Source of the DNA: Prorocentrum cordatum
Taxonomy: Eukaryota
Length of the DNA stretch: 64,000 nucleotides
Assembly: GCA_963575745.1 (NCBI GenBank)
Contig: CAUYUJ010000001.1
Span: 3,348,001-3,412,000, forward strand
Direction of reading: 5' to 3'
Shown here: positions 1 to 64,000 of the stretch, piece after piece
Numbering within the stretch: position 1 is the first letter of the stretch
Layout of the letters: the number at the start of each line of letters is the position of its first letter
Position numbers and translations under genes: made by a program
Notes under the pieces: generated by a model
Seen by the model: the letters and a program-made list of their open reading frames with translations, nothing else
Told to the model about the DNA's origin: nothing
The model's database searches: none

Positions 1-84
1 AACCAGGGGTCGACGTTGTCCAATCCGTTCTCTAGCGCTGCGGCGCGCACCTGTCTGCAAGGATTCAGCCATTTTGCCATGACC

Positions 85-430
85 CCGGAAGGGAGGGTGG
101 GGTAGCTTCGGAAGCCCACCCCCCTTGCAAAGGAGGGTGGAGGGGGGTAGCTTGAAGCCGCCCCCCCGTGTCCAGACCAGACAACGAAGGAGGGGGGGGT
201 AACTTCCGAAGCCCCCCCTTTGAAAGGCAAGGCCGGGCTCACCTTCTGCTCCGGAGAAGGGAGGGAGGGGGGAATAGCTTCGAAGCCCCCCTCCCCCCCT
301 TTAGCCAGGGCCCCCCTAGCTTAGAAACCCTTACAGAAGGGAGGGGGGGTTGGGGTAGCTTCGGAAGCTTCCCCCCCACTGTGGAAGGGAGGGGGGTGGT
401 GGGGTAGCTTGAAGCTGGGGCCCCCCTTTC
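85..430. repeat. Degenerate tandem of G-run/C-run hairpin units (gggggtagcttcgaagccccc)
   Basis: About 6 palindromic cores GCTTC(G)GAAGC flanked by G and C runs. Confidence 0.75.
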
Positions 431-784
431 CTTCTTCCCGGCGCTGCGGGCGCGCTCTTTCGAACAAACCGCTCCCTGCACATGCCTACGCGTCCTAAGT
501 TCTTTGCTCCCATTTTCATAATAACAACGGGGAAGGCTGAAGGCTTGTTCCAGAAAGAATCGGCTTGTTCCAGAACGAATCGGTGAAACTAGGTCTCGGC
601 TAAACTAGATCGGGAATTTGAGTCGCCGACTTTCGTAAGTCCGAGCACTAGATCGGCCCGGTCACGCCCTCATTTCCCATAACATACTTCGGTATGTGAA
701 TGCTTTCGTTCGTGGGCGCCCCAAAATACGTGTTGACCTCGTATGACGGTCGGTCGACTCGGCTTGGCTGACTTTGCTCCGTCG

Positions 785-1490
785 GGGGTCCATCCGGGCA
801 GGGTCAGTCTGCGCGGTCAGTCAGGGTCACTGGGCTCCAAGACTTTCCGGGATGAGTCCGGGATGAGTCCGGAGTCAAGGAGGAGTTACTTTGGCAGGAT
901 TATTCCTGGGTCTGGGTCGGTGTGAGATCAATCTGGGGTCACTTCTGGGTCAGTGTGGGATCAGTCAGGGGTCGGTGCCAAGGTCAGTCCTGGGCCAGCT
1001 CGTGCGTGATCAGGCCAGGATGAGTCCGGAGTCAAGCTGGGGTCATTTCCAAGTCTGTGTGAGATCAGTCTGGGGTCCATCCGGGGTCAGTCCAGGGTCG
1101 GATCAATCTGGAGTCAATCCGGGGTCAATCCTGGGTCAGTCCAGGGATATTCCCAGAGGGGATCAGTTAGGGTCAGCCCGTGGTCAGTGTGGGTTCCTTC
1201 CCGGGTCAGTCCAGGGTCAGTCAGGGGTCAGGCCGGGGTCAGTCTGGAGTCAGACCTGGGTTGTGGGATCAATCAATCCAGGGTTATTCCCGTGCTGGGG
1301 TTAGTCCTGGGTCAGTCCCGGGTCCGTGTGAGATCAGCCCAAGACCAATCTGGGTTCAGTCTGGGGTCATTCCCGTGTGGGATCAGTATGCAGGGGCCAG
1401 TCCAATGTCCTTCCCGGGTCAATCCGCCGGAGACAGTCCGGGTTTCGCTCCAGGCCACCCGGGATCGGCTTATGCAGGATCCATCTGAGG
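785..1490 (+). repeat. Degenerate ~11-bp satellite (GGGTCAGTCCG)
   Basis: Recurring ggtcagtc/gatcaatc units. Confidence 0.85.
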
Positions 1491-2319
1491 TGCGTCCGTA
1501 TTAGGAAATTCCTTTCTCCTCCTCCTCCTCCTCCTCCTCCTCCTCCTCCTCCCTCTCGCGACGACGACGCCGACGATCGGCCAACAAGGTCGTCGAGGTC
1601 CCTGGGGATTCCAGGGGCCCCCAGGCGCCCCAAGAACAGAGGATGAACAAACACATGCGCAAACATTACAAAACCACGAAACCCTGAATCATCGATCCTC
1701 GTCAACGACGACGAACCCTCGTCCTCCAGCATTCAGCCGTGGTACTCTGGCGGCGGCAGAAGGCAGAAGAAGCAGCAACAACGACAACAACACAATAATA
1801 TTAACAACGCTCTGAGAACATGCTTAACAATTCAGCCCAAGCTCGGTACACTCAGACTCGGCAAATCTCGGTCTCGGCTAAACTAGGTCGGTTTCCGATA
1901 TCCAATTTAAAAGAATGGAATGTCTATCAGTCTATCTGTCTTGCTGCCCGTTTATCGCTCCTTCCCCCTCCTCCTGTCCCTCTTGGCAGGCACTTGCGCC
2001 AACGCTGGCGGGCAGAGACACGCACTGCTCCATTTCTCAATTTCCGTTTCGCAACTGCGCCCTCAGAGGGAGCGCATTGTTGTTGTTGTTGCTGTTGTTG
2101 CTGCTATTTTGTTGTTTTGTTGTTTTGTTTGATGCTTTCTGCGAAGAACACCTCAACGTGAATGACGTGCACCTTGAGTGTCATTTGAGTGGCTGGCCAT
2201 GCAGAAGCAAGTATCATCGAATGACCCCCCAATGGGAGACGGTGCTCTGAACACTACAGAACGCAACACACCTGGGTGAACCCAAGTTCGCTCCAACCGC
2301 AAGAAAAACGCGACAACAT

Positions 2320-3701
2320 TCAGAGCCAGAAGAGAGCAGAGTCGAAAACAATGTGCCCGTTGCCAGCCGCCGCCTCCTGTGCCGCCGACACCATGGCGGC
2401 AGGGCCGCATGCCTGCACGAAGATGGTGCCCAGGGCCCCCTCGCTCGGCTGGAGGGCTGCCAGGTCGGCCTCCGCCTCGGCGTAGACCTGCGGAAAGGAG
2501 GGCCTTCCCCTCACCAGCGGGGCCGACAGACTCGATTCGGAGGGCTCGTCGGCGCCAGCAGTCTCGATTGCGGTTGCGTGGAGAATTGCTGAGAACTTCG
2601 GGGAGCCGATCGGATACTCTGCCTGGAGACACTGCCCGATGCAATCATCGAGGACCTGGAAAAGCTCCAGGCTCCTGCCGATCCAGATCAGGCGCACCAG
2701 CTGCAGTGAAGCGGGCAACTCTTCCCGTACGGCCATCTGCGAGAGCGTGCGCAGGGTGCTGTGCACCTGTGTGATGCCGATGCCCCCACCGATGAGCAGA
2801 ACAGCTGCGTGGCCCGCTGGGTCAAACGTCGGCCCGTAGGCGCCGTCAAACTGCACGGTCAACGCTGCAGCATCCCCGTCGTGAACTAACTGGTATAGCT
2901 TGTCTGTGAAAGTGCCCTTCCCCATATTCTTGATGCACATCTTCGAAATGCCGTCATAGGGGGAGCTGGCTAATGAGAAGGGGTGCCACTCCCAAGTCGA
3001 GATCGCAGGAACGTTTACCCACGCAAATTGCCCAGGAAAGGGGTGCGCCCTGCTGATCTGGAGCTCTGTCACCCCACCCTCGGCCTCATAGGTTTTGGCC
3101 GAAAGGACGCACGCTGGTGACGTGATGCTCACGAAACGCACTCCCGCATCCACAAGGTAGAACACTATCCCACCAACCAAAAAATACCAAGAACTCTCAG
3201 CATGCAAAAGCGTTGCCGGAATCAGTATCAGGAAGAAGAAATGACAATATTTGAACAACTCCCACTGCTTGGACCTGATCAACGGCAGACCGCCAAATAT
3301 GAACAATGCGGGATAAGCTACAAGCATCTGAGTGCTGATTGTGAAATTGTCGTAGTCAGGCAGGCCTGGTACGGGCACTCCCTTTTTGTTGATGGGGTAG
3401 AACTGGTGGAGATGTATTGCGTCATATGGGAAGCTGTTCATCGAGGCGTAGCGGCAAAACATGGTCAAAATATGGAGAAGCATCATCACGAGGGCAGCGC
3501 CCCCAAGCCACTTGTGTGTCCACAAGCCCCGCTCCCAGGATATTCCGAGCGCCTTATGCCATAACGAATTCTTGCACGCTGGCAAGAGATTGAGGGCCAT
3601 GAAGAGTACGGCTGTCAATCCCCATGTACGGGCAATCCGTTCCAACCAATTTCCATCGATGGTCGGCTTTGCAGAATGGTATTGGTGGGATTGGAGCCAG
3701 T
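2320..3701 (-). CDS. Ferric reductase / NADPH oxidase-family flavocytochrome, exon 3 (heme-binding TM domain, FAD-binding and NAD(P)H-binding domains, stop)
   Basis: Paired heme His helices WTHKWLG..MLLHIL and FKYCHFFF..TLLHA; FAD motif PGQFAWV..WEWHPFSLASSP; DGAYG; NAD(P)H motif LLIGGGIGIT; C-terminal ACGPAAMV. AG acceptor at 3703-3702 on the minus strand. Confidence 0.92.
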
Positions 3702-4825
3702 CTGCCATCGTGACCCTTGCACGTGGAGGCATGGTCTAATGCCAACTGCTGCCTGGTAGGGTCGTGCAAGTCTTTGTCATGATCCCCCACCTCTTCCGGC
3801 GCCCAACTGCATGCCTCCCTCCCGAAGCTCCCTGAGTGGCTTTGGCGCCTCCAAGAGGATTTCCACGGATTCTAAAACGGCGCAAGCACACCACCAAGAC
3901 CGCCAAGGTGGCCCAAAACGCCTTCAACACGGCCCACGATCACCCACGACGGCCCGTCATGGCCTCATGACAGCCCAGTCGTGCCCCCCCCAATGCGGCC
4001 CAAGAGTACTGTAAGAGAAGCTCCACGCAACTTTTGGCTGCCTTTGGCGTTCTCGCTTTTTCGGGCTTTCCGTCAGCCCGATATGGCTTCAAAGGCTTCC
4101 AAAGTGGCCTCAAGACGGCCCAGAAAGCCCTAAGACGGCCCCACGGTGGCTCAGTCGGCCTCAAAAAAACAGCCCAAGAGACACCCAAAACGGATCTGAA
4201 AGGCCCCAAACAGTCCCCAATACGGGCCAGATATGCCCCCCCAACACGGACTCCAAAGGCGCCAGACGGCTCAAGAGCGCGCCCAGAGAGCGAGCTCAGA
4301 ACCCTCAAGACGCCCCGAGGTGGCATCCACGAGGCCCACATGAGGCTCGAATAAGGGAGGATGGGATAACACGACCAAAGATAATGACGAACAGGTCCTC
4401 CTCTTCCTCCTCCTCCTCCTCTGGCTCCTCCTCCTCGTCCTGGGGACGGCAACGTGTCACGTGTGACGGCCTTCTTCCTCCTCCTCCTCCTCCTCCTCCT
4501 CCTCCTCCTCCCCTACACCTCGTCCTCTTCAATCTCCTCCTCATCTTCCTCCTCCTCCTCATTCGCCCTGGTACGATGTTTATCCTTCTCCTCCTCCTCC
4601 TCCTCCTCCTCCTCCTTCTCCTCTTGCGGACGGCAAGTGCCACACGTGACGACCTTCTTCTTCTCCTCTCCCTCCTCCTCCTCGTCCTCCTCCTCCTCCT
4701 CCTCCTCCTCCTCCTCTTGCGGACAGCAAGTGTCACATGTGACGGCCTTCTGGGCGGTGCTCGAAAGGTTGCTACAGAGAGTGTCGCGCTGGAGCGATGG
4801 CGGGGCTTGCCGCAGGCAGTCAGAT
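3702..4825 (+). mobile_element. Non-autonomous Helentron-like element forming intron 2 of the reductase gene
   Basis: 5' (T)CTGCCATCG at 3701-3710 is complementary (8/9) to subterminal CGATGGCGG at 4795-4803, followed by hairpin TGCC-GCA-GGCA (4808-4818) and GTCAGAT. No TSD. Removal restores TGG TTC GTT TAC TGG. Confidence 0.75.
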
Positions 4826-5986
4826 AAACGAACCAAAGAACGAGCATGATGACGAATAGGGCGATTGTGAGGATCTCTCCGAGACTCATGCCTCTGGGAT
4901 AGCGCCTGCTTGCCAACGACTTTTCGAGAGGCGGATAAGCTGCCGAGGCTGCAGCCATCAAGGCAAGGATCTCGAGGAAACCGTAGAATAGTACCGTATC
5001 CGGGTACGCCTTTATCGTATAGTCTTTCGAAAGGCTGATGTGGACCGTCCTGAACAGAGCGCTGGAACCCTCTGCCTGGGCCGTCGCCGCCATCGAAGCC
5101 GAGACGGTACTTGGCATCCACTGGTTGAATGCATTGGGTAGTAAGGCCGAGAGTGCCCAGAGGAAGGGCAGCCATATCAACGCAAGGCTCAAGGCTGCCG
5201 CCAATCGCATCGCCCGCTGCCGCCGGAACGTCTGCGGGGTACTGCCGGGGGGCGCCTGGCCTGTAACCACAACGGCTGGTGTGGAAGTCCTGGGACGTTC
5301 GACATCCCGGGCCCTCGTCCACGGAGACGAGGAAGTCCTGACCATCTCTGCTAGCCCTTCGGGACTGGCGGCTTGGCCCAGAAGTGTGCTCCTCACGAGG
5401 AGAATCGCAAATACAGCTGTGAATCCCGCGCTCAATAAGAAAATCCATAGTCCGATGCCGCCGAGGACAGTTCCAGTGTTCACAGTGACTCCCGTGCACC
5501 ACAAGATGCCGCACCCAAGGACTGGTTTAGCTATGTGGAAACCCACCCCTGTCGCAAGACACGATCCAACGACAAGCAGGGAGAGCCAGCCTATCTTGAA
5601 CTTCTTGGGGATGCTGCCGTTGGACTGAGACAGCATCAGCCTCGTAGCGGACAAAGTCAGAATCCCAACGACTGGTCCGAGGTAGAGTGCAACCGCGAGG
5701 CCTATGACATGGATCTGGCCAAAACCTGCCTTCCCGACTATGCCGCCGCTCTTACTGCCGGACACATAGTCGCACTGGAGGAAGGTAATCCAGCCCATGA
5801 CCCCCAAAACGAGGGAGCACAACGCCAGCAAGGAGCTGATCATGATGGCCGAATTGATGTCCCTGGCAGAGCGAGGCCTCCACACCTCTCGACTCTTAGG
5901 CCAACGCGTGTAAACAAGCGTCGCTGCCGGGAGTGCAAATATCACCGCGACAACGAACACCGCTCCGAAGAATTCGGCAACGGACC
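4811..5986 (-). CDS. Ferric reductase-family gene, exon 2 (N-terminal multi-transmembrane region and first helices of the reductase domain)
   Basis: Open, non-repetitive, strongly hydrophobic frame (GSVAEFFGAVFVVAV...LFVIMLVLWFVY). Acceptor tgcag|G at 5988-5987 and donor G|GCAAG at 4810. The length of 1176 nt keeps phase 1 at both ends and joins exon 3 in frame. Confidence 0.82.
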
Positions 5987-6025
5987 CTGCATAATGGTAG
6001 TCCTCATCCTCCCGTGCCAAGACTA

Positions 6026-6179
6026 GGGGGCCACATGCGAACCCTACCCCTACCCCCCACGATTTCTGAAGGGGGTGGGGGGTGGGGTTCACTTCGTTCG
6101 GGAGCTCACGAGCGAAGTGAACCCCACCCTCCCCCTTAAAAACCGTGGGGGGTAGGGGTAAGGTTCGCATGTGGCCCCC
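6026..6179. mobile_element. 154-bp fold-back MITE with TA target duplication, in intron 1
   Basis: Near-complete palindrome GGGGGCCACATGCGAACC...GGTTCGCATGTGGCCCCC, flanked by TA at 6024-6025 and 6180-6181. Confidence 0.85.
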
Positions 6180-6251
6180 TAAAGATGACATCCATCCCCG
6201 TCAGGAGGCTTGCTCTCGCGGACTGCGGGAGCAGGGCGGAGGACGCGTCGC

Positions 6252-6258
6252 CTGCCAT
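6252..6258 (-). CDS. Ferric reductase-family gene, putative micro-exon 1 (ATG GCA G)
   Basis: gccATGG context followed by an AG|GC donor. Joining to 5986 gives MAGSVAEFFG in frame, and GCAGG is repeated at both intron junctions. Confidence 0.6.
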
Positions 6259-6288
6259 GGCGCGAGCGGGGTGCGGCCCAGAGCGGGA

Positions 6289-6298
6289 CTGAAAAGCC
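6289..6298 (-). promoter_or_regulatory. Possible trans-splice/5' UTR acceptor (ggcttttcag) 30 nt upstream of the reductase ATG
   Basis: Pyrimidine-rich TTTTCAG just upstream of the start codon. The function is inferred only. Confidence 0.3.
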
Positions 6299-7016
6299 TT
6301 CCCTCGCTCGTGTCACCACCGAGGAGGAGGATGAGGAGCAACACCAGCAACTGAGGAATCATATGGGGGACACATGACGGCCCCTGCTCATTTCGGCGCA
6401 CCAGCCCATAGGAGGCGCTACCGAAGGTCCCAATGGTACAAGGCGCGTAGCGCACCCCCCGCCCGTTTTGGCACACCCATCACACGTTTCGTGGCCCCGT
6501 GGAGAGCTCCACCTAAGGTCCCTGTGCCCAATTCGGCGCAGCCCTCACACGTTGCGTGGAGAGAGCCCCAAGAGGTCAAACTGGTAGGTTTTACGATGGT
6601 ATTTCGAAGGATTTTGCCCTTCTCGCATTTTCGGCTTTCCGACGCTCCAAGACTGCTCAAGAAGCTCCCACGATCGCCCCAAGGTAGCCCAAGACGCGTC
6701 CGAGAGGGCCCCAAGATGGCCCAAGAGAGCTCCAAGAATGCCCAAGCAGCGCTCCGAGAAGCCCTGAGAAGCCCCCAGGAGGCCCCAAGAGGCCGCCAAG
6801 AGGCCCCAAGAGGCCCCAAGAGGCGCTCAAGACGCGCCAAAGAAGCCTCCAAGAGGCTCAAAGATACCCCTCGAGGCCCGAAGAGGCTCTCAAGAAGCGC
6901 CCAAACCGCATCCAAAAGGCCCCCGAGAGGCTCCCCACGACACCCCAACACATATACAAGAGACCTCAGACCCACGACCCAAGCACGGTAGCGTGATGAG
7001 CCGAAAGCCACTAGGA

Positions 7017-8572
7017 TCCGCCGCCCCCTGTCGATTCATCGCAGGGGTGCCTGGCGTGCTAGATTATTTCGGTTTTGGTATTGGTTCTTTTTCCCCCCCC
7101 AAAAAAAACCCCTGGGGCTTCGGCCACCCAAAAGGCCCGGAATTCTTCTTTCATGTTTTCGCTCAATATGGCCCAAGATGGTCTCCAAGATGGCCACGTT
7201 GGCCCAAGATGGCCTCCAAGATGGTCCAGGATGGCCTCCAAGTCCGCCCAAGATGGTCCAAGACGGCCTCCCATACGGCCCAAGAGAGTCCAAGACGGCC
7301 GAAGACGGCCCAAGAGGGCCACCAGAGGCCTCCAAGACGGCCCAAGAGGCCTCCAAGAGGTCCTCCAGGAGGGCCCGAAGAGGCCAAAATCATTGATCTT
7401 CCTTAGGTTTTCGGAGGATTTTCGCATTCGCTTCTCCCCGGCTTTCCGACGACCCAAGACGGCCCCCAAGATCGCCCCCACAGCGCCCAAGAGGCCTCCA
7501 AAATGGCCTCAGGACTGCCCAAGAGGCACCCAATACGGCCCCAAGAGGGCACAAAGATGACTCATGCAAGAGGCCTCACAGACGCCCAAGATGGCCTCTA
7601 AGACGGCCCTGGAGCACCCCAAGGGGGCCCCAAGTCGGCCCAGAAAGGCCCCCCAAACGGCTTCCGACGGCGTCGGACGTGCCAGGAGCCCACCAAGACG
7701 GCCGAAGTTGGCTCGAAGTTGGCCCAAGACGGCCCAAGAGGCCTCCAAGAGGGCCTCCAGGAAGGCCAGACAATGCCAACAACACTCATTGTCCTAAAGT
7801 TTCCGACAATTTTTGACATTTGCTTCGTTTCGGCCTTCCGACGGCCCAATACGGCACAAGAGCCCCCAGCGATCGCCCAAGGATCGCCCAAGAGGCCTCC
7901 AAGATGGCCCCAGAACGGCCCAAGAGGCCCCCCAGACGGCCCCAAGAAGCCCCCAAGACGGCCCAAGAAACGTCTAAGACCCCCAAGACGGCCTCCAAGA
8001 CGGCCCTGGAGCATTCCAAGAGCGCCCCAAGTCGGCTCAGAGAGCCCCCCCAAACGGCTTCCGACGGCGTCGGACGGGCCAGGGGCACACCAAGACGGCC
8101 GAAGATGGCACTAAGATGGCCCAAGACGGCCCAAGAGGCCTCCAAGAGGGCCTCCAGGAAGGCCCGAAAAGGCAATAATCATTGATTTCCTGTGAGTTTT
8201 TGAAGGATTGTGGCATTTGCTTTTTTTCGGCCTTCCGACGGCCCGAGACGGCCCCAGTGCCCCCAAAGATCGCTCAGGAGGCCCCCAAGAGGCCCCCAAG
8301 ACGGCCGAAGAGGCCTCCAAGACGCTCAAGATGGCCTCCAAGACGGCCCAAGAGCCCTCCAAGACGTCCTCCAAGAAGGCCCGACAAGGTCAAAATGGCC
8401 TCCAGGCGGCCAAGATGACCTTCAAGATGCCCACGTGTTCCCCGACGGCTTTCCAAACCGATTCGGGGAACACATGGTCCGATAGCTTGGTAAGTCTGGC
8501 CTCAACGTTCGGCCACATAGGCGCTTCCACAAAGGCAGGGGGCGGCGGTGACTCGCCGTAGGCGTCTTCGAT
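7017..8572 (+). mobile_element. Helentron-like non-autonomous element, family A (internal GGCCCAAGA/GGCCTCCAAGA satellite)
   Basis: 5' TCCGCCGCCCCCTG; 13-bp complement CAGGGGGCGGCGG at 8536-8548; hairpin CGCC-GTA-GGCG; ends TCTTCGAT. Confidence 0.75.
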
Positions 8573-9109
8573 AACGCCAGAGTCTCAACATGCGCTGATG
8601 ATTCCTATCCGCCCTCGCATAATGTTCCCAGATACGGCAAGGCAGCGCCGACACGCACCGACGCGACTCTGATATAACCCTTTTCTGATAGAGAGGTGGC
8701 CGGCGGAAAGGGGGCGAAACCGTTACGGATAAACGTGTTTTAATTCAGGCCGTGATCGGCAACGGCAGTGGAAGCTGGACTTCTCCTCCTCCCACACCTT
8801 CCTCCACATTCTCTAGTTACCCTCTTCTTCTTCTTCTTCTTCTTTTTCTTCCTGCTGCTGCTGCTGCTGCTCATGCGGCTCCTGCTACTGTTCCTCGGGC
8901 GGGCATGCGTGCTGCAACCTGACTGAACAAGTCACTTTGGCTGGAACGCATGCACAAATCTCAATCATAATCCGAATTGCTTCTGCTCCGGCCGAAATTC
9001 GAAACATTCACCCGTCGTTGTTTTTCTCAACCCTCCTGCACTGTGCTCTCAATCCTTCCTCCTGGCTCCCTCTCTGACCTCTTGCCTGCCTCTGGGGTGC
9101 CTTCCGTCT

Positions 9110-9690
9110 TTCTTCCGTGTGGGGCTGCCATCTGCGCAACTGTCGCCACATTCGTGAGCTCCTGGGGGGTTCAGCACAATGTACCAACGCCTTCCCTGGT
9201 GGGCTACGAACCGAGAAGCTGTCGCCACTCTCGTGGGCTCCTGGGTGGTCCAGCGTACTGTGGCCATGCCCTGGCCAGATGTAACCTCGCTGTCCCCTGG
9301 GTGCTGCCAACTCCGAAGCTGCCGCCACTTTCGCCTGCCCTGGAGGGCTGCGAAATGCGAAGCCGACGCTACTTTTGCGGGCTCCTGGGAGGTCCAGCGC
9401 AGCGCTGTGCTGTCCAGGCCAGAAAGAAACCTCACCTCCCTGGGGGCTGCGAACTGAAAGCATGCTGCCACTTTCGTGGGCTCCTGGGGGGTCCAGCGCA
9501 TTGTGGTGCGACCCAGGCCATAATGAAATGTCACCGTCTCCAGATGCTGCGATCTGCGGCTCGGTCGCTACTTTCGTCAGCGCCTGGGAGGCTGCGCGGA
9601 CCCAAACGAGGCCTCGCCCTTCCTGGGGGCTGCGAGCTGCGAAACTGTCGCCACCTTCGTGGGCCCCTGGAAGGTCCAGCGGAGTGGTGT
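9110..9690 (+). repeat. Diverged 80-100-bp minisatellite, core TGTCGCCACTTTCGTGGGCTCCTGGG
   Basis: The core recurs near 9141, 9220, 9320, 9365, 9463, 9564 and 9646. Confidence 0.8.
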
Positions 9691-11401
9691 CTTACGTACG
9701 CGGATCCATCCTCCCTTCGTTCCCTCCATGCGGTCCTGTCCATTCTGTCATTCATGATATCGGCTGTGTTCGTTCATTAATTTTCCCCTGCTCTATTGCC
9801 ATGCCATATCATGAAAAGCTGCCTCGCTCAAACCTCAAACCAGGTCCACGAGCCGTGCAACGCGTAAGCGCTCCATGGCACTTTGCAACACGTCGCGATC
9901 CTTGTCATGTTGTCACCCATGAAATATCGCCATTTACTTTGGGAGCCTGTTGCAGATGGGTTGTGTCCGCGGCGAAGGTAACCTTCTCAAACAAAACTTG
10001 CCGATTAAGTCCGAACTCAACTCCTAGAACTGGCGTAAGTCCCCCCACCCTCCTTCGCCATTCCGTGATCTTGGGCATTCCGACTCCCCTCGCTTCGCGG
10101 GGGGCACGTCCGGAACGCGCACAATCTGGGCGTTGGCTGGCTTGCCCCGCTCGTCTGCCGTCCTGGGGGCACCATCGACAGCCTTTTGGGACCTCTGGGG
10201 GGGCTTCTTGGCGCCTCTTGGGGTCCTCTTGGGGTCTCTGGGAGTTGTCTTTTCGGCCCCTGAGGGTCTTTGTGGGAAGAGGCACCCAAAGCCAGTTCGA
10301 TGTCCCTCTCTTGGGCCCCTCTTGGGGCGTCTGGGGTCTCGGGGGCCTGTTGGGCCGTCTTGCGGCCCTCTCGGGTCGTCCTGGGGCCATCTCGGGGGCC
10401 TCTTGGGCGATCTTGGGGCGATCTCGGGGGCCTCTTGAACCGTTGTGGACCCTCAGAAGCCCGAGACTGCGAAAACGCGAAAGTCGTTGAACACCTTTGT
10501 AACATCAACGTTGTTTTGCCTCTGGCGGCCCTCCTGGGTGTCCTCTTGGGGCCCTGTTGAGGCGTCTTGGGGGGACCTTGTCGGCCGTCCTACTCCTCCT
10601 CCTCCTCCTCCTCCTTCATTCTCATCCTCCACCCTCTTCGTGGTCCTCATCCGCCGCTTCCTCCCTCATGCCTGTCCCGTGCATGGCGCTGTTCTATTGC
10701 GCGCGTCTCCTCTCCGCCGAGGCGTCGCCCGACCTACCCTGCGCGCTGCGACCCATGCTGGCCACCTCTCTGCCTGCAGACGACGGTCCAGACACTGCCC
10801 ACGCCATCTGACCAATGCCCGATTCGCCAGTCGCCTCGTGGAGCATGACAGGACTGCGCTCGGTGGGGAGGGGTGGGCAGGAGGTGTGGTGGTGGACTCC
10901 AGGCGTGGTGCGAGCGCGCCTGCCTCGCCTCTCCCCCCACACCTCTCTCCCCCCCCCTCGCCTCCTCTCCCCTCTCCCCTCTCCCCTCGCCTCTCCCTCC
11001 CTCCCTCCCTCCCTCCCTCCCTCCCTCCCTCCCTCCCCTCGCCCCGCTCTTCTGGCCTTTCCTCTGCCATAGGACACGCCTGCGTCGCACCCGCTCCCGC
11101 TGCTTCGCTGTCGGCTCGAAACAGCTGCCAGAAGCGTCGCCGCATCCTCGTCCTCCTGCGTCTCCTTCCTCTCCCCCGCTCTTCGACCTCCTCTTGTTTC
11201 TCGCCCTTTTGTCCTTCCTCCTTTCGCCCACTTCCCCCTGCCCGGCCTTCCGCAGGCCTTCAACGATTCCTTGTCCTCTGATGAAGCGAGAGGTCCCCCT
11301 CTGTTTCTGGCGAAGCAAGGCACGCAAAGGTCGATGCGAAGGCCCGCCGCTATTTGCAATGCGCTGCGCAAGCTGCACAACACACAGCCCGCATCGTCGC
11401 C

Positions 11402-11548
11402 AACACCACCACCACCATCACCATCATCATGATCATGATCATGATCATGATCATGATCATCATCATCATCATCATCACCATCATCATCATCACCATATTC
11501 ACCAACATCACCATCATCATCATCATCATCATCATAACCACCACCCTT

Positions 11549-11630
<82 letters not shown>

Positions 11631-11876
11631 ACGTCATCGTCATAATCATCATCATCACTGCCCGCCCCGCACAGTCATTAGTTTGCGACCTACTGTCTTC
11701 TCGCGTGGCTCCTGACGCTGACCCTCTATTTCCGACAATCGTCGCCCACATCGTGTTCCGAATGATTACCCCTACGCCCACGTCTCAGCCCACGTCTCTG
11801 TGGTGCTGGATCATCGTTTTGAAGAGACAGCGTCCCGCGTTCCTTGCTTCTGGCTGCCACCCCCTCTCGCCCCCAC

Positions 11877-11974
<98 letters not shown>

Positions 11975-12540
11975 CCATCACCATCACCATCATCATCATC
12001 AACATCATCACAACCATCTTCACCAACATCATCAACATACTCATTCCCCCCACCACGCAACGACCTGCCAACACGTTACAACTCTCGTGGCCAAGAACTT
12101 TTGACATAGAAGCCACACTAACACCCCTTCCGTGTGACCATAACAAGACCCAAACAGCAGGATGACAGGAATAACAGGAAGAGATTACAGAAAAGACGGG
12201 AAGGCCGAGGGGCTGGGACGAAGGACAACAAGCTCCCTTGGGTGTTCGGCCTGGTGCAGGCGGCGCAGGGAACAGACGGATGACCCGATGCTCGACCCGC
12301 CAGGCTTCAAAGGATTGTACCAGGTCGTCATCATCGCCGCCACCATCGTCATCGTCATTATCATCATCGTCATTATCCGCAACAACATCAGCATCAACAT
12401 CCGCATCATCATCATCATCATCGTCATCATCATCATTATCAGAATCCCCCTCCTCCTCCTCCTCCTCCTCCTCCTCTTCCTCCCCCTCGTCATCATCATC
12501 GCCATCGCCGTCATCATCACCATCATGGTCACTGTCGTCA
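11402..12540 (+). repeat. (CAT)n microsatellite cluster
   Basis: Tracts at 11402-11657, 11877-12036 and 12326-12540. Confidence 0.95.
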
Positions 12541-13270
12541 TCCCCTTTATCGCCACCCAAGTCGGCACAACCGTCACACGTTTCGTGGCCCCATAAGGAA
12601 CTCTACCGAAAGCCCAGTGCTACCGCCCGCGTGCGCCCTCGCCACCCATTTCGCCACACCACACGCTGTGGCCCTATGGGGGTCCCCGCCGGAAATCCAA
12701 CTGCCACCGCCCGCGTGCCTTCCCGCCACCAATTCCGGCATACCCATCACACGTTTCGGGGCTTCGTTGGGAACTATACCCGAAGTCCCACTGCCACCGC
12801 TCGCGGGCTATCCCGCCACCCATGTCGGCACACCCCTCACACGTTTCGTGGCCCCGTCGGGGTCTTCACCGAAAGTCCCATTGCCACCGCTTGCATGCGT
12901 CGCCGCCACCAAGTCCGGCATATCCATCACACGTTTCGTGGCCCCACAAAGGAACCCCACCAAAGGTCCGCGGCCACCGCCCGCATTCATCCCCGCTACC
13001 CATGTCGGCACACCGCTTACATGTTTCGTGGTCTCATAAGGAAGGTCCCATCGAATGTCCAAATGCCGCCGCCCGCGTGCGTCCCCGCCACCTGTTTTGG
13101 TACGCCGCTCACACGTTTCGTGGCCCCATAAAGAGCTCCACTAGAAGGTCCCCGTGGCGCCGCCCGCGTGCGCCCCCGCCACGGCACACCCCTCGCACAT
13201 GTCGTTGAAACTCTAAGGAACTCCACCGAAGGTCCCACTGCCACCGCCCGCATGCGCTCCCGCCACGCAG
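11783..13270 (+). mobile_element. Diverged family B element (head, CAT microsatellites, array)
   Basis: Degenerate head ctgtggtgctggatcatcgttttgaagagacagcg; array of cacgtttcgtggcccc units at 12560-13270. Confidence 0.55.
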
Positions 13271-13749
13271 TTCGGCGCTCTTTACGTCGCGGCGCGGCAG
13301 AGGCAGTCCGCACGCGCGCTCGGGCAAGCCGGGCGACGGCATTGCGAATTGGTAGGATGCAAGAGGGGAAGGCATGGGAAGAGAGGAGCGGTCGCGGGAG
13401 GAAGGGGAAGAACTAATGCGCTCACGCAGCGGGGTCCGCAACGGGGCGCCATGGGCGGCCTAGCCGGTGCTGCGCCCCTGGCAGCGGGCACGGGACGGCG
13501 TCGCGACCACACCCAACGGCCAGGGCAGCGGCTGCAATGCGGGAGGTCGTCGACCAACAAGCGAAAGAGGTGGGCGCGGGGGCCAGCGGCAAGATCAGGG
13601 TCAGGGTCGCAGCGTGCGCTGGAGCGCGCCCTGCGCTGGCTGCCGCGTGCGCGTCTCGCTGCTGCCGCCGCCCATTCTTGACTGTTCTCGCACGCGTTTT
13701 TCCGGATGATTCTCACATACCACACTGTTCTTGACAGTTCTCACATGGT

Positions 13750-16700
13750 GTACAAGAACAATATGCGACAGAACATGTGGCGGAAATGTGGCAGAAGTGT
13801 GACAATTTCCATGGACAATTCGTCGGTCTATCGTTTCGCCGGGCGTCCTGTGGTCCTCCTTCCGAAAAGGGCCCCTCTTCAGCGCAAGGCTCCCCCAGCC
13901 TGTGCACTCCTGCAGCTTTTGAAGGAGTCTGCTCTTGCGCTCCTCCTGCGCCTGCAGCCACGTTGAAATCCGAACCTCTCGTGCTAATTACTGCTCAGCG
14001 CGATACGTTGCTCGCTTGATCCAATCAGCGTAAAACTCGTCTGGCGCCCTGGCCGCGCCAACGATCTTTCTGAGCAATTTTCGCATGGCCACATTGGGCT
14101 TCTTACGGGGGGCCAGCGGCAGCGGAGCCGAAACACGTCCCAAGTGGCACGGGCGGGCTGAGCTGAGGGCAGTGGCCGCAGTGGCGGAGCGGGGGGGAGA
14201 TCCCCCGGCACACCAGTGGGAGGCGGCGCTGCCTGCGGCGGGGGCGCACCGCGCGTCCGCCAGGCAAGCTGGGGCTGCGGAGCAAGGGGCTGGGCGGCGG
14301 TAGCCCGAAGCTGCATGGCTACAAGGGTGGGGGCAGGGCGGCCACGATGCCCAGGCGGCAGCGCGCGGGTCAGCAGCAGCGGGGGGCACTCGCAGAACCA
14401 CCGGCGAGCGGGGAGGGCGGGGGGCAGCGGGGCCAGGCCCAGGACGGTGCACACATCGCGGCCGAGGGCAGGCGGCGCCGTGCTCAAGTGGGGGCAGGGC
14501 GAAGGCTCCTGGCAGCGAAGCTGCCGGGAAGCAAAATGGGGGTGCGGCGCCGGGGCGCAAGCACCCATGGCAGCCGGGTGCCCTCCTGCACACACCGCGG
14601 GCCAGTCGGCGCAAGGGCATGGCTGACCCTTGGGGCGCGCAGAGCCTGTGTCGGCGGCGTGTGCGCCAAGTGGGAGCCAGGCGGCAGCAGCTTCCTTGCA
14701 GGTGGAGGGAAGCGGCGCAGCCGAGCTCAGAGTGAAAGAGAAGCACCTAACAGGTGCACGAGCAACTGTGCCAGCAGCGGAGCCGCGAGAGGGTAGTGCC
14801 ACGGGGGAGATGCGCGCAACACCTGGGGTGGGTGGTACGCCCCAGGGGGGGGATAGGGGAAGGCGCGCCACCTGGGGTACATGGCGCGCCCCCCAACAGT
14901 GGAGGAAAAGGGACACCCACACGGTACACGCGCAAGTGGGCGCAAAGGCGCAAGCCAGGGCGGCCGGCCTGTCGTGGAGAGGAGGCGCGCCACCTGGGTT
15001 AGATGGCGCGCCCCAAAGAAGAGGAAGGAAGGGGGCGCGCCACCTGGGTTGGATGGCGCGCCGAACAAGAACAGCACCTGATTTCATTTCGGCACACCCT
15101 TCAGACGTTTCGTGGCCCCATGGGGAGCTACACCAAAAGGTCCGAGGGGCGCCGCCCGCGTGCGCCCCCGCCACTAATTTCGGTGCATCCCCGACGCGTT
15201 TTGTGACCCGATGGGGAGCTGCACTGAAGGTCCCCGTGGCGCCGCCCCCATGCGTCCACGCCACCCATTTCGGCACACCCGTCACACTTTCGAGGCCCCA
15301 TAGGGAGCTCCACGGATGATCCCCGTGGCGGTGTTCGCATGTGCCCCCCCCGATCCATTTCGGCTCCCCCTCACACGTTTCGTGTCCCGATAGGGAGCGC
15401 CACCGAAAACACTCACAACTGCAATACTCACAATTGCGTATGGTTGGGTCCTTCGCCGGGCTAATTGTGTCAGCGATCCGTTGCGATTTATTTGGGCAGC
15501 GCGCTGCGAAACAGACGCGCGAATTCGGTATCGAGGACTGCTTTGCCCCATGCGTCAGAGGTGGGCGAAAGATCGCGGAGCGGCGACACGGCTGCACGAA
15601 CTGAGCGGCTGCATGCGGACAAACGCCGCCATCGCACCTCATGGGAAGCGTGTTGCGCGAGGCGTGGTCCACGTCAAACTAGGCATGGTACATCACGAGG
15701 TCGATGTGGGCCGCTGTGGGGCAGCACTCTTGGCTGCGGGGGTGATCAGTGGCCATGAGGGCGACAAGGGTGGTGTGCCGCACGGGCTACAAGTGATCAG
15801 AAAAGCCTCTGACGTCAGCCGTAGCCGCGAATCACAGCACCAAAGCGCCTCGGCGGGAAACGTCTACACATAAATGTAAAGGTCATGCTCAGAAAACGCA
15901 AGACAACATCGGGCTGACTTGCGAAACGGCAGCTGTGCATCTTACAGAACAAAGCAATCGACCTGTGATTCCATGTTGTGCAAGCCTGAACCAAGGGTGC
16001 TCGTTCGTATGGCCAATCCGATGCAAATGGGCACGCTCCTGGGCACAATGCCGCCATCACTTCATTAGTACCTGTTCCCCCGGACTCAGACTCTTCGTGC
16101 AAATTTGCACGCTTACCGCACTACCTGCGGCCGGCCTCGCCCTTTTGCTCGCTGGCCCCCGCTACGCGCGAGCTCCTGCTCGATACGCCTTGCACGGCGC
16201 TAAGGCGGCATAGGCGGCGCGCGCCGCGCTGTCAGGAGGCTCTGCGACAGCCGCCCCCCGCCCCCCCCCCGAACTGAAGAACCCCGCCCCCGCGTCGGGC
16301 CCTCCCCGCGCCCTCCTCGGGGCCGATGTTCGCTGTGTGAAAACGGGTTCGCTAAAAGGGGCCCTCTTCTTCACCGCCCATGTAGGTCACCCCCATGACC
16401 GCCTGCCCGAGGGCAGCCTGGTCGTGCGATGTGTCCGGCAGCTTGTCTGCGAGGCAAGCGAAACAGCTCATTGGCATCGCGCCTCGCTGGACAGCAGGAT
16501 CTGCGATGACAGCTCCGTCAGTGCGCCCTCCGCCTGCTGGACCATGTCTTTGCCATCCTGGATCCTTGCAGTCCTTTCGTTGGCCCGTCTGCGCCGCGCC
16601 GCGTAGACCGTGACACGCTGCGGCAACACGCCGGTAAGGCTGCAAAGCCACCGAAGTTCGGCCGTGATGCGCATCTCAGCACAACGGTCCACGGTATTGC

Positions 16701-17200
16701 CGCAGTGGGACTCCCGGACCAGACGGACCGACTTCAGGACCAATGCGGTGCTGACGGTGATCTTCCCGTCGACGTAATCTCGCACTCCTGTTTTCCCCTT
16801 GGTACCAAGCACTGCCTTCTCTCCGCCAAGATGCCGCAAAACATTTGATAAGTGTAGATGCGCCATCTCCCCCGACCGCAGCAGCCCGCGGAGACCTTCC
16901 ACGAGAGTAGCGGCTAGTTCTGGGCGCCGAGGCAAACATGCTACCCCTGCCGTGCCTTTGACCATCCGGCCGCTGAGCGGGAGAGCTCGTGTACGAAGCG
17001 CAGTCTTGCGCCAATTTCGGAACTAGTTCTCTGACTTTGACACCTTGTTCCCAACATGGAATAAACAACTGCGATGAACCGCTGAGCGTGTCGGCCACGG
17101 CTCCCCCTGACATCTCGTCCTACCATACCTGATTGACGAATTCTGCAACTTGGTAGCCGAAATCTTGTGAATTCTTCCACTGTGGTCGGAACATGCCACC
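13750..17200 (-). pseudogene. Decayed non-LTR retrotransposon (APE endonuclease - reverse transcriptase - C-terminus), interrupted by repeats
   Basis: Ordered degenerate motifs read across stops and frameshifts: GKTGVRDYV..RITAELRW (APE end), GTGTNEVMAAL, NHRSIALFCKM, DVRGFSDHL, TLPMRCDGGV (RT), MRKLLRKIVGAARAPDEFYADWIKRAT (post-RT). Confidence 0.55.
15080..15466 (+). mobile_element. 3' part of a family B element (array plus tail)
   Basis: Four diverged array units, then actcacaattgcgtATGGTTGGG (15440-15448) ccttcgccgggctaatt. Confidence 0.55.
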
Positions 17201-18027
17201 ACTCAAGTGCGCGCGCGCATGCCGGGTTGCTCAGACCGCTTCCAGAAGCTCTCCTTGCGCGTCGCCCACCCCGCCTTGGGATACCATGGAACAGCGATGT
17301 GGGAACAGGAAGGGGTACCTCTTTACATGGGGAGTGGGACCATGCCGGAAGAGCTCCGATTTTGAGTGGTCAGGGTCGCACTGAATGTTCGCAACGGCAC
17401 GAAGGCGGGCATCGATGTGTACCGAGAGAGCCCTGCGGAGTCTCAGCGTCAAAAGAGAGACGGCCTTCATGGCGCCGTACCCAGCACATACACCTTTGTC
17501 GTGCTCAGTCGCAGACAGAATCTGACTCTGCGACCACGCTCAACATGATGCTCGGCGTTGGTGCCGTAGTCTGCTGCAGCCTCAGTGCTGGACCTGCTTG
17601 CGGCGTCGACCTGGATAAGTAAGATCTCGGCGATGGGCCCAGAATCGGGCCTCAGCTCAGAGCAAGATGATCTCCGCGTCGCCCGCACCCGAAATCCTCA
17701 AATCTGACTCCATCCTCACGGACACATGACAATTCCGAGTCCAGTCTGGCCGTGGCGACAAGAAGCCTCCTCAGGAGCCAGGGAAATTATAAGTAGGCAG
17801 GTACACCACCTCATCACTGGGGCTGTGGGGCATCTTTCTTCCATCTTCTTACCTTCAATTTCGCCTTCTTCGACTTTCAGCCCAGCAACTTGCGCTGCCG
17901 CTGAAGTACATCTCCGCCCTTGCCCCCTGCACTCTCCCTCTGGTGCCATCTGACCCTGCTGAACACGACCGCCACCCTCCTCATCATCCCCGCGTCCTGC
18001 TCCACGCTGGTTCCACCCGTTGTTTTT

Positions 18028-19841
18028 CCCAACCATCCTGTGGTGTTGGGTCCTCGTTTTGAAGAGTCGGTCCCCGCGTCTCCTCCGCCCCTCTTCCTCC
18101 TCCTCCTCCTCCTCCTCCTCCTCCTCCTCCCCCTCCCCCTCCTCCTCCTCCTCCTCCTCCTCCTCCTCCTCCTCCTCCTCCTCCTCCTCCATCGCCATTC
18201 TTTTTGCTTATCAATAACTTCTCCTTGCCGCACCCCGAGGCCAGTTTTTAGGGCGAACTGGGCGTTTCGCCTGAGACTTCCTCACCATTTATGACCCTGC
18301 AGCTTAACACAGGACGACCGTTTCGCAGGTGAAGGGCGAGTCGTTTTCAAAATGTGACTCTCGCCTTGGCGCCGCGCGCATTCGTTTTAAACATTTGCAA
18401 TCATTTCAAAGGTTGAGGGCGACTGGTTCCACATGTGCAAGGGTCTCACAGGTTCCCATGCTCAGCGTACCAGGAATTGTGTTTGGAAGGATTCAGGACT
18501 ATGAGGGTGGAACAGTTACATTGATTCGCGGTGTTGAAATCCCAGGAATGGCGTGCTGGCATGATTCAGGATCGTCAAGACGCCGCACTCACGTTGATCA
18601 GTGGCGTTGAAATCCCGAGAACAATGTTTTGGCATGCTTCAGGGTCTTCAAACGGCTGTCTTCCCACGATGCAATTCCCTCAGTGGAGATGGCCCGTTGT
18701 AGGGGCTTATGAGGAGGGAGCTTGTAGGGAGGGTTTATTCCAACATCGTTGATGGCTCTTGGGTTCACACTGGTCCTCCTCCTCCTCCTCCTCCTCTTCC
18801 GCCCTCCTCCCGTCTCCCCCTCACTTTGGCACCTCTTTCACACGTTTCGTGGCCCCGTATGGAGCTCCACCCACGGCCTCAGTGGCTGCGGTCGACTGCC
18901 GCCACCCCACACCTCGCACACGTTTCGTGGCCCCACAAGGGGCTAGGACCCAATGGCTGCGTTCGCATGCCGCCAACCCCCACTTCGGCACACCCCTCAC
19001 ACGTTTCGTGGCCCCATAGGGGCCTCCACCGAAGGCCACATTGGCTGCGATCGCATGCAGCCACCCCCTTCACTTTGGCACGCCCCGCACACGCTTCGTG
19101 GCCCCATAGGGACCTCCACCGAAGGCCCCAGTGGCTGCGCTCGTACGGTATGCCGCCACCCCCCTCACGTTGGCACACCCCTCACACTTACGTGGCCCCA
19201 CATGGTGCTCGACCGGAGCTCCAGTGGCGGTGTCTGCATTTCTTCCCCCATCGAGTACAGCGTTTCGTGGCCCCATAGGGAGCTCCACCAAAGGCCCCAG
19301 TGGCGGTGTCCGCTTGTTGCCCCACCCAGTGCAGAACTTCGTGGCCCCATAAAGAGATCCACCGAAGCCCCCAATGGCGGTGTCCGCGTGCTATTCCCCC
19401 ACCCAGTACAACGTTTCGTGGCCGCCCCATAGGGAGCTCCACCGAGGGTCTCAGTGGCGGTGTTCGCGTGCGTTCCCCCCACCACCCAGTACAGCGCTTC
19501 GTGGCCCAATACGGACCTCCACCGAAGGCCTCAGTCGCGGTGTTCGCATGCGTCTCCCCCGCCCAGCACAGCGCTTCGTGGCCCCATTGGGAGCTCCACC
19601 GAAGGCCCCATTGGCTGCGCACGCATGCGTCCCCGCACCATGTCGGCACACCCACCACACGTTTCGTGGTCCCATATGGAGCGCCACCGGAGGCCCCAAT
19701 GGCTGCGCCCGCATGCGTGCCCGCCCCCTAGCGGCACACCCTTTACACGCTTCGTGGTCCCATAAAGCGATCCACCGACGGCGATGCCCACACCAGCGAT
19801 ACCCACAAGTGCAGATGGTTGGGCTCTTCGCCAAGATAATT
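18028..19841 (+). mobile_element. Helentron-like element, family B (head - CCT microsatellite - 77-bp array - tail)
   Basis: 5' CCCAACCATC after a T run; perfect complement GATGGTTGGG at 19814-19823; hairpin TCTT-CGCC-AAGA; ends TAATT. Confidence 0.7.
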
Positions 19842-19998
19842 CTTGGTGGGCACGTTCATCCAACGCGAAGAACTCAACACTGCGTCCTGCCCTCTCACTC
19901 TCCGTCTGATCTACGTATCCTCCTCGTTCTTACTTTTCCTTCTCCTCCGAGCTTCTGCTCCCTCGTCTCATCCTGGCCCTTTGGCTATCTAACATAAA

Positions 19999-21064
19999 TC
20001 CCACCAGCCCTCTGGGCGTAGGTGGTTGAGGGAGTTTCCTCTTCCAACCTCCTTCGTCCCCTTCGGGGGGGGGGGTACCCCTCCCCCTACCCCCTCCCCT
20101 GGACCTGGACGGGGGGTTTCGCGACGCGTTGGAGCGTCCAAACGGCCTCGGCGAGGAAGCCAACATCATTGGGTTTACTAGGGTTTTGGCCCATTTTGGC
20201 CTCCTGAGGGGGGGAGGCAAATTTAGCCCCCCCCTCCTGTGATCGATCTCCTCCAAGATGGCCCCAAGGGGCGCCCAGGAGGCCCCAAGAGGCCCCGAGA
20301 TGGCCCCAAGATGGCCCCACGAAGCCCCCAAGAGGCCCCCAGGATGCCCCCCAGAGGCTCCCAAGAGACCCCCTGGAGGCCACCCAGAGGCACCCAAGAC
20401 GCTCCAAGAGGCCTCGGCGAGAATGCCACAATCATTGATTTTATTTAGGTTTTGGCCACATTTTGGCCTCCTGGGGCGGGGCACTGCTTCAGATGACTCC
20501 GAGAGCGCCTGGGGGAGCCCAAGATGACCTCCAAGATGGCTCAAAATATCCCAAGATGCCTCAAGATGGCTCCCACGATGTTCCAAGAGGCCCCAAGACC
20601 GCTCCAAGACGGCTCCAAGTGGCCAAAGAGCTCCCCGAGGAGGACCCGAAGAGGCCCCAATCCTTCCAACACCTTAGGACAATCAATGTTTTTGGCTTTC
20701 TCGCCTTTTCGCTTCCGATGGCCATCCGAGGCTTCAAGATGTCTCCAAGAAGGCCCAAGACGGCTCCACGAGCGCTCCAAAGGATCCCAAGAGCGCTTCA
20801 AGAGGGCCCCAAGAGGCTCCCAGGAGGCCCCAGTAGGCCCCAACTGGCGCCCAAGAGGCCTCCGATATGCTCCCAAGAGACCCCCAAGAGGCCCCACGCA
20901 ACTCTCCGAGGCACCCAAGACGCTCTAAGAGGCGTCCGGGATCGCCAAGAGGCCCCCAAGGCGCTCCAAGAAGTCTCCACTGGGGGACCCTTCCTCTGCG
21001 TGCTGCCCACTTCCCTGATCGAGGCAATTCCTCTGGGTATCGTTTCTGGATGGGCGTCTAGAAT
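19999..21064 (+). mobile_element. Helentron-like element, family C
   Basis: 5' TCCCACCAGCCCT shared with 43921. The 3' end atcgtttctggatgggcgtctagaatt matches 45733-45778 with the inverted repeat deleted. Confidence 0.55.
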
Positions 21065-21611
21065 TACTTCGTGGTGTACGTCCGAGCTGCAACAATGAAG
21101 AATGCTCTGGCCTCGCCTACCCGTGCGGATCCCACATGCCTTCTTTCACACTTCCCCCGATCAATGGCCTTTGACGCCCGCAAACACTCTGATCGCTCCT
21201 CTTTCTCCTTCTCCTCCTTTGGAGGCTCTGTGCTGATTTCGCGCCCGGTGGCGCGGGCCCCTTTCACGCGAACGCGCGCAAGTTGGGAGCCTTGAAGGTG
21301 GCGCCGTTCGAAGTAAGCCCCCCTACCTGTGAAGCAGCAGCACCAGACGTAACCCGTGGTGGAGCGAGTGCGCATGGGGCATGACAATCCGATGTCGATG
21401 CAAGCGGTGATGAAGAAGGGACGCCAACAGAGTAGGTCAGTGAAAAGGGGGGGGGCCTGGCGGGAACGGGACAACGGGAGGGAGAGGAGATGGGGAGCGG
21501 AACGTGAGGCAGAAGGTGGGGACGGGGAAGGGTGGGGAGAATAACGTCGGTGGAGGTACGGGAAGGGGGCGGGAGAGGGAAATCCAAGTGTAGATCGGGA
21601 CGGGAGAATTA

Positions 21612-21786
21612 CAGTCGGGGCGGTGACCTAAGGAACCCTAACTAAGGAACGAGGCCCCGTTTTTCCATGACTTAAACTTCGATCCCCTTCGAACACCCAA
21701 GGAAAACGCGGGGCAAACTGTGAAACTATGAAGGAACGCGGAGCCCCTACCCAACGAAAAGGGTTCCTTCTTCAGGGCCCCGACTG
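21612..21786. mobile_element. 175-bp Tc1/mariner-type MITE
   Basis: TIR CAGTCGGGGC..AAGGAACCC at both ends, flanked by TA at 21610-21611 and 21787-21788. Confidence 0.85.
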
Positions 21787-22599
21787 TAAGGGAGAGGCGC
21801 GGCGGATAGGAGGATGCGGCATGGGAAAAGGCGAGATGAATGGCCGAGGATGGAAGGCGGGGGGGCGGGACGGGGTTGAGGGTGAGGATGCGTGAGGAGA
21901 AAGGATACCCCTACAGGTCCACCCGCCCAACACGATCCCCCTTGGCCCCTCTCTCCATTGCCTCTCCCCCACCTTTCCCATCATCCTTTCTACCCTCATC
22001 CCGTCCTCCCCCCCTCCCCCTCCCGCCCTCTCCCCTTGCCCATGGCCGCTTCCCGCCCCCCACTCCCCACTACCGCTACAAGCACGAGGAGCCCGTGCGA
22101 GTAGCATTACAGTCCAGTTCCCCACTCGGCCGCAGCCGACGGTGTGCACCCACACGCGCGCAAGGAAGGAACGCACGCGTGCCTTCACCCCCCCTTTGTC
22201 GTTCTTGGCGGTCGTGGGCTTGTAACCACCGTAACCAACGAGCCTGCTGTTGTAGTTCTCTGTCATCAAATGCTTCTCGATTGACCTCGCCAGCAATGAA
22301 GCATACGTTGCACTGCTGGCTTCTCAATTGGCGTCGCGACAGAACATCGGTTCGAAATATACTCGTTGCACCCATGCACATTTACAACTTTCTGTATGCC
22401 CCTCTGCCGTTCACAAAACGTGCCACTGTGCCGCGAAGCCCCTCAAATCCCTTCGGGTGGGTACTGTAGATGCTCATCAGGGGCCCCAGGCCCCCCACTC
22501 CAAGAACTCTTGGGCGCTCCTGCGGCTTGTCGCATGGCTTTTCCCGAGGCCTCTCGGGGGGTGACCGGGGGGCCAAACTTCCAGCATGCCCAAACCTCG

Positions 22600-22730
22600 C
22601 CATCGCTCGGACGTCCATTCCCTGTGCTTTTTCCGGTTTCGTGCGTGGATTTTTCGCCAAATGATCAAGGATGCTCCTCGATGGTCCTCGCCGTTGGAAA
22701 AATGCACACGCCCTAGCGCTGCCAAGGAGC
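22600..22730 (+). repeat. Dispersed repeat, second copy at ~33651-33780
   Basis: ccatcgctcggacgtcca..ttccggtttcgtgcgtgg..ggatgctcctc is shared by both. Confidence 0.85.
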
Positions 22731-23122
22731 ACGGTCCCTGGGAGCAGCTTGAGCGGGTTTCGGGAGGCGTGGGGCCAGCTGGAGAGGCCCACATGCGATT
22801 GTCGCACGTCACCTCTTCGGTACTCGAAGTACCCAGAAGAGGCTCCTCCTCCTCCTCCTCCTCCTCCTCCTCCTCCTCCTCCTCCCCATTGGTTTCCTCG
22901 TGGTCCTCAAGAGAAGCCCCAGGACCCCGAGAGGCCCCCAAGAGGCCTCCTCTTTCACCTCCTTCCCTGAGTGTCCTCCCCCAAATGGGGTTCCACCGCG
23001 TCGTTCCAACAGGCAGCGGGCGGCGGTGGATCACCGAAGGCGTCTTCGACCTGTGTGGAATGGTCCAAATCGTGTAGAATTCGGAGCGCCAGACACCCTG
23101 GAACATGAAGGGACAACAAGGC

Positions 23123-23760
23123 TTAAAACGCCAACGGCGAGTCGCCGCCACCCGCTCCCCTGCCGTTCTAGAAACGCCGATGTGGCCAAACGCTGGACCA
23201 AAGCTTGGCCAAGCGATTGGACGATGTGTTCCCCCAGCCGTTGTGGAAACCCTTCGGTGAATACCTGGGAAAGAAATTGAGAGGAGGATGAGAAGGAGGA
23301 GAAGGAGAAGGAGAAGGAGGAGGAGGAGGAGGAGGAGGAGGCGGAGGACTAGCATGAGAAAGAACAGGAGGCCTCTGAAGGCAGCATCGTGGCTTTCTGG
23401 GGCCTTCCAGGGAGCCTCTTGGGGGCCTGTGATTGCCTCTTGGGGGCCCCTGGAGGCCTCAGACGGACCTCTTGGCCTTCGGAGGCCGTCTTAGGGGCCT
23501 CTATGGGCAGTCGTGGGTCCCTCTTTGGGCGCTTTAGGGCCATCCTTGATGCCTATGGGGCTATCTTGAGGGCGTCTTGGGATTCTCTTGGATCGTCTTG
23601 CAGGCCCCTTGGGCTTCTTGGGGGCTTCTTGGGAAATCTTGGGGCGATCTTGGGGGACTACGGGGCTGTCTTGGAGCGTCGGAAGCCCCCAAGGGAGACA
23701 ACGCTAAACTCAATACATGGTCTTAGAGACATCCATGATTTTGGCGTCCCGGAAGTCCTT
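23123..23760 (-). mobile_element. Diverged family A element, reverse orientation (5' boundary uncertain)
   Basis: The reverse complement of the 3' module (gtggcggcgactcgccgttggcgtttt) lies at about 23123-23270, followed by microsatellite and satellite body. Confidence 0.55.
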
Positions 23761-24059
23761 TGAATCACTCTCGGGGCGTGTTTCTCATCAAATAATCTTT
23801 CACATATGAGTCCCAAGTCAACCCCAAAAAGCTCTCGGGAGAAGGAAAGAAGAGAACGTAATACGGACGAAGGAGGTGGGGGGGAGGGACGAAAGGGGAG
23901 GAAAGAAATGACAGGCAGGGGGGAAGGATAATGAACGCACAGGACTGCTGCCAACAGCAGCGGGAAGCCCCCCAGATCGGCGGCACTGGCCGGAGTCCAA
24001 CTCAATTCGTAGAGAACTGGTCCTTTGTTCTCCGTAATTTGCCCTTGCAGCCGTCAAGC

Positions 24060-24560
24060 TATCCGCATGGCTTCCTCTGCAGTCCGCGTGGCTTCCTCTG
24101 TATCCGCATCGCTTCCTTTTGCAATCCGCATGGCTTCCTCTGTATCCGCGTGGCTTCCTTTGCAAGCCACATGGCTTCCTCTGTATCCGCATAGCTTCCG
24201 CATTGCTTCAGCATGGGTCGAGACGGACAGAGACGAGTCGGATAGATGGTAGCAGAGCAAGGCAGACTGGAATCGAGTAGAGCAGAATATGATAGAGCAG
24301 AATAGAATCGGAATCGAGTACGAGTATCGTGCTGTACTAGAAGAATACGTTAAGATAGTATGGCAGGAGTCGAGTAGACGGTATAGTAGAGTCGGGCATT
24401 ATCGATGATTTAATCATAGTGCAGAGGATGTTCGAGTCGAGTACCAATCCAGTGTACTAGAAAACAACTATAACACGTCAGGGTAGGGCCGCCGGGTAGA
24501 CGTCATTGAGTAGGGTAGAATAGGACATCGAACAGAAAGGGCAGATGCTATGATGGACTC
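24060..24560 (+). repeat. 20-21-bp minisatellite (atccgcatggcttcctctgt) followed by a degenerate 5-bp GAGTA/GAATA tract
   Basis: Direct inspection. Confidence 0.8.
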
Positions 24561-24724
24561 GGTATTACAACAACAAGTAGACCATCCTACCATCTATTAC
24601 AATCCACCCAATGCACTTCAGTCTGCTCCAGGCCGAGTCTACGTGTTCACTCCAATCCACTGCATCTCAGTCTGATACGTGTGGAGTCTGTGCTGCTTGT
24701 TGTTGTTGTTGTTGTTGTTGTTGT

Positions 24725-26712
24725 CCCAACCATCTTGTGGTGTTTTGTCTTCGTTTAGAAGAGACAGCGCCACGCGCCATTCACTCCTTCCTCCTTCCTA
24801 CTTCTTCCTCCTCCTCCTCCTCCTCCTCTCCCTCCTCCCTTCTCCCAATTCTGCCTCTGCCCCCCGCATGCCCCTGCTTCGCCACACCCCTCACACACTT
24901 CGTAACTTCGTGGCACCATGGGGAGCCCCACCGCTGGCCCCAATGGCCGCGGCCGCATTCCTCCCACCACCCAATACAGCGTTTCGTGCACCCCCCCAGG
25001 GATCTCAACCAAAGGCCCCAATGGCCGCGGCCGCACGCGTCCCCGCCACCCACTACAACGCTTCGCTGCCCCATGAGCAGCTCCAGCGAAGGCCCCAGTG
25101 GCTGCGGCCGCATGCGTCCCCACCACCCAATGCCAAGGTTTCGTTGCCCCATGGGGAGCTCCACCGAAGGCCCCAATGGCCGCGGCCGCGCGTCCCCGCC
25201 ACCAAGTGCAGCTTTTCGTGCCCCCCGAAGGTGGCTCCACGGAAGGCCTCGGTGGCCGCGGCCGCATGCGTCCCAACCACTCTCCGCAGCGTTTCGTGGC
25301 CCCACGGGGAGCTCCACAGGATGCCAGAGAGGCGACGCTCGCATGCGTCTCCCAGGCCCAGTACAGCGTTTCGTGGCTCGATGGGGAGCTCCAACGAAAG
25401 CACCAGTGGCCGCGGCCGCATGCGCCCCCACGGCCCAATGCAAGTTGCGTGGCCTCATAGGGAGCTCCACCGACGGTCCCTGAGGCAACTTTCGCATGCG
25501 TTCCCACCAACATTGTATCGTTTCGTGGCCCCAAAAAGGGGGCTCCACCGAAGGCCCCAATGGCCGCGACCGCATGCGTCCCCACCAGCGACTACAAAGT
25601 TTCGTGGCCCCCTGGGGAGCTCCACCGATGGACACAGAAACGACAACGTTCGCATGCGTCCCCACCGCCCAGTTGCCTATAAAGAGCTCCACCGAAGGCC
25701 CCAGGCGGCCGCGGCCGCATGCGCCCCCCCCATCCAGTCACGTTTCGTGACCCGAAGGCCCCAATGGCCGCGGCCGCATGCGTCCCCGCCACCCACTACA
25801 ACGCTTCGTGGCCTCCACCGAAGGCCCCAATGGCCGCGGCCGCATGCGTCCCGACCGCCCAGTACAGCGCTTCGCTGCCCCATGGGGTGCACCACCGAAG
25901 GCCCTAGTGGCAGCAGCCGCATACATCCCCGCCACACAGTACAGATATGCGTGGCCCCATAGGGAGCTCCACCGAAGGCCCCAGAGGCAAAATCCAAATG
26001 CGGCCCCGCGGCCCACCGCATGCTAATTTCGGCACACCCCTCCCACGGTTCGTGGCCTCATAAGGGGTTCCACGGAAGGCCTCAATGGCAAGGTTCGCAT
26101 GCAGCTCACCGCCCACCGCCCACCGCATGCCCATTTCGGCACACCCCTCCCACGGTTTCGTGGCACCGCAGGGAGCCTCACCCCGAAGGCCTTCGTGGCA
26201 AGGTTCGCATGCTGCTCCCCGCCCACCGCACTTTCCTGCTGGCACGCCCCTCGCACGGCTCGTGGCCCCGTAGGGAGGAGGAGGAGGAGGAGGAGGAGGA
26301 GGAGGAGGAGGAGGAGGAGGAGGAGGAGGGAGGAGTGGAGGAGGAGGAGGAGGAGGGGGAGGAGGAGGAGGAGCCCCCGAGAGCCCCGCGCCCTCCATCC
26401 ATCCTCCCTCCTCCTCAAGTTTCGTGGCCCCAGAGGGAGCTCCACCGAAGGCCCCCGTGGCAGGGTTCGCATGCGGCCCCGCTCCCTGCATGCCCATCCT
26501 GGCACACCCCTCACACGGTTCGGGGCCCCACAGGGAGCTCCACCGAAGGCCCCAGTGGCATGGGTCGCACGTGCCCCGCCCACCCACCCGCCGCATGTCA
26601 ATTTTGGCACGCCCCTCACACGGTTCGTGGCACTATAGGGGCCCCCTTTCTTCGTCTCATCTGCCTCGCGGTACTCACACCTGCATATGGTTGGGTTCTT
26701 CGTCTGGATAAT
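24725..26712 (+). mobile_element. Helentron-like element, family B
   Basis: Head CCCAACCATCTTGTGGTG..GAAGAGACAGCG; CCT tract; ~77-bp array 24870-26640; tail ATGGTTGGG at 26687-26695. Confidence 0.7.
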
Positions 26713-26855
26713 GTTGTGCGCCTGCTGTGCGAAGTGCAACTGCTTTGAAGAACGCAAGCGCTGAAACATGGGGAACCGCTGGCTGGGTGTCGGCGGGGGT
26801 GCTTGCCTCGATCCTGCCAGCCCTCTGGGGGGCTGGTGACCAATGGCCTCAACTC

Positions 26856-26908
<53 letters not shown>

Positions 26909-28084
26909 CCTCCCAACCCCCTCCAGCCCAGTCAGCCCCTTGGGGAACGGGGGAAGCTCACTCTCCCCTCCGTATTTGGGAAAGACGCAGTCGCCCCTTG
27001 GAGTCCCAACTACGGGGTCCTGGACGGATCAAAACTATTCTTTTCGCATCCACGGTAGAATACGCCACAATACAACCGATTGCCCCCCCCCCCCCCCCCA
27101 CATGTGGGCCAACGATATCAAAAACTATGCCTGGCATCCATCACTGCTTGTACCTTGAACATGATGCGCATGTGGATGAAAACCTTACACCGCCATTGAC
27201 GGTATCCCGTGCGCTGCTGCTAGCGACTCTGGCTCATGCCGTATGCCACCAGATTGCCGACCGTACCAGAAGACTCCCTGACGTGCGGGCTGGGACCTCC
27301 TCCCGCGAGACGGCCACGCGGCATCCCGAAACAGAAACCACACGAAACAGAACGCGAAATGGGGAGACGGTCGCCGCCGTCCCGGAGGTCCACGCGGAAC
27401 ACCCCAAGCGCGCCCAACAACTTCCAGAACTGCTCGGGGAACCGGGGTTACGAGCCTTTGAAAATCCGAGAGGCCCTCGACCTCTCAAGGCTACATGAGG
27501 CTTTGGGCACTCGCGCCAGAGGAAAGGCCACGGGCGTTTGGCCCAGCACGCCTACCTCTTTGCAGCCTTCGTCGGCTTTGGGCACTCCACTACGTGCTGA
27601 GGGCACGATGGCGGCTTGGCACCGCGATAGAACTATAGTCCAACGGGGCTTGTCACATTTCTCTAGGGTGTGGTGGTCGGGCTCGAGGAAACGAGTCGGC
27701 CTCAACATGTGGCCGTCCCTGAGGACCGCCGCTTGCTGCTTCTCAGCTCTCTCGGTAACGGTTGTGGGTTTTAGTGTTCTTTTCGAGCGTTCGACGCTCC
27801 AAGACAGCCAAAGAGGCGCCCCAAATCGCCCCAAGTCGGCCCAAGAGGTGCCCAAGAGCGCACCCCAGGCAGCCCAAGATGGCCCCACAACGGCCCTCAA
27901 TACTGCCCAGTGGGGCCTCAACGAGAGGCCTCAGAGGGGGAACCCGAACCGACCTTTCGAGCCCATCGCCCCAAGATGACCCCGGAGACCGCCAGCAGGC
28001 CCCCAAGATGCCATCCACAAGCTCCATAAGGCCCCCAAGAAGCCAGAAGAGGCACGGTGGCGGGATGGGCCGCAAGCCAGTTGA

Positions 28085-29017
28085 TCCGCCGCCCCCTGCT
28101 TGCAGGGGTGCACGGCGTGCTGGACGAGCTGGTTTTGGTTTTGGTTCTTTTTCTAAAAGAACTCCCCAGTGGGCTTCGGCCCGTCCCGCCGGCCACCCGT
28201 AAATTTCCCAAAATGCGTCTGTCAATGCCCAAAAACGGCCGTTTCGCTCGGGACATCCTCAAAAAATCGCGAAGATGGCCCAAGATGGCCTCCAAGTCCG
28301 CCCGAGATGGTCCAAGACGGCCTCCAAAACGGCCCAAGAGAGTCCAAGACGGCCCAAGACGGCCCAAGAGGCCCCCCAGAGGCCTCCCAGACGGCCCAAG
28401 AGGCCTCCAAGAGGTCCTCCAGGAGAGTCCGAAGAGGCCAAAATCATTGATTTTCCCTTGGTTTTTGAAGGATTTTGGCATTTGCGCCTTTTCGGCTCTC
28501 CGACGGCTCAAGACGGCCCAAGAAGCCCCCAAGATCGCCCAAGAGGCCCCCAAGAGAGCCCCATGATGGCCCAAGTGGCCTCCAAGATGGCCCCTAGAGG
28601 GCCCCAAGAGGGCCCAAGAGGCCTCCAACACGCCCAAGATGGCCTCCCAGACGCCCAAGATGGCCTCCAAGACGGCCCTGGAGCATTCCAAGCGGGCCCC
28701 AAGTCGGCCCATAGAGGCCCCCCAAACGGCTTCCGACGGCTTCAGACGTGCCAGGAACCCACCAAGATGGCCGAAGTTGGCTCGAAGCTGGCCCGAGACG
28801 GCCCAAAAAGCCCCAAAGATCGCCCAAAGCTTGCCCAAGAGGCCTCCAAGACGGCCAAGATGACCTTCAAGATGCCCACGTGTTCCCCGAAGGCTTTCCA
28901 AACCGATTCGGGGAACACGTGGTCCGATAGCTTGGCAGGTCTGGCCTCAACGTTCGGCCACATAGGCGCTTCCAAAAAGGCAGGGGGCGGCGGTGATTCG
29001 CCGTAGGCGTCTTCGAT
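28085..29017 (+). mobile_element. Helentron-like element, family A
   Basis: 5' TCCGCCGCCCCCTG; CAGGGGGCGGCGG at 28981-28993; CGCC-GTA-GGCG hairpin. The 3' ~170 bp is nearly identical to 8405-8572. Confidence 0.75.
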
Positions 29018-30005
29018 CCGCCGCCCCCAATTGTCTTGCCACAGGGGTGCTCCGCGTGCTAGACGTCTGGTGGCTTTGGGGTCTTTTAGAACTCCCACGG
29101 AGGCTTCGCCACAACGCGCCGGCCACCCTGAAGGCCGCGTTAGCCGCGCAATCCGCTGAACAATTGTGTCAAATCGCCTCCGCGACGGCCAAGATGGCCT
29201 CCAAGATGCTTTCAAGACGGCTAAGATAGCCCCAAGAGAACCCCAGATGGTCCCAAGATACACCCAAGACGGCCCAAGATGCAGCCAAGATGGCCCAAAA
29301 TGGGCCAAGACGGCCAAAGAGGCCCCCAAGAAACCTCCAGGACAATCCAATAGGCCTCCAAGAGGTCCTCCAGGAAGACCCGGAGAGGCCCAAAGCAGGA
29401 TTTTCCTATGGTTTTTCACAGTTTCTGCTTCAAAACGGCCTTCCGACGGTCCAGAAGGCCCCCAAGATCGCCCCCATTGCGCCCCAGAGGCCTCAAAGAT
29501 GTCCCCAGGACGGCCAAAGATGCTTCTAAGACGGCCCTCAAAGGGCCCCAAGACGGCCCAAGAGGCCTCGAAGACGGCCAAGTTGGCATTCAAGACGCCC
29601 CTAAAGCGCCCCAAGAAGGCCCAGAGAAGCTCTCAAGATGGCTTCCGACGGCGCAGACGGGCCAGGAACGCCGTAAGACGGCCAAAGAGGCCCGCAAGAA
29701 ACCCCCAAAGGCCCCCAAGAGGCCCAAGGATGCCCCCAGGAGGCCTTCAAGAGGCCCCCAGGAAGCCCCCAGGAGGCCGCAATAATGAACCAAGAAGCTC
29801 CCACGAGGTCTCCTCATCTTTCTCCTCATCCTCCTTTCCCATCCCTATCCTTATCCTCCTCTTCCTCCCCCACGTGTAGGGCTTCCACAATGGCTAGAGG
29901 AACGCATGGTCCAATTGCGTCTCCAAGTTTGTCCCACATGTTTGGCCACGTAGGCGTATCCCAAATGGTAGGGGGCGGCGTTGACTCGCAGTCGGCGTCC
30001 TCGAT
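29017..30005 (+). mobile_element. Helentron-like element, family A, head-to-tail with the previous copy
   Basis: Starts TCCGCCGCCCCC at the shared T 29017 and has a diverged 3' module ending GGGGGCGGCG..CGCAGTCGGCGTCCTCGAT. Confidence 0.68.
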
Positions 30006-30522
30006 CGTTCTACCACGCGGCCAGACTGGGATCCTGGGATCCCCCATTAGCGACGCAATGTGCAAACAAGAAACGGAGCAGATGGGGAAGAAGAGGAAGA
30101 GAGGGGAGGGGGCGGGGAAAGTGAAGCGATAGGGAGCAGGATGGGATGAGGGGAGTGCACGATGCGCCTCCTATCTCCCCCTCTCCGATGGCCCCCCCCC
30201 GCCTACCCCTGCCTTTTCGTGCCTTCCCTCACCCTCACCTCCCATATTCCTCCCGTCCAAGACGCCATGGGGAAATGCCGATATCAAGCGCTGCCCGCAC
30301 GGCCGGTGGACCTGGTCTGCCCGCCCTGCTCGACCCTCGCAACCAAGGGGTTCACGGTGTTCGAGGGCAGGAAGCCCGAATAGCCTTCGGGCCCCTCTCA
30401 GCGAGTCCCGCATGCGTGGGGGGCTGGAAGGGGACAGGAAGGGCAGGTAGTGTAGAGAAGAAATAAGGCAGATCAAGGTTGGGAAGAGTAAGGCGCGATG
30501 AAGGGAGAGAGAGAGAGAGAGA

Positions 30523-30560
<38 letters not shown>

Positions 30561-31109
30561 TAGGTAGATATATAGACATATACAAGACTGCATTGGCGCT
30601 TCGCGCCCTGCACCTTGGTCCTTCAAGCCTTGCATGTGTTGGCACCCAACACGATCCTCCGTGGCCTTTGCATTCTGCCCGTTTCGCGCCCAGTCCTCGG
30701 GCCCGTTCCATATTTGCTCGCGCCCTCGCTTGGCAAGTCCGCGCGCCACTCGGACTTATCTTGGGGTGCGTTTGCATGAGAATCTCAAAACGGATCCGAT
30801 CACGTAGCGATGAGAACGGCCGTGGAGGCTCCGGAAAAAACTCGGAGGGAAGGAGCGGGGTTGAAGTGGAGGAGGATGAATGGAGGAGCGGCAGAGGGGA
30901 GGAAGATCATGAGGAGGACGAACAGGAGGGAGAAGGATGACGAAGGCGCCGTCGGGGAACGGCGAAACAATTTGTCAGCGTCGCACCGAGCGGCGCCGCT
31001 CCAGAAACCGCCCAACCCCGCGGGCGGCTTCTGCCCAGAAGCCGAGAGCGGGGGGCCAGGGGCAGAGGCGGCAGCCGCAGCCCAGGGCCCGCAACGGGTG
31101 CATTGATAG

Positions 31110-31405
31110 ACTTTTTGTTGGGGGGCTGGCCGTAATTATGTTTCCCGCCGACTGGCACACGACTTGCAAGCCCGATTGGACTGCTGAAGTTGTGTTGTGG
31201 AGAATGATTGTGCAGGCAGGGTCTCGCCACAATCGGAGCAGGCAAATACAGACATCGAGGATGTGGTGTATGCGATAGCTTAAACATGTAAGCCAACGGC
31301 TACGGATGCAGGTGTACGTGCACGTTTGGAGAACATTGTTTCATACATGACTTGGAAGGGCCAACGTGAAATCTCCATGGAACGATTATTCTGGGTTGCG
31401 ATAGA
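31110..31405 (+). pseudogene. Possible APE endonuclease relic
   Basis: GGLAVIM and a downstream TIILGCD motif, with stops between them. Confidence 0.25.
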
Positions 31406-32355
31406 GCAGCAAGCATGCAGGCAATGTACCGGATCCTGGAAATGCTAAGGACATCTACCGAATCTCAGGAAATGTGCCGAATCCCGGGTTCGCAACCGAT
31501 TTCCCGGGAATTTGGTTGCGAACCCGGAATTTCAAGCATTTTGGGGTTTTGCGTGGGATGCCGCTGTCTGGCAAACAACGGAGCAGCGCAGGGAAGCCGT
31601 CCCGGAGGTGACGGCTGATTTAGGCGATTCAAAGGTTTTGAAGCCTCTTGGGGAGCCGTTTCGACTGCCTCTTGGAGAGCCATTTGGGGGCCTCTCGGGT
31701 TTTTTTTTGGGACCTCTTGGGGGTCCTTGGGACCTTTTGGAAGCTTCTTGGGGCCTCTTGGGGCCCTCCTGGGGCCTCCTGGGGCTCCCTCGGGGCGAAA
31801 AGTTTGATGTTTGAACGTTTGATCGGCCTCTGGGGTTCCTCTTGAGGCTTTCTCGGGGCCCTCTTGGGCCCTCTTGGGCGCCTCTTGGGCTGGTTTGGGG
31901 CGCTCCAGAGCCGTGTTGGGGCCGTGTTGGGACAGTCTTGGGGGCCTCCCGGGTCATCTTGGGGCGCTCTTGAGGGCCTCTGGATCTGTCTTGGAGCGTC
32001 GGAAAGCTGAAAAAGCGAGAAGGCAGACAACATAGAAAAACACAATGGACAATTAACCATTTCGGCCTCCCGGTGCCGTCTTGGGAGGCTTCTTTGGGGC
32101 CTCTTGGGGCGTCTTGGGGGCTCCTGGGGCTGTCTTGGTGCCATCTTGGGTGGTCTTGGGGGCCTCTGGGGCAATCTTGGGGCCATCTTGGGCGTCTTGA
32201 AGCGCTTTGTGCCTGTCTTGGAGCGCTCTTGGGGCACTCGGGACCGCTTCAATGGGCGTCCGGAGGGTCCCAAAGCCCCAGGATCCCGGGAGTCCGGTTT
32301 GGGGGGCGGGGGATGGGTTTTGCGGCCGCCCGGGCTTCTAAAAATATAGGAAGAG

Positions 32356-32427
<72 letters not shown>

Positions 32428-35400
32428 TAGAAAAGTGGCGGAATGCCCCGGCGATCCACCGGACGATTTGTTCTGATCTTCCCCTGCAGCCCGCAATGTG
32501 GTTCGTGCCCTTGGTCGTCCCCTTGTGCGTGTCGGCACCGCGGGCTCCCGTTGGCACGGGGCGGGACGGCGTGCGTAGGCTTTTCAGGCCGCTGGAGGAC
32601 GACGCGCGCAGGGGCGTCCTGGGCGCCCAGGCGCCTCGCTCTGGAATTTCTGACCCTCCCCCGTCCTCCTGCACAGTGCTTTGCCCTATCAAAAGAATAT
32701 GTTCGCGAGGAACACGTTGGGCTACCTCCGGGTTGCCTTCGTTTGCTGAGCCGACGTGGGACACTTACCTCCCGCGAGCGCTTGGTAGCACACCCTCCCC
32801 TCTCCACACCTCCCCTCCCTCCTCCCACCCCTCCTCATTCCCCTTTCATGTTTCGTCTTCCGTCCCTGCCTATATTCGTTACAGCTGGCAGGCTGGGCAA
32901 TGCTGTCCTAGATGGCCCCATGAATTCTACATACGGTGTTCGCTTCCTTTCTAGTAAGCAAGTTTGGATGCGGATGACCATGTCCGCCTCGAGGCACCTT
33001 GCTCCTGAATCCGCCATACGAACGCCATGCCGGACTGCAACTAGACATCTCCTGACCCTTCTTTCTCCTCTTGTCTCCCCCTTTCCGCAATCACTCAATA
33101 TGGCTCCCAGACTAAAACACTCCGCCCTCTCCGTGTATGTCTTTCACACAGGATTCCAACATGGTGCTCCCGATGCAGCGTGGGCCTAATTTTGGGATCG
33201 GCGCGGTGCTCCCGTCATTCAGAATGGAGCCTTCGCCCCAGCGCGGGCCACTCTTCTGAATCCGAGTCTTCCTTATCTCTGTCGCCCGCTCCCTTGCTCT
33301 CCCCCGCCTTCCCCTGGTCCTCCTGCTCCTCACGCGCCTGCGACTCCTGCGACTGCTGCTGCTATTCCTCCTCGACCTCATCCTCTCCCGCTCCTCCTCC
33401 TCCCCCTCCTCTTCCTTCTCCTCCTCTTCCTCCTCCCGCTCTTTCTCCTGCTCATCCTCCTTCTCCGCCTCCTCCTCCTCATCCTCTTCTTCCTCCAATG
33501 TGCACAGACCATTTTTCGGACTGTGCATGACACGATGGTGTCCTTCTTGGGGCTCCAGGCCCGCGACGACACCCGTCGGCGCACAGAGGGCACCTCCGCG
33601 CAACGGGAAAAAGGGACGGGTGGGAGGGGCAGGACGTCACCTGCCACTGGCCATCGCTCGGACGTCCACTCGCTGTTTTTTTTCCGGTTTCGTGCGTGGT
33701 TTTCTCCCAGGATGACCCAGGATGCTCCTCAATGCTCCCCGCCGAGAACAAGTGCACGCGTCCGAGCGATACCAAGGCCATGGCGCGAGCGCGCCTGGCC
33801 TGCCGCCGCCCCCCCCCTCTCCCCCCGTCCCCCGTCCCCTCTCTCTCTCCTCCGCCTCCGCCTCCGCCTCCGCCTCCTCCTCCTCCTCCTCCTCTTCCTC
33901 CTCCTTCTCCTCTTCCTCCTCCTTCTCCTCCTCCCCCTCCTCCTCCTCCTCCCCCTCCTCCTCCTCCTCCTCCTCCTCCTCCTCCTCCTCCTCCTCCGTC
34001 CCCTCTCTGCCTCCTCGTGGGCGCCTCGTGGGCGCCCCGTGGGTCGGGTGGGCTCGCCCACGGCTGCGCCGCGCTGCCGCCCGAGCCGCCCCGCGGGCGC
34101 CTCCGCCCGGCGCCCCCGCGTGCGCTCGGGGGGGCTCCCCGAGGCTGCGCCATGCTGCCGCCCCCGCCGCCCCGTGCCAGGCTGCGCCATGCTGCCGCCC
34201 CCCCCCCCTCTCTCTCCGCCACCCACCCCCCTCTCTCTGCCTCTCTCTTCCCCCTCCACCTCCTCCCAGTTCCCCTGGCTCCGCCGCCCCCCCCCCGTCT
34301 CCACGCCGCAGCGGCGCCGCCACCCCGCCGACACGACGCGTCCCCGCACGGGGCCGCCGGGCACTCGGCGGGGGCCGCCGTGGATCTCAGCACGGGCAGC
34401 CGGCTGTCCTCGTGATTCATCCTGCCGAGGCGGGCCGCGCAACAGCCGCGCCGCCTCCCCGTTCCTGCCCATGCAGTCGCTGTTGCTGCTGCTCTTCCTC
34501 CTCCTCCTCCTCCTAGTCCTTCTCTGTCTCCTTCAGCTTGGCCTCCTCTTTCCCTTCCCCACTCCAGCTCTTCCACCACCACCACAACCTCCTCCTCCTC
34601 CTCCTTCTCCTCCTCCTCCTCCTCCTCACTGATCATCGCTCCTTCCCCTCCTCCTGCTCCTCGGCCTCATCCTCTTCCCACGCGCCATGCTCCTCATCAT
34701 CCTAGTCTTCCTCCTTCTTTCTTCCTTCTTTCCTCCTCCTCCTCCTCACATTCGTCACGATTCCCCTTCTGCTCCTGCTCGGCCTTGTCTTCCTCCTCCT
34801 CCCTATTCCCCTCCTCGCTCTGCTGCTCCCTCACGTTTACTTCGTCTCCCTCCGTCCTCCTCTTCCCTCATCTTCGTTCTCCTCCTCCTGCTATCCTCGC
34901 GGCCAGGGCAGAGACCATGGCCAGACGCCCGCGTCGTCGCCATCGCGGTGTGTCCATCCTGACCACTGAGCCACTGAGCCCAGACCAGAACACGCATGCC
35001 AAGACGACCCAACAACCACCAAGTCACACTGGGCCGAACCATGCTAAATACACCAGACATACCAATGCAACATACTAACAACCCAAGCGTAACGGCCAGA
35101 CCAATCGCACCAACCAGTCGCATAAACTAGTCCGAGCAGACCAACCAGGCAACGTGACACGAACAGAGCACACACTCGTACCAACAATGCTCCACACTGC
35201 CATTGGAATCATACGCTCAACCAACACAACCGCTCCCTTCCAGGGCAAGCACCATCACGTCACATCGACGCTACACAACTATAAAGGCACACAACAAACG
35301 CAATGCAACATTCACTAATTGTTATGCTCCAATCTGTCGACGCCTGGGACATCATGCTCCCCATGAACATCCCAAACCACTCACGCCATACCCGTGAAAT

Positions 35401-36959
35401 CTTCACGCTCACGCAATCAAACCCATTGCACACATCTGCTCATGGTAATGTGCGTTTGCGGACGTCACGTCTTCCATACACTTCCCGACGCTACTCCCGC
35501 CTTGCACACGGAATCTTGAGCTTAAACTAAAGCGTAGAAACGCAGCCCTAAGGTTAACAACGCGTAGAAACTAATTATCAGACGCCTGAGCCTCATATTC
35601 GAGTACTTGCGTTCTGGATGTTTGGCATTTCGTCGTGCGCTGCACGGCTGCGAGCTGTATGTATGCAGTGGCCTTCGCCGCCTCTCCCTCGTCCGCATTT
35701 TCTCGCCAAGAATCCAGACTCGCGCGGTGACCCGGCAACGTGATGTTACGAGCGTCTGTCCTTGACAGATGCCAGAACTGAAACTGGATTGTGTTGATCA
35801 TCCGTTTAAGCGCCCTTACATTACGAATCTTCGCGATCGCGTACAGCTATGCAACGGTTAAACCTGCGGCCCGCGCCGCTGACAGCGATCGGGGAGAGTG
35901 CAGGAGGCCCACAGGGGGGAGACGCGCCCCAGAACGAGAAAGATTGGGGCCAGGAGGGCCTGGCATGGAGGCGCGGCGGGTCCTGTGGGTGGGATCGGAG
36001 CCGTAATGCCCGAAGCCCTCCTGGTTGGTCGTGGCCGGGAAAGTCGCGCTCAGGCAGGTGGCTGGGTTCGCCGACTGGTACGGGGGTCCTGGCAAGGGGG
36101 GAGCGAGGATGGGGCGGGTGGGGCGGGATACGGGAGAACGAGGGAGGGAGGAGGGATGAAGGGAGGTGGCGAATAGTGGGAACGTCAATCGACCAATAGA
36201 ATCCCCCGAAACCCCAACAACCGAGGAAGACAACGGGCGACACAACAACAATCGCGGAAACAACGACAACGGGGGACAACCGCGGGTCAAGAATCTCAGA
36301 TTTCTGGGATTTCCGTGGCGTGCCGCGTGACCTGCCTATCGAATAAACAAACATAAATGCTTGATTGTTTTGGGTTGCACATGCCACTGCCAGGCAGCTA
36401 GAAACTTCCCCTCGAACATGGACAACGACCATGCAGAGTCTCATAATAGGCCTCCACTGAGATGCCACCACGAGGCGCCCAAGAGGTCCCCCGAGAAGCC
36501 CCCAAGGGCCCCCTGGCAGATCTTGAGAGTGTCGAGCGATCTCCCAAGACGCCTCCAAGAGGCACCCAAGAGCTCCGCCAAAGACCGTAGAAATCAAGGT
36601 CTCAAGCACGGTGGCGGCACAGGCGGAATATCGATAAGGAAATCCCCCGCCACAATGCTTGCACTCACTGGCCCTGCTTTGTGCTTCAAGGAGGCGGCCC
36701 GGTACGCCAGGGTGGGGCCGTACTCGTCTTAGGGGGCTTTGGGTGTGGGTTGGGCGTTGGTGTTGACGTGGATTCGGACGTAGATTTGGGCGTGGAAATT
36801 GAACGTGGGTGTGAATGGGTGTGAACGTGGCGGGTGTTAACGTGGGAGCGGACGTACGTTTGGGCGTGGGCTTGGGTGTTGATTTGACGTGGGCTTGGAC
36901 ATCTTGAGAGCAGCCCAGTATGGTGCCAAGCGTCACCTTTCTTACAGATCGTGCAACAT

Positions 36960-37900
36960 GTGTGGCACGATTAACCTGGAGCGAATAAGTGCACGACCCT
37001 GAGTGAAGTGTCACAACTACTCCACGCCAAGCAAACGTCATGTCTGGCCTCGCCTTTCATCCAGATGGGTGTGCATCATTTCCATCGGTGGTGACGTAGC
37101 TGCCCGCGTAGCCGTTGAGAGAAAAATCTACACATCGGGGTTGGCCTCGTCAATGTTCGCACCAACCGTGAACTTCGCTAGAGGTTTTGGCGAGTTCCAA
37201 GAACACTCGGCATCACTCGCGGCACGCGGCTTCGGTGTCGGAACCAGGGCTGTCGAGAAGTTTCTCGATCGGCACATTTGCCGCCCCGCTGTCCTGGATC
37301 AAGGGTGACGACTTCATTGTGCTACTCCACGGCAAGGAGTCTGCAATCGGCGGCCCTTTCGTCGACGTTGGTCTCCAACTTCTCGCTCCCGCAAGGGATG
37401 TGGATGTGGTTGACATTATGGTGGCGGTTTGCGTTAACGACTGTCGCGATTTTGTCAAGGACTCCCAACGCGCAAGCTTCACTCCGACCCGTGGCAGCGC
37501 GGGTCAACCCAGGTGATCTCGGCGTGATGCCCTCGGCATACTCGACGCCTTCTGCAAAACTCTGCCGTGCCGCTGGTGAATGGGAGCGCGTTCGTGAAGG
37601 GATACGCCAGTCAGCCAGGGTGGGCGGTAAGAAGAGCACCATGGTCACGGGCAGTGCCAATCTCAGCGCGAGAAGCAACGGGATCGGCAGGCTGCCCGTC
37701 CCGGGAAGTCCAGACCACGCGGCGCGCTCACTGTGGGACGCCACGGCCAGCATCGGACCGTCGCCACGAAGTCGCACGCGAGCCACTTGAGGCAGGGGCC
37801 AACAGGGGTCAGGGGCGCGTCGCATACGCACGCGGCATGCCGTAGCCCAGCTCGATCTCAGGCAGGGAAATCCGCCGACATTGGCGACGGCTGCGAGGTT
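36960..37900 (-). pseudogene. Possible LTR-retrotransposon gag-protease relic
   Basis: A frameshifted CLR..GYG/HAACVC knuckle-like motif lies upstream of IQDSGAANVP (DSGA retropepsin-like). Confidence 0.28.
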
Positions 37901-38369
37901 CACGACAACGCAGGGACCAGCGTAAGCGGAGGTGGGGAGGCGGTAGGAGATGCTGAGGTGTAGGCAGCGGTGTTGTATTCAAAGCGAGAGCCCAACACAT
38001 GAGGATTGGACACAAATACTTGGCCGAACGCAAACAACACAACCAGACACCCCCCAAGGGCGGACAAAACATGCCCCCCCCGAAGGGGGGCCACCACATG
38101 CAACACCAGCGACACACACACACACACAAACAACAACACCCCAGGAACTTTGAACACACGACAGCACGACACACATTCAAGACTACCAGCGTCAGCACCC
38201 CACTGCCCCCAAACAGCCAGCCTTGCCCCAGGACGACCAAGCAGCCTCCAAAGCGGTCCTAACCCTGCCCAATGCCTCCACCCGTTCCATGAGGGCTCCA
38301 GGATAGCGATAGCATCAACACGGTCCAAGAGGCCCCACCGACTGCTCAAGTTCGGTGGGTCTACGTGCA

Positions 38370-38810
38370 CCGCTGAACTGCTGAGGAGCGTGAGCTCGAG
38401 CTCCTTTCTACCGCGCGGGCGAAGTCGGGGTCTAGTTTGCGGTCCGCCCCAATCCCCCTTCTTGCCGCGCGGACGAAAGCGAGGTCGAGTTTACGACCCG
38501 CCCCAATGCAGACCGCTTGCTGAACTGCCCTGGGGCGCGAATTCGACCTCCTTGGTGCCGAGCGGGCGAAGATGAGGTGGAATTCACGACTTGCCGCAAT
38601 TCAGACCGCTCGCTGAAATGCCGTGTGGCGTAAACTCGACCTCCTTCCTACCTGCGCGGGCGAAGACAGCTTCGAGCTCACGACCAGCACACGTTCGAAC
38701 AGCTCGCCGAACTGCCGCATGGGCGCGCACTCAACATCCTTCCTGCCGCACGGGCACGGACGAGGTGGAGTTTGCGACCCGCCTCAGCTCAGACCGCTCG
38801 GCGGAATTCG
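38370..38810 (+). repeat. Diverged ~93-bp minisatellite
   Basis: gaccgctcgctgaa recurs near 38511, 38604, 38697 and 38792. Confidence 0.8.
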
Positions 38811-41284
38811 GCTGTCAGCCTGCTGCATTGGCCCAGCGGCGGGGTTTGCTGCAGCCAACTGGATACTTATCCAGAGCCAGCTGGTGGCCCTGGCGGGCCG
38901 ACTCAGGGCCTCCAGGCAAGACGCTGGTCATGCAGATCGGCTCGGCCTGTTGCGCGTGTGGGGCCAGCGCGTGGAGGAAGAAACAATTCTGAGGTCTTGG
39001 CCGCGGCATGCTGGACCTGGCCGAGCCTGCGCTGGGCGGCAAAATATGGCTCGTGGGACGGACAAGTGGATGGTGCAGGTGATGGATTGCCGTGAACATG
39101 CATCAATCTAATGGTGAGACGCCCATAACACCTCAAGTAATTTTAGCGACTATTGCCACGCAGCCAGAGAACTGAGGAGGAACGAAAGAGGGAAGATAAG
39201 GACGATGAGGAAGAAATGATGAAGGAGAAGGGAAAAATTAATAAGATGAGAGGAAAGATGAACCAGGCCCGGCAACCGCGTCCCTTTCGCACAGGGGGAG
39301 CAACCACTCATGCCAACAGCTGGAATTAAGAGAGATCTCCAGGCTCCTGGCGTCAGCGCGCGATGGGGTGGGGGGAGCGCGACAAGGAGGAGTAGAAGGA
39401 GGAGGGCTCATGAGGAGGAGGAGGAGGAGGAGGAGGAGGAGGAGGAGGAGGAGGAGGAGGAGGATGGGAGAGCGAGAGGGGGAGGAGGAGGAATGCAGGG
39501 TTCTGGCTGGCCTTCCGTGGGACACGCTGCGGCCCAGAAGCCCAACTGCACAGAGATTTCGAGACCCTCGGGTCGAGAAGTGACTGTCTAACCTGACAAT
39601 TTCTGAGCCCCTTGGGCCGCTCACATCCATTTTGGAGACATGGGGGGGAGGAATGCTGTGTCAGACATCTCAAGGGCGGGGCTTTCAAACGTTGAGGTCG
39701 CCCCCCCCTTCCGTTCGTCTGAGCGTGCATATTCCGAGAATGCAAACTGCATGCTTCGCTGGTACTGCCATCCCTGCTGCGGGGCCCCAAAGACTCACCA
39801 AGGCCTGCCATGTGATTTCGGATTGGTGACTGTTCTTTCAGGCCCGAATGTCCGAACTGACGATGTTGCACCGCTCCGGCGATGGAATCCTCGTGCATGT
39901 TGGTCTGGTACTCCGACCTGCTTGCAGGGCGATACATCCAAGCACAATCGAAGGTTGCAGACAAAGCTTGGACACCACGGCGCTGCACACGTCTACCGTG
40001 GCCATTCCAACATCGAAGACACCCGCACTCCGCCACATTCTCGTGTAGCAGCGACTGACGGGCTGACCAAGCGAGAACGACTGACGGGCTGACCAAGCGA
40101 GAGATCCAGTGAGTGTGACAGGGACAGGCAGGAAGATAGAAAAAGATGGAGATAGGGAGTGCGAGACATTGGACTAGCCGAAAGGGACACCTGCATTGGC
40201 CAAGAGCGAAGACAACGCCGCCGAGCACATGCGCTTAGAGGGGCGCGAACTCCGACAGGCATGCAGATGTCCTGCCGAGCGTGCTCAGCTCCAACGCGTC
40301 CAAGAAGTCGAGAGAGGTCAGGGACCCGCATGTTCCCGTCCAGCCCTCTGCTTCGTCCTCTGCCTCCTCTGTCCCCCCCTTCGCATCCCTCCTTTCTGCC
40401 CCTTGCCCTCTGATTCCCGTCCTTCTCCGCCTCCGCATCCTCATCGGTTCTCCTCATCCCCTCCGACTTTTCGTCCCCCTTCTTCTTTTTATTCCTCCTC
40501 CTCCGCGCCAATCCACTCACCCCAACAACTGATACCACTCACTCCTCCTTCGTACTCCTTCGTCTTCCTGCCGAACTCATCTTCGATCTCCCCCTTCCTC
40601 CTTCTCTTCCCTCCTCCTTCCTCGTGTCCCTTATTATTCCTCCTCCCTCATCCTCCCTCCCCCTCCTTCGGACTCCCTTCTCTCAAAAATCTTCGTCGAT
40701 CGGCTGGGACTTCAAGCTCCAAAACTGTTGGGTCGGAACCTCACGGTCTTCCAGCACGCCTGGGCTGTCCAGGGGCACGAAGGCCCCTGCGGGGACCGCC
40801 TCCTCCGACTCCTGCGCCACCCCCCCTCTCCTCTTCCTCCTCCTCCTCCTCCTCCTCCTCCTCCTCCTCCTCCTCCTCCTCCTCCTCCTCCTCCTCCGCC
40901 TCCTCCACCTCCTTCTCCTCCTCCTCCTCCTCCTCCTCCTCCTCCTCCTCCTCCTCCTCCTCTTCCTCCTCCTCCTCCTCCCCCCTCCCCTTCCCGCTCT
41001 TTCCCCCTCCTCCTCCCTCCCTCCCATCCCTCCCATTCCCCTCCCTGCCCTCCTCCTCCCTCCCCTCCCCTCCCTCCATCCCTCCCTCCCTCCTCCTCCC
41101 CCCTCCCTCCCTCCCTCCCCTCCCTGCCATTCCCCCTCCCTGCCCTCTGCCACGGCCGCCCGAGCGAGCCCCCCGAAGGGACGGGCACCCGCTCCGGCGT
41201 CCGAGCCGGGCTGCCGGGGGTGGAGCCCGCCCCGGGCCCCGACGCAGCGAAGGGAGGGAAGGTCGGGGGAGGGAGGGAGGGAGG

Positions 41285-43297
41285 GAAGCAGGAGAGAGGG
41301 GAGGGAGTGGAGGGACGGCTGGAGGAAGGGGGAGCGAGGGAAGCAGGATGGGGAGCAGAGAAGGACGGAGGAAGGGGAGTGAGGGAAGCAGCAGAGAGGG
41401 GAGGGAGTGGGGGGATTGCTGGAGGAAGGGGGGTGAGGGAAGCAGGACGGGGAGTAGAGAAGGATGGAGGAAGGGGAGTGAGGGAAGCAGCAGCAGAGAG
41501 GGGGGAGTGGAGGGATGGCTGGAGGAAGGGGGAGCAAGGGAAGCAGAAAGGGGAGTAGAGAAGGATGGAGGAAGGTGAGTGAGTGAGGGAAGTGGAGGGA
41601 GCAGGGGAGGAGAGGGAGTGAGAAGCAGCAGAGAGCTGGGAGGAGCAAGGGGGAGCAAGGGGAGGGAGTGGAGGGATGGAAGGGGGAGCAAGGGAAGCAG
41701 GACGGAGAGTAGAGAAGGATGGAGGAAGGGGAGTGAGGAAAGCAGCAGCAGAGAGGGGAGGGAGTGGAGGGATGGCTGGAGGAAGGGGGAGCAAGGGAAG
41801 CAGAAAGGGGAGTAGAGAAGGATGGAGGAAGGGGAGTGAGGGAAGCAGCAGAGAAGGGATGGAGTGGAGGGATGGGTGGAGGAAGGGGGGTAAAGGAAGC
41901 AGGAAGGGGAGTAGAGAAGGATGGAGGAAGGGGAGTGAGGGAAGCAGCAGAGAAGGGAGGGAGTGGAGGGATGGCTGGAGGAAGGGGGGAGCAGAGGGAG
42001 GCTGGAGGAAGGGGGGTAAGAGAAGCAGGAAGGGGAGTAGAGAAGGATGGAGGAAGGGGAGTGAGGGAAGCAGCAGAGAAGGGAGGGAGTGGAGGGATGG
42101 CTGGAGGAAGGGGAGCAAGGGAAGCAGGAAGGGGAGTAGAGAAGGATGGAGGAAGGGGAGTGAGGGAAGCAGCAGAGAAGGGAGGGAGTGGAGGGATGGC
42201 TGGAGGAAGGGGGGTAAGAGAAGCAGGAAGGGGAGTAGAGAAGGATGGAGGAAGGGGAGTGAGGGAAGCTGCAGAGAAGGGAGGGAGTGGAGGGATGGCT
42301 GGAGGAAGGGGAACAAGGGAAGCAGGAAGGGGAGTAGAGAAGGATGGAGGAAGGGGAGTGAGGGAAGCAGCAGAGAAGGGAGGGAGTGGAGGGATGGCTG
42401 GAGGAAGGGGGGTAAAGGAAGCAGGGAGTAGGAAGGATGGAGGAAGGGGAGAGAGGGAAGCAGCAGAGAGGGGAGGAAGTGGAGGGATGGCTGGAGGAAG
42501 GGGGAGCAAGGGAAGCAGGAAGGGGAGTGGAGAATGATGGAGGAAGGGGAGTGAGGGAAGCAGCAGAGAGGGGAGGGAGTGGAGGGATGCCTGGAGGAAG
42601 GGGGGTAAAGGAAGCAGGAAGGGGAGTAGAGAAGGATGGAGGAAGGGGAGTGAGAGAAGCAGCAGAGAAGGGAGGGAGTGGAGGGATGGCTGGAGGAAGG
42701 GGGAGCAAGGGAAGCAGGAAGGGGAGTGGAGAATGATGGAGGAAGGGGAGTGAGGGAAGCAGCAGAGAGGGGAGGGAGTGGAGGGATGGCTGGAGGAAGG
42801 GGGAGCAAGGGAAGCAGAAATGGGAGCAGAGAATGATGGAGGAAGGGGAGTGAGGGAAGCTGCAGAGAAGGGAGGGAGTGGAGGGATGCCTGGAGGAAGG
42901 GGGGTAAAGGAAGCAGGAAGGGGAGTAGAGAAGGATGGAGGAAGGGGAGTGAGGGAAGCAGCAGAGAAGGGAGGGAGTGGAGGGATGCCTGGAGGAAGGG
43001 GGAGCAAGGGAAGCAGGAATGGGAGTAGAGAAGGATGGAGGAAGGTGAGTGAGGGAAGCAGCAGAGAAGGGAGGGAGTGGAGGGATGCCTGGAGGAAGGG
43101 GGAGCAAGGGAAGCAGGAAGGGGAGTAGAGAAGGATGGAGGAAGGGGAGTGAGGGAAGCAGCAGAGAAGGGAGGGAATGGAGGGATGCCTGGAGGAAGGG
43201 GGAGCAAGGGAAGCAGGAAGGGGAGGAGAGAAGGATGGAGGAAGGGGAGTGAGGGAAGCAGCAGAGAAGGGAGGGAGTGGAGGGATGGCTGGAGGAA
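41285..43297 (+). repeat. ~99-bp polypurine minisatellite, about 20 copies
   Basis: gtgagggaagcagcagagaagggagggagtggagggatggctggaggaagg... recurs at 42061, 42160 and 42259. Confidence 0.95.
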
Positions 43298-43920
43298 GAG
43301 ACCTATCTGAGCACGATAGGGAAAGAAACATCAAGGACAAGGGAAGGATGACACGAAAGTGCGGCGAAGCGGCAATGCCATAGCGAGGGCCTCCAATGTG
43401 AGCACGACCGGTGACCCGGGGCGTCTTCGGTATTGCGAACTGGTCTCTGGGACTTGGCGGCCGACTCCGAGTACTTCTGCGCGGCGACGTGCTCGGGAGG
43501 TACTTATATATTCACGGTCGCAGAAGTGCACTGCACACTTGGAGGGAGGATCCGAGGAAGTCACCACCGAGTCGGCGATTGACTTTATGAGTCGTCACTG
43601 CACGTATCGCAGGCTTCATGAAACTGTCCCTCCGTGGCATCTCACGATCTCCAAGCCGTGCTTGCACTGAAGGGCTCCTCGCTGTTTTTTGCATGCTTCC
43701 CGCCCGGCTTGAGCCCGCAGGCGCTCCGTGCGACAGGCGGGCATGCTGGCGTACCCCGCTGGTGGGCACCCGTGGGCGCCCGCTGGCCGGGTCTGCCAAA
43801 GTGTGGGATGGCGGGCGCCCGTGGGCGCCTCGTGTGCTGGCTGGGTCTTCCGGGTCGTCGATCGGTGAGCGCCGGTGGGCTCACTCACAGTCTGCACCGC
43901 ATAGCTCGCACGTCGTAGGA

Positions 43921-45778
43921 TCCCACCAGCCCTTCGGGGCGTAAGGTGGTCTAGAGCGTTTCCTCTTCCAACCACCTTGTTCCCCTTCGGTGAGGGGTTT
44001 CTCACTGTCCCCTGTTAATGTACACCCCCTCCCCCAGGCGACCAGCGGCCAACCAGGAACCATGCATGCACCCCCCGCCACCCATGTCAAAGATCAATGC
44101 AACACGCGCTCTGCCTCCACATTTGTAGCATGCGCGGCCAACCCGATGCGCCCCCCACCACCATCCCTGCCAAACAACAGCACAACGTACACTTTGGGGC
44201 AAAATCTTGGGTCATGTTCGTCAGGCCCGCGAGCACGTTGTATTGTTTTTGACAATGACAGCGGGGGTGTCAGCATATTGTCTGCTGCGCGCAAGGCTAC
44301 TATCCCTAAGAAAAAACCATACAACATGCACCTCGCGGCTAAATCTGGATGATGCGCGGCCACCCCGCGATCACTGTCAAGCGGTTTTGCACAAGGTCGG
44401 CGGGGGTGGTGGCGCATGGCCTGCTGTGCGCAGGCCCACCCGACACAATGATGGGCATTTCTGTTCGACAAGGGTGGTGGGGGCCGACATGTTTCCCGAT
44501 GTGTGCTGTCACGTGCGCAGGTGCACCTGACACACACTGCGCGTGCCCCGAACGTGGCGCACCTGGCGCGGCTGGAGTATGCGGCACACCCAGCGCACGC
44601 GGAGCACGTGGCGCATCTGGCGCAGCAGACGTGCCTGGCACGCTCGGACCCCAGGGGTTCCTGGAGCGCGTGGCGCGCCTGGCACGCGTGACGCACCGCG
44701 CCCCAGCGTCCCGCACATGGGCTCGGCTCTGGCTCCCAGTAGCTGTTCATCCAAAGACGACCGCTGCACATGCAGAGGCTCGGGCGTTACTGATGTGTTG
44801 GGAGGGCGGGTGGGAGTGAGCTAGACGGCTTGTTATCTAGGAGGGTGTATTGATCTTTCCCCTACCCCCCTTCTTGGACCTGACCGGCCGCGAGCGGTCA
44901 GAACGTCCAAGATGGCCCAAGACGGCTCCAAGAGGGCCTCTGAGAGCCCAAGATGACCTCCAAGATGGCTCAAGATAGCCCGAGATGCCTCACGATGGCT
45001 TCCAAGATGCTCTTAGAGGATCCAATTAGGTTCCAAGACTGCTCCAAGAGGCCTCCAAGACATCCAATGAGGCCTCCAAGAGGCCCAAAACCTTCCCAAA
45101 CCTAGGGAAAACCAATGATTTTTGTCTTCTCGCCTTTTCGCTGCCGATTTGCCATCCGAGGCCTCGACATTGCTCCAAGATGGCCCAAGAGGGGCCCAAG
45201 AGGGGCCCAGGAGAGCCTCAAGACGGCCCCAAGAGCGCCCAAGAGCGCTCCAAGAGCGCTCCAAGAGACCATGTTTGGGGCCCCCGAGTGGCAACAGTAA
45301 TTGGGGAACCCATCTTTTTGGATCGATGTCCTCCAAGATGGCCCCAAGAGGCTCCCAAGAGGCCCCCAGGAGGCCCCCAAGAGGACTCCACGCTGCCCCA
45401 AGAGTCCCCCCCGAGGCACCCAAGACGCCCAAGAGCCCCCCAGGACCGCCAAGAGACCCCCAAGACGTCCCAAGAGGCCACCAAGAAGCGCCCAAGAGAT
45501 ATCCCAAGAGGTTGCGAGAGGCATCCAAGAGACCTCTGGCCCTTTTGCTTGCCATCCTCCTCCTGCTCCTCTTTCCTCCTTCTACTCCTTCTCTTCCTCC
45601 TCCTCATCCTGTTCATCTTCCTTCTCCCCACTCCCTCATCCATTTCCTCCTTCTCCTCCTCCCTCCTTCGCACGGTTCGGCCGTCCCCCTTTTTGCTCTC
45701 CCGCACTCCCTGATCACCTCAACTCGCCTGGACATCGTTTCTGGATGGGCTGTTGGGGCCACGCGACGCGTCTCGAAT
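43921..45778 (+). mobile_element. Helentron-like element, family C, carrying an internal insert (~44000-44840)
   Basis: 5' TCCCACCAGCCC; subterminal GGGCTGTTGGGG at 45747-45758; hairpin ACGC-GAC-GCGT; ends CTCGAAT. Confidence 0.55.
44185..44470 (+). pseudogene. DIRS/Ngaro-type RNase H relic (second copy at ~46292-46577)
   Basis: RCIVFDNDSGGVSILSAARKA..N.HLAAK / (frameshift) WMMRGHPAITVKRFCTRSAGVVAHG resembles FxDN..ALxKG..IW..RVxSxxNxADGxSR. Confidence 0.4.
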
Positions 45779-45906
45779 TTTTACATTGCCTTGCACCCAG
45801 AACACACACATTCATACATTCATTCATACATACATACATACATACATACATGCATACATCCATACATACAGTCACTCATGCGTACACATACACAAGTGCA
45901 CACATA

Positions 45907-46289
45907 CGAGCGAGCCCCCCGAAGGGACGGGCACCCGCTCCGGCGTCCGAGCCGGGCTGCCGGGGGTGCAGCCCGCCCCGGGCCCCGACGCAGCGAAGGG
46001 AGGGAAGCTCGGGGGAGGGAGGGAGGGAAGCAGGAGAGAGGGGAGGGAGTGGAGGGATGGCTGGAGGAAGGGGGAGCGAGGGAAGCAGGACGGGGAGCAG
46101 AGAAGGACGGAGGAAGGGGAGTGAGGGAAGCAGCAGAGAGGGGAGGGAGTGGGGGGATTGCTGGAGGAAGGGGGGGTGAGGGAAGCAGGACGGGGAGTAG
46201 AGAAGGATGGAGGAAGGGGAGTGAGGGAAGCAGCAGAGAAGGGAGGGAGTGGAGGGATGGCTGGAGGAAGGGGGAGCAAGGGAAGCAGG
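45907..46289 (+). repeat. Copy of 41161-~41545 (GC-rich head plus first minisatellite units)
   Basis: cgagcgagccccccgaagggacgggcacccgctccggcgtccgagccggg occurs at both loci. Confidence 0.9.
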
Positions 46290-48160
46290 ACAACGTACAC
46301 TTTGGGGCAAAATCTTGGGTCATGTTCGTCAGGCCCGCGAGCACGTTGTATTGTTTTTGACAATGACAGCGGGGGTGTCAGCATATTGCCTGCTGCGCGC
46401 AAGGCTACTATCCCTAAGAAAAACCATACACCATGCACCTCGCGGCTAAATCTGGATGATGCGCGGCCACCCCGCGATCACTGTCAAGCGGTTTTGCACA
46501 AGGTCGGCGGGGGTGGTGGCGCATGGCCTGCTGTGCGCAGGCCCACCCGACACAATGATGGGCATTTCTGTTCGACAAGGGTGGTGGGGGCCGACATGTT
46601 TCCCGATGTGTGCTGTCACGTGCGCAGGTGCACCTGACACACACTGCGCGTGCCCCGAACGTGGCGCACCTGGCGCGGCTGGAGTATGCGGCACACCCAG
46701 CGCACGCGGAGCACGTGGCGCATCTGGCGCAGCAGACGTGCCTGGCACGCTCGGACCCCAGGGGTTCCTGGAGCGCGTGGCGCGCCTGGCACCCGTGACG
46801 CACCGCGCCCCAGCGTCCCGCACATGGGCTCGGCTCTGGCTCCCAGTAGCTGTTCATCCAAAGACGACCGCTGCACATGCAGAGGCTCGGGCGTTACTGA
46901 TGTGTTGGGAGGGCGGGTGGGAGTGAGCTAGACGGCTTGTTATCTAGGAGGGTGTATTGATCTTTCCCCTACCCCCCTTCTTGGACCTGACCGGCCGCGA
47001 GCGGTCAGAACGTCCAAGATGGCCCAAGACGGCTCCAAGAGGGCCTCTGAGAGCCCAAGATGACCTCCAAGATGGCTCAAGATAGCCCGAGATGCCTCAC
47101 GATGGCTTCCAAGATGCTCTTAGAGGATCCAATTAGGTTCCAAGACTGCTCCAAGAGGCCTCCAAGACATCCAATGAGGCCTCCAAGAGGCCCAAAACCT
47201 TCCCAAACCTAGGGAAAACCAATGATTTTTGTCTTCTCGCCTTTTCGCTGCCGATTTGCCATCCGAGGCCTCGACATTGCTCCAAGATGGCCCAAGAGGG
47301 GCCCAAGAGGGGCCCAGGAGAGCCTCAAGACGGCCCCAAGAGCGCCCAAGAGCGCTCCAAGAGACCATGTTTGGGGCCCCCGAGTGGCAACAGTAATTGG
47401 GGAACCCATCTTTTTGGATCGATGTCCTCCAAGATGGCCCCAAGAGGCTCCCAAGAGGCCCCCAGGAGGCCCCCAAGAGGACTCCACGCTGCTCCAAGAG
47501 TCCCCCCCGAGGCACCCAAGACGCCCAAGAGCCCCCCAGGACCGCCAAGAGACCCCCAAGACGTCCCAAGAGGCCACCAAGAAGCGCCCAAGAGATATCC
47601 CAAGAGGTTGCGAGAGGCATCCAAGAGACCTCTGGCCCTTTTGCTTGCCCTCCTCCTCCTGCTCCTCTTTCCTCCTTCTACTCCTTCTCTTCCTCCTCCT
47701 CATCCTGTTCATCTTCCTTCTCCCCACTCCCTCATCCATTTCCTCCTTCTCCTCCTCCCTCCTTCGCATGGTTCGGCCGTCCCCCTTTTTGCTCTCCCGC
47801 ACTCCCTGATCACCTCAACTCGCCCGGACATCGTTTCTGGATGGGCTGTTGGGGCCACGCGACGCGTCTCGCTTTTTTACATTGCCTTGTACCCAGAACA
47901 CACACACATACACGTACATACATACATACATACATACATACATACATACATACATACATACATACATACATACATACATACATACATACACACAACCATA
48001 CACACAACCATACATGCAAGCACACACACATACATACATATATATACATACAAACATGCATACACACATACATTCATACACACATACACGCATACAAACG
48101 TACATGCATGCATACATCCATACATACAGTCGCTCATGCGTACACATACACAAGTGCATG
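46290..48160 (+). repeat. Near-identical direct duplicate of 44182-45900
   Basis: Same sequence at an offset of about 2.1 kb, with few substitutions, an 11-bp indel and a longer CATA tract. Confidence 0.95.
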
Positions 48161-48501
48161 CATACATGCATACATACGTACGTGCACACATACATACACA
48201 CACACGTACATACACACATACACACCATACGCGCATACACACATGCACTCATACACACATCCACACATACCAAACACATACATACATACATACATACATA
48301 CATACATACATACACACATACATACACACACATATACATACATACACACATACATACATACACAACCATACATACATACATACATGCATGCATGCATGCA
48401 TGTATACATTCATACAAATATACATGCATCGATGCATACATACATACACACGCCCGTGTGCACGTACGCATATACATACGTACCCACGTACATGTTACAT
48501 G

Positions 48502-48532
<31 letters not shown>

Positions 48533-48800
48533 CATACATACATACAAACACACGTACACATACATACATACATACATACATCCATACATACATACATACA
48601 TACATACATACACACATACACACATACACACATACATACATACATACATACATACATACATACGCACACATACATACATACACACATACATACATACATA
48701 CAAACATACATACATACAGCATTACGTATACACATGCACGCATATGCATCTATCCATCCCTACATACATATACACAAACACATACAAACATATACATACT
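47897..48800 (+). repeat. Compound (CATA)n/(CA)n microsatellite
   Basis: Direct inspection. Confidence 0.97.
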
Positions 48801-49499
48801 CTAGTATTCGTATACAAGACCCCGCCCCCGTACATCAATTCGGCCCTGGGCGCTCCCATCGGGAACAAAAATACAATTGTCGGTTCCAGCGGGGGTCCTC
48901 CAGGCCATCCCAAGAGGAAGACGCCAAAGCAGGCCCAAGACCGCTCCGGAACGCCCAAGCTGGCCCCAAAAGGCATCCAAGACGTCCCATGAGAGCCCGA
49001 AGATGGCCCCAAAGAGGGCACCCGACACCAACGTTGAGTTATGTTCTAAAAATGTTCGATCGATTTGAACATGCTCGCTTTTTCGGACTTCCGACTTCGG
49101 ACCGCGCAAAGCGGTCAAAGAGGCCCCCAAGATCGCCCCAAGACGGCCCAAGTGGCTCTTAAGAGGGCCCCAGAACGGTCCAAAAAGCTTCCAAAACGGC
49201 CCAAGAGGGCCCCAAGACAACCCAAGAATCCCTGCAATACTGCCCAAGATGGCCCCAAGAAGGACAACCCGAGCTGACATTTCGAGCTTCTTCCCCTAAC
49301 ATGGCCCCGGAGACAGCCGAGGGGTCCCCAAGACGCCTCTAGAGGCCCTCAAGAGGCCACCAAGAGGCCCCCAAAGCCACCAAGGCGTCTTCAAAAGACC
49401 CCCGGGGAAGCCCCAGAAATGCTTCAATGATCTGGTCTCGGGGGCCCCCAAGAGACCCCAAGAAGTTTCCCATACAGGCCTCTGCATGTCCCTCACGTT

Positions 49500-50085
49500 C
49501 CACAGGTCCCCAAGGTCTCGCGGGTTTCAGAGGCCCCACAGGTCCCGCACATTCCACAGGTCCAACAGGTCCAACAGGTCTCGCAGGTCCTCCAGGACCT
49601 ACAGGTCTCGCAAGTCCCCCAGGTCCCACAGGTCTCGAAGGCCCACAAGTCCTACAGGTCCCACGTGTCCCAAAGGTTCCGCAGGTCCAACAGGTCGCAC
49701 AAGTGTCGAAAGCCCCGCAGGTTCCATAAGTCCAACAAGTACCACAAGTCCAACATGTCCCGCAAGTCTCATGGGTCTCACAGGTCCCGCAGATCTCGCA
49801 GGTCCTACAGGTCCCACAGGTCCCGCTGGTCCCACAGGCCCCACGGGTCCAACATGTTTACAGGTCTCGCAGGACCTACAACTGCCACAGGTCTCCCATG
49901 TCCCGCAAGTCGCACAAGTTCCACAAGTCCCACAAGTGAAGTATCAAAGATCCCACAGATCTCACACATCCTAATACAGGTGTCGAAAATCCAGCAATTC
50001 CCTCAAATGTCGCACATCCCATGGGACCCACAGCTCGCATAGGTGCCGCAAGTCCAGTAAACCCGCAGGTCCCACAAGTACACTG
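49500..50085 (+). repeat. 9-bp minisatellite (ACAGGTCCC), reads as Gly-Pro-Thr
   Basis: Recurring caggtccca/caagtccca units with frame-breaking indels. Confidence 0.85.
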
Positions 50086-50711
50086 GGTCACCTTTGCGGC
50101 TATTAGAAAACTTTGCCTGGGTAATCGTGTTTCCCGTGTTGTCTGAAGATGGAGTTGCTGTGCCCCGATCCAACCGCCCAGCGTTTCGTGTTCTCCGAGG
50201 AGGAGAAGGCAGAGGATGAGGATGAGGATGAGCACTTGCAGGAGCTCCCCAGTTCCAACTCCAGTTCCAGCTCAGCTCCAACTCGAACCCCAGATCCAGC
50301 TCGAGCCCAGATCCAGCCCCAGCCCTATGAAACATGAGCCCCTGGGAGCTCTTCGTTTCTGTTGAAACCGATGAGCTCTGTATGCCGTTCACATCCATGA
50401 GACACGTGACCATGTGACCCTCATAAACAATACGAACCTCGTGCGCCCCAGAACCTTCGGAGAACCTTCCAGACCCGTGGCGCCCGCCACCTCTCTAAGA
50501 GCTCTGGGACCGCGCCGCCCCAGTCCCCCATTCCCGAATGACGGCAATGGCGGTCGCAGCGCACCTTGCTGGCGCTATGCGACTAACATTGTAACGACGA
50601 AGCGTGGCGAGCCAGTAACATCTTGTATACATGTGTGTATATATATATGTATGTATAAATATATACATATGTATATGTATATGTATATGTATGTTTAAAT
50701 GCCTATATTTA

Positions 50712-51847
50712 ATTACCCCCCCCTAAACCGGACCCCCCCAGGGACGCCCTAGACGCCCTTTCGGACGTTTCGGCGGCCCACAAGACGCCCTTGGAGAAGG
50801 TCAGCTGGTCCTTCCGAGCCTCCCAGGGCGCCTTGCCAGGTCTTGCGAGCAGACTCGAGGCGATCAGAGGGGTCATCGGACAAAGCGCACGAGAGACCCA
50901 AAACAGCACCAAGAGGAACCTCGATGGTCCGAAAACGGCCCGAGGGACCCCCAAGACGCCCCAAGAAGCCGTTTAGAAAGCCCCGAAGAAGCAAGCATCG
51001 TCCCATTCCTTTGCGAAAATGAATATAGTTTCAGCATCTCCATTTTTTGGGGCCTCGCAGCGTCCACGACGGCCCGATGGGCCTGCGATATCGCCCCAAA
51101 ACGACTCAGGAGGTTCCCCAGAGGGCTTGAAGACGGCCCAAAAGGACCCCGAACCACCCCACAGAGCCCCGAGACTGGTCACAAAAAGCCCAAGATGCCC
51201 CCAAAAGGCCCCCAAGAGAGACCCACGAACACCATTGGATGAGACCCCCCAAAAAGCCACTGGAGGCCACCAGGAGGGCCCTAGATGGCTTCAGAAAACC
51301 GCCCTAGCTCCCCAAGACGGCCCAAGAAGGCCCCAGGACGGCCCAAAAGAGCCCCAGGACGGCCCAAGAAGGCGCCAAGACTGCCCAAAAGGGCCCCAGG
51401 ACGGCCCAAACGAGCCCCAAAAGCACCAAGACGGCGTTCTCCGACAAAGTACATCGAGCTGACCCGAAGATCTTGGTTCCACGCTTGAGGCTCGAGGTTT
51501 CAATTCCTCGATCGAGACAGGCAAGCAATGGATCAATATTCGAAGTTCCGGAGCTACTGCGACTCTTCGGCGTGCCATGGGAACGCTCCTTACTTCCTCA
51601 AAGGATGGGCTCAACCACCAGAGGAGGCGCAAGAGGAGGAACTCAGGATGAAGGCATGGGCAGGGATAAACCTCGGATGTGGCAGATGAAGCGCCAAACG
51701 AAACTTTACCCCCTACCTCCTCCTATGAGGTGCCGGTCGCCCGTCCAAGCCTCGAGGTCCCCCTTGCTGAAACAACAACTGATTTATTGCGTTGCCGGGG
51801 AAGCGTCCGGAACAAGGCGCATGGCGCGAACCGAGACTGCAGTCTTG

Positions 51848-51938
<91 letters not shown>

Positions 51939-51973
51939 ATGTATGTATGTATGTATGTATGTATGTATGTATG

Positions 51974-52015
<42 letters not shown>

Positions 52016-52700
52016 TTTCTATGTACGTATGTGTGTATGCATGCATGCATGCATGCATGCATGCATGCATGCATGTATGTACGTTTGTGTGTACATATAT
52101 ATATATACATACATTCCCATTCCTGTATTTGATTACCTGGACCTCCCCCTGAACCAACCCCCCCCCGGGGACGCCACGGACGCCCTTTCGGACGTCTCGG
52201 CGGCCCCCTGGACGACCTTGGAAAGGTCCGGTGGCCCTTCCGGGCCTCCCAGGGCGCCTTGCCGGGAAGTGCGAGTAGACTCGAGGCGATCAGAAGGGTC
52301 ACCGGAGAGGCGCAAGAGAGACCCAAGACAGCACAAGAGCGCTCCAAGAGGAACCTCGATGGTCTGAGGACGGCCCACGAGGCCCCCAAGATGCCCGAAG
52401 AGGCCGTTAAGAGAGCCCCGAAGAAGCAAACACCGTCCCACACCCGCAAAGAAATCTGTATTTTTAACATTGCCGCTTTTTGGTTTTTCGCATCGTCCAA
52501 CACGGCCCGGTGGGCCCCCGCTATCGTCCCAGAACGGCCTCCTAAAAAACCCAGGTAGTTTGAAAACGGCCCACGAGGGACCCAAAACTGGCCCGGAGAG
52601 CCCCGAGACTGCCCACAATAAACCCAAGATGCCCCCAGAAGGCTCCCAAGAGAAACCGGCGAATGCCATGGGCTACTCCCAAGAAGGCCATTGGAGGCCC
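50712..52700 (+). repeat. Two diverged direct copies (~50712-51270 and ~52132-52700) of a dispersed repeat, each preceded by a TATG/TA microsatellite
   Basis: gggacgcc..gacgccctttcggacgt..ctcccagggcgccttgcc..agactcgaggcgatcag is shared by both. Confidence 0.85.
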
Positions 52701-52759
52701 CGGTTTTTGGTGCTCCCGCACTCCACCAATCCCAATATACTCCCTCACTCATTCCGTCT

Positions 52760-53500
52760 GACTGGGAATTCGGCGAAATGGCTAATCTGATTTTGACCCA
52801 TGGAGCTGCTGGGAACAAGAATCGCTGGCGAATGCACGCTGGATGGGCCTTCATTATGGCTTAGCATGCCATCACAATCTTGGGCGACATGCTGCCTGCT
52901 AGCATTTGCAGCAATGTAAGGGGGTAGAATTGTCAATGGGTACTGAAGCGTATGATTACGCATGCTGGCGCACTTGTGCACAATCGTTTGCTGGCTGGCT
53001 GATGCAGCATAACTGGAGGCTGTAACTGCTGACCGCGTGTGGTAATTAATTCACGAACCTGCAAATCCACGATCATCCTTCCCACAGCTCCGACCAGATG
53101 CCCATCGGCCGGAAAAAGTAGGTAGAAACATTCAGCAGGAAGGCGTTGAAAATAGATTGGGCTCCGTCCGCCCCCTGAGGAGGACGGAACAGGTGAAGCC
53201 ACTCGATTCTTGAAGTAGGGAGGCGCTTGAAGTGGAGTGGAATACCTACTTTGAACGACCGCTGGGTAAAGTCCCTCAGCCAGCCAAGCGATGGCTCGCG
53301 TGCTGCAGACCACGAACTTGGTGGGACGTGCAAGCTGGGTGCGGCTCGTTGGGGCGGGTGACAGCTGCTCTGGGGAAGCCTGGCTAATACTCATCACTCT
53401 GCGGTGTCGAGCAACGCTGTGCATGTGCGGCTTACTACAGCTGGCTTACAATTACTTCGATAATATTGGCGGGAGTGAGGCTGCCTCATATCCTTGAAGG
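52760..53500 (-). pseudogene. Decayed LINE APE endonuclease relic
   Basis: VGIPLHFKRL, LLNVSTYF, CVIIRFSTH and GQNQISHF resemble GVGIL / VSAY / IIxGDFNA / QIDY motifs in the expected order. Confidence 0.45.
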
Positions 53501-54499
53501 TGGGCTGGATGGGCTGTCGGCGTACGCTTTCAATGTGCAATCGTGCCATTTGGTGCATGCATCGCAGCAATCCCGCATCCCCAATGCCCCGTCATTCATC
53601 TCTCGATACGGCCGGCGGACTCCCAGGTGTGAGGAGGAGAAGGGGGAGGACGAGGAAGATCATGAGGAGACATATTGTGAGAGAAACTGTAGAGGAGGAC
53701 AGGGAGGGGCGGGGCGGGACAAGTATATTTGTTGTGAGGTCGACCCCTGCGACAGGAATGTGAAAGCGAAAGCAGGGCCGGGCATTTCGCGTCGAGCATG
53801 CACATAAAACGCCGCAGCCGTCTTGTGACAGGTGCGTCGGCTGCGTCGGCAGGCGCATCCCCTGCCAGAATCGCGCTTCAAAAGAGAGGGGACTAGAGGG
53901 GAAAGGACGAAGAGGACGTTCTCGGAGCAGGCGAGGTCGCCTGGCCCATGTGAGCGTACTGGCTGCCCGTCGGCCGGTGCGCCTGCCGGCTCGGGGCTTC
54001 GGTCCCCCTCCCTCTACCTGTTCTGTTCCTCCTCCTCCTTTTCCTCCTCCTCCTCCTGCTCCTCCTCCTCCTCCTCATTACTTGCCGTCGAGCCGCCGCT
54101 GGCGACCTCTTCCTCCTCCTCCTTCTCCCCCTCCACCTCCTGCCTCCTCTCTGCTCCTCTCCTCTCTCCTCCTTTCCTCGCTCCTCTCCCCGTGCTGGTG
54201 ACGCACGGGGCCGCCTCTAAGGGTGCGTGCAGGCACCCGACGAGCACCCTGACCAGGCGGGCTTGGTCGAGGAGGTTGAGGCGACAGAGGCGATCAAGAG
54301 ACTGCATTCACAACTCCCTCTCTTTCTCTCGTTCTCTCTCTCTCTCTCTGTTCAGGCCAGCCTGCCGATTCGAGCGGATCGTCCCTTTCGTTTTTGTTTG
54401 TCTTTCCTTCTCCTCTATCTCTCTCTCTCTATATACACATACCTCCCAAGCACAAGCAGTTTGATTTGCGAATCGACTGGTTCGCCACTTCCCAAACAT

Positions 54500-54910
54500 G
54501 CTTCCAGGTCGGCTGTATGCAGCAAGCAGCGGGACACTCAAAAGGAGACTGGTGTCGGCGAGAGCTGGATTTTGACCTTCTGCAAAGGTTCTCTTGTACC
54601 CTGCCTGGCCTTCGCATTGTGATTCGACTGGATCGCTTTGATACCCTGTCTACCTCCGTCGCTCAGCGATTCGACCGGATCGACAAACTCCCAACATGCC
54701 ATGAATGTCCAGATAACCTTCACCCACCCTTTTCCCTGGGTCTGGGAAATAAGGACCGCTGCTCAGCAAATTCAGTTCAGCCCCGACATGCTGCTTCGAC
54801 CGAGTCAGATCATCAATGTGCAGCCTTGCGACTCGGCAAGATCTCACTGATACCCTGTTTACCCGCGTCGTTCCGCATTTCGACTGGATCGCCAAGCTCC
54901 CACTGCTCCA
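54500..54910 (-). pseudogene. Decayed LINE APE endonuclease relic
   Basis: RVARLHID..LNLLSSGPYFPDPGK, followed after a frameshift by IKAIQSNHNAK (GDxNA-like). Confidence 0.45.
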
Positions 54911-55292
54911 TGGGCTCGCCCCTGCCCAAGGTCAGGTACTAAGGACTGTAAGGGGAAGCTGCCCCGGGGCCCTCTGGGACCGTCTTGGGGGCCCGCTGGA
55001 CAGTCGAGGGCCCCTCTTGAGCCGTCTTGGAGGCCTCTTAGAACTCTCTGTGGCCGTCTTGGGGCGATTTGGTCGGCTCCTGGGGCCGTCTTCGACGCGG
55101 TCGACGCCGAAGCGGCGAATATCATGAAAATGTTCATTTTTCGGCGGGAATGGGTCCATTTGTGCTTCTGGAGGCGCTCTTGGGAGTCTTCTTGGGGGAC
55201 TCTTGGGCCATCGTGGGGGCTCCCAGAAGCTGCCTTGGAGCCATCGTCGGCGTGTTGGAGCGACACTTTGGGGATTCTGGGCCCTCGTGGAC

Positions 55293-56845
55293 GTCCTGGG
55301 TGGGGGGGACGCATGCGAACACAACCACTGGGGCCTTCGGTGGAGCTCCCTATGGGGCCACGAAGCGCTGTCCTGGGTGGGGGAAACGCATGCGAACAGC
55401 CCCACTGGGGCCTTCGGTGGAGCTCCCTATGGGGCCACGAAGCGCTGTCGTGGGTGGGGGAGACGCATGCGACCCCCCCCCCCCCAGTGGGGCCTTCGGT
55501 GGAGCTCCCTATGGGGCCACGAAGCGCTGTCCAGGGCGGGGGAGACGCATGCGAACGCCCCTACTAGGGCCTTCGGTGGAGCTCCCTATGTGGCCACGAA
55601 GCGCTGTCCTGGGTGGGGGAGACGCATGCGAACACCTCCACTGGGGCCTTCGGTTGAACTCCCTATGGGGCCACGAAGCGCTGTCCTGGGTGGGGGAGAC
55701 GCATGCGACCCCCCCCCCCCCAGTGGACCCTTCGGTGGAGCTTCCTATGGGGCCACGAAGCGCTGTCCTGGGTGGGGGTGCGAACGCCCCCACTAGGGCC
55801 TTCGGTGGAGCTCCCTATGGGGCCACGAAGCGCTGTCCTGGGTGGGGGAGACGCATGCAAACACCACCATTGGGGCCTTCGGTGGAGCTCCCTATGGGGC
55901 CACGAAACGTTGTCCTGGGTGAGGGAGACGCATGCGAACACCCCGATTGAGGCCTTCGGTGGAGCTCCCTATGCGGCCACAAAACGCTGTCCTGGGTGGG
56001 GGAGACGCGTGCGACCCCCCCCAGTGGGGCCTTCGGTGGAGCTCCCTATGGGGCCACGAAGCGCTGTCCTGGGCGGGGAAACGCATGCGAACACCCTCTC
56101 TGGGGCCTTCGGTGGAGCTCCCTATGGGGCCACGAAGCGCTGTCCTGGGTGGGGGACACGCATGCGAACACCCCGAGTGAGGCCTTCGGTGGAGCTCCCT
56201 ATGGGGCCACGAAGCGTTGACCTGTGCAGGGGAAACGCATGCAAACACCCCTAGTGGACCCTTCGGTGGAGCTCCCTATGTGGCAACGAAACGCTGTCCT
56301 GGGTAGGGGAGACGCATGCGAACACCCCCTGTGGGGCCTTCGGTGGAGCTCCCTATGTGGCCGCGAAACGATGTCCTGGGTGGGGGAGACACATGCGAGC
56401 CCACCGATTCTGGCATTCGGTGAAGCTTCCTAGGGCAGCGAAATGCTGTCCTGGGTGGGGGAGGCCCATGCGAACACCCCCTGTGGGGCCTTCGGTGGAG
56501 CTCCCTATGGGGCCACGAAGCGCTGTCCTGGGTGGGGGAACCGCATGCGAACACCCCCACTGGGGCCTTCGGTGGAGCTCCCTATGGGGGCACGAAACGA
56601 TGTCCTGGGTGGGGGAAACGCATGCGAACACCCCCACTAGGGCCTTCGGTGGAGCTCCTTATGGGGCCACGAACCGCTGTCGTGGGTGGGGGAGACGCAT
56701 GCGAACACCCCCACTAGGGCCTTCGGTGGAGCTCCTTATGGGGCCACGAAGCTGTGAAATGATGATGATGCTGCTGCTGATGGTGGTGATGACGATGATG
56801 ACGATGACGACCACGACGGCGAGGACGTCACCGAAGACGACGACG

Positions 56846-56896
<51 letters not shown>

Positions 56897-57150
56897 GTGG
56901 TGGTGCTGGTCATGGTCATGGTGATGATGATGATGATGATGATGATGATGGTGATGGTGATGGTGATGATGATGATGATGATGATGCTGATGATGCTGAT
57001 GGTGATGATGATGCTGATGATGATGATGATGACGACGACGGCGGTGATGGAAGGAGGGGGAGGAGGAGGAGGAGGAGGAAGGAAGGAAGGAGGAGAGACG
57101 CGGGGCGCTGTCCCTTCAAAACGAGGACCCAACACCACAGGATGGTTGGG
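55293..57150 (-). mobile_element. Family B element, reverse orientation, 3'-truncated, with a homogeneous ~77-bp array (55293-56752)
   Basis: Head at 57150-57095, a (GAT)n/(GGA)n tract, then tandem GGGGCCTTCGGTGGAGCTCCCTATGGGGCCACGAAGCGCTGTCC units. Confidence 0.7.
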
Positions 57151-57349
57151 AAATATATTAGCTTCGCGTCCACGGGGTGCATCTCATGCTCCTGCGTCAG
57201 TTACGCAAGATTCGCGTCCCCGAGGCCGCAAACCTTTATCAATTGCACGAGTGTTGCGCCCCCGAAGCCACGATCCCTTGTAAACTAAATCACATTCGCG
57301 TCCCCGAAGCCATAAAACTGTTCAAATTACGCCATATTCGCATCGTCGA

Positions 57350-59640
57350 GACCAAGACGGCTCCAAGGCCCCCGAAGATGGGTGCACGACGGCCCAAGAG
57401 GGCCCAAAGATGCCCCAAGAGCGCTCCAGGAGACCTCCCGAGAGAGAGCCTCAAGAGGCCAAAATCGTAGAGTCGACGAAGGTTTCTGAAGGATGTTGGC
57501 CTTCTCGCATGTTCTGCTTTCCGACGCTTCAAGGCGGCTCAAGATGCTCCCCAGACCGCCCCAAGACAGCCCAAGGCGCCTCCAAGATGGCCCCGAGACG
57601 GCCCAAGAGGGCTCCAAGATGGCCCAAGAAGCGCTCAAGACGGCCCAGGAGGGGCCCAAGCAGGGGACCACGAACCGAACATGTGCTTTCTCGCCTCTTC
57701 TTCTTTGCTTCTTTTGACATTTGCTTCTTTTCGGCCTTCCGACGGCCCGAGACTGCCCAAGAGCCCCCAAAGATCGCCCCAAGATCTTTCAAGAGGCCTC
57801 CAAGATGGCCCAACAACGGCCCAAGAGGCCCCCAAGACGGCCCAAGAGGCCTCTAAGACGCCCTAGATGGCCTCCAAGACGGCCCTGGAGCATTCCAAGA
57901 GGGCCGCCCCAAGTCGGCTCAGAGAGGCCCCCCAAACGGTTTCCGACGGCGGCAGACGGGCCAGGAGCCCACCACGACGGCCGAAGATGGCCCTAAGATG
58001 GCCCCTCCAGGAAGGCCCGAAACGGCCAAAATCATTAATGTGTCACGAATTTTTGAAGGGACGGTCCGAGATGGCCCAAGAGCACCCAAAGATCACCCAA
58101 GAGGTCTCCAGTATGGCCCCAGAACGGCCCAAGAGGCCCCCAAGACGGCCCCAAGAGGCCCCCAAGACGGCCCAAGAGGCCTCCAAGACGCCCAAGATGG
58201 CCTCCAAGACGGCCCTGGGGCACCCCAAGAGAGCCACGAGACGACCCGGAGAGGCCCCCAAGACGGCTTCTGACGGCGTCAGACGGGCCAGGAGCCCACC
58301 AAGACTGCCAAAGAGGCCCCGAGAAGCCCCCAAAGGTCCAAGAGGTTCCCAGGAAGCTCCCACGAGGCCCCAACAGTGTCCCCAGATGCTCCCAAGATGC
58401 CCCTCCTCCTCCTCCTCCTCCTTCTTCTCCACCTCCTCCTCCGCCTCCTCCTGATCTTCCCCGCCATCCTCCCCCAAGTGTTCCCCGAAGGGTTTCCACA
58501 AAGGTTGGGGGAACACATGGCCCGATACCTTGGCAGAGCTTTTGCCACAACGCTCGGCCACATGGGCGATTCTAGAAGGCGCGGGGCGGCGGTGATTCGC
58601 CGTAGGCGACTTCGATCCGCCGCCCCCTGTTGATTTATCACAAAGGTGCCTGGCGAACTGAATCCTTTCGCTTTTGGTTTGTTTTTCCAAAAAAGAACTC
58701 CCCATGGGGCTTCGGCCCGTCCCGCCGGCCACCCGGAAGGGTGCACAAAAGGTGGTTGCAAACGGTTTTTCGACATCAGACGGCTCCAAGATGGCCTCCA
58801 AGATGGCCTCCAAGCTCGCCCAAGATGGTCCAAGATGGCCTCGAAGACGGCCCACGAGAGTCAAGGATGCCTCCAAGTTCGCATAAGAAACACCTAATAT
58901 TGCCCAAGACGGCCCCAGAGGCCTACAAGAGGCCTCCAAGACGGCCCACGCGGCCTCCAAGAGGTCCTCCACGAGGGCCCGAAGAGGGCTAAATTATTGG
59001 TTGTCCTTAGCTATTTGAAGGATTCTGGCGTTTGCTAATTTCCAGCCGTCGACGGCCCCCGTCGGCTCAAGAGCGCCGAAAGATCGGCCCCAGAGCGCCC
59101 AAGAAGCCTCCACGATGGCCCTATGACGGCCCACGAGGACTCCAAGACGGTCCCAAGAGGGCCCCAAGACGACCCAAGAGGGCTCCAGGACGCCCAAGAT
59201 GGCTTCCAAGACGGCCCTGGAGCACCCCAAAAGGGCCCCAAGTCGGCCCAGAGAGACCCCCTAGACAGCTTCCGACGGCGTCAGACGGCCCAAGAGTCCC
59301 CCAAGATCGCCCAAGAGGCCTCCAATGTGGCCCCAAAACGGCCCAAGAGGCCCCGAAGACGGCCCCCAAGACTGCCCTTGGGCCCTGGAGCATTATAAGA
59401 GGGCCCGAAATTGGCCCAGAGAGGCCCCCCAAACGGCTTCCGACGGCGTCGGACGGGCCAGGAGCCCACCAAGACGGCCGAAGATTGCCATAAGAAAACC
59501 CAAGTCGGCCCAAGAGGCCTCCAAGAGGGCCTCCAGGAAGGCCCGAAGAGGCCAAAATCACTAATTTCCCAAAAGTGTTTGAAGGATTGTCGCATTTGCT
59601 TTTTCGGCCTTCCGAGAGCCACTACCAATGTACAAAAGGG
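57350..59640 (+). mobile_element. Two family A elements joined head-to-tail at 58616 (outer boundaries approximate)
   Basis: 3' module ...GGGGCGGCGGTGATTCGCCGTAGGCGACTTCGA runs directly into TCCGCCGCCCCCTG, with the same internal satellite on both sides. Confidence 0.65.
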
Positions 59641-59672
59641 GTTCAGGCCCGGGGCTGGGGCCCAGGAACTCC

Positions 59673-59738
<66 letters not shown>

Positions 59739-60049
59739 GTATAGATAAATAAATAAATAAGCTGCGAGCGCAGGGGCGCTTCCCGGCGCTCCCGTTAGGT
59801 CCATCGGTTCATCGGTTCATCCTTGGGGAATGATTTAGGAATCATGCATATTCCGCAGGAGTCTTGTGAAATCCTGCGGAATCGTTTATCGGTTTGCAAG
59901 TTTATCGGTTTACTAGTTTACCGGTTTATCGGTTTACCGGTTTATCAGTTTACCGGTATATTGGCGTGCACTCTCCGAGGAATCCTTGGGGGTCCTCCAG
60001 AGATCCTTCGGAATGCTTCGGCAGAATTTCGGGTTTAGGGTTTAGGGCC

Positions 60050-61432
60050 CCAGACGGCACAAGATGGCGTCCAAGATGGCCCAAGATAGCCGTGGATGGC
60101 TCAAAATCCCTCCGAGCGGTCCAATGACACCCCAAGAAACTAAAATGACGTCAACACCTAAGATACATCTATGCGTGTTGCCTTCTCGCTGTTTCGCTCA
60201 AGATGTGCTCTTGAAGACTCAAGACGGCCCAAGAGAGCCCCAAGAGGGGCCTAAAAAGGCCCCAAGACAGCCCCAAGAGTGCCCGAGAACGCTCTAAGAA
60301 CGGCCCAATCGGGCTTTAATACGTCTCCAAGATGACCCCAACACGGCCCAACAACCACGAAGCCCCCAAGAGGGTTCCAAAACGGCCCAAGAAGACCACC
60401 CCACGATGGCCCAAGACGCACCCGAGACGGCCTCGGAAGACCCTTCGACGGCCCAAGACGGCCCCTAGACACCCCCCGTGCGCCCCACGACGGCCCAAGG
60501 AGGGCCCCGAGACAGCCCCGAGGGATCCCCGAGCACAAGAGGCCAAGACGGCTCCAAGACGGTCCAAATGAGTCCCGTGAAGGCTCCTTAAGATGTGCAG
60601 GCGAAAGGTGTCACATGTGACGGCATTCCTCTTCCTCCCCCTCCTGCTCGTCATCCTTCTCCTGCTCCTCCTCCTCCTCCTCCTCCTCTTCCTTTCCCTC
60701 CTCCTCCTCCTCCTCCTCCTCCTCCGCATCGTCCTCGCCATCATCATCATTACCATAATCATGAACATCATCACCATCACTACCACCAACACCATCCTCA
60801 TCATCGGCATCAACATCATCATCAAACTAACCACCACCATCAGCAGCAACCTATTCTTCGTCATTATCCTCATCATCACCATCATCCGCAGCATCAGCCT
60901 CATCCTCATCACCATCATCGCCACTATCACCATTCTCATCACCGTAGCCAACATCATACTCACAAGCAGCAGCATCATCCTCGTCGTTGTCAGCATCCCC
61001 ATCAGCAATATCATCATCAACATCATATTCGTCATCATCATCAGAATCGCCATCATCTTCATCATTACTATCATCATCATCATCGTCGTCGTCGTGGCCG
61101 TCGACGACATCATCATTATCATCATCGTCAGCACCAGCATCGTCGTCATCATCATGTTCATCATCACAAGCATAGGCCACATCATCATCAACACCACCAT
61201 CATCACCATCAACATCGTCATCATCATCATCACCATCATCATCAACATCAGCATCATCAACATCATCGTTATCATCACCATCATCACCAATCTCATCCCC
61301 CATCTCATCACTCCTCTCCCAAGCCTGGGGACCCGAAATGTCACATGTGACGGCCTCATGCGCCTTCTCGAACAGTCGCCACCCAGAATGCTGGGCTGAC
61401 GCGGTGGCGGAACTTGCAGCAAGCAACTTGGT
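60050..61432 (+). mobile_element. Sibling of the intronic element (GTCACATGTGAC-flanked microsatellite; 5' end not found)
   Basis: GTCACATGTGACGGC at 60610 and 61340. The 3' end CGGTGGCGG-AACT-TGCA-GCA-AGCA-ACTTGGT has the same spacing as 4795-4825. Confidence 0.6.
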
Positions 61433-62844
61433 CGGACTTTTTACACCGATGCTTTCTCTCGCTTTTGGCCTCCGCCGGGGCCCGTCAGCGGGCCCAGGAA
61501 CAACAAAATGAATCTGGAACGAAAAACCGTCCCTATGCAAGGGGTCGGGCCCTCTGGGGCCGCGCATTGGAAAAATTAGATCGTCGAATGTCTGGGAACG
61601 CGTGTTAGCGCCAACGTGTTTGTCCACCGAAGCCATTGAAGCCGGTGCAAGGGCTGACACAGGCTTCGTGCTACATCGGCGCTCCGAAAGTTTATTCCGA
61701 TTTGAGAGGCACGGCGCCGCGCGAATGCAGCGCAAACGCTATGCTGGAAGGGCGCGGAAATGCATGCCCCCTGGACAGGCGAGAGCAGCCGCGCCCCCGT
61801 GCGAACCCCGATCCCGCGCGGGGCGCGTTCCCGTTGACAATGGCTCACCCGGGAAACCGTTTCTTGTGCAGGAAATCCTGCGCGGTCTGCCTGCCCATCG
61901 GCGGCTCCTTCGGGCGAGGCCCAGAACCACCGAAAAACCGTTTTTGATAAGAAATTCTATGCGGTTTGCCCATGTTCGGCTTCTTCGGAGTGGGCCCGAA
62001 GACATCGATAACGATGTTTGCAAGGAGTCCTAGGCGGTTTGCACATTTTCGGGTCGTTCGAATCGGGCCCGATTTTTTTGGGGGCACAATCCATGTGGGA
62101 TTTGGCCACTTTCAGGTGGGCCGGTAAACTTTTCGGGTCGTCGCATGACCGAACCCGAAAGCTTTTTGCGAGGAGGTCCTATGCCGTTTGCTCATTTTCG
62201 GGTCAATACACTGTTTGGGGTTCATAATTTTAATTGGGAAGGTGAGCCCGATCCCGCGACCTCGGGCGGGGGTTCGGCTCTGCCCTTGCATTGTGCTGGG
62301 CCCCTCCGGCCAAGCGGGGTGCTGGGCTGCCCATCGGCGCGCCGACTCTGCCCTCGCGACATCGTCCCCATCCGCCCTCGGGCCCCGCGAGTCTTATCCT
62401 GCGCGCGCCACCCCAGATGGCCGCGGCGAGCACGGTGGCGAAATTGGGGGAACTTTCGGATCGGCGCAGTATCAGTGGGGCTGAACAGGGTGAACAATCA
62501 CTGGACTAAAACACAGTCACACACACGCAAACACACGTCCTGAGCATCATCGGCCTGAAGACAAGCGGCACCTGCGAGACTTCGGGGCTCTGCTCGCTTT
62601 AGCCACAATGGCTTCGTAGGGCGAGAATATCCTTACATACACACCGCCCCGTATGAACCAATCGTGGGGCAAGATGAGCCAAACCAGGATCGGTATGTTG
62701 GCCACTTGACGTCCCCTGCAGCAGCGCCTGCAAGACTTTGGCCGCTTAGAAAGGGACAACAGAACAAATCCACGAATCTGTCCCGGGGCGAGTTCGAGGG
62801 CCCCCGGAGGCCGAAAACGGCCAAAAACCCGCCGCTCCAATTTC

Positions 62845-63042
62845 TAACGCCTAATCCTGATCCTGAACCTAGCCGTAACACCGAATCCTAACACCTAACC
62901 GTAACACCTAATCCCAACACCTACCCCTGACCCTAGCATAACCCTAACCCCTAACCCTACCCTAACCCTGTATCCGATCCCTAACCCTAACCCCTAAACC
63001 GTAACCCCTAGTCCTAACCCTACCCCGAACTCAAACCCTGAC

Positions 63043-63075
<33 letters not shown>

Positions 63076-63305
63076 TCTACCATAACCCTAACCCTTAACC
63101 CCGAATCCTCACCCTAACCCTAGCCCTAAACCCTACACACATCCGACGCGCCACGGCGTCAGAGTGGAGTGCTTAAGAAATGCGTTTGTGGATTTCTTCA
63201 CCTGTGCTAACCCGAACCCCAGCCTCTAACCCCTACCCCTACCCCTTAATCCTGACCCCGAACCAAAACCCGAACCCCTGACCCAAACCCTAACCCCTGA
63301 CCCCG
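62845..63305 (+). repeat. Degenerate interstitial telomere-like repeat (CCCTAA/CCCTAAA)
   Basis: Many ccctaa units plus variants, interrupted at about 63135-63210. Confidence 0.85.
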
Positions 63306-63399
63306 GCCGTACAGTGTTCACTACTCTGTCCGGGGCAGCAGATACCGATCCAGAATAAGCACAGATGGTGAATCGCCTGACTCCCGAATGAACCCGCAG

Positions 63400-63950
63400 A
63401 CGCGGATAAACCGATAGCAGGGCTGAGATTGCAAGGTTGGGGCTGCGGAGTCAGGGTTCGGGCGCGGCTACGCACCGAATAAACCGATACATCGATAAGC
63501 CAGTAAACGCAATTGCGCGGACCGAGGCGTTTGGGAGCGGTTCTCAGGGCTGGGGCATGACTTCGCACCGAATAAACCGATACACCGACAAACGCGATCA
63601 AAACTGAAAACGGGGGCGAAGGACGGGTTTGGCGGTGGTGGCAGGGGCGTGGCTACGCACCAAACAAACCGATCAACCGATCAACCGATAAACGCCATTG
63701 CGCATGCCGAGATGTCAGGGCGGTGTCCTTAGGGCTGGAGCATCGCTACGCGTCGAATGCGCCGATAAGCCGATAAATCTGTAGACGCAGTCGGAATTGA
63801 AAGCCCAAGGGACGAGTTCATTGGTTTACCGGTTCGTGCGATTATCGACCGATCAACCGATATGAAAATATCGGTTTATCGATCCACGAACAGGTAAACC
63901 GATAAACCGATAAATGATTTCGGTTTATCGGTTTATCGGTTTAGTGGTTT
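63400..63950. repeat. AAACCGAT 8-bp motif cluster; inverse cluster at 59800-59960
   Basis: taaaccgataaaccgataaa / cggtttatcggtttatcggttt. Confidence 0.75.
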
Positions 63951-64000
63951 TTGTTTGTACTCCTGCGCCTGCAATGCATGCGTGTGTATGTGTATATATA

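What the first reader, a model, noticed from the sequence alone, without database searches (positions are those of the whole stretch)
3701..4825. Candidate intron created by a rolling-circle (Helentron-like) element inserted into coding sequence
Seen: deleting 3702-4825 rejoins the reductase frame exactly (TGG TTC GTT TAC TGG CTC = WFVYWL) with no target duplication. The insert has the same terminal grammar as free copies in the window (5' TCYGCC.., subterminal CGRTGGCGG, 4 nt, 4-bp stem with GNA loop, 7 nt ending GAT). Read antisense, the 3' hairpin supplies a G|GCAAG donor (4810) and the 5' end supplies the CAG acceptor (3703-3702). Splicing 3702-4810 is in frame and leaves 15 nt (LTACD) in the mRNA. 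Known: the introner families I recall are mostly TIR/TSD DNA-transposon derived. Inference: this is intron gain from a TSD-less rolling-circle element, leaving a 5-aa footprint.
Basis: partly seen in the sequence, partly recalled or inferred. Interest (0 to 1): 0.9.

Follow-up and report, generated by a model that had tools for sequence, protein, structure and literature searches.

The report
Transposon removed exactly from dinoflagellate mRNA
A rolling-circle-type transposon sits inside a dinoflagellate reductase gene yet is missing, to the base, from its messenger RNA and lacks the usual splice signals, so it is either an unusual kind of intron or the RNA comes from an uninterrupted gene copy.

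Summary
A 1,124-bp insert (3701-4824, or 3702-4825; one T is ambiguous) interrupts a ferric-reductase/NOX-like gene on the minus strand of a Prorocentrum-like dinoflagellate. It has no target duplication. Its ends match the Helitron2/Helentron architecture shared by other repeats in the window.

The predicted splice is wrong. Assembled transcripts from 4 of 4 runs laid (4 studies, one a poly-A RNA-seq library) join 3700 to 4825 and skip exactly 1,124 nt. The mRNA therefore reads WFVYWL, as in 16 of 16 homologues, and carries no LTACD footprint.

On the coding strand the excised piece reads AU..AG (or UC..GA). It is not the GU/GC/GA..AG form known for dinoflagellates.

In 3 of 4 runs the same transcripts also lose a 166-nt perfect-hairpin MITE. 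Its boundaries are non-canonical and do not match that MITE's empty site, which points to RNA-level, splice-signal-independent excision in this organism.

- **Best reading (about 0.5):** the Helitron2-like insert is removed from the pre-mRNA as a non-canonical intron.
- **Main rival (about 0.38):** the RNA comes from an identical, insertion-free DNA copy. No DNA run was available to exclude this.

Helitron-derived introners are already published, so this would be a new variant and not a new kind.

The parts
2139..3700 (-). Last exon of the reductase gene. The CDS runs 3700..2323, the stop codon is 2322..2320, and the 3' UTR extends to about 2139. It encodes the Ferric_reduct, FAD_binding_8 and NAD_binding_6 domains.
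   Evidence: Pfam on 2323-3699(-): E 3.3e-10, 3.9e-11 and 3.6e-07. Transcript contigs cover 2139/2145-3700 in 4 of 4 runs.
3701..4824 (+). 1,124-bp non-autonomous Helitron2/Helentron-like insert, equally placed at 3702-4825. The element lies on the + strand, antisense to the gene. It is skipped exactly in the mRNA.
   Evidence: Joint 3700->4825, 'skips 1124', ends TC..GA, one base ambiguous, in 4 of 4 runs. No target duplication.
3702..3710 (+). 5' asymmetric terminal inverted repeat (CTGCCATCG), 1 bp from the 5' end. On the coding strand it supplies the CAG that may act as acceptor.
   Evidence: It is the reverse complement of 4795-4803 with 1 mismatch. Such a repeat arose in 248 of 20,000 shuffles of the termini.
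4050..4064 (+). Internal core TTCTCGC..TTTCGG, followed by degenerate CCAAGA-type repeats (about 3850-4330). The core is shared with other repeat copies in the window.
   Evidence: The same core, followed by CCAAGA-type sequence, occurs at 6620, 20698, 45127, 47234 and 60183, all on the + strand. Repeat density map.
4396..4751 (+). (TCC)n microsatellite and 93-nt tandem repeats, with GTCACRYGTGAC palindromes at 4456 and 4732.
   Evidence: Tandem Repeats Finder. Palindrome search.
4795..4825 (+). 3' end of the insert: 3' ATIR CGATGGCGG (4795-4803), GGCT, small hairpin TGCC GCA GGCA (4808-4818), and tail GTCAGAT.
   Evidence: The hairpin is not better than shuffles.
4806..4811 (-). It is present in the sequence but not used in any transcript contig seen.
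   Evidence: Only two joints were reported, and neither is at 4810.
4825..6018 (-). Middle exon. It encodes the membrane-rich N-terminal region, which is homologous to the N-termini of full-length homologues.
   Evidence: Alignment with 57-64% identity to the four closest homologues (three Prorocentrum cordatum-labelled, one unnamed JGI). Contigs are continuous over 4825-6018 in X1, X8 and X14, and covered by three contigs in X7.
6019..6184 (-). A second skipped piece of 166 nt: a perfect-palindrome MITE (TIRs at 6024-6043 and 6162-6181) plus 3 and 5 flanking nt. Its boundaries are CU..UU or UC..CU.
   Evidence: Joint 6018->6185 in 3 of 4 runs, not seen in X7. TIR search. RNA fold -153.1 kcal/mol, z -16.6.
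6185..6308 (-). First exon, with ATG at 6258..6256. It is in frame with the rest only after the 166-nt skip.
   Evidence: The frame was worked out from the sequence.

Best explanation
A non-autonomous Helitron2/Helentron-like transposon (1,124 bp) inserted into a Tyr codon in the first transmembrane helix of a ferric-reductase/NOX-like gene of a Prorocentrum-like dinoflagellate. It lies antisense to the gene and made no target duplication. The locus is transcribed, and the whole insert is removed from the pre-mRNA exactly at its termini. This restores WFVYWL and gives an 882-codon reading frame.

The excised RNA reads AU...CAG (or UC...GA), so it does not follow the dinoflagellate GY..AG rule. 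I infer a relaxed or splice-signal-independent excision. The 3' cut probably falls right after the CAG that this copy's TCTGCC 5' end supplies in antisense.

The same transcripts also lose a hairpin MITE at non-canonical sites just outside its stem. That suggests this organism has an RNA-level system that clears transposons from mRNA.

Shown: the insert, its architecture, the exact mRNA junction and the non-canonical dinucleotides. Inferred: that the template of the mRNA carries the insert, and the enzymology.
For: Main junction:
- in 4 of 4 runs laid (4 studies; X7 is on record as poly-A RNA-seq), one contig joins 3700->4825 and skips 1,124 nt. X1 has 0 other letters over 2,880 nt.
- The contigs end at 2139/2145 in all four runs, and at 6300-6309 in the three that reach the 5' end (X1, X8, X14). 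They therefore behave as transcripts.
- the best runs hold 0.67 of the sampled words. That equals the exonic share, 2,588 of 3,878 nt.

The 166-nt MITE as a guide to the template:
- the X1, X8 and X14 contigs that skip the insert also skip 6019-6184 (166 nt).
- That piece is a 158-nt perfect palindrome plus 3 and 5 flanking nt.
- A TA, TCT or TCTT target duplication would predict a difference of 156 or 163 nt between filled and empty sites, not 166. The mRNA sequence GTCAT|GGCAC also contains no TA or TCT target.
- This junction is therefore not an empty site. The template carries the MITE, as this locus does.

Other support:
- Both exons flanking the insert are intact and homologous to full-length homologues.
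- This copy has TCTGCC where 4 of 4 other 5' ends have TCCGCC. That difference is what creates the CAG at the exact boundary.
- Precedents for non-canonical or spliceosome-independent removal of transposons from mRNA: Amoebophrya (PMC7789003, passages) and SOS splicing (PMC12779559, passages).
Against: - An excision that coincides to the base with the transposon's ends is exactly what an insertion-free DNA copy would give. A splice-signal-independent RNA process would not be expected to be this exact.
- No DNA run holding this locus was found, so empty-site DNA is not excluded (none of the 24 listed runs exceeds a share of 0.67).
- The insert has no RNA structure that brings its ends together. 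The end-to-end duplex is no better than shuffles (235 of 300 shuffles fold as well or better). The MFE of the whole intron does not pair its ends.
- An A at intron position +1 combined with a 3' AG is disfavoured in known spliceosomes (established knowledge, not tested here).
- No ribozyme was found.
- All the evidence is from assembled contigs. These cannot show pre-mRNA, lariats or minor isoforms.
- X1, X8 and X14 are not on record as RNA.
Confidence: 0.5

Rival explanations
1. DNA-level difference. The mRNA is transcribed from an identical paralogue, allele or sub-population of cells that lacks the insert. That copy either never received it or lost it by the seamless excision that single-strand HUH transposition allows. 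The insert-bearing copy in the window would then be a very recent, silent or degraded knock-out.
For: - The mRNA junction equals the transposon's empty site to the base. This model explains that without any special mechanism.
- The boundaries are non-canonical, AU..AG or UC..GA.
- The insert has no end-pairing structure.
- Dinoflagellate genes are often multi-copy (stated in PMC5032977, outline, and PMC10666404, passages).
- No run holds the insert's words.
Against: - It needs a second copy with 0 differences over 2,880 nt, UTRs included (X1).
- That copy must still carry the 166-nt MITE or an odd 166-bp deletion, because the 6018->6185 junction is not the MITE's empty site.
- If the difference lay within the culture, the assembly's majority form should also appear in RNA. 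However, no contig crosses 3700/3701 or 4824/4825 into the insert in any of the 4 runs. Contigs can drop rare forms, so this point is weak.
Confidence: 0.38
2. A spliceosomal GC-AG intron runs from 4810 to 3702 and leaves a 15-nt LTACD footprint.
For: Both sites exist and the interval is in frame. GC donors are common in dinoflagellates (bioRxiv 10.1101/2020.10.14.339549, passages).
Against: - No contig in 4 of 4 runs shows this junction. All show 3700->4825.
- 16 of 16 homologues lack any insert at this site.
- It could at most be a minor isoform that the contigs dropped.
Confidence: 0.03
3. Artefact. The skip was produced by reverse-transcriptase template switching or by contig assembly, or the insert is an assembly error in the genome.
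For: It could apply to the 166-nt hairpin.
Against: - The 1,124-nt insert has no stable end-to-end hairpin and only 1 nt of junction homology.
- The same junction appears in 4 studies, with no cover over most of the insert.
- The insert has bona fide transposon termini and interrupts a conserved codon cleanly.
Confidence: 0.04

Closest known systems
Helitron2 / Helentron non-autonomous elements (HINE, DINE-1)
   Same: - The 5' end starts with T(C).
- A short 5' inverted repeat lies 1-2 bp from the 5' end and is complementary to a box 22-24 bp from the 3' end. A small stem-loop sits between that box and the terminus.
- There is no target duplication.
- Central tandem repeats and a microsatellite are present.
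- Copies form head-to-tail arrays.

These features match the descriptions in PMC3627910 and PMC4067079.
   Different: - The target is not TT or T-rich. The empty site is CCAG-T-AAAC.
- No Rep/helicase partner was seen (58 ORFs scanned).
- The hairpins are thermodynamically weak.
- The insert's 5' end shares only TCYGCC with the other copies.
Introners, including helitron-derived ones (Gozashti 2022/2025; Roy 2020/2023)
   Same: A transposon insertion in coding sequence that is absent from the mRNA. Helitron-type examples without target duplication are reported in PMC12130899.
   Different: - Known dinoflagellate introners use GH..AG boundaries, often recruited from target duplications. Here the boundaries are AU..AG or UC..GA.
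- Only one copy could be examined, so no family-wide intron gain is shown.
Amoebophrya non-canonical introner elements (Farhat 2021, PMC7789003)
   Same: Dinoflagellate introns with no fixed terminal dinucleotides. They are transposon-like and hairpin-forming, and their splice sites vary relative to the hairpin. The 166-nt MITE intron here fits this description well.
   Different: - Those introns are defined by 8-20 nt inverted repeats at both ends plus 3-5 nt direct repeats. The 1,124-nt insert has only an asymmetric 9-nt repeat and a 1-nt ambiguity.
- They were described in a parasitic basal lineage. A 2024 review lists no such class for core dinoflagellates (PMC11453091, passages).
SOS splicing (Zhao et al. 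2025, PMC12779559)
   Same: Spliceosome-independent, structure-triggered excision of DNA transposons from mRNA, with cuts near the ends of the paired inverted repeats. The 166-nt MITE skip, cut 3-5 nt outside a perfect stem, looks like this.
   Different: - It was shown in animals. It needs paired terminal inverted repeats and is imprecise.
- The main insert lacks such pairing and is removed exactly.
- The factors (AKAP17A, CAAP1, RTCB) could not be looked for here.
Euglenid nonconventional introns
   Same: Non-canonical junctions, a probable MITE origin, and removal by an unknown and possibly non-spliceosomal route (review PMC11282704, passages).
   Different: A different lineage. Those introns rely on pairing close to both ends, which the main insert lacks.

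Membership tests
Helitron2/Helentron-like non-autonomous element | The 5' terminus begins with T (TC) | tested here: met
   The insert begins TCTGCC. Four other 5' ends begin TCCGCC.
Helitron2/Helentron-like non-autonomous element | A 5' ATIR 0-2 bp from the 5' end, complementary to a 3' ATIR about 20-30 bp from the 3' end | tested here: met
   In the insert, 3702-3710 pairs with 4795-4803 (8 of 9 positions), 1 bp and 22 bp from the ends. The chance rate was 248 of 20,000 shuffles. The free copies have CCGCCGCCCCC / GGGGGCGGCGG at 24 bp.
Helitron2/Helentron-like non-autonomous element | A stem-loop between the 3' ATIR and the 3' end | tested here: inconclusive
   A 4-bp stem TGCC/GGCA with a GCA loop is present. 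Folding energy is not better than shuffles for the 4 of 4 3' ends folded.
Helitron2/Helentron-like non-autonomous element | A 5' hairpin involving the 5' ATIR | tested here: inconclusive
   Copy 7017 folds with z -4.06. The insert gives z -1.65, and the three other 5' ends give z -0.08 to -1.36.
Helitron2/Helentron-like non-autonomous element | No target-site duplication | tested here: met
   The empty site is defined by the mRNA and the homologues. Only one T is ambiguous.
Helitron2/Helentron-like non-autonomous element | Insertion into TT or a T-rich target | tested here: not met
   The empty site GAGCCAGTAAACGAA has a single T at the junction. The four other 5' ends follow the ..GA(T) terminus of another copy.
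Helitron2/Helentron-like non-autonomous element | A Rep/helicase-encoding autonomous partner with the same termini | not testable with these tools
   No genome is held for this window. None was found among 58 of the 76 ORFs of 220 aa or more in the window. Of the 18 not in that call, 14 overlapping-frame ORFs were not scanned and 4 lie in the gene region.
Spliceosomal introner | Absent from the mature mRNA | tested here: met
   Joint 3700->4825 in 4 of 4 runs.
Spliceosomal introner | GT/GC/GA..AG boundaries (the dinoflagellate rule) | tested here: not met
   The coding-strand boundaries are AT..AG or TC..GA.
Spliceosomal introner | Many similar copies forming introns in other genes | not testable with these tools
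   There is no genome and no further read-laying run. Within the window, the only match longer than 43 nt outside the insert is 91 nt at 74% identity.
SOS-splicing substrate | Base-paired terminal inverted repeats | tested here: not met
   For the main insert, the end duplex is no better than shuffles. The feature is met by the separate 166-nt MITE.
Amoebophrya-type introner element | 8-20 nt inverted repeats at both intron ends plus 3-5 nt direct repeats | tested here: not met
   The main insert has an asymmetric 9-nt repeat and a 1-nt ambiguity. The 166-nt MITE has both kinds of repeat, but both TCT copies are removed.

The most novel reading that the evidence does not exclude
A core (free-living) dinoflagellate has an RNA-level system that removes transposon insertions from pre-mRNA without GY..AG signals. 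The system can recognise the termini of a non-TIR, rolling-circle-type element and cut it out to the base. Such elements could then colonise coding exons as instant, scar-free introns that standard gene finders cannot model.
Probability: 0.3. Interest if true: 0.85.

Novelty: new variant of a known kind. Interest (0 to 1): 0.62.

Why it matters
If the removal is at the RNA level, three things follow.
- Intron creation by a rolling-circle transposon could happen without splice signals or a target duplication.
- The kind of non-canonical intron seen in Amoebophrya, and SOS-like mRNA repair, would extend to bloom-forming dinoflagellates.
- Some expressed genes would be missing from annotations that allow only GT/GC/GA-AG introns. 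This gene has no match above 84% identity (full-length matches 77-78%) in a database of 5.8 billion proteins.

If the removal is at the DNA level, this is a clean filled-versus-empty pair. It would define the termini and the target of an active Helitron2-like family in a 60% GC dinoflagellate genome.

Tried and rejected
- Whole-genome search: no genome is held for this window. Copy number, empty-site DNA and other interrupted exons could not be checked.
- Metagenome scans: a protein query and an exact 25-nt exon probe next to the junction both found nothing.
- Earlier findings of this scan: three look-ups were empty.
- Close copies of the insert in the window: outside the microsatellite, only short CCAAGA-type matches (up to 43 nt) and one 91-nt match at 74% identity were found. 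The first unmasked BLAST was swamped by (TCC)n.
- Rfam over 3400-6400, both strands: only sub-threshold miRNA-like hits on the MITE hairpin. No ribozyme and no group I or II intron.
- RNA structure bringing the ends of the 1,124-nt piece together: not better than shuffles. The MFE pairs the pyrimidine-rich 5' part with (GGA)n instead.
- Bulge-helix-bulge reading of the MITE junction: rejected by eye. The two 3-nt loops face each other and are not staggered by 4 bp.
- U12-type intron: rejected. The 5' end AUCUGA does not resemble the U12 donor consensus (recalled), and alveolates are said to lack the minor spliceosome (PMC7789003).
- Absence of contig cover inside the insert (bins 3848-4617) is recorded here only and is not used as evidence.
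Full report
**What the region is.** The window has about 60% G+C and is full of repeats. On the minus strand, ORF 2320..3735 carries the Ferric_reduct, FAD_binding_8 and NAD_binding_6 domains. ORF 4305..6200 encodes a membrane-rich region with no Pfam match. The best protein matches are dinoflagellate. They include records labelled Prorocentrum cordatum at 76-78% identity, plus transcriptome proteins. No protein above 84% identity was found, and full-length matches are 77-78%. The gene's own product is therefore not in that database. The upstream ORF aligns with the N-terminal half of full-length homologues, at 57-64% identity to the four closest. Both ORFs are thus parts of one gene.

**Checking the observation.**
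- The minus-strand frames differ by the amount that a 1,124-nt deletion corrects. Removing 3702-4825 gives TGG TTC GTT TAC TGG CTC.
- In 16 of 16 homologues inspected, the motif W-x-x-Y-W-[LIFTY] is uninterrupted (11, 8, 3 shared).
- The flanks show no duplication beyond one ambiguous T.

**The insert as a transposon.**
- Its 5' end, T-CTGCCATCG, is the inverted complement (8 of 9 positions) of CGATGGCGG at 4795-4803, which lies 22 nt from the 3' end. Such a pair arose in 248 of 20,000 shuffles of the termini.
- After the 3' box come GGCT, a 4-bp stem with a GCA loop, and the tail GTCAGAT.
- Ten other candidate repeat ends in the window align to this plan. Eight of the 11 aligned ends, the insert's included, finish in GAT.
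- Four 5' ends read TCCGCCGCCCCC, and each follows the ..GA(T) terminus of another copy. Three of these four junctions fit the exact head-to-tail pattern, which gave 5 overlapping matches at 3 sites against 0.10 expected.
- The insert shares an internal core (TTCTCGC..TTTCGG followed by CCAAGA-type repeats) with five other copies. It also carries (TCC)n and 93-nt tandem repeats.
- These features match published descriptions. Helitron2 has a 5' ATIR 0-2 bp from the end, a 3' ATIR 20-30 bp from the end upstream of a hairpin, a 5' T and no duplication (PMC3627910, passages). Helentron-derived HINE/DINE-1 elements have subTIRs, a 3' stem-loop, central repeats and a microsatellite (PMC4067079, passages).
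- Three things do not fit. The target is not TT. The small hairpins fold no better than shuffles, except the 5' hairpin of copy 7017. Beyond TCYGCC the insert's 5' end does not align with the others.
- No Rep/helicase was found. Only one weak sub-threshold Pfam hit appeared in 58 of the 76 window ORFs of 220 aa or more. Of the other 18, 14 overlapping-frame ORFs were not scanned and 4 lie in the gene region.
- The classification therefore rests on terminal architecture alone.

**The decisive result.**
- One search found 20 runs that hold part of 2323-6200. The best hold 0.67 of the sampled words. That equals the share of the stretch outside the insert and the second skipped piece (2,588 of 3,878 nt). 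None of the 24 listed runs holds more.
- laid contigs of four runs from four studies: X7 (poly-A RNA-seq on record), X1, X8 and X14 (type not on record).
- In 4 of 4 runs one contig joins 3700 to 4825. It skips 1,124 nt, with one ambiguous base and no letters in between. X1 matches the window with 0 differences over 2,880 nt.
- The contigs stop at 2139/2145 in all four runs, and at 6300-6309 in X1, X8 and X14. They therefore behave as transcripts.
- The mRNA carries the empty-site sequence (WFVYWL). The predicted 15-nt footprint is absent. Contigs can hide minor isoforms, so a rare GC-AG product is not excluded.

**Boundaries.** On the coding strand the skipped piece reads AU CUGACUGCC ... GAUGGCAG, or UC...GA if shifted by one base. 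Dinoflagellate introns described so far use GT/GC/GA donors and AG acceptors, usually in an AG|G context with repeated boundary sequences (bioRxiv 10.1101/2020.10.14.339549; PMC5032977, sections read; PMC11453091). This copy's TCTGCC creates it, whereas the four other 5' ends have TCCGCC. The donor is not a known type.

**A second skipped piece.**
- In 3 of 4 runs (not seen in X7) the same contig also joins 6018 to 6185 and skips 166 nt.
- That piece is a perfect palindrome. Its TIRs, TAGGGGGCCACATGCGAACC, lie at 6024-6043 and 6162-6181. The RNA fold is -153.1 kcal/mol with z -16.6.
- It belongs to a repeat family. Contigs from elsewhere match its arms and diverge from the window at 6023-6024 (also at 6033 within the arm) on one side and at 6179 on the other (table 7).
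- The skip removes the palindrome plus 3 nt on one side and 5 nt on the other. The boundaries are CU..UU or UC..CU.
- A TA, TCT or TCTT target duplication would predict a filled-versus-empty difference of 156 or 163 nt. The mRNA sequence GTCAT|GGCAC holds no such target.
- This junction is therefore not an empty site. It is best read as RNA-level excision just outside a long stem.
- That reading resembles Amoebophrya's hairpin introns (PMC7789003) and SOS splicing (PMC12779559).
- The skip puts the ATG at 6258 in frame, giving an 882-codon ORF.
- Reverse-transcriptase skipping of the hairpin remains a caveat for this piece only.

**Weighing the mechanisms for the main insert.**

For RNA-level removal:
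- The template evidently carries the MITE, as this locus does.
- X1 is identical to the window in the exons.
- The exons are intact.
- The CAG sits exactly at the boundary.

Against RNA-level removal:
- Exact coincidence with the transposon's ends is what insertion-free DNA would give.
- The insert's ends are not paired in RNA.
- No ribozyme was found.
- An A at +1 with a 3' AG is a poor spliceosomal substrate (established knowledge).
- No DNA run was available.

I put RNA-level non-canonical excision at about 0.5 and an identical insertion-free DNA copy at about 0.38.

**Comparison and novelty.** Transposon-derived introns are well known. They include rare helitron-derived ones without target duplication (PMC12130899). 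Non-canonical transposon-like introns are known in Amoebophrya, Fritillaria and euglenids (PMC11282704). Spliceosome-independent removal of transposons from mRNA is known in animals. What would be new is exact removal of a non-TIR, Helitron2-like element without GY..AG signals in a core dinoflagellate. My searches with the terms found no paper describing this. Supplements of the P. cordatum genome paper (PMC10666404), which may list introner classes, were not read.

Noticed in passing
window 6019-6184 (-): A 166-nt piece skipped in transcripts of 3 of 4 runs. It is a perfect-palindrome MITE plus 3 and 5 flanking nt, with boundaries that are not GY..AG and a junction that is not the MITE's empty site. 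It looks like SOS-type or Amoebophrya-type hairpin excision.
   Followed up: partly
window about 5275-5372 (-): A stretch of about 30 residues (PEGLAEMV...TSTPAVV) is absent from 8 of 8 aligned homologues. The transcript contigs are continuous across it, so it is coding here and not an intron.
   Followed up: partly
window 7016/7017, 28084/28085, 29016/29017, 58615/58616: Head-to-tail junctions of Helitron2-like copies (..GGCGG-22/24 nt-GA|TCCGCCGCCCCC..). Every 5' end seen in the window abuts another copy's 3' end. This suggests rolling-circle read-through, or insertion next to an existing terminus.
   Followed up: partly
window 4786-4819: In run X1 only, a high-depth contig (bin depth about 375 against 57 for the gene) shares about 34 nt with the insert's 3' subterminal region and runs on into unrelated sequence on both sides. 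It may be a related element end inside another abundant transcript.
   Followed up: no
window 2139-6308 (-): The expressed 882-codon reductase gene has no match above 84% identity among 5.8 billion clustered proteins (full-length matches 77-78%), although Prorocentrum cordatum-labelled homologues are there. Gene finders that allow only GT/GC/GA-AG introns may have failed on its two non-canonical introns.
   Followed up: partly
window 60031-60047 and 59700-59740: Two TTTAGGG telomere-type units lie just upstream of a repeat copy, and a long (AT)n tract lies nearby.
   Followed up: no
window 44398/46505, 45127/47234, 45677/47773: Identical sequence contexts recur at a 2,096-2,107 bp spacing, which indicates a tandem duplication of about 2.1 kb.
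   Followed up: no
window about 12700-13250, 18900-19800, 24900-25850, 56674: Satellite-like arrays of units of about 75-90 nt containing GGCCACGAAACGTGTGA, present on both strands in several blocks.
   Followed up: no

What the first reader, a model, noticed from the sequence alone, without database searches (positions are those of the whole stretch)
7017..8572. Family A: satellite-filled elements bounded by 13-bp asymmetric inverted repeats and a GTA-triloop hairpin
The dominant GGCCCAAGA/GGCCTCCAAGA 'satellite' is not free-standing. It is enclosed by 5' TCCGCCGCCCCCTG and a conserved ~140-bp 3' module ending CAGGGGGCGGCGG-TGA(C/T)T-CGCC-GTA-GGCG-TCTTCGAT (also at 28085-29017, 29017-30005, around 58616 and reversed at 23123). 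Asymmetric TIRs, a 3' hairpin, internal tandem repeats and no TSD are hallmarks of Helentron/Helitron2 non-autonomous elements (HINE/DINE-1). The assignment is inferred, because no Rep/helicase is encoded in this window.
Basis: partly seen in the sequence, partly recalled or inferred. Interest (0 to 1): 0.78.

Follow-up and report, generated by a model that had tools for sequence, protein, structure and literature searches.

The report
Helitron2-like satellite-carrying elements in a dinoflagellate
This is a real, very abundant family of small non-coding mobile elements in a dinoflagellate genome whose ends look like those of rolling-circle (Helitron2/Helentron-type) transposons, and which carry and spread the genome's commonest short satellite repeat.

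Summary
Window 7017-8572 is one complete copy (1556 bp) of a repeat family. It has a 13-bp 5' inverted repeat and a matching repeat 24 bp inside the 3' end. A 4-bp/GTA-triloop hairpin and an 8-nt tail (TCTTCGAT) follow that repeat. Two more complete copies lie at 28085-29017 and 29018-30005, with partial copies at 58616, 23050 and 23125.

An exact-pattern scan of metagenome contigs found 11 further loci. There the same roughly 45-bp terminus closes elements with unrelated interiors and abuts different flanks. Variant termini keep the layout through compensatory changes.

Every structural criterion published for Helitron2 (Bao & Jurka 2013) is met, and most of those for DINE-1/HINE. The TT/T-run target of Helentrons is not met.

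No Rep-helicase is encoded in the window, no empty site could be examined, and the genome itself was not available. Membership is therefore structural only.

One unexpected feature: each of the 10 5' ends seen, plus one degenerate 5' remnant, directly follows another element's hairpin-plus-tail terminus. About half of the 3' ends instead abut other DNA.

Whole-genome reads cover the 3' module about 900-fold, against roughly 0-3-fold on non-repeat bins.

Verdict: a new member of a known kind, of moderate interest.

The parts
7017..7030 (+). 5' terminus of copy A1: T followed by the 13-bp 5' asymmetric terminal inverted repeat (ATIR) CCGCCGCCCCCTG
7019..7056 (+). 5' hairpin that uses the whole 5' ATIR (CCGCC..CCCCTG pairs with CAGGGG..GGCG); apical stem differs between copies
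   Evidence: -13.2 kcal/mol; 0 of 200 dinucleotide shuffles and 1 of 200 mononucleotide shuffles as stable; same topology in 9 of 10 5' ends
7160..8400 (+). Internal 10-11 bp satellite (GGCCCAAGA / GGCCTCCAAGA) interrupted by AT-richer spacers; 397-bp higher-order unit x2.5 at 7302-8306
8400..8572 (+). Conserved 3' module (95% identical to 28844-29017; 82% to 58473-58616)
8431..8477 (+). Palindrome inside the 3' module (GTGTTCCCCGA ... TCGGGGAACAC)
   Evidence: -16.3 kcal/mol, z -5.4, 0 of 200 shuffles
8536..8548 (+). 3' ATIR CAGGGGGCGGCGG, 24 bp inside the 3' end
8554..8564 (+). 3' mini-hairpin CGCC-GTA-GGCG
8565..8572 (+). 3' tail TCTTCGAT; the element ends here (+/- 1 nt)
   Evidence: paralogue comparisons stop here; X3 contigs diverge at the equivalent base 29017
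6983..7016 (+). Degenerate variant 3' terminus of an upstream, 5'-truncated satellite element, directly abutting A1
   Evidence: intact version in L010
28085..29017 (+). Complete copy A2 (933 bp), preceded by a variant 3' terminus at 28052-28084
29018..30005 (+). Complete, older copy A3 (988 bp), head-to-tail behind A2
58473..58616 (+). 3' module of a copy whose 5' module is missing
58617..59615 (+). Copy with an intact 5' module, head-to-tail behind the previous one, cut off at about 59615 by unrelated DNA
22995..23050 (+). Diverged 3' terminus (ends TCTTCGAC)
23125..23269 (-). Diverged 3' module on the minus strand, followed at about 23034-23102 by a degenerate 5' module
43922..45785 (+). 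Element of a second family (B) with the same layout but different, mutually complementary ATIRs (5' CCCACCAGCCC, 3' GGGCTGTTGGG) and an ACGC-GAC-GCGT mini-hairpin

Best explanation
Family A is a high-copy family of non-autonomous, satellite-carrying DNA transposons of the Helitron2/Helentron (HINE, DINE-1-like) structural type in a dinoflagellate genome.

Shown here:
- Discrete units of 828-1556 bp in one fixed orientation.
- A 13-bp 5' ATIR folded into a 5' hairpin.
- A complementary 3' ATIR 24 bp from the end.
- A C(GNA)G-type mini-hairpin and a 7-8 nt tail, with a sharp 3' boundary.
- Only these termini are shared between elements with unrelated interiors.

Inferred:
- The elements are moved in trans by a Rep-helicase (HUH Y2) transposase encoded elsewhere in the genome.
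- The enzyme nicks the + strand at the A|T step in front of CCGCC and unwinds 5' to 3'. It terminates 7-8 nt past the mini-hairpin and joins the ends into a single-stranded circle.
- In that circle, as in genomic head-to-tail junctions, the two ATIRs pair into a 13-bp stem. The stem presents the mini-hairpin and an unpaired AT at its base.
- Re-insertion occurs at an A|T step, with a strong preference for the 3' junction of a resident element. This would build head-to-tail chains of unlike elements.
- Slippage or unequal exchange of the internal satellite and its 397-bp unit changes element length. Transposition seeds the satellite across the genome, including introns.
For: Termini are far above chance: 8 matches against 0.43 expected, and 5 against 0.01.

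Six of 6 complete elements have the 5' ATIR upstream of the 3' ATIR on the same strand. These are A1, A2, A3, L010, L011 and L007, and they measure 828-1556 bp.

An exact scan of metagenome contigs for the 24-nt 3' ATIR-plus-hairpin found 11 loci.
- In L003, L006/L007 and L011 the interior is unrelated to the window's copies, and only about 45 terminal bp are shared.
- L005 and L008 are 94.5% identical over 1025 nt, and the similarity ends exactly at the 3' end.
- L006 and L007 are 98.6% identical, with similarity ending within 3 nt of the 3' end.
- In run X3, 11 contigs diverge from one another right after 29017.

3' mini-hairpin:
- 59 of 64 pair cells in 16 termini are canonical, against 13-28 of 64 when the partner is slid by 1-3 nt.
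- 0 of 2000 column shuffles reached 59.
- Three of 4 pairs change on both sides, across CGCC/GGCG, GGCC/GGCC, GCGC/GCGC and ACGC/GCGT.

5' hairpin: 9 of 10 5' ends give the same topology while the apical stems differ.

Junctions fold into an ATIR stem enclosing the mini-hairpin, with z -3.4 to -4.2 and 0-1 of 200 shuffles as stable, in 4 of 4 correctly specified junctions.

A second family, B, has different ATIRs that are again complementary to each other.

WGS reads (X8) reach about 3200 summed depth over 27843-29176 and 913 at base 28919, against 0-3 in non-repeat bins.

Literature:
- The layout equals the published Helitron2 definition (passages of PMC3627910) and the DINE-1/HINE description (passages of PMC4067079).
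- A Helitron2-like RepHel element has been reported in the dinoflagellate Symbiodinium microadriaticum (passages of PMC8788227).
- Adjacent and tandem Helitron insertions are documented (PMC4067079; PMC5148889).
Against: - No Rep, helicase or any transposase domain was found in 92 of 92 stop-to-stop ORFs of 200 aa or more. The only significant Pfam hits were ferric-reductase domains.
- The host genome is not held, so no autonomous partner could be sought.
- No empty site was seen.
- No 5' end was ever seen next to non-element DNA. The 5' boundary therefore rests on where families stop being alike, not on host flanks.
- Three of the 4 independently ascertained 5' ends (7017, 28085, L010) follow the same variant family. 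They could descend from one composite rather than from three insertions.
- The base after the 3' end is A or C in 8 of 8 non-tandem cases, and there are no T runs. This is unlike the TT/T-rich target of Helentrons.
- L009/L002 join a B-type 5' end to an A-type 3' end, so strict ATIR complementarity is not always kept.
- Folded alone, the 3' terminus does not stand out (z -0.64). Its minimum-energy fold pairs CGCC with the ATIR instead of forming the triloop hairpin.
Confidence: 0.66

Rival explanations
1. Cassette-like elements moved by a different, hairpin-directed, site-specific enzyme. Candidates are a single-tyrosine HUH transposase of the IS200/IS605 or Replitron kind, or a tyrosine recombinase acting on the folded junction. 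Such an enzyme would insert each unit precisely behind the hairpin-plus-tail of a resident unit, as integron cassettes are added at attC/attI.
For: All 10 A-type 5' ends seen directly follow a hairpin-plus-tail terminus of the same or another family; a degenerate 5' remnant on the minus strand does too. The 10 are 4 in the window and L003, L004/L005, L007, L010 and L011 twice. 3' ends are free to abut other DNA. Arrays hold unlike units in one orientation. The junction is a long imperfect palindrome with a conserved inner hairpin. No helicase gene has been tied to the family.
Against: The end architecture matches the Helitron2 definition point by point. Replitrons have short direct terminal repeats (passages of PMC10288648), which are absent here. 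No eukaryotic IS200/IS605 transposase or integron-like system is known (my recollection, not searched). Family B 5' ends follow ordinary-looking DNA ending in AT in 4 of 5 cases. This argues for a simple A|T target plus a preference, not an obligatory hairpin site.
Confidence: 0.12
2. Not currently or ever mobile as single units. Instead, a composite long repeat whose conserved core is the 3' module plus 5' module junction, amplified by tandem and segmental duplication and then broken up.
For: 5' modules are never seen without a 3' terminus in front. L007 is a head-to-tail tandem of two 98% identical units. The window contains a 2.1-kb segmental duplication.
Against: At least 8 different sequences follow the same 3' end at the same base. 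Elements with unrelated interiors share only the termini. Hairpins covary. Depth is hundreds- to thousands-fold, and copies appear in contigs of several metagenome data sets.
Confidence: 0.1
3. A MITE of a cut-and-paste (DDE) transposon with 13-bp TIRs.
For: There is a 13-bp perfect inverted repeat near both ends.
Against: The 3' repeat is 24 bp inside the end defined by paralogue comparison. No direct repeat flanks A1, A2+A3 or the L010 copy. Orientation in arrays is uniform.
Confidence: 0.03
4. The conserved 3' module is a protein-coding exon on the minus strand. It reads through as about 56-60 residues starting IEDAYGESPPPP, and the 'element' would be a gene family.
For: The frame is open in A1 and A2. 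X3 contigs, probably RNA, cover the module. There were 21 hits in 1.84 billion representatives.
Against: The hits are short ORFs (61-234 aa) that run on into the translated satellite. The one long hit (705 aa) is an unrelated repeat protein. Copies differ by 1-2 nt indels that break the frame. The six ORFs of 200 aa or more that overlap the element copies, on either strand, had no Pfam domain.
Confidence: 0.02

Closest known systems
Helitron2 elements (Bao & Jurka 2013; e.g. non-autonomous Helitron-1N1_CRe of Chlamydomonas; FoHeli of Fusarium)
   Same: Short ATIRs. The 5' ATIR lies at the very end and folds into a 5' hairpin. The 3' ATIR lies 20-30 bp from the end, directly before a 3' hairpin. 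A T is present at the 5' junction. 3' ends outnumber 5' ends. Tandem and adjacent copies occur.
   Different: The host is a dinoflagellate. The interior is filled with a 10-11 bp satellite. The target looks like A|T behind a resident 3' terminus, rather than TTTT|T/C (Chlamydomonas) or TNAT|A (Fusarium). The transposase is not identified.
Helentron-associated interspersed elements (HINE / DINE-1; oyster Cg170 carriers)
   Same: 13-bp subterminal inverted repeats, a nested inverted repeat at the 5' end, a short 3' stem-loop, central tandem repeats making up half or more of the element, very high copy number, and dispersal of satellite-like arrays.
   Different: No TT target and no variable T runs at the ends. 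No evidence of an endonuclease-bearing RepHel.
Helitron2-like RepHel element of Symbiodinium microadriaticum (Heringer & Kuhn 2021)
   Same: It shows that the Helitron2/Helentron lineage exists in dinoflagellates (passages only).
   Different: That report concerns one autonomous protein-coding element. Its termini were not available to me, so no sequence link to Family A was tested.
Canonical Helitrons (Helitron1)
   Same: If the junction T is counted as the first base, the element starts TC and sits between A and T. A 3' hairpin lies a few bp from the end, and no TSD is seen.
   Different: ATIRs and a 5' hairpin are present. The 3' end is ...TCGA, TGGA or TCAA, not CTRR.
Replitrons
   Same: Eukaryotic HUH-type, orientation-specific elements with a possible right-end hairpin.
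   Different: Replitrons carry short direct terminal repeats. Family A has inverted ones.

Membership tests
Helitron2 | [quoted passage not shown] | tested here: met
   13-bp CCGCCGCCCCCTG / CAGGGGGCGGCGG, perfect in A1, A2 and the 58616 junction and in 9 loci.
Helitron2 | 5' ATIR 0-2 bp from the 5' end, forming a 5' hairpin with downstream bases | tested here: met
   The ATIR starts 0-1 bp from the junction. In 9 of 10 5' ends the ATIR is paired in the minimum-energy fold, with apical stems that differ between copies.
Helitron2 | 3' ATIR about 20-30 bp from the 3' end, immediately upstream of a hairpin | tested here: met
   24 bp from the end, with a 5-nt spacer before the hairpin. The 3' end is fixed by L005 vs L008 and L006 vs L007.
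Helitron2 | 3' terminal hairpin | tested here: met
   59 of 64 pair cells are canonical, 3 of 4 pairs covary, and 0 of 2000 shuffles reached this value. Folded alone the terminus is not exceptional. In the junction context the hairpin is part of the minimum-energy fold.
Helitron2 | No target-site duplication; orientation-specific insertion at a fixed short target | tested here: inconclusive
   No flanking direct repeat at A1, A2+A3 or L010. An A precedes the junction T in all 10 A-type and all 5 B-type 5' ends. No empty site was available, and all A-type 5' flanks are other elements.
Helitron2 | Autonomous partner with the same termini encoding Rep-helicase without an endonuclease domain | not testable with these tools
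   No genome is held. None of 92 ORFs of 200 aa or more has such a domain.
Helentron / HINE (DINE-1-like) | 13-bp subTIRs, a nested 5' inverted repeat, a 3' stem-loop and central tandem repeats | tested here: met
   compared with passages of PMC4067079.
Helentron / HINE (DINE-1-like) | Insertion in TT with variable runs of T at the boundaries | tested here: not met
   3' ends read ...GAT or ...GAC followed by A or C in 8 of 8 non-tandem cases. There are no T runs at either end.
Helentron / HINE (DINE-1-like) | Partner RepHel with a C-terminal AP endonuclease | not testable with these tools
   Same limits as for the Helitron2 autonomous partner.
Canonical Helitron (Helitron1) | 5' TC, 3' CTRR, a single 3' hairpin, no terminal inverted repeats | tested here: not met
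   ATIRs and a 5' hairpin are present. The 3' ends are TCGA, TGGA, GGGA or TCAA.
Replitron | Short direct repeats at or near both termini | tested here: not met
   The termini are inverted, not direct. The definition comes from passages of PMC10288648.
TIR (DDE) transposon / MITE | Inverted repeats at both extreme ends plus a fixed-length TSD | tested here: not met
   The 3' repeat is 24 bp internal and no TSD is seen.
Plain tandem satellite / higher-order repeat | Units only ever adjacent to like units | tested here: not met
   The same 3' end abuts at least 8 unrelated sequences. Neighbouring units in arrays belong to different families.

The most novel reading that the evidence does not exclude
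The rule that every A-type 5' end sits exactly behind another element's hairpin-plus-tail may reflect an obligatory, structure-directed target. In that reading the transposase re-uses a resident 3' terminus (hairpin plus A|T) as its integration site. The elements would then accumulate as ordered, same-orientation cassette arrays, a eukaryotic analogue of integron or IS200/IS605-style hairpin-guided insertion. The enzyme could be something other than a classical RepHel.
Probability: 0.15. Interest if true: 0.8.

Novelty: new member of a known kind. Interest (0 to 1): 0.45.

Why it matters
Dinoflagellate genomes are huge and repeat-rich, and most of their repeats are unclassified.

I found no paper describing non-autonomous Helitron2/Helentron-type elements in dinoflagellates. 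The Prorocentrum cordatum genome paper has no occurrence of 'Helitron' in its main text, and neither does the 2024 dinoflagellate genomics review. Supplements were not read.

If the reading is right, four things follow:
- One transposon type with perhaps 10^3 copies explains how the commonest 10-11 bp satellite is scattered through the genome, including into an 8-kb intron.
- The conserved roughly 45-bp terminus gives annotators a signature for masking and classifying these repeats.
- The co-varying ATIRs and GNA-type mini-hairpins across families add natural mutational evidence for which end structures matter in Helitron2 transposition.
- The head-to-tail chaining is a testable target-site rule.

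Tried and rejected
- Whole-genome search with both termini: not possible, because no genome is held.
- Earlier notes of this scan: none by place, sequence or words.
- Scans of prokaryote genome contigs (4 loci) and viral contigs (1 locus) with a 5' end pattern. Both gave only chance matches in GC-rich bacteria and one viral contig. These match the profiles no further than the pattern itself, with E 0.011 to 0.7.
- Rfam at gathering thresholds and ARAGORN on the whole window: 0 hits each, so there is no tRNA- or snRNA-derived head.
- Coding hypothesis for the 3' module: rejected.
- MAFFT alignment of the 25-nt termini shifted three sequences by one base. I therefore counted pairs by fixed position in a script instead of using count of structure pairs.
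- The fifth fold (L010) was given on the wrong strand and is ignored.
- Read laying showed only the best-supported loose ends, nearly all inside the satellite. The planned genome-wide count of reads crossing versus leaving the 29017 junction could not be read off. Only the X3 row at 29017 was usable.
- Runs X1 and X2 hold only 0.08 and 0.05 of the sampled words. They were used for depth only, not for habitat or strain.
Full report
**Host and setting**

The window is about 60% G+C and packed with tandem repeats. Its one clear gene is a ferric-reductase/NADPH-oxidase-like ORF at 2320-3735 on the minus strand (Pfam). Its best relative, at 77% identity, is a protein labelled Prorocentrum cordatum / Polarella glacialis, followed by marine eukaryote transcriptome entries. 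The window is therefore from a dinoflagellate, probably a Prorocentrum-like one. The published P. cordatum genome is 59.7% G+C and 4.15 Gb (passages of PMC10666404). No whole genome is held for the window.

**The observation**

The sequence reads exactly as described:
- T+CCGCCGCCCCCTG at 7017-7030.
- An interior of the 10-11 bp GGCCCAAGA / GGCCTCCAAGA satellite broken by AT-richer spacers. Within it, 7302-8306 forms 2.5 copies of a 397-bp higher-order unit.
- A conserved 3' module ending CAGGGGGCGGCGG-TGACT-CGCC-GTA-GGCG-TCTTCGAT at 8572.

The 13-mer occurs 8 times with up to 1 mismatch, against 0.43 expected. The hairpin plus tail occurs 5 times, against 0.01 expected.

BLAST and nhmmer profiles give:
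- Six canonical 3' termini, ending at 8572, 29017, 30005, 58616, 23050 (+) and 23125 (-).
- Four 5' modules, starting at 7018, 28086, 29018 and 58617.
- One degenerate 5' remnant behind the minus-strand copy.

The complete copies are A1 (7017-8572, 1556 bp), A2 (28085-29017, 933 bp) and A3 (29018-30005, 988 bp). A1 and A2 are 95% identical in the 3' module and about 78% elsewhere. A1 is longer by extra copies of the 397-bp unit.

**Copies from elsewhere**

An exact scan of metagenome contigs for the 24-nt 3' ATIR plus hairpin returned 11 loci. Pairwise comparison groups them:
- L002 and L009 are one locus (99.3% identical).
- L004 overlaps L005 by 103 identical bases.
- L005 and L008 are paralogues, 94.5% identical over 1025 nt. 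Their similarity ends exactly at ...TCTTCGAT. After it, L005 runs into CCGCCGCCCCCTG and L008 into unrelated DNA.
- L006 and L007 behave the same way (98.6% identical).
- L003, L006/L007 and L011 have interiors unrelated to the window's copies. They share only about the last 45 bp.

Run X3 adds independent support: 11 contigs follow the 3' module up to base 29017 and then diverge from one another.

The 3' boundary is therefore firm to +/- 1 nt. Only the ends are conserved between families, which is the signature of sequences recognised by a shared transposition machinery.

Complete elements in L010 (947 bp), L011 (828 bp) and L007 (unit 1084 bp) have the same end-to-end orientation as A1-A3. 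That makes 6 of 6. L007 is a genomic tandem of two 98% identical units, not an assembly circle.

**End structures**

*5' end.* The 5' ATIR is paired with the downstream CAGGGG...GGCG in 9 of 10 5' ends, while the apical stem differs from copy to copy. Examples of the apical stem are TCGAT/ATCG, C/G, TGGCT/AGCCA and TTGAT/ATCA.

*3' mini-hairpin.* It is kept through compensatory change in variant termini:
- CGCC-GTA-GGCG in the canonical family.
- GGCC-GAA-GGCC in L010, with degenerate copies in front of 7017 and 28085.
- GCGC-GGA-GCGC in L011.
- ACGC-GAA/GAC-GCGT in family B.

Over 16 termini, 59 of 64 pair cells are canonical, against 13-28 of 64 with slid partners. None of 2000 column shuffles reached 59. 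The closing pair is C-G in 13 of 16, and the loops are mostly G-N-A. Such triloops are, as I recall and did not check here, unusually stable in DNA.

*Folding.* Folded alone, the 3' terminus is unremarkable (z -0.64). An alternative pairing of CGCC with the ATIR competes with the hairpin. In head-to-tail junctions, the two ATIRs form a 13-bp stem around the mini-hairpin and leave AT unpaired at its base. The z-scores are -3.4 to -4.2 in 4 of 4 correctly specified junctions.

*Other structures.* A further palindrome sits in the 3' module (8431-8477, z -5.4).

*Family B.* A second family has other ATIRs that are again complementary to each other: 5' CCCACCAGCCC and 3' GGGCTGGTGGG. It occurs at window 43922-45785 and as a complete copy in L001. 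One locus, L009/L002, combines a B-type 5' end with an A-type 3' end. This exception is recorded here.

**Comparison with known families**

The layout is the published definition of Helitron2 (passages of PMC3627910):
- ATIRs of 8-15 bp.
- The 5' ATIR 0-2 bp from the end, forming a 5' hairpin.
- The 3' ATIR 20-30 bp from the end, just before a hairpin.
- A T at the 5' end.

It also equals the DINE-1/HINE description: 13-bp subTIRs, a nested 5' inverted repeat, a 3' stem-loop and central tandem repeats (passages of PMC4067079).

The TT/T-run target of Helentrons is not seen. 3' ends read GAT or GAC and are followed by A or C in 8 of 8 non-tandem cases. An A precedes the junction T at all 15 5' ends examined, 10 A-type and 5 B-type. 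The element may therefore be read as 5'-TCC...CGA-3' sitting in A|T.

Replitrons have direct terminal repeats and MITEs have terminal TIRs plus a TSD. Neither fits.

A Helitron2-like RepHel element has been reported in Symbiodinium microadriaticum (passages of PMC8788227), so the lineage exists in dinoflagellates.

No transposase domain is present in this window, in 92 of 92 ORFs of 200 aa or more. I could not search the genome, so membership is structural only.

**The unexpected feature**

Each of the 10 A-type 5' ends seen directly follows a hairpin-plus-tail terminus. The degenerate remnant behind the minus-strand copy does too.
- The window contributes 7017, 28085, 29018 and 58617.
- The loci contribute L003, L004/L005, L007, L010 and two in L011.
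- The upstream terminus is often of another family.

Four of these were ascertained independently of the search pattern: 7017, 28085, L010 and L011-286. Three of those four follow the same variant family and may share ancestry.

By contrast, of 15 distinct canonical 3' ends:
- 7 are followed by an A-type 5' end (one of them degenerate).
- 1 is followed by a B-type 5' end.
- 7 are followed by other DNA.

The leftmost units of arrays lack a 5' module. This recalls the 3' over-abundance and one-ended copies described for Chlamydomonas Helitron2.

The simplest reading is a strong insertion preference for the A|T step at a resident 3' terminus. Adjacent and tandem Helitrons are known. An obligatory structure-directed target, or propagation of composites, cannot be excluded.

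**Abundance and context**

In WGS reads of run X8 (about 1.9 Gb read), summed depth is about 3200 over 27843-29176 and 913 at base 28919 in the 3' module. Non-repeat bins show 0-3. This suggests hundreds to thousands of copies at 85% identity or more. The satellite inflates the bin values.

X3 contigs, probably RNA, join 22285 to 30312. The skipped 8026 nt start CT and end AC, which is a GT-AG intron of a minus-strand gene. A2, A3 and the 23050 and 23125 copies lie inside that intron, antisense or sense.

**Rejected reading**

The 3' module is open on the minus strand. However, the 21 database hits are short ORFs running into translated satellite, and copies differ by frame-breaking indels. 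It is not a protein-coding exon.

**Verdict**

This is a real, abundant, non-autonomous element family of the Helitron2/HINE structural type in a dinoflagellate. It is a new member of a known kind, with an interesting head-to-tail insertion rule that deserves a genome-wide test.

Noticed in passing
window 20000-20980, 26813, 43922-45785, 47843-47880; L001 (element orientation 296-1298): A second element family (B) has the same end layout but different, mutually complementary ATIRs (5' CCCACCAGCCC, 3' GGGCTGKTGGG) and an ACGC-GAM-GCGT mini-hairpin. It also carries the GGCCCAAGA satellite. L009/L002 join a B-type 5' end to an A-type 3' end.
   Followed up: partly
window 22286-30311 (minus strand): Contigs of run X3 join 22285 to 30312 across 8026 nt that begin CT and end AC on the + strand. 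This is a GT-AG intron of an expressed minus-strand gene. The intron is filled with Family A copies and a 77-90 bp satellite. A second joint, 21325 to 22182, has non-canonical ends.
   Followed up: partly
window 12551-13266, 15085-15407, 18908-19782, 24907-26229: A 77-90 bp tandem repeat family (unit contains CGTGGCCCCATAGGGAGCTCCACCGAAGGCCCC) reaches a depth of about 2000 in WGS reads of X8 over 18505-19838. It is as abundant as Family A.
   Followed up: no
window 2320-3735 (-): An intron-free ORF of 471 aa carries the Ferric_reduct, FAD_binding_8 and NAD_binding_6 domains. It is 77% identical to a protein labelled Prorocentrum cordatum / Polarella glacialis, and it is the only recognisable protein domain set in the window.
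   Followed up: partly
window 44804-45800 and 46911-47900: A segmental duplication with an offset of about 2.1 kb includes the family-B 3' terminus and its downstream flank. (CATA)n-type microsatellites follow both copies.
   Followed up: no
window 41268-43298: A purine-rich 100-bp tandem repeat (about 16 copies, 86% matches; 299-bp higher-order period at 92%) produces the strong GC and AT skew of 42-44 kb.
   Followed up: no
window 16250-16271 and 27082-27099: X8 reads show reciprocal joints between these two places (skips of about 10.8 kb and returns, 109-216 reads per strand, sides of only 20 nt). This is probably a short repeat shared by the two sites, but it was not examined.
   Followed up: no
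L011 (element orientation 1-240): The element upstream of the 5' end at 286 carries a 7-bp CAGAGAC microsatellite instead of the GGCCCAAGA satellite. It still ends in a GCGC-GGA-GCGC hairpin plus tail.
   Followed up: no
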